NCBI RefSeq assembly: GCF_000332055.1 | Contig: NZ_ALVZ01000225.1 | Coordinates: 15,173 to 47,172 of the forward strand | Source: Xenococcus sp. PCC 7305 | GTDB lineage: Bacteria; Cyanobacteriota; Cyanobacteriia; Cyanobacteriales; Xenococcaceae | Reading direction: 5' to 3' | DNA: 32,000 nt | Notes under the pieces: model-generated | What the model saw: only the letters and a program-made list of their open reading frames with translations | The model's database searches: none | What the model was told of the DNA's origin: nothing | Made by a program: the position numbers and the translations under genes | Shown: one piece after another, positions 1 to 32,000 of the stretch | How the letters are laid out: the number at the start of each line of letters is the position of its first letter | How positions within the stretch are numbered: the stretch's first letter is position 1

Positions 1-1
1 A

Positions 2-829
2 CGGGAAGAAAGATTACCTAATGTGGGTTTTCGTGGAATAAATGAAGGCTACCAAGAAGATGCGGGGGAGACTATTCCTTTTACCGAATCGACTAAGATT
101 CTTGGTGGCGACCTTGATGTTGACGTCTCAATCGTTCGTCAACTAGGAGAAGGTGCCAGAAGTAGTCGCGAAAATATGAAGGTTCGAGCTCTTGCCCTTC
201 AGTTTGACCGCACCTTTATCAAGGGAGATCCCACAACTAATCCTAAGGAATTTGCGGGACTGCAAGCAAGAATACCTTTGTCTCCTACTTCGACTCAGTT
301 GGTTTTCCCCGCTGGGCCTGGAACTACTCCCTCAAGCAATGGCGATGCCCTAAGGCTTTTGTCTCTAGACTGGGCGAAAAAAAGAACTCGCCGCCCCACC
401 CATTGGGTAATGAACCAGACTATGGCCTTGTTGCTCACTGAGGCAGCTCGAACCACTGGAGTTTCTGGGTTTATTCAGTATACGCAGGATGAATTTGGTC
501 GGCCTGTCACTATGTATGCTGGTCTCCCTATTATTGAGATGGAAGAAGACAACCTAGCAAATGAGATTTTGCCTTTTGAAGAGGAATCCCCTGGAGGTGG
601 AACTCCTACCTCGACATCTATCTATTGCGTGTCTCTGCGACAAGAAGGTTTGATGGGAATCCATAATATGCCTAGTGACGCCGAGATGTTTCAAATTCGA
701 GATCTAGGCGAAGTGGACGATAAGCCCGTTTTGCGTACACGAGTAGAGACCGAGATGGGAATCGCCGTCATGGATGCTCGATCTGTAACTCGGATCGCTG
801 GGATTACCAACGCGGCAGTTACCGCCTAA
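2..829 (+). CDS. phage major capsid protein (HK97-fold type), 5'-partial at window edge
   Basis: The frame is open from nt 2 (REERLPNV precedes the GTG at 23), so the gene begins upstream of the window. Capsid-family-like motifs are present (IKGDPTTNPKEFAGLQ, NQTMALLLTEAA). It is followed by small structural-looking ORFs and a tail fibre gene. Confidence 0.55.
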   Translation, partial: REERLPNVGFRGINEGYQEDAGETIPFTESTKILGGDLDVDVSIVRQLGEGARSSRENMKVRALALQFDRTFIKGDPTTNPKEFAGLQARIPLSPTSTQLVFPAGPGTTPSSNGDALRLLSLDWAKKRTRRPTHWVMNQTMALLLTEAARTTGVSGFIQYTQDEFGRPVTMYAGLPIIEMEEDNLANEILPFEEESPGGGTPTSTSIYCVSLRQEGLMGIHNMPSDAEMFQIRDLGEVDDKPVLRTRVETEMGIAVMDARSVTRIAGITNAAVTA

Positions 830-858
830 TACCTGTTCAAGATACTTATTGAGATATT

Positions 859-1284
859 ATGTCTAGTAGTTTTTCCACTATTCCTCTTACTCGCAAAAGC
901 AATTATGATGCGGCAACAGTGTTGCGAGAAGTTAGCGAAGCGCCAATCTCTGCCGCTACCAATGGGACTCCCTTGGGCTTGCTGAGATGGCATCGCCACG
1001 GCGAATATAAATGCGTGATCAATAGTTATGCTTATAGTTCCTATGTAGCGGGCTCCGCTGAGTGGGTGATTTCCATCGAGGTCGCCAATGACACTGGCAG
1101 TACCTATGCCGAAATTGCTTCAACAGTGGTTCCTGGAGTCGCGACTACCAGCGAGATTCCTCTTTCTGGAGAGCTGGTCAACCAAGCTTTAGTAGATGAG
1201 GTTGATCCGGTGATTCGCGTCGTGGCAACCCCCACGGGTTCCCCTGGTGATTTAACTTATGGTGCTTTCTTAACTTGCGTTTAA
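859..1284 (+). CDS. hypothetical phage structural protein (141 aa)
   Basis: ATG lies 30 nt after the capsid stop and the ORF runs co-directionally. Its stop is 1 nt before the next start. No recognisable motif. Confidence 0.5.
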   Translation: MSSSFSTIPLTRKSNYDAATVLREVSEAPISAATNGTPLGLLRWHRHGEYKCVINSYAYSSYVAGSAEWVISIEVANDTGSTYAEIASTVVPGVATTSEIPLSGELVNQALVDEVDPVIRVVATPTGSPGDLTYGAFLTCV

Positions 1285-1285
1285 T

Positions 1286-1639
1286 ATGAGTGTTGTTCTA
1301 TATAAAGACGGCGATCGCAAAGATCTTCATGAGATTGATGTTCCGGCCTGGATGGCTGCTGGTTGGTCGCGATCGCCGTCCAGTATTCCTTCTGATCCAG
1401 AAGAGATCGAGGAGCCAAGCCAAGAGCCGGAAGAAAATGAAGAGCCTAGTAGCTCTGAAGGGAGTCTTCTGGTTAACCTCAACGAAGCCTCTCAAAAAGA
1501 AATTACCGCTCTGTCGAGAATCGGAAGGGTCGGAGCTAAAGCCATTATTGAGGCTCGCCCTATTGAGTCCTTTGATGAGCTGACAGAAGTCTTGCCTAAT
1601 GTTGATTGGGAATCTTTGCGATCGCAGATTGAGGTTTAG
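1286..1639 (+). CDS. ComEA-like helix-hairpin-helix DNA-binding protein with acidic linker
   Basis: The C-terminal segment LVNLNEASQKEITALSRIGRVGAKAIIEARPIESFDEL matches the ComEA/HhH pattern (IN.A..eEL..LpGIG...A..II..R.....F.s.eeL). The middle is an acidic PEE-rich linker. Confidence 0.6.
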   Translation: MSVVLYKDGDRKDLHEIDVPAWMAAGWSRSPSSIPSDPEEIEEPSQEPEENEEPSSSEGSLLVNLNEASQKEITALSRIGRVGAKAIIEARPIESFDELTEVLPNVDWESLRSQIEV

Positions 1640-1881
1640 CTAATGGGCGAGAAGCCCCACGTCCATAATCTTTGATTCAGTGTGCGGAGAATGTCACCCA
1701 TGTCCGAACCAGGGAGAATCAAGAGATACTAATGCAGCCAAGATCCTTCTGCGATCGCGGCTGGGGATGGCAAGTTGGCTGTCGCTCAAAAAGGAAGTGT
1801 AGCTGCTTTTGCATCGGGCTCAACAGAAGGAGTAGCAAGCACAGCCGACGCTACACCCTCGGTAACAATAGGGAAATTTAA

Positions 1882-4545
1882 ATGGCATCTTTGTGGCAAC
1901 CAAACTCTAAAGTTTTAATTAGAAAGACAGGAGAAAGCGATCGCAAAGTTTTCCGCTCGGATCTTTCTGCCTGGGTTCAAGATGGCTGGAGCGAAGTTCA
2001 AAGCAACTTAAAAGGCAAAAAGGATGATGAATACTCAGGCTTTGGATCTCCTGTTGCTCCTCCTGAAAATGTTTATGCGATCGCAGAATATTTTGATTTT
2101 GAGGCAAATGTTCATTATTACTGGGAGCCTTCTTTTCAGGAATGGAGAGTAGTAGCTGGCGGCGATGAAGAGGCTATAGCAGCAAGCGGAGTAACTTTTG
2201 ATAGCTCAGGTAGCGATCTAGACTCTGTTGAAGTGCAATCTGCGATCGTCGAAGTGTTTTCTTTCTCAAGAAGAAAATTATCTGCTGATGCTAATTTTTA
2301 TGTCGATGTGACCGCGCCAGATGATACGGGCACTGGAGCCGTAGGCGATCCTTATAAAACGATCGCAAAAGCTTTTAAGGCGATTGAAGAGCTCGACCTT
2401 AACGGATTTAAGGCTACGTTAAATATTGCGGCGGGTGATTATACAGGTGAGGGGGTTTTGCATCTCCCCAATCTAACTGGGGCAAAATCGATTACTTGTA
2501 TTCCAGCTTCTTTTGACATTAATTCCCAGCTTGATATAAGAGGAACTGACTTCCCAGTGGTTAGGGCTTTTGAGGCGGATCAACACGGCTATTACGCTTG
2601 CAAAGCTCTTAAGTTCCAGCATAATAACAACATTCAAGATGAGGGAAATTTTGTACGAGGGAACATTCAAGTTCTCAGGCAAGCCAATGTAATGCTCCTT
2701 GACTGCATATTTGAGGCGGATACGGCGAACTCCACAGCAATTCACTTGTTGGCTGAACAAGGGGGACAAATATTCGCTGAAAATACGATTACTTTTAATG
2801 AAACGGCGGGAACTTTATTCTCCGTAAGAAAAGGCGGGTCGATAACCTCGATTAGCGGCAATTGTGTCGTAACTTTTGTTCCTGAGTCAGTTTCTGGAGT
2901 TTGTACTTGCGATCGCGCTTTTTTGGCTAGTGATCCCAGTAGCTTGATTAAAATCCCTGGAGCAGTCAGCGGGAATAGAACTTTTCTAAGCAGTAGTGTC
3001 CTCCAGCTAGGGGCTTTTGTAAGCGTTAATTTCCCCGTTGTTTTGCAACAAAATAATCAAGCTGGGTTTTTTGGGAGTGCCAACGAGACTTATTTACGAA
3101 TCCCTGGTAATTTTGCCGATGAAGCGGCGGCCACAGCAGGGGGGATAGGTTCAGGGCTTCTTTACTCAGACAGTGCGGGGAGGGTTAAAGTTCAAGGGTC
3201 TGGTTCTGGGGCTCCTCCATCTAATACTGTTTTATTAAATGGAAGTACTGGGCTAGATGGCAACGATGGCTTTAACGACCCCGTCAAGACCTTGGCACGC
3301 TTACAGCAAATTCTTGACATCTTTACCTGGGGCGATTCAACCATCACCGTAGCCATAACTGGATCATTGCCTGGGGGGACAATCAAAGGGGATGCTGTAG
3401 ACGCTACCCGATTAATTCTTAGTGGGGGAGCGAGTTTAGCCGATACTAACTCGCCTTCCTTGACTGGGATTTTACGATTTCGTAGCTTTACTAATAACGA
3501 AGTTTTATTGAGAGGAGTCAAGATTAGCGGCGCTGCTAGGGTAATTGCTAATGATTGCCACAGAGTTCAATTGCAAAATTGTCTTTTTGTCTCGATGACG
3601 CGAACTAGTGAAGTTTTACAGTTTGATGACGGGAAAAAAGCCGAATTAGATAATTGCGTCATTGATGGAACGCCTGCTTTGCCAGAAACGGATAGCGTAG
3701 CGATCGGGACTTTTGCTACTTGGGACAATGTCACTATTGCCAATATAGATATTGAAGTCGTTTCTGCTTATACTTGTGGTTCTTTACTGAGGTTTGAGGG
3801 CGCTTGTTCTGAAGTTAATCTTAGTGGGAATTTGAACGGCAATATTTCAGGTAGAGCCATTACTCAAATAACCAAAGATATCATCGCTTACTCTGGTTTG
3901 TCCTCCTTGGTAGGAACCACAGCCAATACTATCCTTGATACTTCGATTCGGGACGGTTCTGACTTTGACAATACAGGAACCACTTTGTCAGCGCTTACCA
4001 AATCTAGCGCGATCGCAGAGAACAATGGCCTAATTGATGATATTTACACTGGCTCTGGCTCTATTGCTTTATCGACAGAAATCACTAAGATCTTAGGGTA
4101 TAACAGCGCTGGGGACTTAGCAGAGGCGGATTTTGTTCTTCCCATTGACAGAAAAAGAACTCAGCAACCCGAAAGTAATCCCGATATTGATGTTTTAGCT
4201 GATGGTTCGACAACCCCTACGGCTTGGGAAGTCGTAGCGGATATGAGCTTGCCCACAGAAAATATTAATACAGCAAACTATGCGGTCTTTTACAGTTTTA
4301 ACTCTCGTGTCTCTAACAATAGTAGAACTGTTGAATATGCAGTCTTTGTCAATGGGGTACAAGACGCTGAGTTTACCTTTTCAAAAAGATATGACCAAGG
4401 CAATGACGACACTAGTATAACGAAGGAGTATCAAGTCTCAGCCGTCCCTACCAGCTCAACAATTGATCTTAGGCGGCGCAACACGGGGACAGCCACAACT
4501 TTAACAGTAGGAATTCGATATTTTAAAGCCATTCAAACAGGATAA
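1882..4545 (+). CDS. tail fibre / tailspike with two right-handed beta-helix (pectate-lyase-like) modules
   Basis: The 887-aa ORF has two beta-helix entry motifs (YVDVTAPDDTGTGAVGDPYKTIAKAF and LLNGSTGLDGNDGFNDPVKTLARLQQIL). Each is followed by Gly/Asn/Ser-rich repetitive sequence. It sits after the capsid genes. Confidence 0.65.
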   Translation: MASLWQPNSKVLIRKTGESDRKVFRSDLSAWVQDGWSEVQSNLKGKKDDEYSGFGSPVAPPENVYAIAEYFDFEANVHYYWEPSFQEWRVVAGGDEEAIAASGVTFDSSGSDLDSVEVQSAIVEVFSFSRRKLSADANFYVDVTAPDDTGTGAVGDPYKTIAKAFKAIEELDLNGFKATLNIAAGDYTGEGVLHLPNLTGAKSITCIPASFDINSQLDIRGTDFPVVRAFEADQHGYYACKALKFQHNNNIQDEGNFVRGNIQVLRQANVMLLDCIFEADTANSTAIHLLAEQGGQIFAENTITFNETAGTLFSVRKGGSITSISGNCVVTFVPESVSGVCTCDRAFLASDPSSLIKIPGAVSGNRTFLSSSVLQLGAFVSVNFPVVLQQNNQAGFFGSANETYLRIPGNFADEAAATAGGIGSGLLYSDSAGRVKVQGSGSGAPPSNTVLLNGSTGLDGNDGFNDPVKTLARLQQILDIFTWGDSTITVAITGSLPGGTIKGDAVDATRLILSGGASLADTNSPSLTGILRFRSFTNNEVLLRGVKISGAARVIANDCHRVQLQNCLFVSMTRTSEVLQFDDGKKAELDNCVIDGTPALPETDSVAIGTFATWDNVTIANIDIEVVSAYTCGSLLRFEGACSEVNLSGNLNGNISGRAITQITKDIIAYSGLSSLVGTTANTILDTSIRDGSDFDNTGTTLSALTKSSAIAENNGLIDDIYTGSGSIALSTEITKILGYNSAGDLAEADFVLPIDRKRTQQPESNPDIDVLADGSTTPTAWEVVADMSLPTENINTANYAVFYSFNSRVSNNSRTVEYAVFVNGVQDAEFTFSKRYDQGNDDTSITKEYQVSAVPTSSTIDLRRRNTGTATTLTVGIRYFKAIQTG

Positions 4546-4559
4546 ATTAAGGAGTAACT

Positions 4560-5288
4560 ATGAAATTATATGGCGCGATCGCAGGAACAAAAATTTGTGG
4601 AGTGACTCAGATGAAGCTTACGGGGCTTCACGACCCAATTCTGGTAACCAATGATCCTCCGACTTTGGCCGACGGCTCTCAATGTTATGTGTCAATTGGC
4701 GATTATTCAATTCTGGGGTTAGTACCTGGGGCAACTCCTATGGCTAACTGGGTTGCTTTGCATGGCGTGTATTCTAAGGCAGACTTTCTGTATGTAAGCG
4801 ATCGCGTCAAAGAGGTCTATGCTGAGTATGTGGCTGCGGGGATTGATATTTCTGAGCTTCCTGATGGGGAAAAATCAGCTTTACTAGAGTATCTTGCGGC
4901 AAATCCCAGCGATTTATTGAAAGTTTTTTCCCAAGAACAGCTTCAAGAAGCTACGGGGCAATATCTAAGTGAATCGAGCAAAGTTCGTTTCAAAAGGTAT
5001 GAGGCAGTTAAAACAAGAATAGTTACTAACTTTGGCATTGATGGAGCTAAAAGCATCTCTAAAGATCTCAAGGCAAATAATGAAATTGAGCAATATCAAA
5101 ATGAAGCTGATGATGGACTAATAGATTACCTTAACTCGGTGAATGATTACGATGGCGCTGGCTTCTTGGAAAATAGCGCAGTTGTGGCATCGGGAAGAGC
5201 AACTGAAGATTTAGAAGGGATTCGCGATGATGCGATCGCAATACTGATATTAGGGACAACAAGCGCTGATAAGTTTTACCTTGCATGA
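4560..5288 (+). CDS. hypothetical protein (242 aa), tail-fibre-associated by position
   Basis: AAGGAG lies 7 nt upstream of the ATG, and the start is 15 nt after the fibre stop. No motif recognised. Confidence 0.5.
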   Translation: MKLYGAIAGTKICGVTQMKLTGLHDPILVTNDPPTLADGSQCYVSIGDYSILGLVPGATPMANWVALHGVYSKADFLYVSDRVKEVYAEYVAAGIDISELPDGEKSALLEYLAANPSDLLKVFSQEQLQEATGQYLSESSKVRFKRYEAVKTRIVTNFGIDGAKSISKDLKANNEIEQYQNEADDGLIDYLNSVNDYDGAGFLENSAVVASGRATEDLEGIRDDAIAILILGTTSADKFYLA

Positions 5289-5307
5289 ACAGGATTGGGC
5301 GATCGTA

Positions 5308-5338
5308 TCCCTTAAAGGGACAAAATGTCCCTTTGGGA
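5308..5338. terminator. bidirectional hairpin between convergent genes (AAAGGGACA-aaa-TGTCCCTTT core)
   Basis: Perfect 9-bp core stem flanked by TCCC/GGGA. It lies between the stop at 5288 (+) and the stop at 5353 (-). Confidence 0.5.
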
Positions 5339-5352
5339 ACTAAATATTTTTT

Positions 5353-5715
5353 TTAGATAGGGTAGAATCGATACTTGTTTTCGTTATCTAGCTTTGCTTT
5401 GTACTTGATTATTTGCTCTGGTTCCCCAGTTACGACAAATTCCCAATCTGGGTCCAGAAACAGATCTTTTTTTTCCTCTTCTGTTGCCATTCGACGATGC
5501 AGCACAGGAAAAACTTTTAAGTGCATATCTAAATTATCTTTTTGCTTGGTTTTTGTCGTCAATAAAGAAGCCTCAAAGTGGCCGTATCCAAACTCAAAAT
5601 ACATATCAATCGCTTGATCGACAGTCATCCCAATTGATTCGCCCTCGTGGTCGTCGCCCCCAGAAAGGCAAGTAACAAAATAGTTAACCTCTTCTAATGC
5701 ATCAAACAAATCCAT
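5353..5715 (-). CDS. hypothetical protein (120 aa)
   Basis: Its ATG abuts the stop of the upstream Rha-like gene (5715/5716), which suggests translational coupling. Confidence 0.5.
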   Translation of the reverse strand: MDLFDALEEVNYFVTCLSGGDDHEGESIGMTVDQAIDMYFEFGYGHFEASLLTTKTKQKDNLDMHLKVFPVLHRRMATEEEKKDLFLDPDWEFVVTGEPEQIIKYKAKLDNENKYRFYPI

Positions 5716-6507
5716 TTAAGACTCTCCTAGTAATATTTGGCGATTTTTTTGCAACTCTTTCAACAAAATTTGAATGGCTTTGTGTAAATCCTCTTCGGGA
5801 ATATATTGGGCAGAAACAATTCGAGGCATGGTCTTAACGAGCTCTTTATGCCCAAGCTTTTCCAGGATTCTTGCTAGCTCTGACCCCGACTTAACCTTGA
5901 TCCCATAGTTGGAGCATAGATAGTCTTTTATCTGTCTAAGACCTTGCCCTGCATAGCTCTTGCCTGTACGATTATCTATGGTTTGGATCGTTGGAACTTT
6001 AGTCTCGACAATTTGATCTGTTTTCCCCCGCAAGGCTAAAGTAACTTCTGCTCCATGCATAGTCACCATTGTATGGTCGAGCTCTTTCGACTCTTTTGTT
6101 GTTTTAGCGATCGCTAGCTGAAGCTCTAGTTCTCTTATGCGATCGCTTTGCTGGGGGATTACTTGCTTAATTACCTCCTTGGCTTTCGCAAAAGATTTTA
6201 CCAGTTTTCTTTTGCAAACTCTTGCTTTAGGCGTGTTTTTTGAGTAAGTAGCAATTAAATTGCATTGTTCTTCGGTCAGTAGAGCGTAGCGCTCAGGACG
6301 CCCACCCCGACTACCTTTGGAGGGTTTTCTCTTTTTAAACTCGATTACTCCCCAATCATCTTCAATCTCTTGCTGGAACTGGATTACAACGTTTTGGAGC
6401 CAATTTGAATGCTTTACTCCCAGCTCTTCCGCAATTAAACGAGAATCAACAACTAAAGTTTGCTCTAATGTTTGTTCGATTTTGATAAGATCTTCCATAG
6501 TCTGCAT
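5716..6507 (-). CDS. Rha-family phage regulatory protein
   Basis: The N-terminus LVVDSRLIAEELGVKHSNWLQNVV...GGRPERYALLTEEQCNLIATYSKNTPKARVCKRKLVKSF follows the Phage_pRha pattern (vsSR.iAe.fgK.H..vlr.i...GR....y.lt..g...L.mg..g..a...k..lI.aF). Confidence 0.65.
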   Translation of the reverse strand: MQTMEDLIKIEQTLEQTLVVDSRLIAEELGVKHSNWLQNVVIQFQQEIEDDWGVIEFKKRKPSKGSRGGRPERYALLTEEQCNLIATYSKNTPKARVCKRKLVKSFAKAKEVIKQVIPQQSDRIRELELQLAIAKTTKESKELDHTMVTMHGAEVTLALRGKTDQIVETKVPTIQTIDNRTGKSYAGQGLRQIKDYLCSNYGIKVKSGSELARILEKLGHKELVKTMPRIVSAQYIPEEDLHKAIQILLKELQKNRQILLGES

Positions 6508-6673
6508 ACTTCTAATATGTGGACGCCGCCGAAAATACTTCCTGGGATACCGTAAATATCCTCGTCGAAGTGGCGGCTATTCCCCTTATTCTACCAGTAC
6601 TCAAAACAAAGTTTTTAGACCTCTAAACAAAAAGAGCGCACGAAATTACTTCACAAAAGTACACAAAAATTCC

Positions 6674-6916
6674 TTACTTGTTTGTTGCCTCGACTTTCCA
6701 GAGCTCATCAAACGAGCAATTTAAAGCATTCATTAATTTTTCTGTGCTGCTTCTGTCTATCCTTTCCAACCCACCTTCTCTAGTTAGGCTGCGAATTGTG
6801 GTTCGAGAAACCCCAGACTTGTTATATAAATCGGTATAACTCCAACCTTTTGACGCAAGCAGTTCTTCCAAGCAAGAAATAAATCGCAACTTGACAGGCA
6901 TATCCACCGCGTACAT
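6674..6916 (-). CDS. XRE/Cro-CI family helix-turn-helix repressor (80 aa)
   Basis: LEELLASKGWSYTDLYNKSGVSRTTIRSLTREG is a canonical HTH_XRE core. The gene is divergent from a plus-strand small-gene cluster. Confidence 0.75.
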   Translation of the reverse strand: MYAVDMPVKLRFISCLEELLASKGWSYTDLYNKSGVSRTTIRSLTREGGLERIDRSSTEKLMNALNCSFDELWKVEATNK

Positions 6917-6997
6917 TTTTTTGTTTACCTCTCTATTGAATTACGTGTCTTCCTTAATGGCAAGCTTAACCTTTTTACTTTTAGATGTCAAAACATA

Positions 6998-7029
6998 TTG
7001 ACAGGTACATGTTCATGTGTAAATATAAA
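6998..7029 (+). promoter_or_regulatory. candidate sigma70-type promoter with overlapping inverted repeat
   Basis: TTGACA at 6998-7003, then a 16-20 nt spacer and an A/T-rich TAAATATAAA. The TGTCA(N9)TGACA inverted repeat overlaps the -35. It lies in the divergent region next to the XRE gene. Confidence 0.3.
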
Positions 7030-7140
7030 AGTAACAAACAAGAAAGCCGATCGCATCGGCTCAAGCCAATTACCGCCCAATAAAAAGCGATCGCACACTA
7101 AAGCGATCGCACTTCAGAACCTTGAAAACAAAATAGGAGA

Positions 7141-7336
7141 TATGCCCACAGCAACTCAGATGCTCACAGCGATCGCAACTTTGCAATCTCTTTCTAATTT
7201 CTATCGACCAATTTTTTTGTTTCGGTATGATGAGAAAAGAAAGCATATTTTTATCATCGCTGGAGAGCAAGAAACCATTGAAATAACTATATTTGCCAAC
7301 GGCAATAGGAGAATTATTATTAATGAAGACATTTAA
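7141..7336 (+). CDS. small protein resembling cyanobacterial DUF6888 family (65 aa)
   Basis: GGAG lies 5 nt upstream of the ATG at 7141. The TTG at 6998 in the ORF track is probably the promoter -35. LQSLSNFYRPIFLFRYDEKRKHIFIIAGEQETIEITIFANG matches my recollection of DUF6888 (family name from memory). Confidence 0.5.
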
Positions 7337-7499
7337 AGAAATGAGCCTTAATGAATTAAGGTCTTATGTATTGAAAAATCGCAGTGATGCCGAAGCTTGG
7401 GAAGAATTTGCGTCACGACCAAGACCCAATGCCGTAACAATCCCTGCAAGCTTGCCCCAAGAAGAGCAAGATCGCATGTTAGAGGAATTGATCAGCTAA
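7323..7499 (+). CDS. small protein resembling cyanobacterial DUF6887 family (58 aa)
   Basis: MKTFKEMSLNELRSYVLKNRSDAEAWEEF is the typical N-terminus of this family (name from memory). The ATG at 7323 overlaps the preceding ORF by 14 nt. Confidence 0.55.
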   Translation: MKTFKEMSLNELRSYVLKNRSDAEAWEEFASRPRPNAVTIPASLPQEEQDRMLEELIS

Positions 7500-7524
7500 T
7501 AAAAGTTTTTTCCTAGCAAAAAGC

Positions 7525-7562
7525 AAAATCTCCATCTTTTGATTAAGTTGGAGATTTTTTTA
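7525..7562 (+). terminator. rho-independent terminator
   Basis: AAAATCTCCA (7525-7534) pairs with TGGAGATTTT (7549-7558), followed by a T-run. It lies 26 nt after the stop at 7499. Confidence 0.7.
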
Positions 7563-7625
7563 TTCAATAAAAAGCGATCGCCTACTAGAGCGATCGCACA
7601 TCCATCCTAGAATCCTTTAAATATC

Positions 7626-7775
7626 ATGACACATCAAATCGAAACAATTACCAAAGACCAAGAGCTCATCCAATTTGCTCAAAAAGCCAAAAAACTTCAA
7701 GATAAAATTCAAAAAGTCATTGCCGAGCTAGACTCTGCAGCTATTTGTTTCTCCTTGGCAACTGAGGTGGCGTAA
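7626..7775 (+). CDS. small ORF (49 aa), first of an overlapping pair
   Basis: Below the ORF-track size cutoff. Translation is MTHQIETITKDQELIQFAQKAKKLQDKIQKVIAELDSAAICFSLATEVA. Its stop overlaps the next ATG (TAATG). Confidence 0.35.
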   Translation: MTHQIETITKDQELIQFAQKAKKLQDKIQKVIAELDSAAICFSLATEVA

Positions 7776-7924
7776 TGGACAGCAAAGCAAAAGCCAGAAC
7801 CAAAAAAAAGATCGATATGATCTCTGTCAAGCAACAGCTCCAAGAGGTTAGAAAAACCTTAGAAAAGAGCAACAAGCGCCTCAAGCGGGAATCTCAGTCA
7901 AGAATCAATCACTGCCCGTTTTAA
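7775..7924 (+). CDS. small basic ORF (49 aa), second of an overlapping pair
   Basis: Translation is MDSKAKARTKKKIDMISVKQQLQEVRKTLEKSNKRLKRESQSRINHCPF. The TAATG overlap with the previous ORF suggests coupling. Confidence 0.35.
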   Translation: MDSKAKARTKKKIDMISVKQQLQEVRKTLEKSNKRLKRESQSRINHCPF

Positions 7925-7927
7925 AAA

Positions 7928-7976
7928 CTTCCTACTTCCTACTTTCTACTTCCTACTCCCTACTTTCTACTTTAAA
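7928..7976 (+). repeat. heptanucleotide tandem array A (CTTCCTA/CTTTCTA/CTCCCTA x6) ending in CTTTAAA
   Basis: Read directly as cttccta cttccta ctttcta cttccta ctcccta ctttcta ctttaaa. It is the reverse complement of the unit used at 31071-31119 and 31417-31458. Confidence 0.9.
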
Positions 7977-8149
7977 ACCATGCCTATCAACGGATTGACA
8001 GATCGTGCAACGATCGCAAACAACATTATCGCGGGGGTCCCTACCCTCAACGCAGTAGGGTAAGGAACGGAGTGTTTAAGCGCCTGGCAAAGCACAGGCG
8101 GCAGCTCCTCGGGATAGCGCACTAATTCAAGGGCTCGATGCCCGCAGAA

Positions 8150-8359
8150 TCAGTTACTAGGGCTATCTTGTGCCTCGATGTATTTTCTAATTCTTTCGAT
8201 AGTTGCACCGCCACAGCTGGCAATGTAATATGAGCTTGACCAAAAGACTGGTTTAGAATAGACTTTTTCGACTTCAGGCTTGAACTCTTTCCTTATGATT
8301 CTGCTAGAAGCACTTTTGAGACTTGCTACTAATTGAGCAACATTATTGTCTGTAAAAAA
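8150..8359 (-). pseudogene. tnpA: IS200/IS605 Y1 transposase (tnpA) C-terminal remnant, no start codon and no HUH motif
   Basis: The minus-strand frame reads FFTDNNVAQLVASLKSASSRIIRKEFKPEVEKVYSKPVFWSSSYYIASCGGATIERIRKYIEAQDSPSN*. This matches the C-terminal half of TnpA (lKg.sSr.lrkEF...fWs.sYf..s.Gg...e.i.kYIe.Q). An in-frame stop precedes it and it runs straight into the tnpB ATG at 8362. Confidence 0.75.
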
Positions 8360-8361
8360 TT

Positions 8362-9648
8362 ATGTTAACACGACGCATCACATTCAGGCTGTATCCTTCA
8401 AATTCTCAAGAACAGAAACTGTTCTGGGCAAGAAGAATGCACGCTTATTTGTACAATGCAGCTGTGTGCAACAGAAAAACTCAGTACCAAAGATTAGGCC
8501 ATTCGGTTGATTATTTTGAACAGCAAGCTTCATTGCCAAAATTTAAAGAAGTTTGGACAGAGTATAAAGAGCTTAATGCAGGTTCACTGCAAGCTACTTT
8601 AAAGCGAGTAGATTTTGCTTTTGTTCGTTTCTTTCAAGGACTAGGTGGTTATCCAAAATATCGTTCAATTAGAAAGTATTCTGGCTGGACTTATCCTGAC
8701 GGCAGACAAGGTTTCAAAGCTCATACTGAAGGTAAGAATGGTTATTTAGAGTTAAGAGACTTAGGGTTTAAAGTCCAAATGCGAGGTCAAGCTCGAACTT
8801 GGGGAAAGCCCACTACCTGCACTATCGTTTATCGTTCAGGTAAATGGTATGCCTCTATCACGGTCAGATGTTTTCCTACTAGAAAACTTGGGAAAGGAGC
8901 AATTGGGCTTGATTTTGGCTGCAAAACTGCTATAGCCGATAGCAATGGGAAGCAAGTTAAGCCTCCTAAGTTTCTAGCTAATGCTCAAAATGAAATCAAT
9001 CAATTGTCAAAGCAGCTAAGGAGAAAGAGAAGGCCAGAGAAGAGAAAACATAAAGGGTCTCGCCGCTGGAAAAAAGTACAAAGCAAGATCTCCAAACTCA
9101 AGAAAAAGATTGCAAATCAGCGTCAAAATTGGGTTCATCATCAAGCAGTAGAGATAGTAAGCTGTAATAGCCTCATTGCCACAGAGAAGTTGAACATCAA
9201 AAACATGACGCGTAAAGCCAAAAAAGGCAGCAAAAGAAAGCGACAAAAAGCTGGGCTAAATCGTTCAATGCTGGATGTTGGGATAGGGATGCTTAAGAAA
9301 GCGATTGCCTATAAGGCCAAGGAAGCTGGAGCAATTTATCTAGAGGCTCCGACAAAAAGCTTAAAGCCAACTCAAAGATGTGCAATATGCTGGAAACTTA
9401 CTAAAAAAGACTTGTCTGATAGGCTACATGTTTGTTCCAATAAAGATTGTAATCATACTGAAGATAGAGACGTTAATGCTGCTCAAGTTTGTCTCGCTTG
9501 GGCGCGTGGGCAGGAACTGTCCTCGTTGAAGACTGCTGATGAGTCTAGCTCTACTAGAAGCTCCAAAGTTAAAAGCTGCGGAGGCTTTCAGCAACTAGCT
9601 CAGGTGAAGCGTCAGAAACTCATGGCTCAACGAAGTAGCCATGAGTAG
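8362..9648 (+). CDS. tnpB: TnpB (IS605 OrfB-type RNA-guided nuclease), 428 aa, catalytic residues present
   Basis: N-terminus RRITFRLYPSNSQEQKL. RuvC-I GLDFGCKTAIADSNG, RuvC-II LIATEKLNIKNM, zinc ribbon CAICWK...CSNKDC and RuvC-III DRDVNAAQ are all present. It has a long C-terminal tail. Confidence 0.85.
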   Translation: MLTRRITFRLYPSNSQEQKLFWARRMHAYLYNAAVCNRKTQYQRLGHSVDYFEQQASLPKFKEVWTEYKELNAGSLQATLKRVDFAFVRFFQGLGGYPKYRSIRKYSGWTYPDGRQGFKAHTEGKNGYLELRDLGFKVQMRGQARTWGKPTTCTIVYRSGKWYASITVRCFPTRKLGKGAIGLDFGCKTAIADSNGKQVKPPKFLANAQNEINQLSKQLRRKRRPEKRKHKGSRRWKKVQSKISKLKKKIANQRQNWVHHQAVEIVSCNSLIATEKLNIKNMTRKAKKGSKRKRQKAGLNRSMLDVGIGMLKKAIAYKAKEAGAIYLEAPTKSLKPTQRCAICWKLTKKDLSDRLHVCSNKDCNHTEDRDVNAAQVCLAWARGQELSSLKTADESSSTRSSKVKSCGGFQQLAQVKRQKLMAQRSSHE

Positions 9649-9670
9649 TTCATAGGGACCGAAAAAGAAG

Positions 9671-9919
9671 CTAGAGGAGATCGCCAAATATCTGGCAAAG
9701 ACCGAGAAAGTTAAGTTCATCAAGCTTTTTCCACCCAGTCAAGAGAGAAGAGGTTTTGCTATAGCTGATTCTTTCTTGTCTTTCGTACCAAGCTTCGGTT
9801 CTAGCAGCCAAAGCTTTGTTATAGACCAAACGCACACATCCCATTGTTCGGCGCAAGAGATTTTCTTGTTCGAGCGTGGGGTAAAAACGAAATTTGTAGG
9901 CACGTTCAGTCATGCTCAC
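9671..9919 (-). pseudogene. tnpB: N-terminal fragment of a different tnpB (about 70 native residues)
   Basis: MTERAYKFRFYPTLEQENLLRRTMGCVRLVYNKALAARTEAWYERQERISYSKTSSLLTGWKKLDELNFL is a typical TnpB N-terminus. The reading frame then ends within 10 codons where the neighbouring element begins. Confidence 0.75.
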
Positions 9920-9970
9920 ATTATGCCAAATTAAATGTAAAGTCAGCCACTTAGGAATGCGCGAAGAAAG

Positions 9971-10546
9971 ATGAATAAACCAATAACAAGACTTGCGGCT
10001 TCTTCACCCCAGGCAAACCAATTAACAAAGCACAATACAACTGAAGGCGCGATCGCGAAAGTAATCTTAAAAAAGGACTTAAGGGCTCTCACTGAGATCG
10101 AACGAGTTCAATACAATTTTGCTTTGTGCCGAACAATTGGACTAAACCCTTTGACGAATCCGATTGACTACCTTGACAGCAATGGGAAATTAGTTCCTTA
10201 TGTCAACGCAACTGGCGTTGCTCAGCTCAGAGCGATCCATGGCATTAGTACTAAGATAACTAATCGGCTAACCGATAAAGAAAACTTCCATCACGTGACG
10301 GCTGTGGCGACTGATCCTCAAGGAAGAAGCGAAGAAAGCGTCGCTATCCTGGCTCTGGTCGATAAGTACGGAAAACCTTTGAAGGGGCAAAAGAAAGCGG
10401 ATCAGATGATGAAATGCTGCACCAAGGCGAAAAGAAGAGCTACCTTGGCATTGATGGGTATTCCTTGGACTGATGGAGAAAGCATTAATAGATCTCGTAG
10501 CTTTGATCCTCCCAGTGATATTCTTCCCATTGAAGATGATTTTTAA
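9971..10546 (+). CDS. possible single-strand annealing protein (RecT/Red-beta-like), 191 aa
   Basis: The pattern LCRTIGLNPLTNPIDYL..NGKLVPYVNATGVAQLR...CCTKAKRRATLALMG resembles phage annealing proteins (..tKA.RRA.l...G). This is recollection only and no search was run. Confidence 0.35.
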   Translation: MNKPITRLAASSPQANQLTKHNTTEGAIAKVILKKDLRALTEIERVQYNFALCRTIGLNPLTNPIDYLDSNGKLVPYVNATGVAQLRAIHGISTKITNRLTDKENFHHVTAVATDPQGRSEESVAILALVDKYGKPLKGQKKADQMMKCCTKAKRRATLALMGIPWTDGESINRSRSFDPPSDILPIEDDF

Positions 10547-10624
10547 CCGTCTTGAGACAAAGTGACGAGGAGCAAGAAAGCAACTAGCCTAGGAAAGGTA
10601 AAAAGCCAAAAGCCATAAGACATA

Positions 10625-10861
10625 ATGGATAGAGACAAAGCTATGAAAATTATTCGCTTAAGCGAAAACCTGCGACATAAACTTCTTTTGATCCAGCAAG
10701 CCCTTGCTTTTAAGGAGTTAGAAGACGCTAAATTTGAGAACGATTACGATCTTGTTTTGGAAGAAGCAATCAAGACCAACGAAGAAATTAAGGAAACTTT
10801 TCTTGCTTTAACTTCTCCTGTTAACAGAAAAGTTATCACAATCAAAAAGCGCAGAAACTAA
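10625..10861 (+). CDS. small protein, member of a 3-copy in-window family
   Basis: It shares the core RHKLLLIQQAL...FENDYDLVLEEAI with ORFs 11490-11702 and 31527-31721. Confidence 0.5.
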   Translation: MDRDKAMKIIRLSENLRHKLLLIQQALAFKELEDAKFENDYDLVLEEAIKTNEEIKETFLALTSPVNRKVITIKKRRN

Positions 10862-10890
10862 ACTAAAGCAAAAGCATCAATACCGCCATT

Positions 10891-11349
10891 TTAAGATTTT
10901 TTGCTACCAATTAATTCTCCAGAAGATTTAGACAATTTGTTTAATGCGATCGCCCCTAGCTTGGAAATTGAATCCGATGACAAATATTTATCAATTAAAA
11001 TCCCTACCAAGTCCAAGAGCTCCGACTCGCTAAGGGAGTTCATTTCGCTGAGAATTGCTTCAATCGATTTAACGCTACTGCTTTTGGCTGGGGCTTCTTC
11101 TTCTCCCGTATTCAAATAATGTAATAAATTCTCTACAGATTGCCCCGAATAAAGAGCAATTACCTGCAAGTTTTGGGTCTGTGGGAAATTAACCATGTTA
11201 ATCCAAGAATGAAGACTATTAAAGGAAACTCCAAGGTCTTGAGCAAAAGCTCTGTATGTTTTGTCCCCTTTGAGGCGCTCAAGAAAATTAGCAAGCCGCT
11301 TTCTTGCTTCTGGTGTATCAGTAAACATATTTTTTCTCGCTCTAAACAT
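10891..11349 (-). CDS. cI-like HTH repressor (152 aa)
   Basis: YRAFAQDLGVSFNSLHSWINMVNFPQTQNLQVIALYSGQSVENLL is an XRE-type HTH. The C-terminal extension and the divergent position relative to the early-gene block are typical of phage repressors. Confidence 0.65.
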   Translation of the reverse strand: MFRARKNMFTDTPEARKRLANFLERLKGDKTYRAFAQDLGVSFNSLHSWINMVNFPQTQNLQVIALYSGQSVENLLHYLNTGEEEAPAKSSSVKSIEAILSEMNSLSESELLDLVGILIDKYLSSDSISKLGAIALNKLSKSSGELIGSKKS

Positions 11350-11393
11350 TAATCCACAAATAACATATTTTGTTTTGTCTTGTTCTGTGATAC

Positions 11394-11415
11394 TTTGTTT
11401 ATTAGACTAAACAAA
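11394..11415. promoter_or_regulatory. operator-like palindrome TTTGTTTA-N6-TAAACAAA
   Basis: Perfect 8-bp inverted repeat (11394-11401 and 11408-11415) in the divergent region between the repressor gene and 11490. Further TTGTTTTG / CAAAACAA half-sites lie at about 11369 and 11430. Confidence 0.45.
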
Positions 11416-11489
11416 CAAAAACTTTATGCAAAACAACAAAGCCTTTATTAAGACTACATACATATTACATTCTACCTTGGAGTAATACT

Positions 11490-11702
11490 ATGTCAAGCAG
11501 TAATCACTCAGTTCCTCGCCTTGTGCAGAAGTCAATGAGTAAGCTTTTACTTATTAGTAAGTCTCTGGAAAACGATTCTATGAATATCGAAGGATTTGAG
11601 GATCATTATGGCTTTGAGCTTCAAGAGATTATAGAGATTCAGCAGGCTATTCTTCGGACTCATCTAGACACAGTGGTTCCTGTTAAGGGAGGTTTAGATT
11701 GA
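11490..11702 (+). CDS. small protein of the IEGFEDHYG family, in a Cro-like position
   Basis: GGAG lies upstream of the ATG. It carries the motif KLLLISKSLENDSMNIEGFEDHYGFELQEIIEI. It is the first gene divergent from the cI-like repressor. Confidence 0.55.
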   Translation: MSSSNHSVPRLVQKSMSKLLLISKSLENDSMNIEGFEDHYGFELQEIIEIQQAILRTHLDTVVPVKGGLD

Positions 11703-12046
11703 ACGAGGAAGTAATAACCGCGATCGCAAAGCAAGCTTTTTGGCAAATCTTAAATACGCCGGAGGGAGAAGCAAAACTGATTCGTGCGATCGTGAAATCT
11801 CTTGGGCTTGAAAAGAAAACGGAGCAAAAGACTGAATGGGTCGACAAGGATGAAGCGGCAAGATTGCTAGGGTTCAATTCCTATCGTAGGCTTAATTATT
11901 TAATAGAAAAAGGGGCGTTTACTCATGGCATCCATTATCGCGACGTTAGAGCCCCAGGAGCGGCTAAGGCTTACTATCAATATCATGTGGAAAATATCGA
12001 GAAACTGTTCAACAAGCCGCCAGAAAAACGAAAGCAAGCTCGTTAG
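11699..12046 (+). CDS. excisionase/MerR-like HTH DNA-binding protein (115 aa)
   Basis: The TTG start follows GGAGG and overlaps the previous stop. EWVDKDEAARLLGFNSYRRLNYLIEKGAFTHGIHYRD resembles Xis-type (HTH_17) proteins. Confidence 0.45.
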   Translation: MNEEVITAIAKQAFWQILNTPEGEAKLIRAIVKSLGLEKKTEQKTEWVDKDEAARLLGFNSYRRLNYLIEKGAFTHGIHYRDVRAPGAAKAYYQYHVENIEKLFNKPPEKRKQAR

Positions 12047-12315
12047 GTGTTGCGATCGCCGAACAAATATTTTGACTTACAGAACAGAATCATTTAACTC
12101 CCTGAGCGGGAAGTCCCCCACTTAAGTAGCGGGAGGATGTCACAATCAAAAAGAGCTCGCAAACGACAACCTGCGAACCCTTTTCCTAACCAATAGCAAT
12201 TTTAAACTTAGGGCTATTATAGCATATTTTACGATTAAATCGCTATCAAGGTTTTTCAAGGATAGGGGGAGAGAGCAACGTCTTTGCAAGCTGTACACCT
12301 TTACCTTAAAAAACA

Positions 12316-13521
12316 ATGCAGAATTCTCAATTACGCGACGACTATATTTTTAAAAACGGCTGCGCGCCTTCTTTGCTGCCAAAGCAGCTTCCGCGACACC
12401 TTGACCTTAGCTTAGACAGCGTTTCGTCAACAGCTATGATGGCTTTTGGTAAAATTGTTTCAGGATCAAGCTTTCTTTGCTACCCTGCGATAAACCTCTT
12501 AAAAAGATTTCAGGGCTTGATCTACAAATCAGGCATGGGAATCAGGGCAAAGGGTCGCTGGTATGTTTTTGGCAGCTTTGAGTGGTTACAGCAAAACTTT
12601 TTTCCTCACCTAAAAAGAGGCACTTTCTTTAAACTCATAAAGATCCTCAAGAGACTTAATTTGCTTATTATAGAAAAGCTTCATCCAGACAAACGCGATC
12701 GCACAAATTACTACTCAATTAACTTGGAAGGGCTTGAGGAGTTTTTTAGTACAGTCGATTCTATCAAGCCTGATCCAGAGTTTGCTATAGAGACGATGGA
12801 AAATAAAAAAACGCATCACGTGCAAAGTTCATCAGGACGGACGATGTATAGGAACAATAATATGCATAACAATAATATACATCTCTCTAGATCTAGCGAA
12901 GAGGAAAACCAGGCAACAGAAGCTATCAAAGAAGAAGAGCAGAGAGATCGAGAAAATTTGGAAAAACAAGTAAAGCAAAAGCTAGACCAAGAGCAAGAGC
13001 CACCAAAAGAAGAGCAAGCGAAAGGTACTCTTCTTGGTTTAAAAGGCGTGATTAACAAGCTCACGAGGAACATAAAGGTAATCCCAGAGCAAGATTTTTC
13101 CGTGGCGGCGATCGCCGAACCAAAAAAAGTCGAAATCAAGACTACGCCAAAGCCGGTCAAGAAAGAGCAAATTATCCAGTCCGCAGGAGTTGACTCTCAA
13201 GTATCAACAAAGCTTGAGCAAATGGGGATTCCTTTAGACCAAAGACTTATTGAAGCTTTAAAGAAATATCATCTTTCTCAAGCTCTCTCAGCCCTGAACG
13301 AGATCGAGAAAAGGAGCTCTTCGGTAGGAGATAAAGCCGCTTACTTGATTAAGATTTTGCCTCTTCAGCCAGTGGAAAGACTGGGGATGATTTCTCCCGA
13401 GATTGGGCCCAAGATGCGTGAGGACTATGGCCGAATAGAAGAGGAAATGCGATCGCAAGAGTACAAGGCCGCTTGGGCTGCTCTTAAGGCTAAGTTACCT
13501 GGGAGGTTCAATCGTGGATAG
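12316..13521 (+). CDS. hypothetical protein, possible replication organiser (401 aa)
   Basis: Winged-helix-like segment FFKLIKILKRLNLLIIEKLHPDKRDRTNYYSINLEGL, then a charged low-complexity linker and a C-terminal domain. Its position after the immunity region supports the guess. The function is only a guess. Confidence 0.3.
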   Translation: MQNSQLRDDYIFKNGCAPSLLPKQLPRHLDLSLDSVSSTAMMAFGKIVSGSSFLCYPAINLLKRFQGLIYKSGMGIRAKGRWYVFGSFEWLQQNFFPHLKRGTFFKLIKILKRLNLLIIEKLHPDKRDRTNYYSINLEGLEEFFSTVDSIKPDPEFAIETMENKKTHHVQSSSGRTMYRNNNMHNNNIHLSRSSEEENQATEAIKEEEQRDRENLEKQVKQKLDQEQEPPKEEQAKGTLLGLKGVINKLTRNIKVIPEQDFSVAAIAEPKKVEIKTTPKPVKKEQIIQSAGVDSQVSTKLEQMGIPLDQRLIEALKKYHLSQALSALNEIEKRSSSVGDKAAYLIKILPLQPVERLGMISPEIGPKMREDYGRIEEEMRSQEYKAAWAALKAKLPGRFNRG

Positions 13522-14008
13522 ACTTACGGGCAACCCCCATTGGAAAGATCAGCTATCTCGAATTGATTTGATTGGGGTTCGCGAATCTCAGGGTTTATTT
13601 AATATTATTAGGAATCACGAAGCGATTGATATAAGTTGCGCGATCGCATTTCTAGCAGCTCTTAAAAGGCATAAAAACATTGACAATCCTGAGCTTTATT
13701 TTCGCCATGTTTTGGCCGAGAGATTGGCTAGAGAAAATGCGATCGCGATCCTGAAAGACAGGACTCTTGTTGAAGAAAGAAAAGCTTTGTTTGATTTTTG
13801 GCTTAGCTGTACGACCAAGCTTGGCAACTGGAATTCCTATGTCGATATTGACGGATCTCGCTGGGTTGGCATTGACAATGGTAAGCCGACAGATAAGTTT
13901 TCTGATGCCTGGAATCGCGGTTGGACGATTGAATACATGGCAGACAAGATCCATCTTTTAGAGATTTTTAACTTGGAATTAACGGGCGATTTTACCAAGA
14001 TAAATTAA
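13514..14008 (+). CDS. hypothetical protein (164 aa)
   Basis: The GTG start overlaps the previous stop by 8 nt. No motif recognised. Confidence 0.45.
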   Translation: MDRLTGNPHWKDQLSRIDLIGVRESQGLFNIIRNHEAIDISCAIAFLAALKRHKNIDNPELYFRHVLAERLARENAIAILKDRTLVEERKALFDFWLSCTTKLGNWNSYVDIDGSRWVGIDNGKPTDKFSDAWNRGWTIEYMADKIHLLEIFNLELTGDFTKIN

Positions 14009-14136
14009 AGCAAAAAATTAACATAAAATTTACTAAATTGTTGCAATTTTACTGGACTTATTCTTTTGTTTATGCTGTCTTTTATTGTTTTCCTATCCAT
14101 GTTTTAATGTTTAGAAAGCTAAACAAATAGTATGTT

Positions 14137-14418
14137 ATGAAAAACAAAAGAAATCAAAATCCTCACCTAGGGAGAAGCAAGGCAGCTATTGCTGCTGCCC
14201 CTAGAATTAGCTTGGCAAAAAAGCAAAGGATATACGATCGCAGTACAGGAATGGCCATTAAATTCTTGTCTGATACTCAAGGCATTCCCCGCGATCGCCT
14301 GTTTGGAAATGCTGAAATGAGGTTAGATTTTGTCTTGGTTTCTATCTGTGATCGCTTAACCAAGAAAAAATTTCGACTTGCGATCGACTTTGCGACTGAG
14401 ACAGTAAAGGTGGTCTAG
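14137..14418 (+). CDS. hypothetical protein (93 aa), first gene of the 14.1-20.3 kb operon
   Basis: Preceded by an A/T-rich 128-nt gap. Its stop abuts the next ATG. Confidence 0.45.
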   Translation: MKNKRNQNPHLGRSKAAIAAAPRISLAKKQRIYDRSTGMAIKFLSDTQGIPRDRLFGNAEMRLDFVLVSICDRLTKKKFRLAIDFATETVKVV

Positions 14419-15642
14419 ATGCCTAAAATTGAAAAGTTAACTAAAGAACAAGAAGCAAAGCTTCCTGAGTATCGAGATAAGTGGCTTGCGATCGGTCTGT
14501 CCACTAATCCAGGGGACGAGAAGATTGCAGAAGAGGCGATTAAAGAAAGCTATCGTCAAGTTAATTTGAACTTCCCCAAGAAGATTATTTGGTGCGATTC
14601 CCCTTTGAGTCTTGTTTTGGTTGACTCTATTTTCAAAAGGGATTCAGTCGGGGATTCAGTCGGGGATTCAGTCGGGGATTCAGTCGGGGATTCAGTCAGG
14701 GATTCAGTCAGGAATTCAGTCTGGGATTCAGTCGGGGATTCAGTCTGGGATTCAGTCTGGGATTCAGTCGGGGATTCAGTCTGGGATTTAGTCAGGGATT
14801 CAGTCAGGGATTCAGCCAGGGCTTCAGTCAGGGCTTCAGTCAGGGATTCAGTCTGGGCTTCAGTCGGGGCTTCAGTCTGGGCTTCAGTCGGGGATTCAGT
14901 CGGGGCTTCAGTCGGGGATTCAGTCTGGGATTCAGTCAGGGATTCAGTCAGGAATTCAGTCTGGGATTCAGTCTGGGATTCAGTCGGGGATTCTTGTTTT
15001 GGGTCGCATGATGCCCACTGGCTGGGATTTTATGATTTTTTTGCGACGGAGCTGCAAATTCAGGAAGCTCATCGCTTAGAGCCATTAAATCTAATTGCTC
15101 AGCATTGCGGTTGGTGGATTCCTAGGGAAAAAGTTTGCCTTGTTTCTAAAAAACCTATCATTTGCACTGTCAACGATCGGGGAGAGTTGCACAACGAAAC
15201 AACAGCAGCTATTGCCTATAGAGACGGGTTTTCTGTTTATGCAATCAACGGAGTTGTGGTTCCTGAAAAAGTAGTAGTTGAGCCAAAAACGCAAACTATT
15301 CAAGAGATCCAAGAAGAATCTAATGTTGAGGTCAAGAGGATTAGGATCGAAAAGTATGGTCACGAAAAATATCTTTACGAGGCTAGGGCTCGACTTCTCG
15401 ACAGCACTACGATCCGTCCTGAGCAGGGAACTCCTTGGATGGAAAGCTTGTATAAAATCGATGAGAGTCTTTCTGTGTTAGTAACCTGCGACCCTTCGAC
15501 AGGAAGAGTTTATTTTTTGGATGTTCCCGCTAGCTGCCAATCTTGTCTTGAGGCTCAACACTATTTGCAGGCTCCCGAGTTGATTCTACAAGGAACGGGT
15601 TTTGATTTCCCTATTACCACTTATCCAAAACTGAGGACTTAA
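14419..15642 (+). CDS. repeat protein: 29 x (D/A/N)S(V/A)(G/R/W) tetrapeptide tract plus conserved C-terminal domain (DUF6745-like from memory)
   Basis: Continuous ORF through the 348-nt repeat. The C-terminal segment WWIPREKVCLVSKKPIICTVNDRGELHNETTAAIAYRDGFSVYAINGVVVPEKVV...ESNVEVKRIRIEKYG resembles a family I recall as DUF6745. Confidence 0.6.
   Translation: MPKIEKLTKEQEAKLPEYRDKWLAIGLSTNPGDEKIAEEAIKESYRQVNLNFPKKIIWCDSPLSLVLVDSIFKRDSVGDSVGDSVGDSVGDSVRDSVRNSVWDSVGDSVWDSVWDSVGDSVWDLVRDSVRDSARASVRASVRDSVWASVGASVWASVGDSVGASVGDSVWDSVRDSVRNSVWDSVWDSVGDSCFGSHDAHWLGFYDFFATELQIQEAHRLEPLNLIAQHCGWWIPREKVCLVSKKPIICTVNDRGELHNETTAAIAYRDGFSVYAINGVVVPEKVVVEPKTQTIQEIQEESNVEVKRIRIEKYGHEKYLYEARARLLDSTTIRPEQGTPWMESLYKIDESLSVLVTCDPSTGRVYFLDVPASCQSCLEAQHYLQAPELILQGTGFDFPITTYPKLRT
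14641..14988 (+). repeat. 29 tandem copies of a 12-nt unit (consensus GATTCAGTCNGG), in frame
   Basis: Counted directly. Unit position 10 is G in 11 copies, A in 9 and T in 9. Position 2 is A or C and position 1 is G or A. There are only two other substitutions in 348 nt. Confidence 0.95.
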
Positions 15643-15643
15643 A

Positions 15644-16045
15644 ATGAATACAACAATCAAAGAAGTAAAAGAATTTGGGATTATAAACGCTAATGATTCT
15701 TTGCAGGTGGTTCCTGAGCTTGTCTTGGGTGACTCAATCCCTCAAGGAGACCTCAATTTTACATTACTCCCTGGCGTCCCAACATGCGCGATCGCAGTTG
15801 AGAATCCCGAACTACAACTAGCCCCAGGGACAACCAAGGGTAGTCGCCATCGCTTAGATTCTCTTGAGAACGTAAATGTTTACAGGTTACCTAAGCCTAA
15901 TCCATTGCAGGGAGTGATTTTAGAGTTTACAGGAGAAACAATTGTTACCCATCCTGAGCATGGCGATCAGCTATGGAGCAAAGGAGTTGTAATTGTCTCG
16001 TATCAGCGTCAATTAGCTGATGAGATAAGGGCGATCGCAGATTAA
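15644..16045 (+). CDS. hypothetical protein (133 aa)
   Basis: The ATG lies 1 nt after the previous stop. No motif recognised. Confidence 0.5.
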   Translation: MNTTIKEVKEFGIINANDSLQVVPELVLGDSIPQGDLNFTLLPGVPTCAIAVENPELQLAPGTTKGSRHRLDSLENVNVYRLPKPNPLQGVILEFTGETIVTHPEHGDQLWSKGVVIVSYQRQLADEIRAIAD

Positions 16046-16079
16046 GTAAAAATTGCGGCATCACTTTAGCGGAGGGAAT

Positions 16080-16508
16080 ATGTGTTTTTGCGATAACATC
16101 CCAGACTACTACAAATCAACCAAAAGAAAAGCGAGGAAAACTCATGTTTGCGATGAGTGCAGTCAGCCAATAAAAAAGGGGACTCATTACTTTGTTGATC
16201 GCGGAGTAATAGATGGTGAATGGTACGGGAGTAAAAGGTGTCTTGAATGCGACGATCTTTACCATTTTTTGCTAGATAGGCTTGATTGTTTTTGCCCAAA
16301 CCTTGGCGAGCTAATGGAAGAAATAAGGGACTCGGACATTCAAAACGAAGATTACTTAATTCCTCTATTTTTAAACGAGCAGGGAATTTTGCAGGAGATG
16401 GACACTTCGGTCGAGGAAAGCAGCAAAGAATATGATGAATATCGGCATGATGCTTTTTTCGCTAGTCATTTTCGCTTGAAGGAAGCTTTTGTGAAGGAGG
16501 CTGCGTGA
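16080..16508 (+). CDS. Cys-rich (zinc-ribbon-like) hypothetical protein
   Basis: GGAGGG lies 4 nt upstream of the ATG at 16080, so the track's TTG at 16053 is less likely. CDEC...CLEC cysteine pairs are present. Confidence 0.5.
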   Translation: MCFCDNIPDYYKSTKRKARKTHVCDECSQPIKKGTHYFVDRGVIDGEWYGSKRCLECDDLYHFLLDRLDCFCPNLGELMEEIRDSDIQNEDYLIPLFLNEQGILQEMDTSVEESSKEYDEYRHDAFFASHFRLKEAFVKEAA

Positions 16509-17482
16509 AACTGACCATACCAAGTAAGGCTCCGATCGCAGTTGTAGGTTTTGCTGGAGGAGGCGGAGTGGAATGCGGGCTTCTAGCCGCAGGAATTCGT
16601 CCAGCTCTTTCTATCGAGTTCAACCCCCAAGATCCTAAGCTCTCAAGCGCGATCGCAGACTGTCATGAAGCCAATTTTAGTGAGTATGGCAAGCTCTTGA
16701 GAATGACCGTTGAGGATTGGACAAGCCAAGACTTTCCTGATTGCCCCGATCGCGTAGACGTAGCTCATTTTAGCCCCATGTGTTCTAATTTTTCTGTGGC
16801 TTCTCACGGGAAAGAAAGCGAAGAAGATATCGAAGCTGCTAAAGCGATCGCCGCTTTCATTGAAGCTAAGCAGCCTAGCTACTTCAGTTTAGAGAATGTC
16901 GTGGGCTACAAAAAATCTCAGTCCAGCTCTTATATTATTGCCAAGCTTGAAGCTTGTGGCTATTCCTTTGTCGAGACGGTTTTAGACTTTGCTGATTATG
17001 GAGTGTGCCAGTCGCGATCGCGCTATTTCATTATTGCTAGTAAACAATCTTTTGAATTTGACTTACCTAAGCAGCCGCGACAAGGGTGGCTAGAGGTTAT
17101 CGGAGACTTGCTCGAAGGGCTGCCTCTTAACGAGCTAACCAAGAACCAACAAGCCGCGATCGCAAAATACCAAGGCGATTTACCTTGTTTGCTACCACGG
17201 GTCGGCTATAGCAAATTACCTCGAATAAGACCTCCAGATAGAGTTGCGCCGACTATCACTAAATCGCTTTTTGTTGACGACAAGGGCTGTAGCCGCAATA
17301 AAGTTTGGAATATTTGGGACGGCAATAAATTAAGTCAAGTAGACATTGAATGCTTTCGTCGCTTGGCGACCTTCCCCGACTGGTATCAGTTCCCAAAAAA
17401 AATGGCTGTAGCAGGTTCAATCCTTGGTTACGCAGTCCCCCCAACAATCATCGAGCAGATCTACAGGAGGATTATGTTTTGA
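16505..17482 (+). CDS. DNA (cytosine-5) methyltransferase, orphan
   Basis: Motif I VVGFAGGGGVECG, motif IV HFSPMCSNFS, motif VI SLENV, motif VIII QSRSRYFIIA and motif X GYAVPP. The GTG start follows AAGGAGG and overlaps the previous stop (GTGA). Confidence 0.85.
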   Translation: MKLTIPSKAPIAVVGFAGGGGVECGLLAAGIRPALSIEFNPQDPKLSSAIADCHEANFSEYGKLLRMTVEDWTSQDFPDCPDRVDVAHFSPMCSNFSVASHGKESEEDIEAAKAIAAFIEAKQPSYFSLENVVGYKKSQSSSYIIAKLEACGYSFVETVLDFADYGVCQSRSRYFIIASKQSFEFDLPKQPRQGWLEVIGDLLEGLPLNELTKNQQAAIAKYQGDLPCLLPRVGYSKLPRIRPPDRVAPTITKSLFVDDKGCSRNKVWNIWDGNKLSQVDIECFRRLATFPDWYQFPKKMAVAGSILGYAVPPTIIEQIYRRIMF

Positions 17483-19260
17483 AAATTTTAACCGAAAAAA
17501 AATTAGCCTATTTTGATTTGGCCGATATCTTTTTATATGCCACCGCAGAACTTCAGAGGATTTGTAATTGCTTGTTACCTAAAAACCCTAAACAGGCCAA
17601 AAAGGTTATCCAAGGAATTGCCGAGATTACCGATAGGCTTGAGTTTTGGACGTTTATCGATTCTCCTACTCTTTTAGGTAATTACTTAATTAGTAACCAA
17701 GGCAAATGCTATTTTTTAGACGAACAAAGACTTTTGTATCAATGGGCTAAGCCTGCCCCCGATCATTACGTTTTGCCCTGCGTAAACCCCAAAACAGAAG
17801 CTGTTGAACTTAAGGAGGTTCCCACTCAAAGGTTAATTTTTTTCCAGTTTGGGGAAGCCGTAACCGAGGCAGATAAAAAAAAGTTTTTTGATGTTCCTTT
17901 GTTGCTTAAACCAGGGGCAAAGAAAAACTCTTTTGTCTGTAGCGATTTGTACTTGCCAAAAAGAAAAAGAGGGAAGAAGAAGCAGCTACCTCCAATTAAA
18001 CTTTCTAAGGGAATTAAGTTTGCCGATCCAAGCGATCGCGAATTTTTGTTAAACGGAATGCCCATTCGCAGTGACTTGAGGAAGATGATTTTTGGGATTT
18101 TAACCTCCAACCCAGAGGAAACTTGGACGAGGCTCAAATATCCTCAAACCTCTTGTCATCTTATTAGCGATCGCGGGAGCTGCTTGTCTTTAGCGACAGC
18201 CAAGCTAAAGATGCCTAGGGTCAACGCGAGAGGGCAGTTTCGCCTTACGTTTGCTTTACGCAATCCTAAGACCAAAAAGAAAACTAATCTAGGCGGTTCA
18301 GTTGCCAAACTTGTTTTTATTAGCTTTAACAAGATTCCTATTAGAGTTAGTGAGGTTTGCCAGAACTATAAGGTTTTGGCTATTGATGGAGCCAAGGATA
18401 ATTTCAATCTTGAAGAGTTGGTCTTGGTTAAGTCTCCGTCTAAAGAGACTCAGATAAGCTTAAACCAAGTGCGTAAAATTCGAGCAAGTCTAGCTTCTTT
18501 TTCGGGAAAAGAGTTAACTGAAAAAGTTAAGGCGATCGCGCTTGAGTATGGTTTTGACTATCAAAAAATTCAAGACATTAACAAGCATCGCCTTTGGAAA
18601 GAGATTCCGTGTCAGAGATTAAATCCCTGTTTTAGCTTGTTGAATTCGGTTAAGTTTCTTTACCCAAGCGATCGCGAGTTCTTTTTAGAAAATATGCCCG
18701 ACTCAGAAGAGAAAAGGCTTGAATTTGCCCAGCTTTTAAGTTCAATCCCTGGAGAGACTTGGACTAGAGTGAGGTTCCCTCAAGGCACCTCGCGGCATCT
18801 AGTTAGCGATCTTGGACGTTGCTTGTCGGTTATAACCCCAAGGTTTTTATCTTTTCGCTACTATTCGAGCACCTATAACTATGGTTTGACTTTTGTCGAT
18901 CCTGAAACCAAGAAATGCTTTTCTCGCAGCTGCTCAGGGCAAAGGTTGGTCATGTTCAGCTTTAAAGACATTCCCCAGGAAATCATTTCTAATCCCGATC
19001 AATATCGAGTGGTTCCCAGGGATGGAGACAAGAAAAACTTCAAGCTAAAAGATTTAAGAATAGTTCAAGCTATTCCCCATAAAAGCCCCCTTAGCTTAGA
19101 CATTGTCCGAGAAATCCGTTTTCAATTTGCTCAGTTGGCCGGCGCAAGTTCTGATGAAATCACAGCCAAGATCAAGGCTTTCTCTGAGCAGTACAGGGCT
19201 AAATATTCTGAAATTAGAGACATTAAGGAGGATGCGGCATGGATAGAGACCAATTACTAA
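17479..19260 (+). CDS. tandem-duplicated NUMOD4/HNH_3-like/HTH protein, catalytic His apparently lost in both copies
   Basis: The TTG at 17479 is 7 nt after AGGAGG and overlaps the methyltransferase stop. There are two about 190-aa repeats (PSDREFLLNGMP...EETWTRLKYPQTSCHLISDRGSCLSL...KVLAIDGAKDNFNLEEL...ISLNQVRKIR and PSDREFFLENMP...GETWTRVRFPQGTSRHLVSDLGRCLSV...RVVPRDGDKKNFKLKDL...LSLDIVREIR). Confidence 0.6.
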   Translation: MKILTEKKLAYFDLADIFLYATAELQRICNCLLPKNPKQAKKVIQGIAEITDRLEFWTFIDSPTLLGNYLISNQGKCYFLDEQRLLYQWAKPAPDHYVLPCVNPKTEAVELKEVPTQRLIFFQFGEAVTEADKKKFFDVPLLLKPGAKKNSFVCSDLYLPKRKRGKKKQLPPIKLSKGIKFADPSDREFLLNGMPIRSDLRKMIFGILTSNPEETWTRLKYPQTSCHLISDRGSCLSLATAKLKMPRVNARGQFRLTFALRNPKTKKKTNLGGSVAKLVFISFNKIPIRVSEVCQNYKVLAIDGAKDNFNLEELVLVKSPSKETQISLNQVRKIRASLASFSGKELTEKVKAIALEYGFDYQKIQDINKHRLWKEIPCQRLNPCFSLLNSVKFLYPSDREFFLENMPDSEEKRLEFAQLLSSIPGETWTRVRFPQGTSRHLVSDLGRCLSVITPRFLSFRYYSSTYNYGLTFVDPETKKCFSRSCSGQRLVMFSFKDIPQEIISNPDQYRVVPRDGDKKNFKLKDLRIVQAIPHKSPLSLDIVREIRFQFAQLAGASSDEITAKIKAFSEQYRAKYSEIRDIKEDAAWIETNY

Positions 19261-19580
19261 AAGCCAAGAAAGGATTATCGGCCTTGCTTGATAGATGGGA
19301 AGTAGTTGACGACAAAAACGAGCAAATAAGAATCCAGAACAAATGGAATGAGCTTGTTATTGAAAGCTTTCCGTTGAACTCAGCTTTTTATCTGGGGAAC
19401 CTCTCGGTTACGGTGCTTGGGATGATTAATACCAAGGCCTATGGAGGCCAGTTCTTACTCCCTTTCGTCTCGGCAAACGGGCGATCGCGCCTAGCTGATC
19501 CTTTTGCTTTGGATCTTCCTGTTACCGAGCAGCTTTCTTTAATCCCAGCCTACCTAAATAAGGAGCCTAAAGATGTCTAG
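19239..19580 (+). CDS. hypothetical protein (113 aa)
   Basis: The ATG overlaps the previous gene by 22 nt within the same operon. Confidence 0.45.
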   Translation: MDRDQLLKAKKGLSALLDRWEVVDDKNEQIRIQNKWNELVIESFPLNSAFYLGNLSVTVLGMINTKAYGGQFLLPFVSANGRSRLADPFALDLPVTEQLSLIPAYLNKEPKDV

Positions 19581-19691
19581 TTATCAAGATCGACTCAAAA
19601 AGGCTGCCAAGATGCGATCGCAAGGACTAAAAATCGGCTTGTTTCAGAGAAAGGGCTTAAAGCGGCGGACAAAAAAGAGTTAGAGAAAAAG

Positions 19692-20255
19692 TTGAGCCTG
19701 CTCAAAAGAAAACTACCAGCACTAGAGTTTCTTGCGATCGCAAAAGTTGGAGATTTTGTTACTACTCCCAGTAGAGGAAAAATTGGCAAACTGATTCAGC
19801 TTGAAGACAAGCCCAATGGATCAACAGTTGCTCAAGTACTATGGGAAAATTCTTTTTCGACCGAAGCTTGCTGTCCTTCGGTCTTGCAGCGAATCGAGCC
19901 GGAGCTTTTAGATTGCCAATGGGTAGAAGGAAAAGGGTTTGTCCGTCCTTTTGATAAGAAAGCTTGCTACGACCTCAAGGAGTTGTGGGGTTTTACTAGA
20001 ACCTTGTGGGAAGAGCCTCAAAAGAAATGGGCTTGCGATCGCTATAATGCGATCGCCTCTGTTTGGTTTCGAGAACAAAATTTAGTGGAAAAAGAAGATC
20101 GTCGATACGCGATCGCGAATATCTTTCGTGGTTCTGGTCTGACCACCTTGGCTTGCTATTTGGTTAAGGATAAAGCGGTGACTTCCTTTTTCTATCCTCA
20201 CGAAGTTAAGCGAGTCAGCGTTGCCGAACAGATTAGATTTTTGACAAATTTTTGA
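19692..20255 (+). CDS. hypothetical protein (187 aa); true 5' end uncertain, stop codon supplied by the IS end
   Basis: The frame is open upstream to 19578 without a start codon. TGA at 20253-20255 lies inside the TTGAC terminus of the adjacent TnpB element. Confidence 0.5.
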   Translation: MSLLKRKLPALEFLAIAKVGDFVTTPSRGKIGKLIQLEDKPNGSTVAQVLWENSFSTEACCPSVLQRIEPELLDCQWVEGKGFVRPFDKKACYDLKELWGFTRTLWEEPQKKWACDRYNAIASVWFREQNLVEKEDRRYAIANIFRGSGLTTLACYLVKDKAVTSFFYPHEVKRVSVAEQIRFLTNF

Positions 20256-20291
20256 CCTACTCCCACGGCTGAAGCACGTGGGATTCGAGGC

Positions 20292-21413
20292 TCATGCAGA
20301 GATTGCAGCAGATAGCTGACTGACATCTCCTACCCTCAGAGTTGAAGCCCCAACTCTTAAAATGTTGACCGCTGCATTAGTATCACGCCCGTGCTTACAA
20401 CTACATGATGGGCAAGCCCAATAACGTTCAGCTAAAGACAATTCATCCAAAACATAGTCACAGCTAGAGCAAGTTTTAGATGATGGATACCATCGATCAA
20501 TATAACTAACAATCTTTCCTTTCTTTTGGGCAACAAACTCTAGTATTTTGAGAAACTCGCTAAAGGCCAAATCTCCTATCTTGCGCCCCCAGAGCCTTTG
20601 CATTCCTTTGAGGTTAAGAGTTTCAAAATAAAGATAATCATAGCCATCGGTTAACTGATGAGCTAATTTCCAGAACCAATCGCTTCGGCGGTTGGTTACC
20701 TTCTCATGAACTCTGACTAAATTTTTTCTAGCTTTTTCCCTTGAGTTTGAGCGTTTTTGCTTCCGAGAAAAATCACGGCTGGCTAACTTTAATCGCTTTA
20801 AAGACTGCTTAAGGAATAGAGGTGAATCAATGTCATTGCCATCAGAGCAAGTTAAAAATGTTTTTAACCCAAAATCAAAACCCGCGCTTTTACCCGTCAT
20901 GGAAGTGATTTGATAATCAACATGATCTGTTACTACAAAGATGAACAACTCCCCTAGGGGATTTCTTTTAATAGTTACAGTTTTAACTTTCCCTTGGATT
21001 TCTCTACTTTTCCAATAGCGATAAATTTTGTTGCCAATTTTAAGTTGATTGTTATCTAGAAATTTATACCCTGCTTGTTTAAGAGTGAATGACTTATATT
21101 TAATCCTCTTCCTAAAATTAGGTGGCCTGACTCCTTTTTTATGATGCTTGAAAAATAACTGATAAGCTCTATCGATTCGCTGCGCAATATCTTGGACAGC
21201 TTGAGAACCTACTAATTGCCAGTACTCATTTTTTCTCCTGAGTTTAGCAATATGCTTCATTAACCTATTTTTGTTTAAGTGCTTACCAAACATAGAATAA
21301 TAACGCTTATGCAAAGCTATGCAGTGGTTATAAATATTTCCTGCTGCATTAATTGAGCGATGCAAATGCTTATTTTTCTTATGCTGGTATAACTTAAATT
21401 TGTAGGTCTCCAT
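20292..21413 (-). CDS. tnpB: TnpB RNA-guided nuclease (373 aa), catalytic residues present
   Basis: METYKFKLYQHKKNKHL. RuvC-I AGFDFGLKTFLT, RuvC-II YLYFETLNLKGM, zinc ribbon CSSC...CPSC and RuvC-III GRDTNAAVNI are present. Confidence 0.9.
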   Translation of the reverse strand: METYKFKLYQHKKNKHLHRSINAAGNIYNHCIALHKRYYSMFGKHLNKNRLMKHIAKLRRKNEYWQLVGSQAVQDIAQRIDRAYQLFFKHHKKGVRPPNFRKRIKYKSFTLKQAGYKFLDNNQLKIGNKIYRYWKSREIQGKVKTVTIKRNPLGELFIFVVTDHVDYQITSMTGKSAGFDFGLKTFLTCSDGNDIDSPLFLKQSLKRLKLASRDFSRKQKRSNSREKARKNLVRVHEKVTNRRSDWFWKLAHQLTDGYDYLYFETLNLKGMQRLWGRKIGDLAFSEFLKILEFVAQKKGKIVSYIDRWYPSSKTCSSCDYVLDELSLAERYWACPSCSCKHGRDTNAAVNILRVGASTLRVGDVSQLSAAISA

Positions 21414-21455
21414 GTGTCTATGATAGCATAATCATAAACACAAATCAAATTATAA

Positions 21456-21854
21456 ATGGCGCAAAAATATCGACACAAAATTACTTCTGTGACTTTAATT
21501 AATTATCATTTTGTTTGGTGTCCAAGAAGACGAAAAAAAGTGTTAAAGGGGTTAGTTGCTGAACGACTGAAGCAATTAATAATTGAGGCTTGCCAAGAAA
21601 TTGATGTGACAGTATTAGCAATGGAAGTTATGAGCGATCATGTTCATGCTTTCTTAAATTGCCCTCCAACCCTTGCACCTTACCAAGTCATGCATAAAGT
21701 TAAGGGTTACACTGCCAGATACTTAAGACGAGAATTCAAAGAGCTACTTAAGCTTCCTTCAATGTGGACTAGAAGTTATTTTTGCTCTACTGCTGGGAAT
21801 GTTTCATCTAGTACTATTGAGAAATATATCGCTCAACAAAAAACCCGTGGCTAG
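21456..21854 (+). CDS. tnpA: IS200/IS605 Y1 (HUH) transposase TnpA, 132 aa
   Basis: YHFVWCPRRRKKVL, the HUH motif SDHVHAFL, KVKGYTARYLRREF and a C-terminal catalytic-Tyr helix STIEKYIAQQ. The gene is divergent from tnpB with a 42-nt gap. Confidence 0.9.
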   Translation: MAQKYRHKITSVTLINYHFVWCPRRRKKVLKGLVAERLKQLIIEACQEIDVTVLAMEVMSDHVHAFLNCPPTLAPYQVMHKVKGYTARYLRREFKELLKLPSMWTRSYFCSTAGNVSSSTIEKYIAQQKTRG

Positions 21855-22080
21855 AATATTTCATCCCACGGCTAAAGCACGTGGGCTTTCCTTTGCTGTA
21901 AACGGTAAGTGCGATCGCTCTAGGCAAGTGAATGCTCAATAACCAACCAAGTAGCTTGAGGATTAAATCCATTTCCTGCCAAGTCAGCAGCCTCAAACCC
22001 ATGCTCAGTCATAGTTTAAGCTAATTTTTTTGAGCGAAAGTCAGCACCTTTTATAATTGATTTGACGCTCGGCATTGCAA

Positions 22081-22287
22081 CTAGTTCAAATAGCCCAAAA
22101 TAGGCTGGCTGAAAATATTAATCAAAACTCCGATCGCGATCGTGGCCAATAACCACTGTGCAGATTGTAATGTTTTATCAATACTGCTTATTTTTTGTTC
22201 GATTACGGCTAACCTTTCTGAGTTCTTGATTAGCTGCTGAAGCATAGCTCCTTCGTAATTTAGTTTTTGCTCTTGCTCTGTCATCAT
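22081..22287 (-). CDS. small coiled-coil protein with C-terminal transmembrane helix (XhlA/holin-like)
   Basis: LAVIEQKISSIDKTLQSAQWLLATIAIGVLINIF has a coiled coil followed by a hydrophobic helix. It lies downstream of an XRE gene. Confidence 0.4.
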   Translation of the reverse strand: MMTEQEQKLNYEGAMLQQLIKNSERLAVIEQKISSIDKTLQSAQWLLATIAIGVLINIFSQPILGYLN

Positions 22288-22335
22288 AAATCCTCTATTT
22301 TAAAAATTCTCTATAGGATTATTTTTTCGGTGGGG

Positions 22336-22575
22336 CTATTCGTCGCGATCTGGCACCAAGCTTTTCCCTAATGCTTTTTCCATTCCCCTTAATGTTTCAA
22401 CTGGCAAGTCTCTCACTTTTTCATTTTCGATGCGATTCCAGTGACTGTAGCTAATACCTGCATTTGCAGCTAATTCAGTCATACTTTTCCCTGATTTCTT
22501 GCGAAACTCTCTAATCTTTTCTCCCAAACCAGGATAGTTTTTACTGAAGACGACTCTCATCAAAAGTGAATCCAT
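22336..22575 (-). CDS. XRE-family HTH regulator (79 aa or shorter)
   Basis: IREFRKKSGKSMTELAANAGISYSHWNRIENEK is a canonical HTH_XRE core. Confidence 0.75.
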   Translation of the reverse strand: MDSLLMRVVFSKNYPGLGEKIREFRKKSGKSMTELAANAGISYSHWNRIENEKVRDLPVETLRGMEKALGKSLVPDRDE

Positions 22576-22749
22576 AAGTGTTACTCCTTAAGTTTGTCTT
22601 ATGTAGTTGCCTTTTATTATAGCTTCTTAAGCGTCGCTTGCAAAGTGTCTCTTGATAAGATACAATATTTTTATAACAAAAGCGACCTCATTTCTTTGGA
22701 CGGAGCTGAGATCGCCTTTGCTGTAAACAAAATTATTGTTATACCCATC

Positions 22750-22944
22750 ATGACACAGCAACTACTCGAAGCTCAAGTAGCTTCATCAGAATTTGACGAG
22801 CGACCCCGCGCCGCCGACAGGCGTTTATCCTCGAATGGGGACAAGGGAACCCCCATTCGAGGACAAGCGCGCGAGTTTGATGCACTAGCATTCGAAATCA
22901 AGCATTTTGAAGATTATCAAAGATTAAACACTCCCTACTACGAA
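22750..22944 (+). pseudogene. N-terminal half of a gene split by a TnpB element
   Basis: The ATG is at 22750 (MTQQLLEAQ...RLNTPYYE). The next 7 codons and the stop come from the IS end. The paralogue at the window end reads ...PYYEILSDYDYND without interruption. Confidence 0.7.
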
Positions 22945-24187
22945 TTGACATACTCCCCGCCCTAAAGGTGCGGAGATTCTGGGATCAAGCAGCAATTGCG
23001 CCCAAAGAGCGTCTTACATCGCCTAGCCCAAGAGAAGATGCCCCTTCTCTTTTAATGTTCTTAGCTGCATTCAAATCTCGATCCAACTTGGAGCCACAAC
23101 CAGGACAATCCCAAACCCTATCTTTGAGAGTTAATTCTTTATTGTGATATCCACAATCAAAACAAGTTTTGGAGCTGGGATAAAACCGATCAATAAAATG
23201 TATTGTCTTTCCTTTATTCCTAGCTACTGTTTCCAGGATTTCTAAAAAAGTTGAGAAAGATAAATCACTGACTTTTCTCCCCCACAACTTTTTCATTCCT
23301 CTAAGATTTAAATCTTCAAAAATTAGCACATCATAATCATTTGTCAATTTATGGGCTAACTTCCAAAACCAATCTCTACGTTTATTGGAAATTCGCTCAA
23401 ATACTCGATTGAGATTGTCTTTGGCCTTGTACCAATTATTAGAACCTTTTTTCTTCTTAGAAAGATTTCTGCTAGCAGCTTTCAACAAATGTCTAAACTC
23501 ATTAAAAAACAAAGGAGATTTGATAGTTGTTAAGTCACTTGCAGTTAAAAATGTTTTTAACCCAAAATCGAAGCCTGCAATTTTACCTGTCACGACTCCG
23601 AAAGATTCATCTTTATAGCCAGTTACCACTAAGATAAATAACTCACCAAGATGATTGCGCTTAACCGTCAGCGTTTTAATCTTTCCTTTTATTTCTCTAC
23701 TTTTCGAAAATTTATAAATTTTATTCCCTATCCGAATTTTGTTGTCTTCTAAGAACCTGTATCCTGCTTGCTTTAGAGTGAATGATTTATATTTTCTGGT
23801 CTTTTTGAAGTTAGGGGGTCTTGTCCCTGACTTGCATTGCTTAAAAAATAATTTATAGGCTTTATCGATTCTTTGACAAATATCTTGTACTGCTTGGGAG
23901 CCAACTTGCTGCCAATATTTTATTCGTCTTCTAAGCTTAGCAATATGCTTCATGAGCCTGTACATGTTCAAGTGCTTACCAAAGATTTTGTAGTATCTTT
24001 TATGCAAGGCAATACAATGATTGTAGATACTTCCACTAGCATTGATTTGCCAATTCAGGTATCTATTCTTCTTTGACTTGTATAGCTTGAACTTGTACGT
24101 TTTCATGAGAATATTTTATCATGAATTACTTGATTAGTACTAAAGAATTACGCCCTGAAGGGCGGGGCTTTAAACCCATGATTTTAG
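22945..24187 (-). mobile_element. tnpB-only IS200/IS605-type element inserted in a coding sequence
   Basis: RE is TTGACATACTCCCCGCCCTAAAGGTGCGGAGATTC at 22945 onward. LE is TTACGCCCTGAAGGGCGGGGCTTTAAACCCATGATTTTAG(G), ending at about 24187. GTAA (TTAC on the element strand) lies at 24188-24191. Boundaries are supported by the empty paralogous site. Confidence 0.75.
22985..24106 (-). CDS. tnpB: TnpB RNA-guided nuclease (373 aa), close paralogue of 20292-21413
   Basis: MKTYKFKLYKSKKNRYL. RuvC-I AGFDFGLKTFLT, RuvC-II VLIFEDLNLRGM, zinc ribbon CFDC...CPGC and RuvC-III DRDLNAAKNI are present. Confidence 0.9.
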   Translation of the reverse strand: MKTYKFKLYKSKKNRYLNWQINASGSIYNHCIALHKRYYKIFGKHLNMYRLMKHIAKLRRRIKYWQQVGSQAVQDICQRIDKAYKLFFKQCKSGTRPPNFKKTRKYKSFTLKQAGYRFLEDNKIRIGNKIYKFSKSREIKGKIKTLTVKRNHLGELFILVVTGYKDESFGVVTGKIAGFDFGLKTFLTASDLTTIKSPLFFNEFRHLLKAASRNLSKKKKGSNNWYKAKDNLNRVFERISNKRRDWFWKLAHKLTNDYDVLIFEDLNLRGMKKLWGRKVSDLSFSTFLEILETVARNKGKTIHFIDRFYPSSKTCFDCGYHNKELTLKDRVWDCPGCGSKLDRDLNAAKNIKREGASSLGLGDVRRSLGAIAA

Positions 24188-24394
24188 GTAATCGCTAAGT
24201 TCGACTATAACGACGGAATCAACAAATTCACTCTTCTTGCCGATTGTTTCATCGCAGGACATTACTATCGCGACCCCTGGAGCTCCGATTGGATTGGCAA
24301 ATCTTATTGCAATGGCAATAGCGAAGAAGTTCTTTTCTCCACTAGAGATTTAGCCGTGGCTTACCTTAAACGCCAATATCTCGCATCCTGTTAA
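24188..24394 (+). pseudogene. C-terminal half of the split gene (paralogue of 31780-31983)
   Basis: VIAKFDYNDGINKFTLLADCFIAGHYYRDPWSSDWIGKSYCNGNSEEVLFSTRDLAVAYLKRQYLASC* is nearly identical in length and sequence to the minus-strand ORF at 31780-31983. It has no start codon, and a TAG inside the IS end immediately precedes it. Confidence 0.75.
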
Positions 24395-24450
24395 TTATTT
24401 AGCTCGCCATTTAATTGGCGGGCATTTTTATTATTTATTTGGAGGCAATC

Positions 24451-25143
24451 ATGCCAAACATAGAAATTTTCAATTTTGAAGAGCAGCCAGTTCGTTTTGT
24501 TGGTACAGCAGAAAAGCCTTTGTGGGTAGGAAAAGATATTTGCGATATTTTGAGCCTTTCGAAGTATAGGGATGCCTTGGCAAGATTGGACTCAGATGAA
24601 AGGGAGCTGGTATTACTGGACACCCCTGGAGGTAAACAGTCAGTAACGTGCATTAACGAATCGGGAATGTATTCTCTGATCTTTGACTCGCGAAAACCCC
24701 AAGCAAAAAGATTAAAAAAATGGGTGACTTCTGAAGTCTTGCCTAGTATTCGCAAAACTGGGAGTTACGCGATCGCACAAAGCTCCGCTTCGCAGTCAGC
24801 AAAAAACGAATCCACTCTTTCAATTCAAGATCAAATCCTAATTGCTAATTTTGGAGCTGAATCAGCGATCAACGCAGGAGTCTCGAAGCCGATCGCAGAA
24901 TCAATTAAGTTAGATTCACTAGGAAACGTTTTACCTGAAGCCAAGCCATTATTGCTTCCTCAAAAAAATGCGATCGCATCTGCTAATCCCATTGAAGAGC
25001 AGCCTGTCTCTCCGACAATTATTGGGCAAAGAGTTGCCGCCAAAATGGGGCTGGACAAGGTTTCTGCGATCGCGGTCAACAAAAAACTGCTATCTCTTGG
25101 CTATCAACTATCAGTCACTAGATTGACATGCTCTCCGACCTGA
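24451..25143 (+). CDS. BRO-N domain phage antirepressor-like protein, 3' end altered by IS insertion
   Basis: GGAGG lies 7 nt upstream of the ATG at 24451. FEEQPVRFVGTAEKPLWVGKDICDILSL...INESGMYSLIFDSRKPQAKRLKKWVTSEVLPSIRKTGSY is the Bro-N signature. The last 6 codons and the stop are IS end sequence. Confidence 0.8.
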   Translation: MPNIEIFNFEEQPVRFVGTAEKPLWVGKDICDILSLSKYRDALARLDSDERELVLLDTPGGKQSVTCINESGMYSLIFDSRKPQAKRLKKWVTSEVLPSIRKTGSYAIAQSSASQSAKNESTLSIQDQILIANFGAESAINAGVSKPIAESIKLDSLGNVLPEAKPLLLPQKNAIASANPIEEQPVSPTIIGQRVAAKMGLDKVSAIAVNKKLLSLGYQLSVTRLTCSPT

Positions 25144-26517
25144 AGGTACGGAGATTCTAGCACCTCACGACGCTAGCTTTCTGCTTCGACCTGTGCCAAC
25201 TAGAGCATCGTGACCGATACTCCCCGTCGCTTCCAGTCCACAGACATTTTCAACCACGCTATGCCCTAGCGCAGAGACTCCTCTATTTCTTATTTCTTGG
25301 CTAGCTGCTACGTCCCTTGTAGTTCTATATCCACACTCACCGCAATGATGAAAGCGAATATCTAAAGTTTTCTTGCCTGTATGTGCGCCACAGTTAGGGC
25401 AAGTTTGGCTTGTCCCATCTTTATTGACCACAGCAAAATACACATCACGACGGAAACATACCCACTCAAGAATACTTACAAACTGGCCAAATCCAGCATC
25501 GGCACTATGTTTTGAAAGCATTCCTCTTTGCCAAGAAACGAAATTGATGTCTTCTACGAATATCATTCCTGTTCCATCACAAAGATGATGAGCTAATTTA
25601 AAGTGCCAATCTTTTCTGGTGTCAGATATTCGTTGATGCAGTCTAGCTATTTTTTGATTAAGCTTGTGTCGATTATTTGAGCCCTTGTGCTTATTCTTTA
25701 ACCTGCGTTGTAGCAATTTAAGCTTACGATGCATGAGCTTTAAGAATCGAGGTCGTTTAATTTCTTCTCCATCACTGGTGGCAACAAATTTGTCGTATCC
25801 TAAATCCAATCCCCTAGGATGACCATGCGGCAATGGATTTGGGGTATCGACCTTTAGCTGTAATGACAACATCACGAAATAACCAGACGCTTTTCTAACG
25901 ACCCTTGCTTGCTTGACTTCAAAACCTTCAGGAATATCTCTTGATTTGCGCCATCTAATCCACCCAAATTTTGGCAGCTTAATAGCATCATCTTTGATTG
26001 GATTTTTCCCTAGTTGAGGAAAAACAAATGAGCGCATTCGATACCTATTTTTGAACCGAGGGAATCCAAACCCTCTAGATCTCATATCGTCCCAAGCTCT
26101 ATCTAATATTCTTAAAGTTTGCTGTAACACTTGAGAATGAACAGAACTTAATGCAGGATAGAGCTTTTTTGCATCTGTTAGCTGTTTGGCTTGTTGGTGA
26201 TAGCTAGGGAATGGTTCATCAACAGAGATTATATATTCTGAATTAATCGAGCAGGCATTTACAAGAGACTTACGAGAGTTACACCAGTCTTTGCGCTGTC
26301 TGAGCGCAAAATTCCAAACAGAACGACAAATATCGAGTGTTTTTTCGATGTCAGTAATTTGCTCTTTTGTTGGCTGTAGCTTGTATTCGTAAGTCATTGT
26401 TAGCATTTAGCTATTATAGCTTACATGGGGAGCGGCAGCATGTAAAGTTTTGAGCAAGTCAATATACAGGAAGGCTTACGCCCTAAAGGGCGAGGTTTTA
26501 GACCCATGATCCCAAGG
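25123..26517 (-). mobile_element. tnpB-only IS200/IS605-type element, with ends like 22945-24187 but a different TnpB
   Basis: RE is TTGACATGCTCTCCGACCTGAAGGTACGGAGATTC at 25123 onward. LE is TTACGCCCTAAAGGGCGAGGTTTTAGACCCATGATCCCAAGG, ending at 26516 or 26517. Confidence 0.7.
25165..26406 (-). CDS. tnpB: TnpB RNA-guided nuclease (413 aa), distinct subfamily
   Basis: TYEYKLQPTKEQITDIEKTL. RuvC-I RGLDLGYDKFVATSDG, RuvC-II MIFVEDINFVSW, zinc ribbon CPNC...CGEC and RuvC-III TRDVAASQEI are present. Confidence 0.85.
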   Translation of the reverse strand: MLTMTYEYKLQPTKEQITDIEKTLDICRSVWNFALRQRKDWCNSRKSLVNACSINSEYIISVDEPFPSYHQQAKQLTDAKKLYPALSSVHSQVLQQTLRILDRAWDDMRSRGFGFPRFKNRYRMRSFVFPQLGKNPIKDDAIKLPKFGWIRWRKSRDIPEGFEVKQARVVRKASGYFVMLSLQLKVDTPNPLPHGHPRGLDLGYDKFVATSDGEEIKRPRFLKLMHRKLKLLQRRLKNKHKGSNNRHKLNQKIARLHQRISDTRKDWHFKLAHHLCDGTGMIFVEDINFVSWQRGMLSKHSADAGFGQFVSILEWVCFRRDVYFAVVNKDGTSQTCPNCGAHTGKKTLDIRFHHCGECGYRTTRDVAASQEIRNRGVSALGHSVVENVCGLEATGSIGHDALVGTGRSRKLAS

Positions 26518-26534
26518 ATAAAATAACTACCTCT

Positions 26535-26565
26535 TTCCCAAAGGGACATTTTGTCCCTCTGGGAA
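26535..26565. terminator. bidirectional hairpin between convergent genes (GGGACA-tttt-GTCCC core)
   Basis: TTCCCAAAGGGACA pairs with TGTCCCTCTGGGAA. It lies between the end of the antirepressor gene and IS and the dcd stop at 26579. Confidence 0.5.
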
Positions 26566-26578
26566 TTTGGCTTTTGCG

Positions 26579-27181
26579 CTAAACTCTGGGCAATGTTACT
26601 CCGTGACCTTGATTTTGGTATTTTCCACCGCGATCAGCATAGGTTGTTTCACAGGGTTCCCCTTCAAAAAACAATAATTGTACTACCCCTTCACTAGCAT
26701 AAATTTTTACATCGGCACTAGAAGCATTAGAAAATTCAAGCGTAATACTTTGACTCTTCCAAGAAGCTTCTAACGGTGTAATATTAGCGATTACTCCAAC
26801 ACGCGCATAGGTTGACTTGCCAAGACAAACAGCAGTTACATTAGAAGGCATCTTGATGCTTTCGAGTGACGCGCCTAATCCATAACTATTGGCTGGAATT
26901 ATGAAGTAAGAAGAACCATCTTTATTAGTGTGTAATTCAGCTTGTTCTAAGTTTCTAGGATTGAAATCTTTGGGATCTACTACCGTCCCAGGGATATGTC
27001 TAAAAATCCTGAAATCATGCGGAGATAAACGTATATCGTATCCGTATGAACTCAACCCCCAACTGATAGTTGGAACTTCTTTGTCTGTACCTAAAATTGC
27101 TTTTCTGATTGATTTTTTTTCAAAAGGAGAAATCATTCCTTTACTGGCCTGATCAATAATCCATTTATCGTTTTTTAGCAT
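26579..27181 (-). CDS. dcd: dCTP deaminase
   Basis: Collinear with the short bacterial Dcd form: KWI...GMI.PF, GLSSYGYDIRL, VDPK.F, IIPANS, CLGKSTYARVGVIANITPLE, TLEFSN and YADRGGKYQNQ.GVTLP. Confidence 0.85.
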   Translation of the reverse strand: MLKNDKWIIDQASKGMISPFEKKSIRKAILGTDKEVPTISWGLSSYGYDIRLSPHDFRIFRHIPGTVVDPKDFNPRNLEQAELHTNKDGSSYFIIPANSYGLGASLESIKMPSNVTAVCLGKSTYARVGVIANITPLEASWKSQSITLEFSNASSADVKIYASEGVVQLLFFEGEPCETTYADRGGKYQNQGHGVTLPRV

Positions 27182-27267
27182 TAGTTGTCTTTCTTTGCTT
27201 GAGCTTTAACGTTCATTTGCGATCTCGCAGAGATCCGCTTCGCGGCCCGCAGATATTTTGTGCATAT

Positions 27268-28173
27268 TTAGCTACCCCCTGAAGGCAAGATTTTTAACAA
27301 GTTTTTTGCCACCTTGTTAATCGTGATCGGGCTAGAATCTTCGCCAGACAAAATGTCTATGCCCATCTCAAAAACAGCCCCTTGTTCTTGGGGAATATTC
27401 AGTAAATTCGCTTTATAGGAAATTGCCAAAATCAAGCAGTAAAGGTTTTTTCGTAGGGGATCTATCTCTTCCCCTGATACTAGCCGCAGCAAAAAAGTCT
27501 TGATCAATTCGTTAGGATCGATTCCTAGCTGAGCTGCGATCGCAGCAACGGGAGCTAAACGATTTTTCTCATCAAAACTATGTTCGACACTTTTGAGTGA
27601 TGCGATCGCAGTATCGATTACTGATTCAAAATCCCCCTGTTTAACACCTAAAACAGTGGCCAACTCTTGAATCTTTGCAGCTTTGGCAGCGGATAAATCT
27701 CCATCCCTAACATGTTTAATCACCCAATCAAGAACAACGGCGGGCTTAGCTTGATCGTCAAGTCCGACTAGTCGAGCTATCTGAGTTATCTGCTGATCTG
27801 CAACATCTTGAAGTTCATCTATTTGCGGTTTTTGTTTTAGTTGCGCGATCGCAGAAACGATAACATGTTCAGGATTGTGAAAAGAGACGCCGCCAGTTCC
27901 AATGCCTAAGGCTTCGGCCAATTTGTCAATTTGGGGCTGGAGTTTGTAATCAAGCCCTGTCCCTTGCTCTTCCAGCTTTGCGATCGCGCTATGAATCGCA
28001 TGGGTCGAGCTAACCTCACCTTGCCCCAGCAATTTTTTTAGTTTGTTTATTTCAGCCTTTAGCTTGGGATATTCTTGGATAGCTTCAATATAAAGATCTG
28101 AACTACTGGTGGGCGGAGAATCTTGGGGGGCCCAAGCATCGGAATTATCAGGGAAAGTTACTTCAAATGTCAT
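27268..28173 (-). CDS. hypothetical protein (301 aa) with internal helical repeats
   Basis: Recurrent segments of the type PQIDxL...ALG(I/V) / AAQLGIDPNELI. Its start overlaps the stop of the upstream ORF. Confidence 0.45.
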   Translation of the reverse strand: MTFEVTFPDNSDAWAPQDSPPTSSSDLYIEAIQEYPKLKAEINKLKKLLGQGEVSSTHAIHSAIAKLEEQGTGLDYKLQPQIDKLAEALGIGTGGVSFHNPEHVIVSAIAQLKQKPQIDELQDVADQQITQIARLVGLDDQAKPAVVLDWVIKHVRDGDLSAAKAAKIQELATVLGVKQGDFESVIDTAIASLKSVEHSFDEKNRLAPVAAIAAQLGIDPNELIKTFLLRLVSGEEIDPLRKNLYCLILAISYKANLLNIPQEQGAVFEMGIDILSGEDSSPITINKVAKNLLKILPSGGS

Positions 28174-28510
28174 CGTTTTTGTCCTCTTTTTGTAAATAGC
28201 AAAATGCTTGTATAGGGAACCCGTTTCCTAAGTGGAAGCAAGAATAGATAGCCGTTAGTTCAATGGAGCGATCGTCAAAATATTGTCTTAAAAACTCTTG
28301 CGACCAAGCAGGGGATCCGTATGGGAATTTCTTCGAGGCTTTTGACCGAGCAAGTTTGTCTTTTTCGTAGTCCCACTGACTCAGGCGATCGCTATAAACT
28401 CCATGATCACCCTCTTTTCTTTGCCCCCAAATTAGTCTTTCTGTTGCAAATCGGCGATCGGTGCAATGCGGCGAGAAATTAGGGGTTTTTTGAGTTGACA
28501 ATGTCTTCAT
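28163..28510 (-). CDS. hypothetical protein (115 aa)
   Basis: It overlaps both neighbours (32 nt and 11 nt) in one minus-strand operon. Confidence 0.4.
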   Translation of the reverse strand: MKTLSTQKTPNFSPHCTDRRFATERLIWGQRKEGDHGVYSDRLSQWDYEKDKLARSKASKKFPYGSPAWSQEFLRQYFDDRSIELTAIYSCFHLGNGFPIQAFCYLQKEDKNDDI

Positions 28511-29453
28511 TTTTCTTACTCCATTGTTTAATTAAATCTTCTACTCCATCAGAAAGACAGCTATATTTTGTCAAAAGCTCAGCGCAGAGAATAGGGTCTA
28601 TTTTTAGGTAAACCTTATTTTCTACAGGCAACAAAAACTGATAACTGATGTCAGGGATTATTTGTTCGCCACGTTGTATAGTCGCTCCAAATTCTCCAGC
28701 TTCTGTGATGCGGACGTGAGAGCCTTTGTGTCCAACAAGCGCTGGATGCTCCGAATCTTTCTTGACCATCGCCAAGCTTCCGACGGCCGGATTTTTCCGC
28801 TTTTTGTCTCGTAGTTCAATCCTAGACGCTTTGGTTCGCGCCTCGTAGGGATGGAGATCTGGTAGCTGACTTTCAAGTTCTATTACCTCTTTTTTCGTTA
28901 AGTTTTTTGTAACCGCAGATGGTGCGATCCCTGCCTTATCCGCGATCGCATTTACGGATTCGGCGTATTTACCGTCACGCTTGATTGTTTTGGCACTTAC
29001 CCCATGCTCAGCAGCTAGTTTTTCGGCTGTGTTAGTTTTAGCTCTTGTAGGTGTTAAGGGGACATTTTGTCCCTTTACCTGTTGATCGTCCCCGCCTTTT
29101 TGTTCGTTATAAATCAAGCCTCGAAAGTAAGAAACTAGATTTGGTGGCAAGTTGCGACGACCAAGCTGGTTTTTGATCATCCATTTTTTGACTGATGAGC
29201 GATCGCTAAACTTTAGCCGGAGAACATTAAATTCGATGTCTTCCTGTTGGCAAATTTCGTAGCGGTGATGACCATCAATAATAATGTCTTGATCTTTCCA
29301 GACAATTATTTCTGGAGTGATGTCACCTGTAAGAAGGTTTTCCTTGAGCTGCGATCGCGCTTCGGGGGTCAGAGGTGGCAGTAGTCGCTGAAACTCAGGA
29401 TCGATCTTAAGTTTAGGCAAGGATGGCACGATTTTAAGTTGAGCTACCATCAT
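28479..29453 (-). CDS. ParB-like nuclease-domain protein with C-terminal HTH region
   Basis: KIDPEFQRLLPPLTPEA...IIVWKDQDIIIDGHHRYEICQQEDIEF...NQLGRRNL is the ParB/Srx N-terminal domain signature (DGHHR). Confidence 0.75.
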   Translation of the reverse strand: MMVAQLKIVPSLPKLKIDPEFQRLLPPLTPEARSQLKENLLTGDITPEIIVWKDQDIIIDGHHRYEICQQEDIEFNVLRLKFSDRSSVKKWMIKNQLGRRNLPPNLVSYFRGLIYNEQKGGDDQQVKGQNVPLTPTRAKTNTAEKLAAEHGVSAKTIKRDGKYAESVNAIADKAGIAPSAVTKNLTKKEVIELESQLPDLHPYEARTKASRIELRDKKRKNPAVGSLAMVKKDSEHPALVGHKGSHVRITEAGEFGATIQRGEQIIPDISYQFLLPVENKVYLKIDPILCAELLTKYSCLSDGVEDLIKQWSKKNEDIVNSKNP

Positions 29454-29545
29454 CTAATCTCCAGGGGACTCCCGTTAAAGCCGACAGGCTTAGCGGGAGG
29501 GGAATGGAGGTCAACAAATAACCTGAGCGTAGCGAATCCCTTTTT

Positions 29546-30820
29546 TTAGTAAACATAATTGTATCCGTCGTTTTTATGGACATGAGTTAAGTATTTTGGA
29601 TGAACATCAAACTTCTTATCAGGTAACTGAAGAACAAAACTAGGACGAAATCTAATAGCAATTCTGCCTAGATATTGACCTGTAAATTTACCTTTAAGGA
29701 TAGATGCCGATACCAAATCTCCTGTTTGAAATCCTCGAAAGAATTTAGCTTTAGAAGCATGGCTTTTGGGGAATCCAAACTTGTTAGGACGGCATCGTTG
29801 CCTTGTTCCGTGACCTGTTGCCTTAATCAACAAGGGTTGATTAGTTTTAAAGATTAGATCCTTAGAAAGTTGACCTACACAAGCAGCATCTTGCCAATGA
29901 GTCTTGGGAACTTTTAATTGTTTGCGATTAAACTTAGTCAATCCTCCACTCCCTGTCTCTACTGGGAATCCAAATTCTTTGAGCGAATTAAATAATTTCC
30001 AACGGGTAGAATTAACAGCGGCAGCATCCTTTAAAGGAGTCTTTGCTTGCTTTAAAATACGGTTAATCAAGTCAGGCTTCTCTTTTAGAAAGTCCTTGAT
30101 ATCTTGGTTCCCCTTAGATTGATTACAGTCATGACAAGCTAAAGTTAAATTGGAGACTCGATCAGAGCCACCTTTTGAGCGGGCTTTGATATGGTCAACC
30201 TCAAAAGGAACATTTTGTGCCCCACAATATTGACAGGTACGATTAAACTTATTTAGCAGGTACTCTCGAACCTCCCAACCGTAAAGAGTTCCGTGTTGAT
30301 ACTCAACTCCACTAATCTCAGGGTTCTCCTGTTTTTGTAAGTCAAATTTAACCAACTCAACAGAAATTGAATCTACAGGGCAATATCTTATTAATCTTTT
30401 AACCCAAGTTAAAGTAGTATCTACTCGATGCTGGAGGCTTGGGGGGAGCCAACCTTTGGGGCGAGTTCTGTTAAGAAATCTTGGTTGACGATAACGGGTT
30501 TTACGTCCTCGCCTTCCTTTTCTTAATTGTCGCCTTGAGGTTAATTTATCCTTGATATGTTGTCCTCTATGCTGTAATTCCGCTCCCCAAATAACCCGAT
30601 TGTTTTGCAACAACGCAATTCCAGTTTTTTGAGAACCTGGGTCAAGCTTTAATTTGACATTCTTCTGAGTTTCTTTTGCTTCCTCCTTGAGAATAATAGT
30701 GAAAGGATAACGCCGAAATACAGCAGCCTTCCCCTCTGTTAATAATCGTCTTGCCTGCCCAGGATGAACAGGGTTTAACGGGTTTTTAACTGTATCTAGA
30801 ACAAAAACATAATTTTGCAT
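29546..30820 (-). CDS. iscB: IscB RNA-guided nuclease (PLMP domain, split RuvC, HNH insert), 424 aa
   Basis: PLMP-like NPLNPVHPGQARRLLTEGKAAV, RuvC-I KLDPGSQKTGIAL and bridge helix RRQLRKGRRGRKTRYRQPRFLNRTRPKGW. RuvC-II ISVELVKFD, HNH CQYCG...EVDHIKARSKGGSDRVSNLTLACHDCNQSKGN and RuvC-III THWQDAACVG. Confidence 0.85.
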   Translation of the reverse strand: MQNYVFVLDTVKNPLNPVHPGQARRLLTEGKAAVFRRYPFTIILKEEAKETQKNVKLKLDPGSQKTGIALLQNNRVIWGAELQHRGQHIKDKLTSRRQLRKGRRGRKTRYRQPRFLNRTRPKGWLPPSLQHRVDTTLTWVKRLIRYCPVDSISVELVKFDLQKQENPEISGVEYQHGTLYGWEVREYLLNKFNRTCQYCGAQNVPFEVDHIKARSKGGSDRVSNLTLACHDCNQSKGNQDIKDFLKEKPDLINRILKQAKTPLKDAAAVNSTRWKLFNSLKEFGFPVETGSGGLTKFNRKQLKVPKTHWQDAACVGQLSKDLIFKTNQPLLIKATGHGTRQRCRPNKFGFPKSHASKAKFFRGFQTGDLVSASILKGKFTGQYLGRIAIRFRPSFVLQLPDKKFDVHPKYLTHVHKNDGYNYVY

Positions 30821-31064
30821 TTTAAGTCTCCCGTTAGGGGTAATGTTTGCCTCGCTTGGTTATCTAACTTTGTTCGGTCTAATTCACTGGATTAACCCGT
30901 TTAGTCCTGTTTAAAATTAAACGACAGAGCTTAAAGCTGGCACGTACCTTAAGGTGTCATAAGTTAAATAACGTTTACTGAAGTTTTCAGTAAGCTGGTC
31001 ACCTTGCGGACTTTTTCAAGCCCCCGTTAAATTGCGGAGCAATTAACGGTGGGTCGGTGACGGG
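30821..31064 (-). ncRNA. candidate IscB omega-RNA scaffold
   Basis: 244 nt with no ORF directly upstream of iscB on the same strand. Nested helices: 30998-31003 with 31056-61, the 31021-31053 hairpin and the 30977-30991 hairpin. OMEGA IscB systems encode their guide RNA in this position. Confidence 0.55.
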
Positions 31065-31070
31065 TTTAAA

Positions 31071-31158
31071 GTAGTAAGTAGTAAGTAGGAAGTAGTAAGT
31101 AGGAAGTAGTAAGTAGGAAGTCGTTAAAACTTTCTACTTTCTACTCTCTACTTCCTAC
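31071..31158. repeat. heptamer array B: 7 x GTAG(T/G)AA, an 11-nt spacer, then 4 inverted units (TTTCTAC-type), forming an imperfect palindrome
   Basis: Read directly. Forward units are at 31071-31119, the spacer GTCGTTAAAAC at 31120-31130 and inverted units at 31131-31158. TTTAAA precedes it at 31065-31070. Confidence 0.9.
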
Positions 31159-31407
31159 TTTCAAGATCTCCTCTATATGTTTAGCGTCGGCAACTACTTG
31201 TTTAAAGGCTTGTCTGCCTTGTGCGATCGCTTTTTCTTTGTCGGCCATTGATTCGCCGATTAAAGTTCGATTCTCTAAATAAGAGCGAACCCAATATTTG
31301 TAGCTGGGTGGGCGATCGGGCTCTGTGACCTCAACTAAGTTCAGGACGCAGCTTGCTTCTTTTGCGATCGTCTCTTCGACGTAGGTTTTTCCTGGGGCAA
31401 TTGGCAT
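31141..31407 (-). CDS. hypothetical protein (88 aa) bracketed by heptamer arrays
   Basis: The ATG lies 3 nt after TTTAAA of array C (minus strand). The last about 9 codons (ILKVGSRE) are encoded by the inverted heptamer units. Confidence 0.45.
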   Translation of the reverse strand: MPIAPGKTYVEETIAKEASCVLNLVEVTEPDRPPSYKYWVRSYLENRTLIGESMADKEKAIAQGRQAFKQVVADAKHIEEILKVGSRE

Positions 31408-31416
31408 GGCTTTAAA

Positions 31417-31458
31417 GTAGGGAGTAGGAAGTAGGGAGTAGGAAGTAGGGAGTAGGAA
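31417..31458 (+). repeat. heptamer array C: 6 x alternating GTAGGGA / GTAGGAA, preceded by TTTAAA
   Basis: Read directly. TTTAAA is at 31411-31416. Confidence 0.9.
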
Positions 31459-31526
31459 GTTATAAATATTTTACTGGCAAGCTGAACACAATGTTTCTTG
31501 CTTTATACAAAAAACATCTATGCTTC

Positions 31527-31721
31527 TTACTTGACTTTTTCTTCTAAATAAACATTGAATATCTGTCTATTAATATCTAGTACCTCTTGAATCTCAACCC
31601 CGTAATGGTCCTCGAATCCTTCAATCTCGAATTCATCAAGAGCAAGCGATTTTTGAATCATTTTAAGCTTTGATCTCAATCTGTAATTTAACGCCAATAC
31701 ATTTTCTTGCTGTGTTTTCAT
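31527..31721 (-). CDS. small protein of the IEGFEDHYG family (64 aa)
   Basis: RSKLKMIQKSLALDEFEIEGFEDHYGVEIQEVLDI is closely similar to ORF 11490-11702. Confidence 0.55.
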   Translation of the reverse strand: MKTQQENVLALNYRLRSKLKMIQKSLALDEFEIEGFEDHYGVEIQEVLDINRQIFNVYLEEKVK

Positions 31722-31779
31722 GGTCTTTTCTCCAAAAGATAAATAATAAAAATGCCCGCCACGATCGCGAGCTAAATAA

Positions 31780-32000
31780 TTAACAAGATGCTGCGTACTG
31801 GCGTTTCAAATAAGCAACAGCTAAATCTCTAGTGGAGAAAAGAACCTCTTCGGTATTGCCGTTACAGAAAGATTTGCCAACCCAATCGGAGCCCCAGGGG
31901 TCGCGATAGTATTGCCCTGCAACGAAACAATCGGCGAGAAGGGTAAATTTGTTGATTCCGTCGTTATAGTCGTAATCGCTCAAGATTTCGTAGTAGGGAG
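31780..32000 (-). CDS. uninterrupted paralogue of the IS-split gene, 5'-partial at window edge
   Basis: The track starts it at TTG 31983, but the frame stays open to nt 32000 (…PYYEILSDYDYND). It matches the junction of the two halves at 22750-22944 and 24188-24394. Confidence 0.7.
   Translation of the reverse strand, partial: PYYEILSDYDYNDGINKFTLLADCFVAGQYYRDPWGSDWVGKSFCNGNTEEVLFSTRDLAVAYLKRQYAASC

Follow-up and report, generated by a model that had tools for sequence, protein, structure and literature searches.

Capped heptanucleotide tandem repeats ahead of start codons in a cyanobacterial prophage and their relation to IS200/IS605-family elements

The heptamer arrays found in the window, by which the whole 32,000-nucleotide stretch of analysed DNA is meant, form a small family of paralogues, cyanobacterial heptanucleotide tandem repeats that reside in a prophage of Xenococcus sp. 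PCC 7305. Comparison of their units supports arrays A, B and C as homologous copies with a fixed 3' cap. Their original geometry is a cap placed directly before an ATG without a Shine-Dalgarno (SD) sequence, which is seen as such at A and C and deduced for B by conceptual removal of an IscB element. We favour, with roughly even confidence, the explanation that the capped arrays are a start-codon-proximal heptamer family forming SD-less leaders, the link to insertion sequences (IS) being secondary.

Anatomy and surroundings of the arrays

Tandem Repeats Finder detected four period-7 sites in the window with 4.9-7.6 copies each, including 7927-7972 (6.6 copies), 31069-31121 (7.6) and 31415-31460 (6.6). 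The pattern (CTNNCTA)x3 gave 15 matches in the window as against 0 in 100 dinucleotide-preserving shuffles. With at least three head-to-tail copies, far above chance, the arrays qualify as heptanucleotide tandem repeats. Their positions and units are as follows.

7928-7976, plus strand: array A, six units at 7928-7969 (CTTCCTA, CTTCCTA, CTTTCTA, CTTCCTA, CTCCCTA, CTTTCTA) and the cap CTTTAAA at 7970-7976, then ACC and the ATG at 7980
31065-31120, minus strand: array B, seven units at 31120-31072 (CTTCCTA, CTTACTA, CTTCCTA, CTTACTA, CTTCCTA, CTTACTA, CTTACTA) and the cap CTTTAAA at 31071-31065, then CCC and the HEARO model from 31061
31130-31164, plus strand: array B', units at 31130-31157 (CTTTCTA, CTTTCTA, CTCTCTA, CTTCCTA), then CTTTCAA to 31164
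31411-31459, minus strand: array C, six units at 31459-31418 (CTTCCTA CTCCCTA, three times) and the cap CTTTAAA at 31417-31411, then GCC and the ATG at 31407

Arrays A, B and C all open with CTTCCTA and close with CTTTAAA, followed by ACC, CCC and GCC, respectively. Since CTTTAAA has the length of a heptamer and is two positions off CTTTCTA, it is read as a diverged terminal unit, the 'cap'. The homology of A and C continues 11 nt past TTTAAA, and the units are homogenised inside each array, with a period of 14 in B and C and of 21 in A. The three arrays named in the original prediction are all real, as evident from Tandem Repeats Finder, the shuffles and the reading of the units, although the extents it gave for B and C leave out the cap. 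Unit-by-unit reading also bears out the unit family CT(T/C)(C/T/A)CTA and the common ending ...CTACTTTAAA that it had proposed.

The capped arrays occupy intercistronic spacers between co-oriented genes. Array A starts 3 nt past an upstream stop codon inside an apparent operon: a 49-aa ORF stops at 7922-7924, and the array takes up the 55 nt from there to the ATG at 7980. Array B' is inverted with respect to B across a gap of 14 nt, and the B'/B pair folds as a hairpin of about 30 bp (-38.4 kcal/mol, z = -4.85). It ends in CTTTCAAG without TTTAAA, has no gene downstream, and lies antisense to the 3' end of the 88-aa ORF, to which it supplies the last codons and the TAG stop. Forward orientation towards a start codon is thus found at A and C directly and at B after IscB removal, and fails at B'. 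The distance from cap to ATG is 3 nt at A and C, and likewise at B after the conceptual removal. The uniform geometry claimed earlier therefore applies to the three capped copies, with this reconstruction for B, and does not extend to the inverted B', which has neither TTTAAA nor a downstream unit. The genes led by the capped arrays are listed below.

7980-8063, plus strand: 27-codon ORF led by array A, truncated by an IS insertion
31141-31407, minus strand: 88-aa ORF led by array C
28479-29453, minus strand: ParB-like gene starting with ATGA(TGG), deduced to be the original array-B-led gene

The succession of ACC ATG and the 27-codon ORF after A, and of GCC ATG and the 88-aa ORF after C, is as predicted, and B is indeed followed by the edge of the IscB non-coding region, namely CCC and then the HEARO model. 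The IS605-like locus is not adjacent to array A, its left end being reached only at about 8020-8025. This position falls inside the 27-codon ORF, so the gene is truncated at about codon 14; its native part comprises the first ~13-15 codons and the remainder stems from left-end sequence of the element (IS-1). The 88-aa ORF has 0 homologues in 5.8 billion proteins. Only the ParB-like gene is recognisable among the three array-led ones, its linkage to B being a reconstruction. Its homologues reach 47% identity at most, and its conserved domain begins at residue 14, which is compatible with a full N-terminus without proving one.

None of GGAG, GAGG or AGGA occurs at -18 to -4 of the array-led starts, and an SD-like tetramer is present at 17 of the 40 starts in the window. 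Since about half of the window genes also have no SD, its absence at the arrays is not distinctive. The purine content of the 20 nt upstream of the array-led starts is 0.30, among the lowest in the window. The arrays are G-free on the sense strand, and RNA folds of A and C leave the arrays unpaired.

The window, a prophage or phage of a cyanobacterium, is rich in HIP1 (GCGATCGC), with 57 sites against 0.29 expected. Its phage-type genes encode a GP7 capsid protein, Rha, a Cro/CI-type repressor, Bro-N, a C5 methylase and a dCTP deaminase. A DUF4055 gene, of a family commonly labelled as phage portal proteins, lies on an adjoining Logan contig. One small ORF has paralogues among the named Xenococcus sp. 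PCC 7305 proteins of the same 93.8-kb contig. There is no array in the structural-gene region or in the 8.4 kb to the left of the window. The sequence CTCCCTACTACGAA, at 22931 and at the window end, looks like an array and was rejected as being the coding sequence of a duplicated gene.

Relatives of the locus were sought at several levels, and none close to the prophage came to light. Megablast against plasmids and phages matched just a 147-nt IS end; tblastn of ORF64 and ORF67 gave no match in phages, and look-ups of exact proteins returned short Logan contigs alone. The cap motif had 0 matches in viral contigs and 74 in metagenomes, none of the latter with at least two units and all attributable to chance. 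No heptamer array is present in the annotated Stanieria plasmid within its first 50 kb. One Logan contig (L001) joins cap A to the gene at 19239 and IscB to the flank of the element IS3; it is treated as a restriction-ligation chimera, since both junctions and the contig start lie at CATG sites of both parents. Array B is 14 nt shorter in this contig, a difference inseparable from k-mer collapse.

IS200/IS605-family elements and the arrays

Six elements of the IS200/IS605 family are present in the window. The one adjoining array B is an IscB element extending over 29454-31061, with its right end next to cap B, and its parts are as follows.

29454-29545, minus strand: left-end region, ending ...CCTGGAGATTAG right before ATGATGG
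29546-30820, minus strand: iscB, 424 aa, with RRXRR and HNH domains (Pfam)
30840-31061, minus strand: omega-RNA scaffold, Rfam HEARO RF02033, 127 bits, full length
31062-31077, minus strand: putative omega-RNA guide, TTACTACTTTAAACCC (also written UUACUACUUUAAACCC), comprising the final unit of the array, its cap and CCC

Position 1 of the HEARO model (GUCA...) aligns at 31061, 9 nt past TTTAAA. The putative guide occupies the 16 nt directly 5' of the scaffold, a length assumed from IscB elements in general. In such elements the guide is read from the flank of the right end, the left end has the transposon-adjacent motif on its 5' side, and the element tends to run in the orientation of the upstream gene (Meers et al. 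2023). With the scaffold starting at 31061 and the guide read from the flank, array B and CTTTAAACCC are the right-end flank and not a part of the element. The locus resembles described IscB/omega-RNA (HEARO) elements (Meers et al. 2023; Altae-Tran et al. 2021) in a scaffold bounded by the right end, a flank-read guide, a motif at the other end and co-orientation with the upstream gene. It differs in that the arrays are no system component, but mere flank read as guide at one insertion.

The transposon-adjacent motif in the window is TCAT, which on the other strand reads as the ATGA start of the ParB-like gene. In the IscB copies of L205, L210 and L206 the motif is CCAT or TCAT (top strand NCAT, mostly TCAT), which is close to the TTCAT of Geobacillus elements (Meers et al.). 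The left end reads ...CCGGAGGTTT immediately before ATGGTG in Chroococcidiopsis (L205) and ...CCGAGGATTTTGT immediately before ATGAGCC in Trichormus (L210), in both cases exactly at an annotated start codon. The landing of IscB between cap B and the ATGA start therefore follows from its own NCAT target rule. Conceptual removal of the element would restore CTTTAAACCC (alias CTACTTTAAACCC) joined to ATGATGG, which is the geometry of A and C. The left end of the element also holds a GGAG, 6 nt before the displaced ATG of the ParB-like gene. Array and cap as the transposon-adjacent motif are ruled out, the motif being located at the opposite, left end. The arrays were likewise rejected as an end of an IS200/IS605 element, since they lie outside the element boundaries and the related IscB loci, seven other cyanobacterial plasmid loci taken for comparison, have unrelated flanks, with a heptamer array 5' of the scaffold in 0 of the 7. 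The other elements are given below.

8020-9670, plus strand: IS-1, IS605-type, left end at ~8020-8025 and right end approximate; tnpA remnant at 8162-8335 (minus strand) and tnpB at 8362-9648 (Pfam, tblastn)
9671-9970, minus strand: IS-2, a second TnpB element, now a remnant with an 82-aa N-terminal fragment (9671-9919) and a left end
20252-21905: IS3, with tnpA and tnpB
22945-24187: IS4, IS608-like
25123-26517: IS5

Alignment to a full IS605 copy from the Stanieria plasmid pSTA7437.01 puts the left end of IS-1 44-48 nt past cap A, inside the array-led ORF. The left end of IS-2 follows TTCAT on the minus strand, and this is the ATGAA start of the gene at 9971-10546 in reverse complement, so that docking at a start codon is seen here once more.

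The original prediction had connected the arrays with IS200/IS605 ends. A functional tie, with the array as part of an element end, a preferred target or an RNA leader of the element, is most improbable in our estimate. At two of the four arrays an IS boundary follows no more than 50 nt downstream, an arrangement with P ~5e-4 under uniform placement, and array B supplies the putative omega-RNA guide. The figure becomes ~0.015 once arrays and IS are both tied to starts (hypergeometric by hand; 3 array-led and 3 IS-adjacent among ~35 starts), and the sample is tiny. The connection to the ends as such is not supported, in view of the mapping of the arrays outside the element boundaries, the absence of an array at IS3, IS4 and IS5 and of an IS element at array C, and the seven array-free IscB loci. 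The placement of IscB is accounted for by NCAT at start codons, also in copies that have no array. Docking of IscB at start codons thus explains the apparent array-IS link, which is largely the outcome of the target rule of IS elements at start codons; what is left of the association is residual, post hoc and drawn from a very small sample.

The likeness between cap and IS4 also speaks for a tie at first sight. The sequence CTTTAAANCCATG occurs in the window exactly 3 times, at A, at C and at 24168-24180 in the left end of IS4, and that left end has 15 nt (ATCATGGGTTTAAAG) in common with site B as reconstructed. In four other cyanobacterial copies the IS4-type left end reads TTAC, then C(T/A)AAAATCA(T/C)GGGT(T/C)TAAAGCC and a hairpin, and the right end finishes with GTCAA. 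These ends agree with the IS608 recognition code, TTAC and AAAG at the left and TCAA at the right. Judged from these sequences, GGGTTTAAAG is intrinsic to the family of IS4. Since GGGT(T/C)TAAAG, with its AAAG beside the hairpin, is an intrinsic left-end segment in four other genomes, the likeness of the cap may be due to chance or convergence. Possible origins are chance, an old left-end scar, or convergence on the bottom-strand context of an SD-less start.

Known heptamer repeats and CTNNCTA arrays elsewhere

Classical STRR1-3 have the units CCCCAGT, TTGGTCA and CAACAGT and are described in heterocystous genera; none of the units CTTCCTA, CTCCCTA, CTTTCTA and CTTACTA is identical to these. 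The present arrays share with STRR and long simple sequence repeats the heptameric, non-coding occurrence in cyanobacterial DNA and the slippage-type homogenisation. They differ in their unit, and the STRR label is silent on position relative to start codons. The original prediction is right that this label alone leaves position and orientation undescribed, but the same geometry is already known for the TAACTGA repeats (PMC4679880). These are reported from Beggiatoaceae, from cyanobacteria including the Pleurocapsales genus Stanieria and from Bacteroidetes (MacGregor 2015, PMC4679880). They stand in forward orientation, mostly end 1 nt before the start codon without a ribosome-binding site (RBS), and have S1, Csp or CsrA as proposed readers in translation (PMC4679880). 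Since heptamer repeats that end a few nt before a start and have no RBS had been described (PMC4679880), the geometry of the arrays is not unexplained.

The likeness to the TAACTGA repeats comprises intergenic tandem 7-nt units (2 to tens in TAACTGA), an end a few nt before the start, and the want of a canonical RBS; split TAACTGA sets also hold related heptamers, and an inverted pair is on record. The unit CT(T/C)NCTA makes the present arrays the same kind of repeat and not the same family. It carries no stop on the sense strand, unlike TAACTGA with its TAA and TGA, and further differences are the fixed degenerate cap CTTTAAA-NCC before the ATG, the prophage location and the number of copies examined, which is four. 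In Nostoc PCC 7120, deletion of the start-proximal heptamers of recF and recO alters reporter output, and a translational role has been proposed (bioRxiv 10.1101/2022.06.06.494920). Those repeats are likewise contiguous heptamers close to or overlapping start codons of a cyanobacterium, but they have TTTTGAA and GAC-type units in 3-4 copies and belong to chromosomal genes. The best reading is that the closest class for the arrays is the start-codon-proximal heptamer repeats of cyanobacteria (STRR, TAACTGA-type).

Behaviour of such arrays elsewhere was assessed on a generic set of (CTNNCTA) with at least 4 copies, with at least 120 genome loci and at least 120 viral loci, and with 230 unrelated arrays in the orientation count. 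An array was counted as start-proximal when no more than 40 nt separated it from a following ATG that begins an ORF of 80 codons or more. The counts below are for start-proximal arrays among the matches listed.

Genome loci: 22 sense, 5 antisense
Viral loci: 25 sense, 16 antisense, p = 0.21
Pooled loci: 47 sense, 21 antisense, p = 0.002
G-free arrays, pooled: 15 sense, 9 antisense, not significant

About 20% of the generic arrays are start-proximal among the matches listed. A coarser test on flanking ORFs found no sense bias among the matches listed (40 on the same strand, 75 opposite), and arrays facing the 3' ends of genes were the commoner ones among them; this test is noisy, since TAGNNAG stops all three frames. 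Among the matches listed, generic arrays occur in many phyla, the cyanobacterial unit is mostly CTCCCTA, and TTTAAA is not a general ending. The arrays thus appear to have a modest general sense bias at start codons. The original prediction was to be judged by orientation bias elsewhere relative to genes or IS ends; the generic arrays listed show the modest bias at start codons and no general association with IS, an outcome that neither refutes the prediction nor plainly clears it.

These figures bear on neutral slippage, by which the arrays would be functionless expansions of STRR or long-simple-sequence-repeat type, grown from a CTTTAAA-like seed and copied with their flanks in duplications within the prophage, and the position before ATG would merely be where non-coding DNA is available. 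This explanation is possible though less likely. It agrees with the homogenised units (periods 14 and 21), the several paralogous segments in the window, the orphan nature of the neighbouring ORFs, the overlap of B' with a coding 3' end, and the location of most generic arrays listed away from gene starts. Heptanucleotide repeats are, moreover, the most abundant class of long simple sequence repeats in many bacteria and are attributed to slippage, according to Mrazek 2007 as cited in PMC4679880. It is opposed by the retention of the first unit, the cap, the 3-nt distance to ATG and the sense orientation in 3 of 4 copies, by the conservation of A on the opposite strand and 23 kb from B and C, and by the sense bias of the pooled start-adjacent arrays, 47 to 21 among the matches listed.

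Leader role and other functional readings

A role at the DNA level was considered in two versions. The units would either be binding sites of a phage or host protein, or TACTTT (TANNNT) would act as a -10 element giving a leaderless mRNA, with transcription starting on the A of ATG. Each of the three copies does have TACTTT 6 nt ahead of the A of ATG, and contiguous 7-bp units stand in direct and inverted (B'/B) order before several genes, including the ParB-like one. The omega-repressor heptads of inc18 plasmids (pSM19035) have the sequence WATCACW, overlap promoters and are bound as DNA by a ribbon-helix-helix protein. They too are contiguous 7-bp units, direct and inverted, upstream of genes that include partition genes. 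The heptads differ in sequence from the present units, and neither a ribbon-helix-helix match nor another binder was found among the neighbouring small ORFs (Pfam, PHROGs), which falls short of disproving that a binder exists. Also, the promoter scan gave no sigma-70-like promoter at any array, the unit is free to vary at its two central positions, and array A lies 3 nt past a stop within an apparent operon. A DNA-level role is hence improbable.

A role as RNA-level leader, which the position and composition of the arrays suggest, is favoured instead. On a polycistronic mRNA the array would form a G-free tract of C, U and A that cannot fold on itself, and would leave the AUG in an unstructured, pyrimidine-rich leader. 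Ribosomal protein S1, or some other protein that binds single-stranded RNA, could then bring about SD-independent initiation, or translation could proceed by re-initiation. S1-dependent, SD-independent initiation has reportedly been observed in a cyanobacterium. Slippage would be free to alter the number of units and might thereby tune the output, and in the inverted B'/B arrangement the leader could be locked in a long hairpin just past the upstream stop codon.

In the same explanation the IS elements play a secondary part. The left end of this IscB clade inserts 3' of NCAT, here precisely between cap B and the ATGA start, and array B with its cap thereby became the right-end flank read as omega-RNA guide. 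The IscB left end brings its own GGAG to 6 nt before the displaced ATG, and IS-1 just sits 44-48 nt inside the array-A-led ORF. An IscB clade with an ATG-complement motif and a GGAG of its own could thus dock upstream of starts without silencing the next gene. If the leader function is true, the arrays would provide a phage example of the poorly understood SD-replacing heptamer repeats of cyanobacteria, organisms that translate much of their mRNA without an SD, through signals that are mostly uncharacterised. Compact copies with defined caps would be convenient test objects in this respect.

A bolder reading takes the arrays as a dedicated, portable 'start module' of the prophage, jointly with a device at IS608 ends and with homing of IscB. 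Taken together, this combination is distinctly unlikely. The CU(U/C)NCUA repeats and CUUUAAANCC-AUG would replace the SD and be read by S1 or a phage RNA binder, with the unit number setting the level of translation. The CTTTAAANCC-ATG that IS608-like left ends carry on their outer side would, by this reading, be a device common to both rather than chance, letting insertions keep the downstream cistron translated, and the array-derived guide could home IscB to array-led ATGA genes in related phages.

Programmed -1 frameshifting at U UUA AAN was considered and rejected for want of an upstream ORF that continues through the slippery heptamer. Upstream reading frames end 3 nt short of array A and 66 nt short of array C, or within B', and more zero-frame stops before C were seen by eye.

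Composition and termini of the IS200/IS605-family elements

None of the 57 HIP1 sites (GCGATCGC) in the window falls within IS200/IS605 DNA, as against about 14 expected, when 7.85 kb (24.5% of the window; 8020-9970, 20252-21905, 22945-24187, 25123-26517 and 29454-31061) is counted as such. HIP1 density in the phage genes of the window is host-like. The elements, by contrast, have the look of DNA acquired recently or left non-ameliorated.

In the IscB clade, as represented by the copies of the window, Chroococcidiopsis (L205) and Trichormus (L210), GGAG/GAGG closes the left end, 5-9 nt upstream of the ATG of the next co-oriented gene, which is derived from the transposon-adjacent motif.

IscB left end and start of the next gene
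Window, 29454-29465 + 29453-29447: ..CCTGGAGATTAG then ATGATGG
L205, 2363-2462: ..CCGGAGGTTT then ATGGTG
L210, 2215-2314: ..CCGAGGATTTTGT then ATGAGCC

Partition genes adjoin several copies, in the order ParA-iscB-ParB on Trichormus plasmid C and parA-parB-iscB remnant in Chondrocystis; in Stanieria, ParA is followed by an RRXRR gene.

Sequences at IS3 and IS4

The ORF at 19692-20255 takes its TGA stop from the terminus of the IS3 right end (TTGACC..., 20252-20256), and its native 3' end appears to have been replaced through IS3 insertion.

IS4 interrupts one member of an inverted gene duplicate (22751-22944 + 24188-24391); the other copy (31780-32000, minus strand) is intact, and 84% of amino acids are identical between the two over 67 residues. 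Where the intact duplicate has the 15 nt ATCTTGAGCGATTAC, the interrupted one has their reverse complement, the 14 nt GTAATCGCTAAGTT, beside the left end of IS4, which suggests that a short segment was inverted in frame at the TTAC target.

The cap (terminal unit of heptamer arrays A, B and C) together with the start, CTTTAAANCCATG (7970-7982; 31405-31417), is identical, letter for letter, to a conserved stretch within the IS608-like left end that IS4 carries (24168-24185). Site B as reconstructed without the IscB element (31062-31071 side) has 15 nt, ATCATGGGTTTAAAG, in common with this left end; no explanation was found for these matches.

A contig read as chimeric, and further repeats

Logan contig SRR3926846_70 fuses window segments 31408-30129, 20296-19238 and 7982-7941, with junctions at 1262-1266 and 2317-2320. 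Its reading as a rearranged genome was rejected, since CATG occurs at both junctions and at the contig start, which points to chimeras formed during restriction-ligation (3C/Hi-C-like) library preparation. Compared with the window, this contig lacks 14 nt of array B, which may be k-mer collapse.

Inside the DUF6745 ORF (14419-15642), about 30 tandem copies of the 12-nt unit GGGATTCAGTCG (14639-14993) encode a tetrapeptide repeat, DSV(G/W/R). ELS01189.1 (P0123), an 84% identical paralogue of the ORF of 64 aa that precedes array C, is encoded outside the window on the same 93.8-kb contig; its C-terminus, ...KGKVGLK, could be a reading frame entering another TAGNNAG array, by analogy with the end ...LKVGSRE* of the 88-aa ORF led by array C.

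Acidobacteriota contigs carry CTGTCTA-type heptamer arrays, frequently two in inverted orientation with a spacing of about 60-100 nt (L023, L028, L055, L061, L069 and L073; Pyrinomonadaceae/Blastocatellia MAGs), which resemble the pair formed in the window by array B and the inverted, uncapped B'.

Follow-up and report, generated by a model that had tools for sequence, protein, structure and literature searches.

Three IS608-like TnpB elements in Xenococcus sp. PCC 7305, one of which appears to combine ends and nuclease of different origins

The 32,000-nucleotide stretch of the Xenococcus sp. PCC 7305 genome analysed here (the window, to which all positions refer) carries three TnpB elements on its minus strand. 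These elements, E1, E2 and E3, are canonical IS608-like members of the IS200/IS605 family and probably represent three independent insertions in a phage-like region, E1 being autonomous, E2 coherent and E3 chimeric. E1 (20252-21904) is of the IS605 type and consists of a left end, a divergent tnpA, tnpB and a right end. E2 (22945-24187) and E3 (25123-26517) are non-autonomous and contain tnpB only; the organization of E2 is IS1341-like, and E3 has the sequence of a mosaic, with a TnpB3-clade core in E2-class ends. An earlier sequence-only reading had noticed three TnpB elements with collinear ends and a single tnpA, which was found to be correct by inspection of the sequence and its open reading frames, by Pfam and by tblastn. 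Modular mixing of ends and nuclease cargo has already been described (Meers et al., 2023; PMC10055086).

The right ends of all three elements follow one plan, GAAT-C, a bulged hairpin, a linker and TCAA, and the left ends another, a TTAC or TTAT target, about 20 nt, AAAG or AAAA and a hairpin. The three right-end strings reported as collinear were located exactly at 20252, 22945 and 25123, and the left-end motif CTTT/GTTT of the same reading is the reverse complement of AAAG (E1, E2) or AAAA (E3). The six hairpins all fold as single-stranded DNA, each right end having a one-base bulge. DNA folds, covariation and a common hairpin polarity identify them as subterminal imperfect palindromes on the same strand, without terminal inverted repeats. 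TTAC (E1, E2) or TTAT (E3) abuts the left end without target duplication, so that insertion is 3' of a fixed tetranucleotide; relatives show the same coupling of TTAC with AAAG and of TTAT with AAAA. As judged from sequence, the hairpin-foot and cleavage tetranucleotides (AAAG with TTAC, GAAT with TCAA) stand where they are expected in each of the three elements. That the end similarity is due to chance is virtually precluded. The motifs are short, but the frame GAATC-N7-CTTNAG-N7-AGNANGTCAA had no matches in the window other than these three sites, none being expected from shuffles, hundreds of homologous ends adjoin TnpB genes, and covariation is strong. Among 146 distinct related right ends 93.7% of the stem cells were paired (69% in shuffles) and 231 two-sided changes were counted (66 in shuffles), which strongly supports the proposal that the stem changes partly compensate each other. 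Of 35 aligned right-end positions, 18 fit the frame that recurs in all collected IS608-like ends. The collinear right ends are a shared architecture that would be the substrate of TnpA and, on the omega-RNA model, would also form the scaffold's 3' end. Variation is left to the hairpin stems alone, where it is compensated.

Each right end does supply the stop codon of an antisense plus-strand gene, as had been pointed out. In E1 it is the TGA at 20253-55, within the terminal TTGA, and in E2 and E3 the TAA at 22963-65 and the TGA at 25141-43 fall in the hairpin loops. Any such right end read antisense gives a stop within seven codons in two of the three frames. The right-end sequence itself thus produces the stops, and the pattern needs no special explanation. 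A structured RNA that overlaps the 3' end of tnpB and finishes at the right end is predicted in the E1/E2 clade, where the consensus fold of 23 members had compensatory changes in 19 of 34 pairs, some inside the coding region. The corresponding region of E3 shows conservation at the sequence level only. Rfam at the gathering threshold gave no match for the predicted omega-RNA regions of E1-E3.

The right end of E1 (20252-20286, minus strand) comprises GAAT-C, the bulged hairpin CCCACG-T-GC/GC-CGTGGG, a linker and the terminal TCAA. Its left end with the TTAC target occupies 21859-21908 (minus strand), with a hairpin at 21865-21885, AAAG at the foot and GTAA at 21905-21908 on the plus strand. 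The left- and right-end hairpins are 92% alike and both are unlike those of E2 and E3. With TCAA at the right boundary, TTAC at the left and no target duplication, simulated excision restored an ORF ending ...TNL*, exactly as had been anticipated. A second copy of at least 90% identity is present elsewhere in the genome. tnpB1 (20292-21413, minus strand, 373 aa; Pfam OrfB_IS605 and Cas12f1-like_TNB) matches the ISDra2 TnpB structures (1.5e-42) and contains the RuvC motifs GFDFG, FETLN and RDTNAA. Its 3' end overlaps a predicted omega-RNA scaffold (20252-20401, minus strand), next to which lies a putative guide of 16-20 nt (20232-20251). The divergent tnpA (21456-21854, plus strand, 132 aa; Pfam Y1_Tnp, 4.6e-39) encodes a Y1 HUH transposase. 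This matches the Sulfolobus IS200-type and ISHp608 TnpA structures, with its HUH motif (DHVHAF) and C-terminal Tyr aligned, and is closer to the archaeal IS200-type TnpA (2ec2, 7e-36) than to the IS608 TnpA (9e-26). A Y1 HUH TnpA of the IS200/IS605 family is found in E1 only; a tblastn search within the window revealed no other TnpA, in line with what had been claimed.

E2 has its right end at 22945-22979 (minus strand; class GAATC-NCCGNNCC-TTNA-GGNCGGN-GAG-NATGTCAA), flanked by a putative guide (22925-22944). The gene tnpB2 (22985-24106, minus strand, 373 aa; Pfam OrfB_IS605 and TNB) lies next to the left end with its TTAC target (24140-24191, minus strand; target at 24188-24191), which has a hairpin at 24151-24164, AAAG and a linker ..ATCATGGGTTT, and fits the class TTAC followed by C.AAAA..TGGGTYTAAAG-CCYCGYCC. 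E2 interrupts the gene of a 105-aa protein family. Its simulated excision gave an ORF of 133 aa, whose C-terminal 68 aa match three intact paralogues (P0121-P0123) that span the insertion site at the protein level. Two loci, L331 and L336, are homologous to E2 over its full length at 81-83% DNA identity. E2 is a coherent member of its own lineage. TnpB1 and TnpB2 are 64% identical, whereas TnpB3 is 28-30% identical to either, is longer (413 versus 373 aa) and alone has an HTH_OrfB N-terminus; the description of the first two as close paralogues and of the third as clearly different was therefore accurate. The RuvC D, E and D motifs are kept in TnpB1 and TnpB3, as judged by alignment to ISDra2-type structures, and in TnpB2 by alignment to TnpB1. 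By Pfam and these alignments the TnpBs have the intact RuvC triad and zinc finger of OMEGA nucleases.

E3 has a right end of the same class as that of E2 (25123-25157, minus strand), flanked by a putative guide (25103-25122). The right end nearest to it, from another cyanobacterial genome (L259), differs at two positions. tnpB3 (25165-26406, minus strand) encodes a protein 78-86% identical to abundant TnpBs of Moorena, Crocosphaera, Waterburya, Xenococcaceae and Pleurocapsa. The left end with its target (26470-26521, minus strand; hairpin 26479-26492) pairs AAAA instead of AAAG with TTAT, read as ATAA at 26518-26521, and simulated excision resulted in ...SVTRIK*. Homology of E3 to ten TnpB3-clade relatives is confined to the stretch between a point some 20 nt upstream of the ATG and the right-end GAATC; BLAST of its left end of about 90 nt matched none of the ten, and this end is 88.6% identical to that of E2 over 35 nt. 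Since the core matches the TnpB3-clade relatives and the left end matches E2 instead, E3 is, on sequence comparison, a real mosaic of ends and nuclease of different origins. The left end may, however, derive from a lineage inside the TnpB3 clade that was missed by BLAST, which is conceivable since some members of that clade (L126, L345) carry left-end hairpins of the AAAA-CCCCGTCC type whose loops contain large insertions.

A recent and direct exchange of ends between E2 and E3 in this genome, by recombination or composite excision from the tandem, is unlikely. The two lie in the same orientation 935 bp apart, and among 62 sampled left ends of the class E2 is closest to E3 (36/48), followed by L331 of the E2 lineage (35/48). 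Over 37 nt of the right end they are 86% identical and over 40 nt of the left end 85%. Yet 5 of 35 right-end and 6 of 40 left-end positions are different, a larger divergence than in many cross-genome pairs; the linker lengths differ by 2 nt, the left-end foot and target differ (AAAG/TTAC versus AAAA/TTAT), and 20 foreign right ends are closer to that of E3 than E2's is, while 32 are closer to that of E2 than E3's is. The ends had been called near-identical. The likeness exists and exceeds chance, but what the right ends share is one class that is very common in cyanobacteria. Convergence of the hairpins by point mutation under selection for a resident TnpA, without recombination, is very unlikely. 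Right-end stems do change very quickly and with compensation, even where the TnpBs are about 90% identical, and G+C-rich stems of 8 bp offer a small sequence space. However, E3's left end matches E2 and none of the ten relatives over its whole 90 nt, the non-hairpin linker (ATCATGGGTCTAAAA) included. Loci other than E3 point the same way: the TnpB of L312 is 90-91% identical to those of L288, L305 and L277, but the end classes are different, the left ends are unrelated, the right-end hairpins differ, and L312 is set apart by the presence of tnpA and a wholly unrelated upstream region.

The mosaic reading of E3 agrees with the distribution of end classes across the family. The end frame was recovered from over 120 loci on viral contigs and from over 120 in genomes, nearly all of the genome loci being cyanobacterial. 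For the clade of TnpB1 and TnpB2, a 79-tip TnpB tree (neighbour-joining, without bootstrap support) shows about 10 changes of end class, the incongruence for which the sequence-only reading had proposed to look, and a single TnpB clade contains at least three combinations of TnpA lineage and end class. Nuclease cargo and transposase-specific end modules are frequently reassorted, and E3 is one case of this. The suggestion of end-swapping thus holds for the modularity of ends and cargo and for E3. It fails for E1 and E2, each of which shares its end type with its nearest TnpB relatives: those of TnpB1 carry E1-type hairpins, and the right ends nearest to E1's, with 1-2 nt differences, come from the TnpBs closest to TnpB1, while homology between E2 and its nearest relatives extends from end to end. 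In cyanobacterial genomes, many E2/E3-class right ends lack a tnpB within 3.5 kb, as PATE-like derivatives would.

Mobilization of all three elements in trans by the single tnpA of E1 is distinctly unlikely. This tnpA is the only one in the window, and E1 and E2 share GAAT/TCAA, AAAG/TTAC, similar loops (TTYA) and a bulged right-end stem. TnpA probably recognizes the hairpin by its shape more than by its sequence, and with these shared tetranucleotides cross-mobilization by the TnpA of E1 is conceivable. In Geobacillus stearothermophilus several families are mobilized by one TnpA (Meers et al., 2023; PMC10055086). On the other hand, all ten TnpA1-like genes (60-67% identity) occur with CCCAC...GTGGG-stem ends, the left-end type of E1 (..GCAAAG-CCCAC..GTGGG-ATG) being common to all these loci, whereas tnpA-bearing loci with E2/E3-class ends encode in 5/5 cases a TnpA only 27-29% identical to TnpA1, a lineage assignment drawn from five loci, two of which are viral contigs with no assigned host. 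TnpA lineage and end class are associated (10/10 versus 5/5; Fisher p ~3e-4). The CCCAC-stem end class of E1 goes with its TnpA lineage, and the TnpA of the E2/E3 class belongs to a distant lineage that is absent from the window. This implies that the E1 transposase is probably not the mobilizer of E2 and E3. Moreover, mobilization of E3 would also demand a TTAT target with AAAA, and E3 is single-copy in the protein collection and so gives no sign of recent mobilization.

IS608 (ISHp608) of Helicobacter pylori, with TnpA structures 2a6m and 2vhg, is the paradigm of the IS200/IS605 family. Like it, E1 combines a Y1 HUH TnpA with TnpB, all three elements have subterminal imperfect hairpins on one strand, and E1 and E2 are inserted 3' of TTAC; the right end terminates in TCAA, GAAT and AAAG stand 5' of the right- and left-end hairpins, and inverted repeats and target duplication are absent. 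Unlike in IS608, tnpA and tnpB of E1 are divergent, as in IS605 proper, the hairpin stems of E1-E3 are unrelated to those of IS608, E3 uses AAAA with TTAT, and the extrahelical base of the right-end hairpin of E1-E3 is on the 5' arm, that of IS608 being on the 3' arm. ISDra2 of Deinococcus radiodurans, with TnpB structures 8exa and 8h1j, has the pentanucleotide TTGAT as target and TAM, and its tnpA and tnpB are co-directional and overlapping; E1-E3 have tetranucleotide targets (TTAC/TTAT), and the genes of E1 diverge. TnpB1 and TnpB3 share the fold and RuvC motifs of the ISDra2 TnpB, reportedly the subject of work by Karvelis and colleagues in 2021, at low identity, and here too the predicted omega-RNA overlaps the 3' end of tnpB, stops at the right end and would take its guide from flanking DNA. 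E2 and E3 resemble IS1341-type tnpB-only elements and PATEs in carrying tnpB alone between IS200/IS605 ends, and differ in keeping an intact tnpB with catalytic motifs. ISGst1-5 of G. stearothermophilus are families of one genome with highly similar ends and different cargos (TnpB variants, IscB), of which most copies lack tnpA, one TnpA was shown to excise several, and TAM, guide and target are coupled; the modularity of components is stated explicitly (Meers et al., 2023; PMC10055086). Unlike in ISGst, the non-autonomous E2 and E3 belong to another end class than the only tnpA-bearing element of the window.

By analogy with IS608 and ISDra2, transposition, RNA production and nuclease activity of E1-E3 would proceed as follows. 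A Y1 TnpA would bind the subterminal hairpins on the top strand of the element (the minus strand of the window) and cleave after TTAC/TTAT at the left end and after TCAA at the right end, sites that the hairpin-foot tetranucleotides (AAAG or AAAA; GAAT) would specify, and the element would move as a single-stranded circle. The tnpB transcript would be processed to an omega-RNA with a scaffold ending at the right end and flanking DNA as guide. TnpB would then cut the empty donor joint (TAM and guide match), and recombination would copy the element back. In E3, a core of TnpB3 type (promoter, gene and omega scaffold) would have been placed within E2-class ends.

The window contains two further elements besides E1-E3. 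An IscB element identified with Rfam HEARO and Pfam (29454-31061, transposon top strand plus) has iscB at 29546-30820 (minus strand; Pfam RRXRR and HNH) and, upstream of it, a HEARO omega-RNA at 30840-31061 (minus strand; RF02033, 127 bits against a gathering score of 83). TnpB3-clade elements of other cyanobacteria have end hairpins that match those of this IscB element. A fourth tnpB, recognized by Pfam (8362-9648, plus strand), encodes a 428-aa protein of another subfamily that is 25% identical to TnpB3.

The right-end sequences of the three minus-strand IS200/IS605 TnpB elements E1, E2 and E3 were located at 20252, 22945 and 25123. The frame common to them had no further site in the window, where 0 matches were expected by chance, and a chance likeness of the three ends was rejected. 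All three minus-strand ORFs encode TnpB (Pfam OrfB_IS605 and TNB). As the sequence-only reading had held, the nucleases of E1 and E2 (TnpB1 and TnpB2) are paralogues (64% identity) and that of E3 (TnpB3) is distinct, with 28-30% identity to TnpB1 or TnpB2 and an HTH_OrfB N-terminus found in TnpB3 alone. The tnpA gene is likewise confined to E1, as a single Y1 gene (21456-21854, plus strand) divergent from tnpB1, and the window holds no other. With a repeat finder, the right ends of E2 and E3 matched at 86% over 37 nt and their left ends at 85% over 40 nt, and the left- and right-end hairpins of E1 were 92% alike. Read on the minus strand, the left end consists of TTAC| (TTAT| in E3), 19-22 nt, AAAG (AAAA in E3) and a hairpin; the right end consists of GAAT-C, a hairpin of 8 bp with a single bulged base and TTYA as its loop, AGNANG and TCAA|. 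Judged from its sequence, the layout of every element is of the IS608 type, and it sets the boundaries at 20252-21904 (E1), 22945-24187 (E2) and 25123-26517 (E3), all on the minus strand. A target duplication was absent at all three elements, and on folding as single-stranded DNA six of six ends formed the hairpin. The RuvC motifs are intact in TnpB1 and TnpB3 (alignment to ISDra2-type TnpB structures), and the HUH motif and the Tyr are in place in TnpA1, the transposase of E1 (alignment to solved IS200/IS608 transposases). The 90% cluster of TnpB1 holds a second copy in the same genome and TnpB3 is unique; the copy number agrees with E1 being the active element.

To what extent the likeness between E2 and E3 is peculiar to them can be read from the distribution of the end types. 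The general frame GAATC-N7-CTTNAG-N7-AGNANGTCAA was found at no fewer than 120 loci (at least) in viral contigs, many of them with A+T-rich stems quite unlike those of E1-E3. Therefore, of the 35 positions in the alignment, 18 make up a frame met again and again in the IS608-like ends collected. Protein scans of the viral contigs gave only three relatives of TnpB2 and two of TnpB3. The pattern of E2 and E3 themselves, GAATC-NCCGNNCC-TTNA-GGNCGGN-GAG-NATGTCAA, occurred at at least 120 loci in bacterial contigs with one genome per species. The matches listed were almost all cyanobacterial; the TnpBs adjoining them belong to many clades, TnpB1-like proteins included, and around many listed copies there is no tnpB for 3.5 kb. 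In a set of 146 distinct right ends of 35 nt, 20 are closer to E3 than E2 is and 32 closer to E2 than E3 is, so that there is no evidence for a private bond between the right ends of E2 and E3. Across the same 146 ends covariation supports the stem strongly: 93.7% is paired (69% when shuffled, 35-49% when the register is slid), and two-sided changes number 231 versus 66 in shuffles. The left ends of E2 and E3 fit a widespread class as well, TTAC|C(R)AAAA..TGGGTYTAAAG-CCYCGYCC-loop-GGRCGR, whose AAAA variants pair with TTAT targets. Nearest to E3 among 62 sampled left ends of this class were E2 (36/48) and its closest relative L331 (35/48).

Across all loci fetched in this analysis, the ends were compared with the accompanying transposase. 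Left ends of the form ..AAAG-CCCAC..GTGGG-ATG were present at ten of ten tnpA genes with 60-67% identity to TnpA1, and the right ends of these loci, where visible, were of the GAATC-CCACG..CGTGGG type. A second TnpA lineage (37-45% identity to TnpA1) had CCCC(C)G or CCCCT stems, and a third (27-29%) was encoded at five of five loci where a tnpA accompanies ends of the E2/E3 class. The basal hairpin stem thus varies with the TnpA lineage. This argues against the proposal that the TnpA of E1 is the common mobiliser of the three elements; it probably does not serve E2 and E3 as their natural partner. Cross-reaction is possible, since the hairpin-foot tetranucleotides, the cleavage sites and the loops are in common. 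The link between lineage and stem is a testable rule from which the transposase that mobilises a given orphan tnpB element can be predicted.

The alternative proposal, a swap of ends between the elements, was considered with a sample of 80 metagenome loci of the TnpB1/2 clade (L263-L342). The closest TnpBs to TnpB1 (L263 and L264, 82-91% identity) have E1-type right ends that differ by 1-2 nt, and the closest to TnpB2 (L331 and L336, 87-88% identity) have E2-type ends and full-length DNA homology to E2 (81-83% identity). As each has the end type of its nearest TnpB relatives, E1 and E2 are not recent chimeras, and their contrasting ends do not reflect a swap between these copies. Across the family the suspected incongruence of ends and TnpB was borne out: scored as CCCAC class (that of E1) or other class on a neighbour-joining tree of 79 TnpBs, the ends switch class about 10 times, versus 18.5 on average and never fewer than 13 with shuffled labels. 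Read from this tree, the clade is mixed at greater depth, with frequent end-class switching. The clearest case is L312, where CCCAC ends accompany a TnpA with 67% identity to TnpA1. The TnpBs of L288, L305 and L277 share 90-91% identity with that of L312 and lie between ends of the other class; the DNA homology of L312 to these loci (80-84%) is limited to the stretch from the tnpB ATG to the right-end GAATC.

A separate observation concerns TnpB1/2-clade loci with near-identical left-end hairpins (CCCCGTCC-TTCT-AGGACGG). Their right-end stems are almost wholly different, even between about 90%-identical TnpBs and always with compensation, and the basal CCCCG/CGGGG pairs are retained. Turnover of the right-end upper stem appears to be much faster than that of the left end in these loci.

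For E3 the claim of a mosaic protein/end combination was upheld. Ten TnpB3-clade relatives with 52-86% protein identity (from Moorena, Crocosphaera, Xenococcaceae, Pleurocapsa and others) align with E3 only within a stretch that opens about 20 nt before the ATG and closes where the right-end hairpin begins. None of the ten matches the initial ~90 nt of E3, and the E3 left end is 88.6% identical to that of E2 over 35 nt. The view that this left end is entirely foreign to its own clade had to be softened: in some relatives (L126 and L345) the hairpin is of the form AAAA-CCCCGTCC and its loop holds long insertions, and a within-clade origin is therefore possible. At 22945-26517, E2 and E3 form a tandem around the Bro-N gene; their orientation is the same and their ends are of one class. 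A transposase acting on the left end of E3 and the right end of E2 could in principle move the whole segment as a 3.6-kb composite, and cargo and end modules might be reassorted by way of such a tandem intermediate.

The sequence-only interpretation is supported in part: modular exchange of ends and nuclease cargo is real, in the mosaic E3 and in the frequent switching within the family. E1-E3 are textbook IS200/IS605 elements, and modular ends and cargos as well as mobilisation in trans have been published. In G. stearothermophilus five ISGst families have highly similar left and right ends and different cargos (TnpB variants, IscB), their target site is coupled to the TAM (the target-adjacent motif) and component modularity is explicitly noted by the authors (PMC10055086). 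The copies are mostly without tnpA, and several families are excised by one TnpA (Meers et al., 2023, PMC10055086). The locus studied here adds a further case that differs in one respect: the tnpA in view is of one end class, and the two elements that carry only tnpB are of another. There is no departure from the known IS200/IS605 and OMEGA mechanism, and as a discovery the locus carries little weight. What is made concrete is that TnpA-specific end classes have been exchanged repeatedly within one TnpB clade, even between ~91%-identical TnpBs.

For the omega-RNA, a consensus fold was predicted from 23 E1/E2-clade elements, with the final 150 nt of each as input. This fold has four stems within the coding region in addition to the right-end hairpin, with compensatory changes in 19 of 34 predicted pairs, and fits a putative omega-RNA scaffold that would end at the transposon boundary. 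At the gathering threshold Rfam gave no family over the TnpB omega-RNA regions and found HEARO alone. The predicted guides are AAATTTGTCAAAAATCTAAT for E1 and TTCGTAGTAGGGAGTGTTTA for E2, both with the TAM TTAC, and TCTAGTGACTGATAGTTGAT for E3, with TTAT. Omega-RNA expression and cleavage by TnpB are inferred.

Simulated excision of E1 restored ...TNL*, as claimed, and that of E3 gave ...SVTRIK*. Excision of E2 gave a 133-aa ORF whose C-terminal part matches the intact 105-aa proteins P0121, P0122 and P0123. E2 therefore genuinely interrupts a gene, and E1 and E3 lie at gene 3' ends. That each right end supplies the stop codon of the antisense gene is true of the sequence but has no special significance. 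Such a meaning was dismissed, as two of three antisense frames stop within seven codons: on the opposite strand TCAA includes a TGA, and the TTYA loop a TAA or TGA. The E2-interrupted copy also has an in-frame, G+C-rich insertion of ~84 nt (22797-22880) that is absent in the 105-aa paralogues. It holds a 20-nt inverted repeat (22821-22840 / 22851-22870, 90% complementary) and may be a small palindromic mobile insertion.

An intact paralogue of the E2-interrupted gene runs on the minus strand from 31780 to beyond 32000 and perfectly matches the first 14 nt of the E2 guide at +31987. The 15 nt adjoining the insertion point are inverted in it (31972-31986, minus strand, versus 24188-24202, plus strand; ATCTTGAGCGATTAC versus GTAATCGCTAAGTTC), and one inversion breakpoint coincides exactly with the site of TnpA cleavage (TTAC|). 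The TAM position consequently reads AGAT, not TTAC. The paralogue protein has ILSDY versus VIAKF, VIGRF or VIGHF in three relatives, and two other family members support the E2 copy at the protein level against the inverted paralogue. The RNA-guided nuclease of E2 may have shaped this target, although the probability is low. If the inversion were a selected escape allele or an aberrant-transposase scar, the paralogue would be a naturally occurring 'drive-resistance' allele that withstands TnpB homing.

G+C makes up 42% of the window, in which the cyanobacterial HIP1 octamer GCGATCGC occurs 57 times. Its gene content is phage-like, with a major capsid GP7 (23-829), Rha (5716-6507), a C5 DNA methylase (16505-17482), Bro-N (24415-25143) and a dCTP deaminase (26579-27181). 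Five RNA-guided nuclease genes (four tnpB and IscB) lie within these 32 kb, which, with one TnpA and a TAM-less paralogue matching the E2 guide, form a compact natural test bed. The fourth tnpB (8362-9648, plus strand, 428 aa) is of another subfamily, with 25% identity to TnpB3, and the IS608 frame does not fit its ends. A Stanieria cyanosphaera plasmid matches its 3' end (9509-9655) at 86.5% identity; these 147 nt were the sole match in a near-identity search of plasmid and phage collections with window positions 1-25000.

The IscB element is complete (29454-31061, plus strand as transposon top strand), with iscB (29546-30820) and a HEARO omega-RNA (30840-31061; Rfam, 127 bits) on the minus strand. 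Its left-end hairpin (29468-29498, plus strand) agrees at 31/32 positions with that of a TnpB3-clade element in Pleurocapsa PCC 7319, and its right-end hairpin (31021-31053, plus strand) resembles that of another TnpB3-like element. IscB here thus carries the end type of several TnpB3-clade relatives elsewhere (L348 and L124), whereas TnpB3 itself, unlike these, has E2-class ends. The element adjoins the ATG of a ParB-like ORF (28479-29453), whose GGAG ribosome-binding site may come from the element end. Heptamer runs (CTACTYC, minus strand) lie at 31062-31160 and 31405-31465, on either side of an 88-aa ORF (31141-31407), and each terminates in CTACTTTAAA(G/C)CC. The first forms a long imperfect palindrome immediately outside the IscB right end, with many TTAC motifs, and contains the IscB guide CTACTTACTACTTTAAACCC.

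Follow-up and report, generated by a model that had tools for sequence, protein, structure and literature searches.

IS608 of Helicobacter pylori is the prototype of 'peel-and-paste' transposition. The element carries subterminal imperfect hairpins with a bulged base, has no terminal inverted repeats, and inserts without target duplication; its right guide tetranucleotide is GAAT. Cleavage takes place 3' of TTAC, 19 nt 5' of IPL, and at TCAA, 10 nt 3' of IPR, and the guide tetranucleotide GL is AAAG (PMC3201880). In the TnpB model, the donor joint, which consists of the TAM and the right-end (RE) flank, is targeted, and recombination restores the element (Karvelis 2021; Meers 2023). In Geobacillus, one TnpA serves several related elements, and TnpA and TnpB share the TAM; the TnpB of IS608 was inactive in E. 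coli assays (Meers 2023).

A small gene is split by an element of this kind in the window, i.e., the whole 32,000-nt stretch of Xenococcus sp. PCC 7305 DNA that was analysed (Table 1). As in IS608, the Xenococcus element is inserted at TTAC, terminates in TCAA on the right, and has AAAG on the 5' side of its left hairpin. Each end has a subterminal imperfect hairpin with a bulged base, terminal inverted repeats are absent, and the insertion at 22945-24187 shows no target-site duplication. The TTAC-hairpin and hairpin-TCAA distances are about 20 and 12 nt, compared to 19 and 10 nt in IS608. The Xenococcus element differs from IS608 in that it has no tnpA, which is present in its neighbour at 20252-21904, and in its cyanobacterial host. 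With the TnpB of ISDra2 (Deinococcus radiodurans; 8bf8, 8ex9, 8h1j), it shares full-length homology, the RuvC triad, and the zinc finger. As in the Xenococcus element, the guide RNA scaffold of ISDra2 spans the 3' end of tnpB and the RE, and the ISDra2 guide derives from the flank, which we predict for the Xenococcus element as well. The TAM/target of ISDra2 is TTGAT instead of TTAC, and the sequence identity is moderate. The IS891/IS1341 group likewise contains TnpB-only IS200/IS605 derivatives in cyanobacteria, and the Xenococcus TnpB is at most 62% identical to the annotated plasmid copies. The homing logic of ISGst TnpB/IscB from Geobacillus stearothermophilus, which was shown experimentally there, is predicted to apply here; in contrast to ISGst, Xenococcus has a natural second genomic guide match in a paralogue without the TAM.

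We consider it about 85% probable that an IS608-type element, reduced to tnpB and its omega-RNA, has inserted 3' of TTAC and antisense to the small gene. The initial annotation of a TnpB element at an IS608-type target is supported, and the element is a TnpB-only IS200/IS605 member with IS608-type ends. This is a further, unnamed TTAC-type member of a system that is already known, and the locus adds no new mechanism; all features that were tested agree with the IS608/TnpB model.

Table 1 Features of the locus (window coordinates) and the basis of their assignment
Feature	Position	Strand	Basis or details
Host gene, 5' part	22750..22944	+	ORF and translation; alignment with P0001-P0003
Host gene, 3' part (VIAKFDYNDGINKF...QYLASC*)	24188..24394	+	Sequence and family alignment
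IS608-like, TnpA-less (IS1341/IS891-type) insertion sequence, 1,243 bp	22945..24187	-	Host colinearity, TTAC/...TCAA/ ends, RE alignment
TTAC, TnpA target and predicted TnpB TAM, host-derived	24188..24191	-	Inside codons GTA ATC (V-I)
Left end	24107..24187	-	AAAG 24171-24168 just 5' of hairpin CGCCC TTCA GGGCG 24164-24151
Right end	22945..22979	-	GAAT, imperfect hairpin, tail
tnpB, 373 aa, intact	22985..24106	-	Pfam OrfB_IS605 and Cas12f1-like TNB
Omega-RNA scaffold, minimum extent, overlaps tnpB 3' end	22945..23050	-	RNAalifold, covariation
Predicted 16-nt omega-RNA guide/donor-joint target TTCGTAGTAGGGAGTG	22929..22944	-	Flank 3' of right end; TnpB rule
Intact paralogue Xen7305DRAFT_00008590 (P0001), C-terminal 72 codons, continues off window	31780..32000	-	100% identity in tblastn, 72 aa
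Second occurrence of guide bases 1-14	31987..32000	+	Exact match
15-nt block GTAATCGCTCAAGAT replacing the TAM side	31972..31986	+	Reverse complement of interrupted-copy block
Neighbouring autonomous relative	20252..21904	-	TnpB 64% aa identity; divergent Y1 tnpA 21456-21854

The host gene starts at 22750 with MTQQLL and runs to RLNTPYYE, whose GAA codon is the last one before the frame enters foreign sequence. The frame picks up at 24188 with GTA ATC GCT AAG TTC GAC TAT AAC and reaches a stop codon at 24392-24394. The junction is therefore GAA/IS/GTAATC, i.e., between the codons E (GAA) and V (GTA). When the joined gene was searched against 5.8 billion proteins, only three relatives of 105 aa each were found. 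Two of them, Xen7305DRAFT_00008590 (P0001, the paralogue at the window end) and Xen7305DRAFT_00008900 (P0002, outside the window), are from Xenococcus sp. PCC 7305 as well; the third is a Logan protein (P0003). In the protein alignment, the two halves of the host protein are colinear with these three intact members, with zero gap at the junction. Hence, the insertion neither added nor removed sequence. The residues at the junction are E-V-I-A-K-F in the interrupted copy, E-V-I-G-R/H-F in P0002 and P0003, and E-I-L-S-D-Y in P0001. Both the boundaries of the initial annotation, with the two reading-frame halves, and its claim of equal protein length across the junction were verified in this way. 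No Pfam domain matched the host gene, and no member of its family was found in the viral contigs searched. A profile search of genome contigs with the family alignment gave only two remote MAG homologues, which are too distant for DNA comparison as their identity is about 30%. The gene sits in a prophage-like region of the genome. Its 5' part contains an additional 84-nt in-frame insertion, which was found neither in viral contigs nor a second time in the window.

On the minus strand, the element reads TTAC, spacer, AAAG, hairpin, tnpB, GAAT, imperfect hairpin, and tail. The spacer between TTAC and AAAG is 16 nt long. At the right end, GAAT (22979-22976) leads into the hairpin CCGC-A-CC TTTA GG-GCGG (22976-22954), and the tail GAGTATGTCAA ends in the TCAA cleavage site at 22948-22945. 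The hairpins at both ends are kept in relatives with compensatory changes. From the left boundary to the ATG of tnpB, there are only 81 nt, and no tnpA is found within 22945-24187. Hence, the element is a TnpB-only derivative of the IS1341/IS891 type. The TTAC that had been reported to precede the left end (LE) on the element strand is confirmed at 24191-24188. As V-I (GTA ATC) at this position is host coding sequence that is conserved in P0002 and P0003, GTAA/TTAC belongs to the host, and TTAC as the element's own part was ruled out.

The encoded TnpB matches that of ISDra2 (8bf8/8h1j) from end to end, with E = 5e-46. Its RuvC triad consists of D in AGFDFG, E in IFEDLN, and D in DRDLNAA, and a zinc finger CxxC..CxxC is present. 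A metagenome scan gave 80 loci with TnpB proteins that are 58-88% identical, and the closest ones (84-88%) are on unannotated metagenomic contigs. The best annotated match is a TnpB family protein on plasmid alpha of Nostoc sp. PCC 7120 (62% aa identity), and the nearest annotated relatives are named either 'RNA-guided endonuclease TnpB family protein' or 'IS891/IS1136/IS1341 transposase.' About 70 relatives, which are nearly all of those with a complete 3' end, have the right end TGA...GAAT-C-[hairpin]-GGAGTAKGTCAA in common and diverge immediately after TCAA; three relative contigs terminate exactly there. On the left side, AAAG is preceded by TTAC at a distance of 12-19 nt in 59 of the 62 candidate LEs (AAAG plus hairpin), compared to a chance expectation of about 0.04 per locus, and nothing is conserved upstream of TTAC. 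Of the three exceptions, two are probably not genuine LEs, as those loci hold another candidate LE. The comparison identifies TTAC as the target motif of the whole clade. Because TnpA and TnpB share this motif in published systems, TTAC is also the predicted TAM of this TnpB.

For the omega-RNA, the last 200 nt up to TCAA were aligned from 71 elements. RNAalifold gave 34 consensus pairs for the 71 sequences, and compensatory double changes occur in 23 of them. Paired cells amount to 96.7%, compared to 37-49% when the partners are slid by 1-3 columns, and the covariation score is 0.514, compared to at most 0.11 in the slid controls; as the structure was derived from this alignment, the slid-partner control is biased in its favour, but the margin is very large nonetheless, and the region is largely coding. 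None of 500 shuffles reached the observed values. The helices are located at 23050-23031, 23030-23027/22983-22980, 23023-23019/22995-22991, and 23013-23008/23002-22998 and, together with the RE hairpin, cover at least 23050-22954. The scaffold of this copy is intact and agrees with the clade consensus. Rfam gave no match to a TnpB omega-RNA at E <= 1 over 20100-26600, which is a limit of the library and no defining failure. The alignment thus provides a covariation-supported omega-RNA scaffold for the cyanobacterial TTAC-type TnpB clade that Rfam does not match at this threshold. Elsewhere in the window, Rfam picks up an IscB HEARO RNA. In agreement with the initial annotation, which placed the guide in the DNA just beyond the RE, the 16 nt that follow TCAA are TTCGTAGTAGGGAGTG. 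We predict that the omega-RNA is transcribed with its 3' end in this flank, where 22944-22929 would act as the guide.

The neighbouring element is located 1 kb away and has its own TnpA (Pfam Y1_Tnp, E = 4.6e-39), which is intact with HVH and the C-terminal Tyr in the translation. Its terminal GGGAGTAGGTCAA lines up in register with GGGAGTATGTCAA of the TnpB-only element, and the two diverge beyond this point. Both elements have the same AAAG/GAAT tetranucleotides but different hairpin sequences. The TTAC previously noted at this element is present at 21905-21908. A second TTAC at 21898-21901 makes its left boundary ambiguous by 7 nt.

According to the IS608-type reading, the element would have entered the antisense strand as single-stranded DNA, 3' of TTAC and between GAA and GTA. 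Read-through of the right end would produce an omega-RNA with UUCGUAGUAGGGAGUG as its final ~16 nt. Excision by TnpA would leave the rejoined donor joint TTAC+TTCGTAGTAGGGAGTG, TnpB would cut this joint, and the element would be regained by recombination with a chromosome copy that is still filled. Excision would require TnpA in trans, for which the intact Y1 TnpA of the neighbour is the obvious candidate and a possible source. Such mobilisation is plausible, but it is uncertain as the element itself lacks tnpA and has a hairpin unlike that of the TnpA-bearing neighbour. TnpB is likewise a putative nuclease, whose activity cannot be assumed because the IS608 enzyme was inactive in E. coli.

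Two other readings bear on the element itself. The boundaries or the guide could be mis-assigned, for instance if TTAC were part of the element or if the true right end were shifted by a few bases, and the 14-nt match described below would then not be the guide. As TTAC is kept across the relatives, conservation alone cannot tell flank from element. However, GTA ATC is required to restore the host protein, the similarity of the relatives stops exactly after TCAA, and the layout is the same as that of the cleavage sites determined experimentally for IS608. We give hardly any credence to a mis-assignment. More weight is due to the reading that the element is a stranded and silent relic, which never excises and whose TnpB and omega-RNA are unexpressed or inactive; the match in the paralogue would then be without consequence and would need no protection. 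The absence of tnpA inside the element and the inactivity of IS608 TnpB in heterologous assays fit with a relic, as does its apparent single copy. Logan contig L001 (SRR3926847) is identical to window 22821-26528 and runs unbroken through the element, which suggests a single copy in that strain; it gives no sign of recent transposition, which counts against the IS608-type reading. Also, P0002 (E-V-I) survives intact and, if TTAC and the guide match are present there, argues against an active nuclease. On the other hand, the tnpB reading frame is uninterrupted and encodes all catalytic and zinc-binding residues, and neither the two ends nor any omega-RNA helix is disrupted or departs from the clade consensus. 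Moreover, the neighbour 1 kb away has an intact TnpA (HUH, Tyr) and the same AAAG/GAAT guide tetranucleotides, and a single Geobacillus TnpA mobilised diverse related elements. We therefore regard a silent relic as rather unlikely.

From 32000 downward, P0001 reads CTCCCTACTACGAA ATC TTG AGC GAT TAC GAC TAT AAC..., which corresponds to the protein sequence PYYEILSDYDYNDGINKF. P0001 and the interrupted gene form a paralogous pair with 87% identity across 238 nt (31739-31972 versus 24438-24202). Exactly two copies of the 14-mer TTCGTAGTAGGGAG are present in the window, one at 22931-22944 (minus strand) and one at 31987-32000 (plus strand), and the latter is preceded by AGAT in place of TTAC. Both the recurrence of the guide sequence and the exchange of TTAC for AGAT had been noted initially and were verified. 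The 14-nt match corresponds to the NTPYYE codons, which are kept in P0001. Hence, it results from paralogy, as these codons are conserved in both genes. A chance origin was rejected because the 14-mer has just two copies and both are inside the paralogous pair. Base 15 matches as well, as the Thr codon of P0001 is ACN, and base 16 hangs on AAC versus AAT. The guide match in the paralogue is thus at least 15/16 nt. The initial annotation had considered that the similarity might stop at the window edge, but it continues, as the P0001 protein keeps FDALAFEIKH.EDYQRLNTPYYE beyond it. The empty paralogous site proposed earlier stands insofar as the paralogue is uninterrupted; it is no true empty site, as 15 nt on the TAM side are inverted relative to the interrupted copy. 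As the paralogue site has no TAM, it should be neither an insertion target for TnpA (on that strand) nor a cleavage target for TnpB. This protection by the missing TAM is predicted from the rules of the family (Karvelis 2021; Meers 2023).

The 15-nt block next to the guide match shows a direct identity of 5/15 with the interrupted copy, compared to 10/15 for the in-register reverse complement. It includes a 9-nt exact reverse-complement run (GTAATCGCT / AGCGATTAC), and runs of at least 9 nt occur in random 15-mer pairs from the window with P = 5e-5. When two single-base gaps are allowed in a manual alignment of the reverse complement, 13 of 14 aligned positions match. P0001 thus carries a short in-frame inversion. 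By parsimony over the four family members, the inversion is derived in P0001, as the others have EVIG.F or V-I...F. The inversion has moved TTAC to the far end of the block, on the sense strand, and AGAT now abuts the guide match. TTAC is therefore missing next to the guide match because the adjacent block was inverted. This cause of the missing TTAC is new in this analysis. Ancestrally, the block lay in a quasi-palindrome (CGAA-12 nt-TTCG), and in quasi-palindromes, template-switch inversions arise spontaneously and without a nuclease. As such a spontaneous event is possible, a link to the element is not required. A simple inversion between the CGAA/TTCG repeats was rejected because it fails to give the paralogue sequence without extra 3-nt shifts.

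The 15-bp inversion could also be a selected escape from the resident TnpB/omega-RNA, which would have cut an ancestral TTAC plus guide or copied the element in by recombination. It would then mark a conflict with an OMEGA element as a scar on the host side. In favour of an escape, the inverted block exactly abuts the guide match, removes TTAC, and preserves the reading frame, and this state is derived while the three other family members retain V-I...F. The low direct identity of the block within a gene that is otherwise closely similar to the interrupted copy points in the same direction. However, a single synonymous change would drop the TAM more easily, and P0003 has GTC ATT. ISDra2 TnpB cleaves its target at the TAM-distal end, and repair scars would be expected there instead of on the TAM side. 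Furthermore, the ancestral quasi-palindrome yields such inversions spontaneously, and the inversion may precede or follow the insertion. On balance, a selected escape is improbable. If it were true, OMEGA elements would exert measurable selection on paralogous host sequences ('paralogue homing' or self-targeting).

The locus is a natural test case, as one genome contains a filled site, a 15-16-nt match without the TAM, a third paralogue that perhaps has both, and an adjoining TnpA. In this native cyanobacterial host, one could directly test whether cleavage depends on the TAM, how far self-targeting is tolerated, and whether the element spreads between paralogues by recombination. The third paralogue P0002 (00008900) is the critical case, more than the paralogue at the window end. 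It is intact, has EVIGRF at the junction, and may still carry TTAC, possibly as GAA GTA ATC. If its sequence at the junction is ...AACACTCCCTACTACGAA/GTAATC..., a self-target with a TAM is tolerated in this genome, and TnpB would then be inactive or silent, which would support a relic. If TTAC or the first ~12 guide positions are altered in this gene, avoidance would be supported.

The interrupted host gene and its intact paralogue, P0001 (Xen7305DRAFT_00008590), differ precisely at the position of the insertion and the predicted TAM. Here, the paralogues are distinguished by an in-frame micro-inversion of 15 nt (31972-31986 versus 24188-24202), which is supported by an exact reverse-complement run of 9 nt (null P about 5e-5). 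We infer the direction of this change, with the inversion as the derived state in the paralogue. The mRNAs of the paralogues carry, in their NTPYYE codons, a sequence to which the predicted guide is antisense, certainly for P0001 and possibly for the third paralogue, P0002 (00008900). Directly 3' of the stop codon, both the interrupted gene and P0001 carry a common sequence (24395-24438 and 31739-31779). With its GC-rich stem and the T-run behind it (GCTCGCCA..TGGCGGGCATTTTTATTATTT), this sequence resembles an intrinsic terminator.

In its 5' half, the interrupted gene contains an additional insert, which is missing in all three homologues. An imperfect 9-nt direct repeat (GAATTTGAC / GAGTTTGAT) is present on both sides of the insert, and a perfect 12-bp palindrome (CCTCGAATGGGG...CCCCATTCGAGG) lies within it. 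The predicted folding is -24.9 kcal/mol (z = -4.25). A Logan contig break at 22821 falls inside the insert and hints at a small dispersed repeat or a MITE; no further copies were found in the window or in the viral contigs.

Features in and around the interrupted gene and its paralogue
Feature	Position	Strand	Description
XRE-type HTH gene	22336-22575	-	small
Insert in 5' half of interrupted gene	22789-22881		extra 84 nt, in-frame, GC-rich; aa SEFDERPRAADRRLSSNGDKGTPIRGQAR
Predicted guide	22929-22944	-	UUCGUAGUAGGGAGUG
Y1 TnpA	21456-21854	+	intact; HVH motif, C-terminal Tyr; part of neighbouring element 20252-21904
Third TnpB	25165-26406	-	413 aa; N-terminal HTH_OrfB_IS605 domain
IscB	29546-31061	-	424 aa; RRXRR + HNH; with HEARO/omega-RNA 30840-31061

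The XRE-type HTH gene adjoins the host gene in divergent orientation, and a matching divergent HTH arrangement is found beside the host-gene homologue in a Logan contig (L002, 2135-2443). Together with further Bro-N, ParB-like and KilA-N-type neighbours, the divergent HTH gene suggests that the region is an early-gene module of a prophage-like or mobile element.

Four OMEGA-type nuclease genes are present in the window, three for TnpB and one for IscB. The third TnpB belongs to a subfamily other than that of the remaining two. In the neighbouring autonomous element, which encodes the Y1 TnpA, the left flank contains TTAC both at 21905-21908 and, 7 nt away, at 21898-21901, which makes the left boundary ambiguous. 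The IscB locus and the paralogue P0001 are separated by about 900 nt. The HEARO/omega-RNA of the IscB matches Rfam RF02033 with 127 bits.

Follow-up and report, generated by a model that had tools for sequence, protein, structure and literature searches.

The minus strand of the window, that is, the whole 32-kb stretch of Xenococcus sp. PCC 7305 DNA analysed here, very probably carries a non-autonomous insertion sequence of the IS200/IS605 type that holds an intact IscB gene together with its omega-RNA and lies in a phage-like region; how the element works is read from published studies of IscB. Alignment with 19 cyanobacterial copies places it at about 29451-31061 (approximately 1.61 kb; Table 1). 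The surrounding genes are phage-like (major head, tail, Rha, Bro-N and methyltransferase genes), and the window is loaded with mobile cargo, namely four diverse TnpB genes, one TnpA gene and one IscB gene, with about a fifth of the 32 kb being IS200/IS605. A 636-aa 'HNH endonuclease' (17350-19260, phrog_59) was considered as a second IscB and rejected, as it has neither IscB similarity nor an RRXRR domain. The first-pass annotation had proposed an IS200/IS605-type element that holds an IscB and its omega-RNA, and the profile, structure-sequence and covariance-model tests concur with it; each of the features it described lies where it had been placed or at most 3 nt away.

Table 1. Features of the IscB element and its immediate flanks (positions within the window)
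Feature	Position	Strand	Description
ATGG, inferred transposon-adjacent motif (TAM; CCAT on the + strand)	29447-29450	-	Downstream ParB-like gene starts here (ATG followed by G)
Element terminal segment TCCCCTGGAGATTAGATG	29451-29468	-	Outward-facing Shine-Dalgarno-like GGAG at 29459-29462; TCCCCTGGAGGTATAAAG in relatives
Subterminal hairpin, iscB-distal end (conventional left end)	29469-29499	-	CTCCCGCTAAGCC-TGTC-GGCTTTAACGGGAG
iscB gene, 424 aa	29546-30820	-	PLMP-like N-terminus, split RuvC, bridge helix, HNH insert, C-terminal TAM-interaction region
Omega-RNA 3' tail and iscB leader	30821-30839	-	Small CCCC-UAAC-GGG hairpin overlapping the iscB Shine-Dalgarno GGGAG
Omega-RNA scaffold (HEARO, RF02033)	30840-31061	-	Rfam match; 5' end doubles as transposon end (conventional right end)
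First omega-RNA stem-loop; as DNA, right-end subterminal hairpin	31021-31053	-	CCCACCGTTAATTGC-TCC-GCAATTTAACGGGGG
Predicted 16-nt guide segment TTACTACTTTAAACCC	31062-31077	-	Flanking phage DNA outside the element, directly 5' of the HEARO start

The IscB nuclease and its omega-RNA

Judged from its sequence, the 424-aa open reading frame is an IscB with every catalytic residue in place, and cleavage activity is predicted for it. It matches the Pfam profile RRXRR (PF14239) over residues 5-177 (1.9e-76), a profile that corresponds to the split RuvC with its Arg-rich bridge helix, and the profile HNH (PF01844) over residues 196-239 (1.1e-13), an insert between RuvC-II and RuvC-III. It is this HNH insert that separates IscB from IsrB. 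Among solved structures in the PDB, TbaIscB (1.4e-44) and OgeuIscB (5e-28) are matched, and the RuvC and HNH catalytic residues are all present and align with their counterparts in these structures: D60 within KLDPGS (RuvC-I), E156 within SVELVKFD (RuvC-II) and H308 and D311 within THWQDA (RuvC-III), with the Arg-rich helix at residues 96-115 and, in the HNH insert, C196xxC199, D209-H210, N224 and C229-H-D-C232-N233 (two CxxC pairs). The complete layout with intact catalytic motifs that had been described from the letters alone is thus borne out by profiles and structure alignments, and the profile search suggested at that stage as a check returned Pfam matches with unsubstituted catalytic residues. 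The protein has the small size and the PLMP-type N-terminal domain of an IscB. The N-terminus had been called PLMP-type; over residues 5-45 it does align with the corresponding part of TbaIscB and OgeuIscB-like chains, although the actual motif is PLNP (NPLNPVHP).

By Rfam match and covariation, the 241 nt upstream of iscB are a full-length HEARO/omega-RNA with co-varying helices. The covariance-model search on the minus strand, also proposed in advance, returned RF02033 at 127.3 bits (E 2.7e-26; gathering score 83) over model positions 1-211 of 211, and this match, on the same strand as iscB, stops 19 nt before the ATG. HEARO precedes iscB in 19 of 20 related loci. Compensatory changes were found in 29 of the 45 consensus pairs when 17 sequences were aligned, and the minimum free energy of the region gives z = -3.0. 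Three pairings recognised earlier, the GTCACC/GGTGAC helix (31056-31061 with 30998-31003), the inner hairpin (31021-31053) and a small 6-bp hairpin (30977-30991), all match HEARO consensus helices; compensatory changes were counted in the first and are visible by eye in the other two (for the inner hairpin in the relatives L003, L004, L007 and L008). The structured region, originally drawn at 30821-31064, is a full HEARO match, but its true 5' end is 31061. The predicted guide has the 16-nt length of published IscB systems, and TTACTACTTTAAACCC is single in the window, where the next-best matches have 2-3 mismatches.

No CRISPR array was found beside iscB in the window, which holds tandem repeats of 7, 12, 14, 15 and 21 nt only, and no CRISPR repeat family was matched there in Rfam. 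A type II CRISPR-Cas9 or a CRISPR-associated IscB was rejected on the ground that the window has no repeat-spacer array.

Element ends, mobility and rival readings

Similarity among 19 related loci begins exactly at 31061 (GTCAC) and ends past the terminal ATGG, the flanks being unrelated, and the same sharp boundaries are common to at least 24 independent insertions elsewhere. Usual IS200/IS605 naming assigns the right end to the omega-RNA side and the left end, which abuts the TAM, to the iscB-distal side (Meers et al., bioRxiv 10.1101/2023.03.14.532601). The element has the ends of an IS200/IS605 member, with subterminal hairpins on the same strand and without terminal inverted repeats, and its flanks (TTTAAACCC and ATGGTAGC) contain no target duplication. 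Both hairpins share CCG(Y)TAA / TTTAACGGGRG arms; the distal one folds as single-stranded DNA (z = -3.7) and is kept in relatives, in which the loop inserts vary. The motif TAACGGGRG occurs exactly three times in the window, always on the minus strand within the element (31021-31029, 30828-30836 and 29469-29477), with complementary arms at 31044-31052 and 29491-29499. The first-pass annotation had seen the arm recur in two hairpins and before the start codon: all three copies and the distal end hairpin stand, but the third copy is not an end hairpin. From its sequence context this third TAACGGGAG copy (30828-30836) is the 3' arm of a leader hairpin predicted to sequester the Shine-Dalgarno and not a transposon end, because distant relatives with different sequences at this position still form a small stem over the Shine-Dalgarno; a role as a third TnpA site was rejected on the same observation. 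The leader hairpin is conserved, other complementary sequences substituting in L020, L022 and L029.

No empty-site allele of the host phage was found, megablast of the element against phage and plasmid collections giving no match. IMG/VR yielded no relative of either flanking protein, and a large protein database gave only the identical Xenococcus protein, followed by relatives of at most 48% identity. The cut between element and TAM was therefore placed by the conservation seen across the family and by two paralogous leaders of the window, where CTTTAAANCC is followed directly by ATG. At the terminal 12 nt, the element departs from the family consensus at 5 positions (GGAGATTAGATG versus GGAGGTATAAAG).

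The omega-RNA of IscB elements occupies the right end, with the TAM next to the left one, and the donor joint equals the target; the elements are co-oriented with the upstream gene and normally depend on its transcription (Meers et al., bioRxiv 10.1101/2023.03.14.532601). By analogy with this published work, read-through from the co-oriented upstream phage gene would produce an omega-RNA whose 5' 16 nt (TTACTACTTTAAACCC) derive from flanking phage DNA. The IscB-omega-RNA complex would then cut phage genome copies in which TTACTACTTTAAACCC directly precedes ATGG, which is the empty site, whether it arises through TnpA excision or belongs to a co-infecting relative that lacks the element, and recombinational repair from the occupied copy would restore or spread the element. 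The occupied site would be immune because GTCACC, not ATGG, comes after the target. Transposition itself would require a Y1 TnpA acting in trans.

There is no tnpA within the element, and none of 36 related loci has a Y1 TnpA less than 2.5 kb from its iscB; iscB genes with a tnpA nearby are a small minority of about 1.5% (Meers et al., bioRxiv 10.1101/2023.03.14.532601). The earlier view that no tnpA is adjacent and that mobility would be in trans holds as regards adjacency, with the correction that a Y1_Tnp gene does exist elsewhere in the window (21456-21854), 7.6 kb away in a separate IS605 element. This co-resident TnpA is probably not the cognate transposase, because its element is without the TAACGGGRG hairpin, a motif absent from the TnpB/TnpA elements, and its ends look unrelated. 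The occurrence of the same element family at 24 different sites shows its past mobility, and two miniature copies have kept the HEARO and the ends and lost almost all of iscB. A second copy of the element was not found among the relatives listed, the nearest being 87% identical (the genome scan did not return the Xenococcus genome itself).

Another reading, rather unlikely although the strongest of the rivals, is that the element is mainly a phage weapon or homing device which, like a free-standing homing endonuclease, cuts element-free co-infecting phages and is copied into them with neighbouring markers. The phage-like genes of the window favour it, and so do the recurrence of IscB with HEARO in unrelated phages (Microcoleus My-WqHQDG, Ralstonia phages and a Nodularia phage) and the lack of a cognate TnpA in the window or within 2.5 kb in related loci; moreover, a 2026 review lists 'non-restorative homing' into co-infecting phages among the OMEGA modes (PMC13565253). 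However, its molecular mechanism would be identical to that set out above, only the relevant empty site being different, and the searches gave no related phage genomes in which spread could be seen. The closest relatives (76-87%) are cyanobacterial chromosomal insertions at many sites, and therefore transposition, not homing, is needed. It is improbable that the locus is a decaying relic in which the reading frame and the RNA are intact by the chance of recent arrival and expression or activity is lost. An apparently single copy without relatives above 87% identity among those listed, a terminus off the family consensus and no evident promoter of its own would suit a relic, but the frame is unbroken across 424 aa with all catalytic residues kept, the HEARO score of 127 bits is mid-range among relatives (85-158 bits), both end hairpins are intact and upstream transcription is normal for IscB elements (Meers et al., bioRxiv 10.1101/2023.03.14.532601). 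The label 'HNH endonuclease' of phage-record relatives and phrog_2214 and the JGI label McrA for relatives would suggest an ordinary phage homing endonuclease of the HNH type that has a structured 5' leader but no RNA guide; this reading is refuted by the Pfam, Rfam and solved-structure matches, since the HNH domain takes up only residues 196-243 of 424, the remainder is an RRXRR/RuvC fold matching solved IscB-omega-RNA complexes and the leader is a full HEARO match.

The ATGG motif and the downstream start codon

The non-autonomous IscB insertion sequence has one unusual trait, common to many of its relatives: it sits exactly before the start codon of the downstream gene. This ParB-like gene starts at the ATGG motif and has its stop at 28479, NCBI calling a 323-aa protein from the same ATG. 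The motif is invariant in 25 of 27 pattern-matched distal ends (two of these ends being doubtful), and no conserved motif was found at the omega-RNA-side end among the aligned relatives. A metagenome pattern scan with a 17-mer of the distal end had given 44 matches, of which about two thirds were set aside as having arisen by chance in GC-rich DNA. In IS608, TTAC is paired with AAAG; a similar reading here, in which CCAT would be read by GGGA 5' of the left-end hairpin, fits the main family and not the ATGA subfamily and was not relied on.

The terminal ATG opens a reading frame of at least 98 codons, a full-length host gene, in 16 of 24 independent insertions, compared with 12.9% for flank ATGG sites (p = 1.5e-9). 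Pfam domains of the proteins docked in this way begin at profile position 1-2, within the first 2-18 residues. A Shine-Dalgarno-like GGAGG lies in the element end, 7 nt upstream of the downstream ATG; of 22 sites whose end has GGAG, 16 are at gene starts, compared with none of the three securely identified sites whose end lacks it. The terminal GGAG(G) may serve as ribosome-binding site for a gene whose native leader was displaced by the insertion, and insertions at start codons would therefore be tolerable. Conservation of GGAG could serve structure instead of translation, because in the predicted fold the terminal-segment GGAG pairs with CTCCA across the hairpin.

These observations suggest, tentatively and with some doubt, that in this IscB family, and apparently in ATGA/GTGA clades, the host start codon may be the TAM and the terminal 12 nt may carry an outward ribosome-binding site, so that the gene would not be inactivated and would become the second cistron of an iscB operon. 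If this is true, the insertion slots between gene leader and ATG, the IscB TAM ATGR, compatible with the NWRRNA of OgeuIscB, would be the start codon, and natural IscB targets would be the 16 nt directly upstream of start codons. No statement on start-codon targeting by IscB or IS605 was found in the literature searched, which excluded Weinberg 2009 and Altae-Tran 2021.

As an IscB locus, the element adds little to a large, named and biochemically understood family beyond a further nuclease of compact size (424 aa) for which ATGG is the predicted motif. With its dense OMEGA cargo, the phage-like genome around it is a natural test system for the question of whether homing between co-infecting phages is driven by OMEGA nucleases. 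Start-codon docking together with an element-borne Shine-Dalgarno, if confirmed, would be a possible damage-limiting strategy; docking would explain both the persistence of a transposon with a 4-nt target in gene-dense genomes and why IscB motifs begin with ATG.

Comparison with known systems

The domain order and catalytic residues are the same as in the Geobacillus stearothermophilus IscB element (Meers et al. 2023) and in OgeuIscB (PDB 7XHT, 7UTN); at the sequence level, similarity to the solved proteins is only about 28-30%. In common with known IscB elements, an omega-RNA of the HEARO type of about 240 nt lies directly upstream on the same strand and starts at the transposon end, subterminal hairpins are present without inverted repeats, no tnpA is adjacent and the element is co-oriented with the upstream gene. 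The GstIscB TAM TTCAT reads ATGAA on the iscB strand (its reverse complement) and so, like ATGG, begins with ATG. The differences are the ATGG motif itself, the GGAGG in the element end and the docking of most copies on a host start codon.

Closest are the cyanobacterial IscBs of Crocosphaera, Cyanothece, Okeania and Aphanothece (loci L002-L018), a family with 76-87% amino acid identity that NCBI annotates as 'RNA-guided endonuclease IscB', the name also of the nearest members at 87%. They have the same omega-RNA, end hairpins and terminal ...CCCCTGGAG-N8-ATGG, whereas the Xenococcus copy differs from their terminus at the 5 positions mentioned above and lies in a phage-like region, the relatives being beside a chromosomal housekeeping gene. 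The protein also matches phrog_2214 over its full length (7e-281), and the IscBs of Microcoleus phage My-WqHQDG, Ralstonia phages Claudette, Heva and Adzire and Nodularia phage vB_NspS-kac68v162 are 49-57% identical to it. As in Xenococcus, HEARO stands upstream of the gene in three of three phages checked, and the next gene in Claudette starts, with ATGA, right at the distal end; unlike Xenococcus, the phage-borne elements have the motif ATGA and the terminal sequence …AGACTG, and megablast detected no DNA-level similarity between them and the Xenococcus element. The TnpB-omega-RNA elements (IS605/IS607) follow the same logic, in which the flank is read by the guide RNA and TnpA shares the TAM, but TnpB lacks the HNH and has one RuvC domain only, the omega-RNA lies at the gene's 3' end and the TAM is on the 5' side of the target. 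Within this landscape, the Xenococcus element is an ordinary intact IscB of a known, well-populated family with thousands of relatives, many of them named IscB.

The IscB protein, its omega-RNA and the ends of the element

Comparison with Pfam showed that the product of the 424-aa minus-strand ORF matches RRXRR (PF14239) over residues 5-177 (1.9e-76), the IscB/Cas9-type RuvC and bridge-helix region, and HNH over residues 196-239 (1.1e-13). Among all PDB chains the top matches were TbaIscB (1.4e-44), HfmIscB (1.4e-28) and OgeuIscB (5e-28), with IsrB and the small Cas9s ranking below the IscB chains. Alignment with the PDB IscBs placed the catalytic residues in KLD60PGS, SVE156LVKF, EVD209H210IK and TH308WQD311A. 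The first-pass annotation, which had proposed an IscB ORF of this length with intact RuvC and HNH motifs, was right on both counts; the N-terminal motif that it described is also present, but reads PLNP and not PLMP. The protein family comprises 7841 database clusters at E <= 1e-100, and many members carry the NCBI name "RNA-guided endonuclease IscB".

The region upstream of iscB, on the same strand, is a complete match to the Rfam family HEARO (RF02033), spanning model positions 1-211 of 211 at 127.3 bits (gathering score 83, E 2.7e-26). HEARO and the IscB omega-RNA are now recognised to be the same RNA (Meers et al., bioRxiv 10.1101/2023.03.14.532601; review PMC13565253), and the helices originally drawn upstream of iscB are those of this model. 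HEARO was found directly upstream of iscB in 19 of the 20 related loci scanned (85-158 bits), and 29 of the 45 consensus pairs stay paired through two-sided changes when 17 of these RNAs are aligned. The 9-mer TAACGGGRG has exactly three copies in the 32-kb window, all of them within the IscB element and with complementary arms positioned as hairpins need. The predicted guide, the 16 nt of flank preceding 31061 (TTACTACTTTAAACCC), occurs once in the window. An Okeania locus (L009:2250-2500) has an intact iscB, 83% identical, yet lacks an upstream HEARO; because the DNA at that place resembles the zinc-finger end of TnpB, followed by GTCATAGACC..., this locus may have lost its omega-RNA or exchanged it for other DNA.

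When one genome per prokaryotic species was scanned, 36 loci came up, and many of them encode proteins 76-87% identical (Crocosphaera, Cyanothece, Okeania, Aphanothece and other cyanobacteria). Alignment with 19 loci revealed edges that are sharp on both sides, with flanking DNA dissimilar from locus to locus. Similarity begins at the G of GTCAC (31061), the 5′ end of the omega-RNA, and at the other edge extends past the hairpin, takes in a conserved ...TAACGGGAGTCCCCTGGAGGTATAAAG ATGG and ends after ATGG at 29447. Because the shared similarity starts and stops at these points, the element is placed by alignment at about 29451-31061 (1.61 kb), a refinement of the close earlier estimate of 29465-31064. 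By convention, the right end is the omega-RNA side, whereas the left, iscB-distal end abuts the transposon-adjacent motif (TAM) (Meers et al., bioRxiv 10.1101/2023.03.14.532601); therefore, the TAM lies 3′ of the target on the iscB strand, as IscB requires.

Two related loci, L097 (HEARO 1109-1330, -) and L128 (HEARO 224-444, +), are miniature derivatives in which the omega-RNA (120-134 bits) is still full length and the distal end is preserved, but iscB is cut down to ~30-60 codons; such ORF-less copies would need IscB and TnpA in trans. In Nodularia phage vB_NspS-kac68v162 (L129, record 62517-66791), an IscB 57% identical is flanked by two 'transposase' CDSs, and its HEARO scores 82.7 bits, just below threshold. 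Because the downstream CDS consists of the C-terminal TNB domain of TnpB and nothing more, its sequence suggests that the IscB element was inserted into a TnpB gene adjoining an IS607 transposase.

Insertion at start codons

The downstream ParB-like gene has its start codon in the conserved ATGG that ends the block of similarity, and the NCBI 323-aa call for this protein starts at the terminal ATG. No empty site was found in phage and plasmid collections, IMG/VR or a large protein database, so the two intact leaders of the window were used as internal stand-ins. In both, heptamer repeats are followed by CTTTAAA(A/G)CC and then at once by ATG; in the third copy, the element lies exactly between CTTTAAACCC and ATGG. 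The last 12 nt of the element (GGAGGTATAAAG) carry a Shine-Dalgarno-like GGAGG 7 nt from the ATG, which may act as a ribosome-binding site; in the predicted fold, the terminal GGAG is also able to pair across the hairpin base. The recurrent intergenic leader itself consists of 5-8 tandem heptamers (consensus AAGTAGG/AAGTAGT, + strand), CTTTAAANCC and, directly, the start codon, and the heptamers extend into the 3′ end of an 88-aa ORF.

The main family, whose copies abut ATGG at their distal end, comprised 24 distinct insertion sites when genome and metagenome loci (L002-L128) were pooled. In 16 of the 24, the terminal ATG is the first codon of an ORF of 98 codons or more; the corresponding share for ATGG sites of the same flanks is 12.9% (binomial p = 1.5e-9). 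A Pfam scan of ten of the 16 ORFs showed ordinary host proteins; docked genes include those for an HI0933-like flavoprotein, phosphofructokinase, CpeS, an alpha-amylase-family enzyme, prepilin peptidase and malic enzyme. In six of the ten, the match to the Pfam domain starts with profile position 1-2 and lies no further in than residues 2-18, which indicates that the terminal ATG is the native start. Most main-family copies directly precede the native start codon of a host gene that runs in the same direction. Of the 22 sites whose ends carry the Shine-Dalgarno-like motif, 16 were at gene starts, whereas none of three securely identified sites was in a sister subfamily that lacks it (…TTGCYSCAT…AG ATGG). 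The arrangement is shared by other clades, whose distal ends are …GAGGATTATT before ATGA in two loci (L013 and L015, the ATGA of L015 being the start of phosphofructokinase), …GAAAGGACGTTTT before GTGA in Chloroflexi loci, and …AGACTG before ATGA in Ralstonia phage Claudette (L131:2890-2915), where a DksA-like gene starts. The element family is associated with start codons; no published description of this docking was found in the literature searched.

The phage-like surroundings and IS200/IS605 cargo

The protein downstream of the element and Xen7305DRAFT_00008550 of Xenococcus sp. PCC 7305 are identical (100%), and phage-like genes of the window encode a major head protein, a tail protein, Rha, Bro-N, a DNA methyltransferase, dCTP deaminase and the ParB-like protein. 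IS200/IS605 cargo is unusually abundant: TnpBs, TnpA and iscB make up about 21% of the 32 kb, and the four full-length TnpBs share 22-64% pairwise identity.

Coordinates of the IscB element and other features of the window
Feature	Position	Strand	Remarks
IscB element	about 29451-31061	-	placed by alignment
iscB	29546-30820	-	424 aa
Omega-RNA (HEARO)	30840-31061	-	
Intact leader	7927-7982	+	
Intact leader	31405-31460	-	
Interrupted leader	31062-31162	-	IscB insertion site
TnpB	8362-9648	+	full length
TnpB	20292-21413	-	full length
TnpB	22985-24106	-	full length
TnpB	25165-26406	-	full length
TnpB N-terminal fragment	9671-9919	-	
Y1 (IS200-like) TnpA	21456-21854	+	E 4.6e-39
TnpA-like stretch	8162-8335	-	second, degraded and weak; adjoins TnpB at 8362
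12-nt tandem repeats	14639-14993		29.6 copies of GGGATTCAGTCG
DUF6745 ORF	14419-15642		contains the 12-nt repeats
Methyltransferase ORF	16505-17482		
phrog_59 protein	17350-19260	+	636 aa

The Y1 TnpA, divergent from the TnpB at 20292-21413, forms with it an autonomous IS605-type element. It lies 7.6 kb from iscB, in agreement with the initial observation that no tnpA adjoins the gene; tnpA is nearby in ~1.5% of iscB genes (Meers et al., bioRxiv 10.1101/2023.03.14.532601) and in none of the 36 related loci. The TAACGGGRG end hairpin is absent from the element of this TnpA, which for that reason was not regarded as the cognate transposase, and also from the one at TnpB 8362. Elsewhere in the window, the 12-nt repeats give a phage protein a stretch of tetrapeptide repeats, and the ORF of a protein that matches phrog_59 ('HNH endonuclease') over its whole length (2.3e-64) overlaps the methyltransferase ORF at the latter's end. 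Pfam gave no significant domain for the phrog_59 protein, which does not resemble IscB.

Proposed mechanism and known IscB systems

By analogy with the established IscB model (Meers et al.), transcription reading through from the co-oriented gene upstream (31141-31407) would yield an omega-RNA whose guide comes from the flank; between this gene and the omega-RNA no convincing promoter was found. The IscB-omega-RNA complex would cut the joint between TTACTACTTTAAACCC and ATGG, present only where the element is missing, and repair from an occupied copy would restore or spread it. In a phage, homing is a rival reading, in which co-infecting relatives could count among the relevant empty copies; it differs from the established model in emphasis and not in chemistry. 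The first-pass annotation was correct in observation and interpretation, and the system is already well known; the value is modest, and is raised a little by start-codon docking and by how densely OMEGA elements are packed in a phage-like genome. The published TAM of G. stearothermophilus IscB (GstIscB) is TTCAT, given on the 5′ side of the left end (Meers et al., bioRxiv 10.1101/2023.03.14.532601), and reads ATGAA on the iscB strand when reverse-complemented as here.
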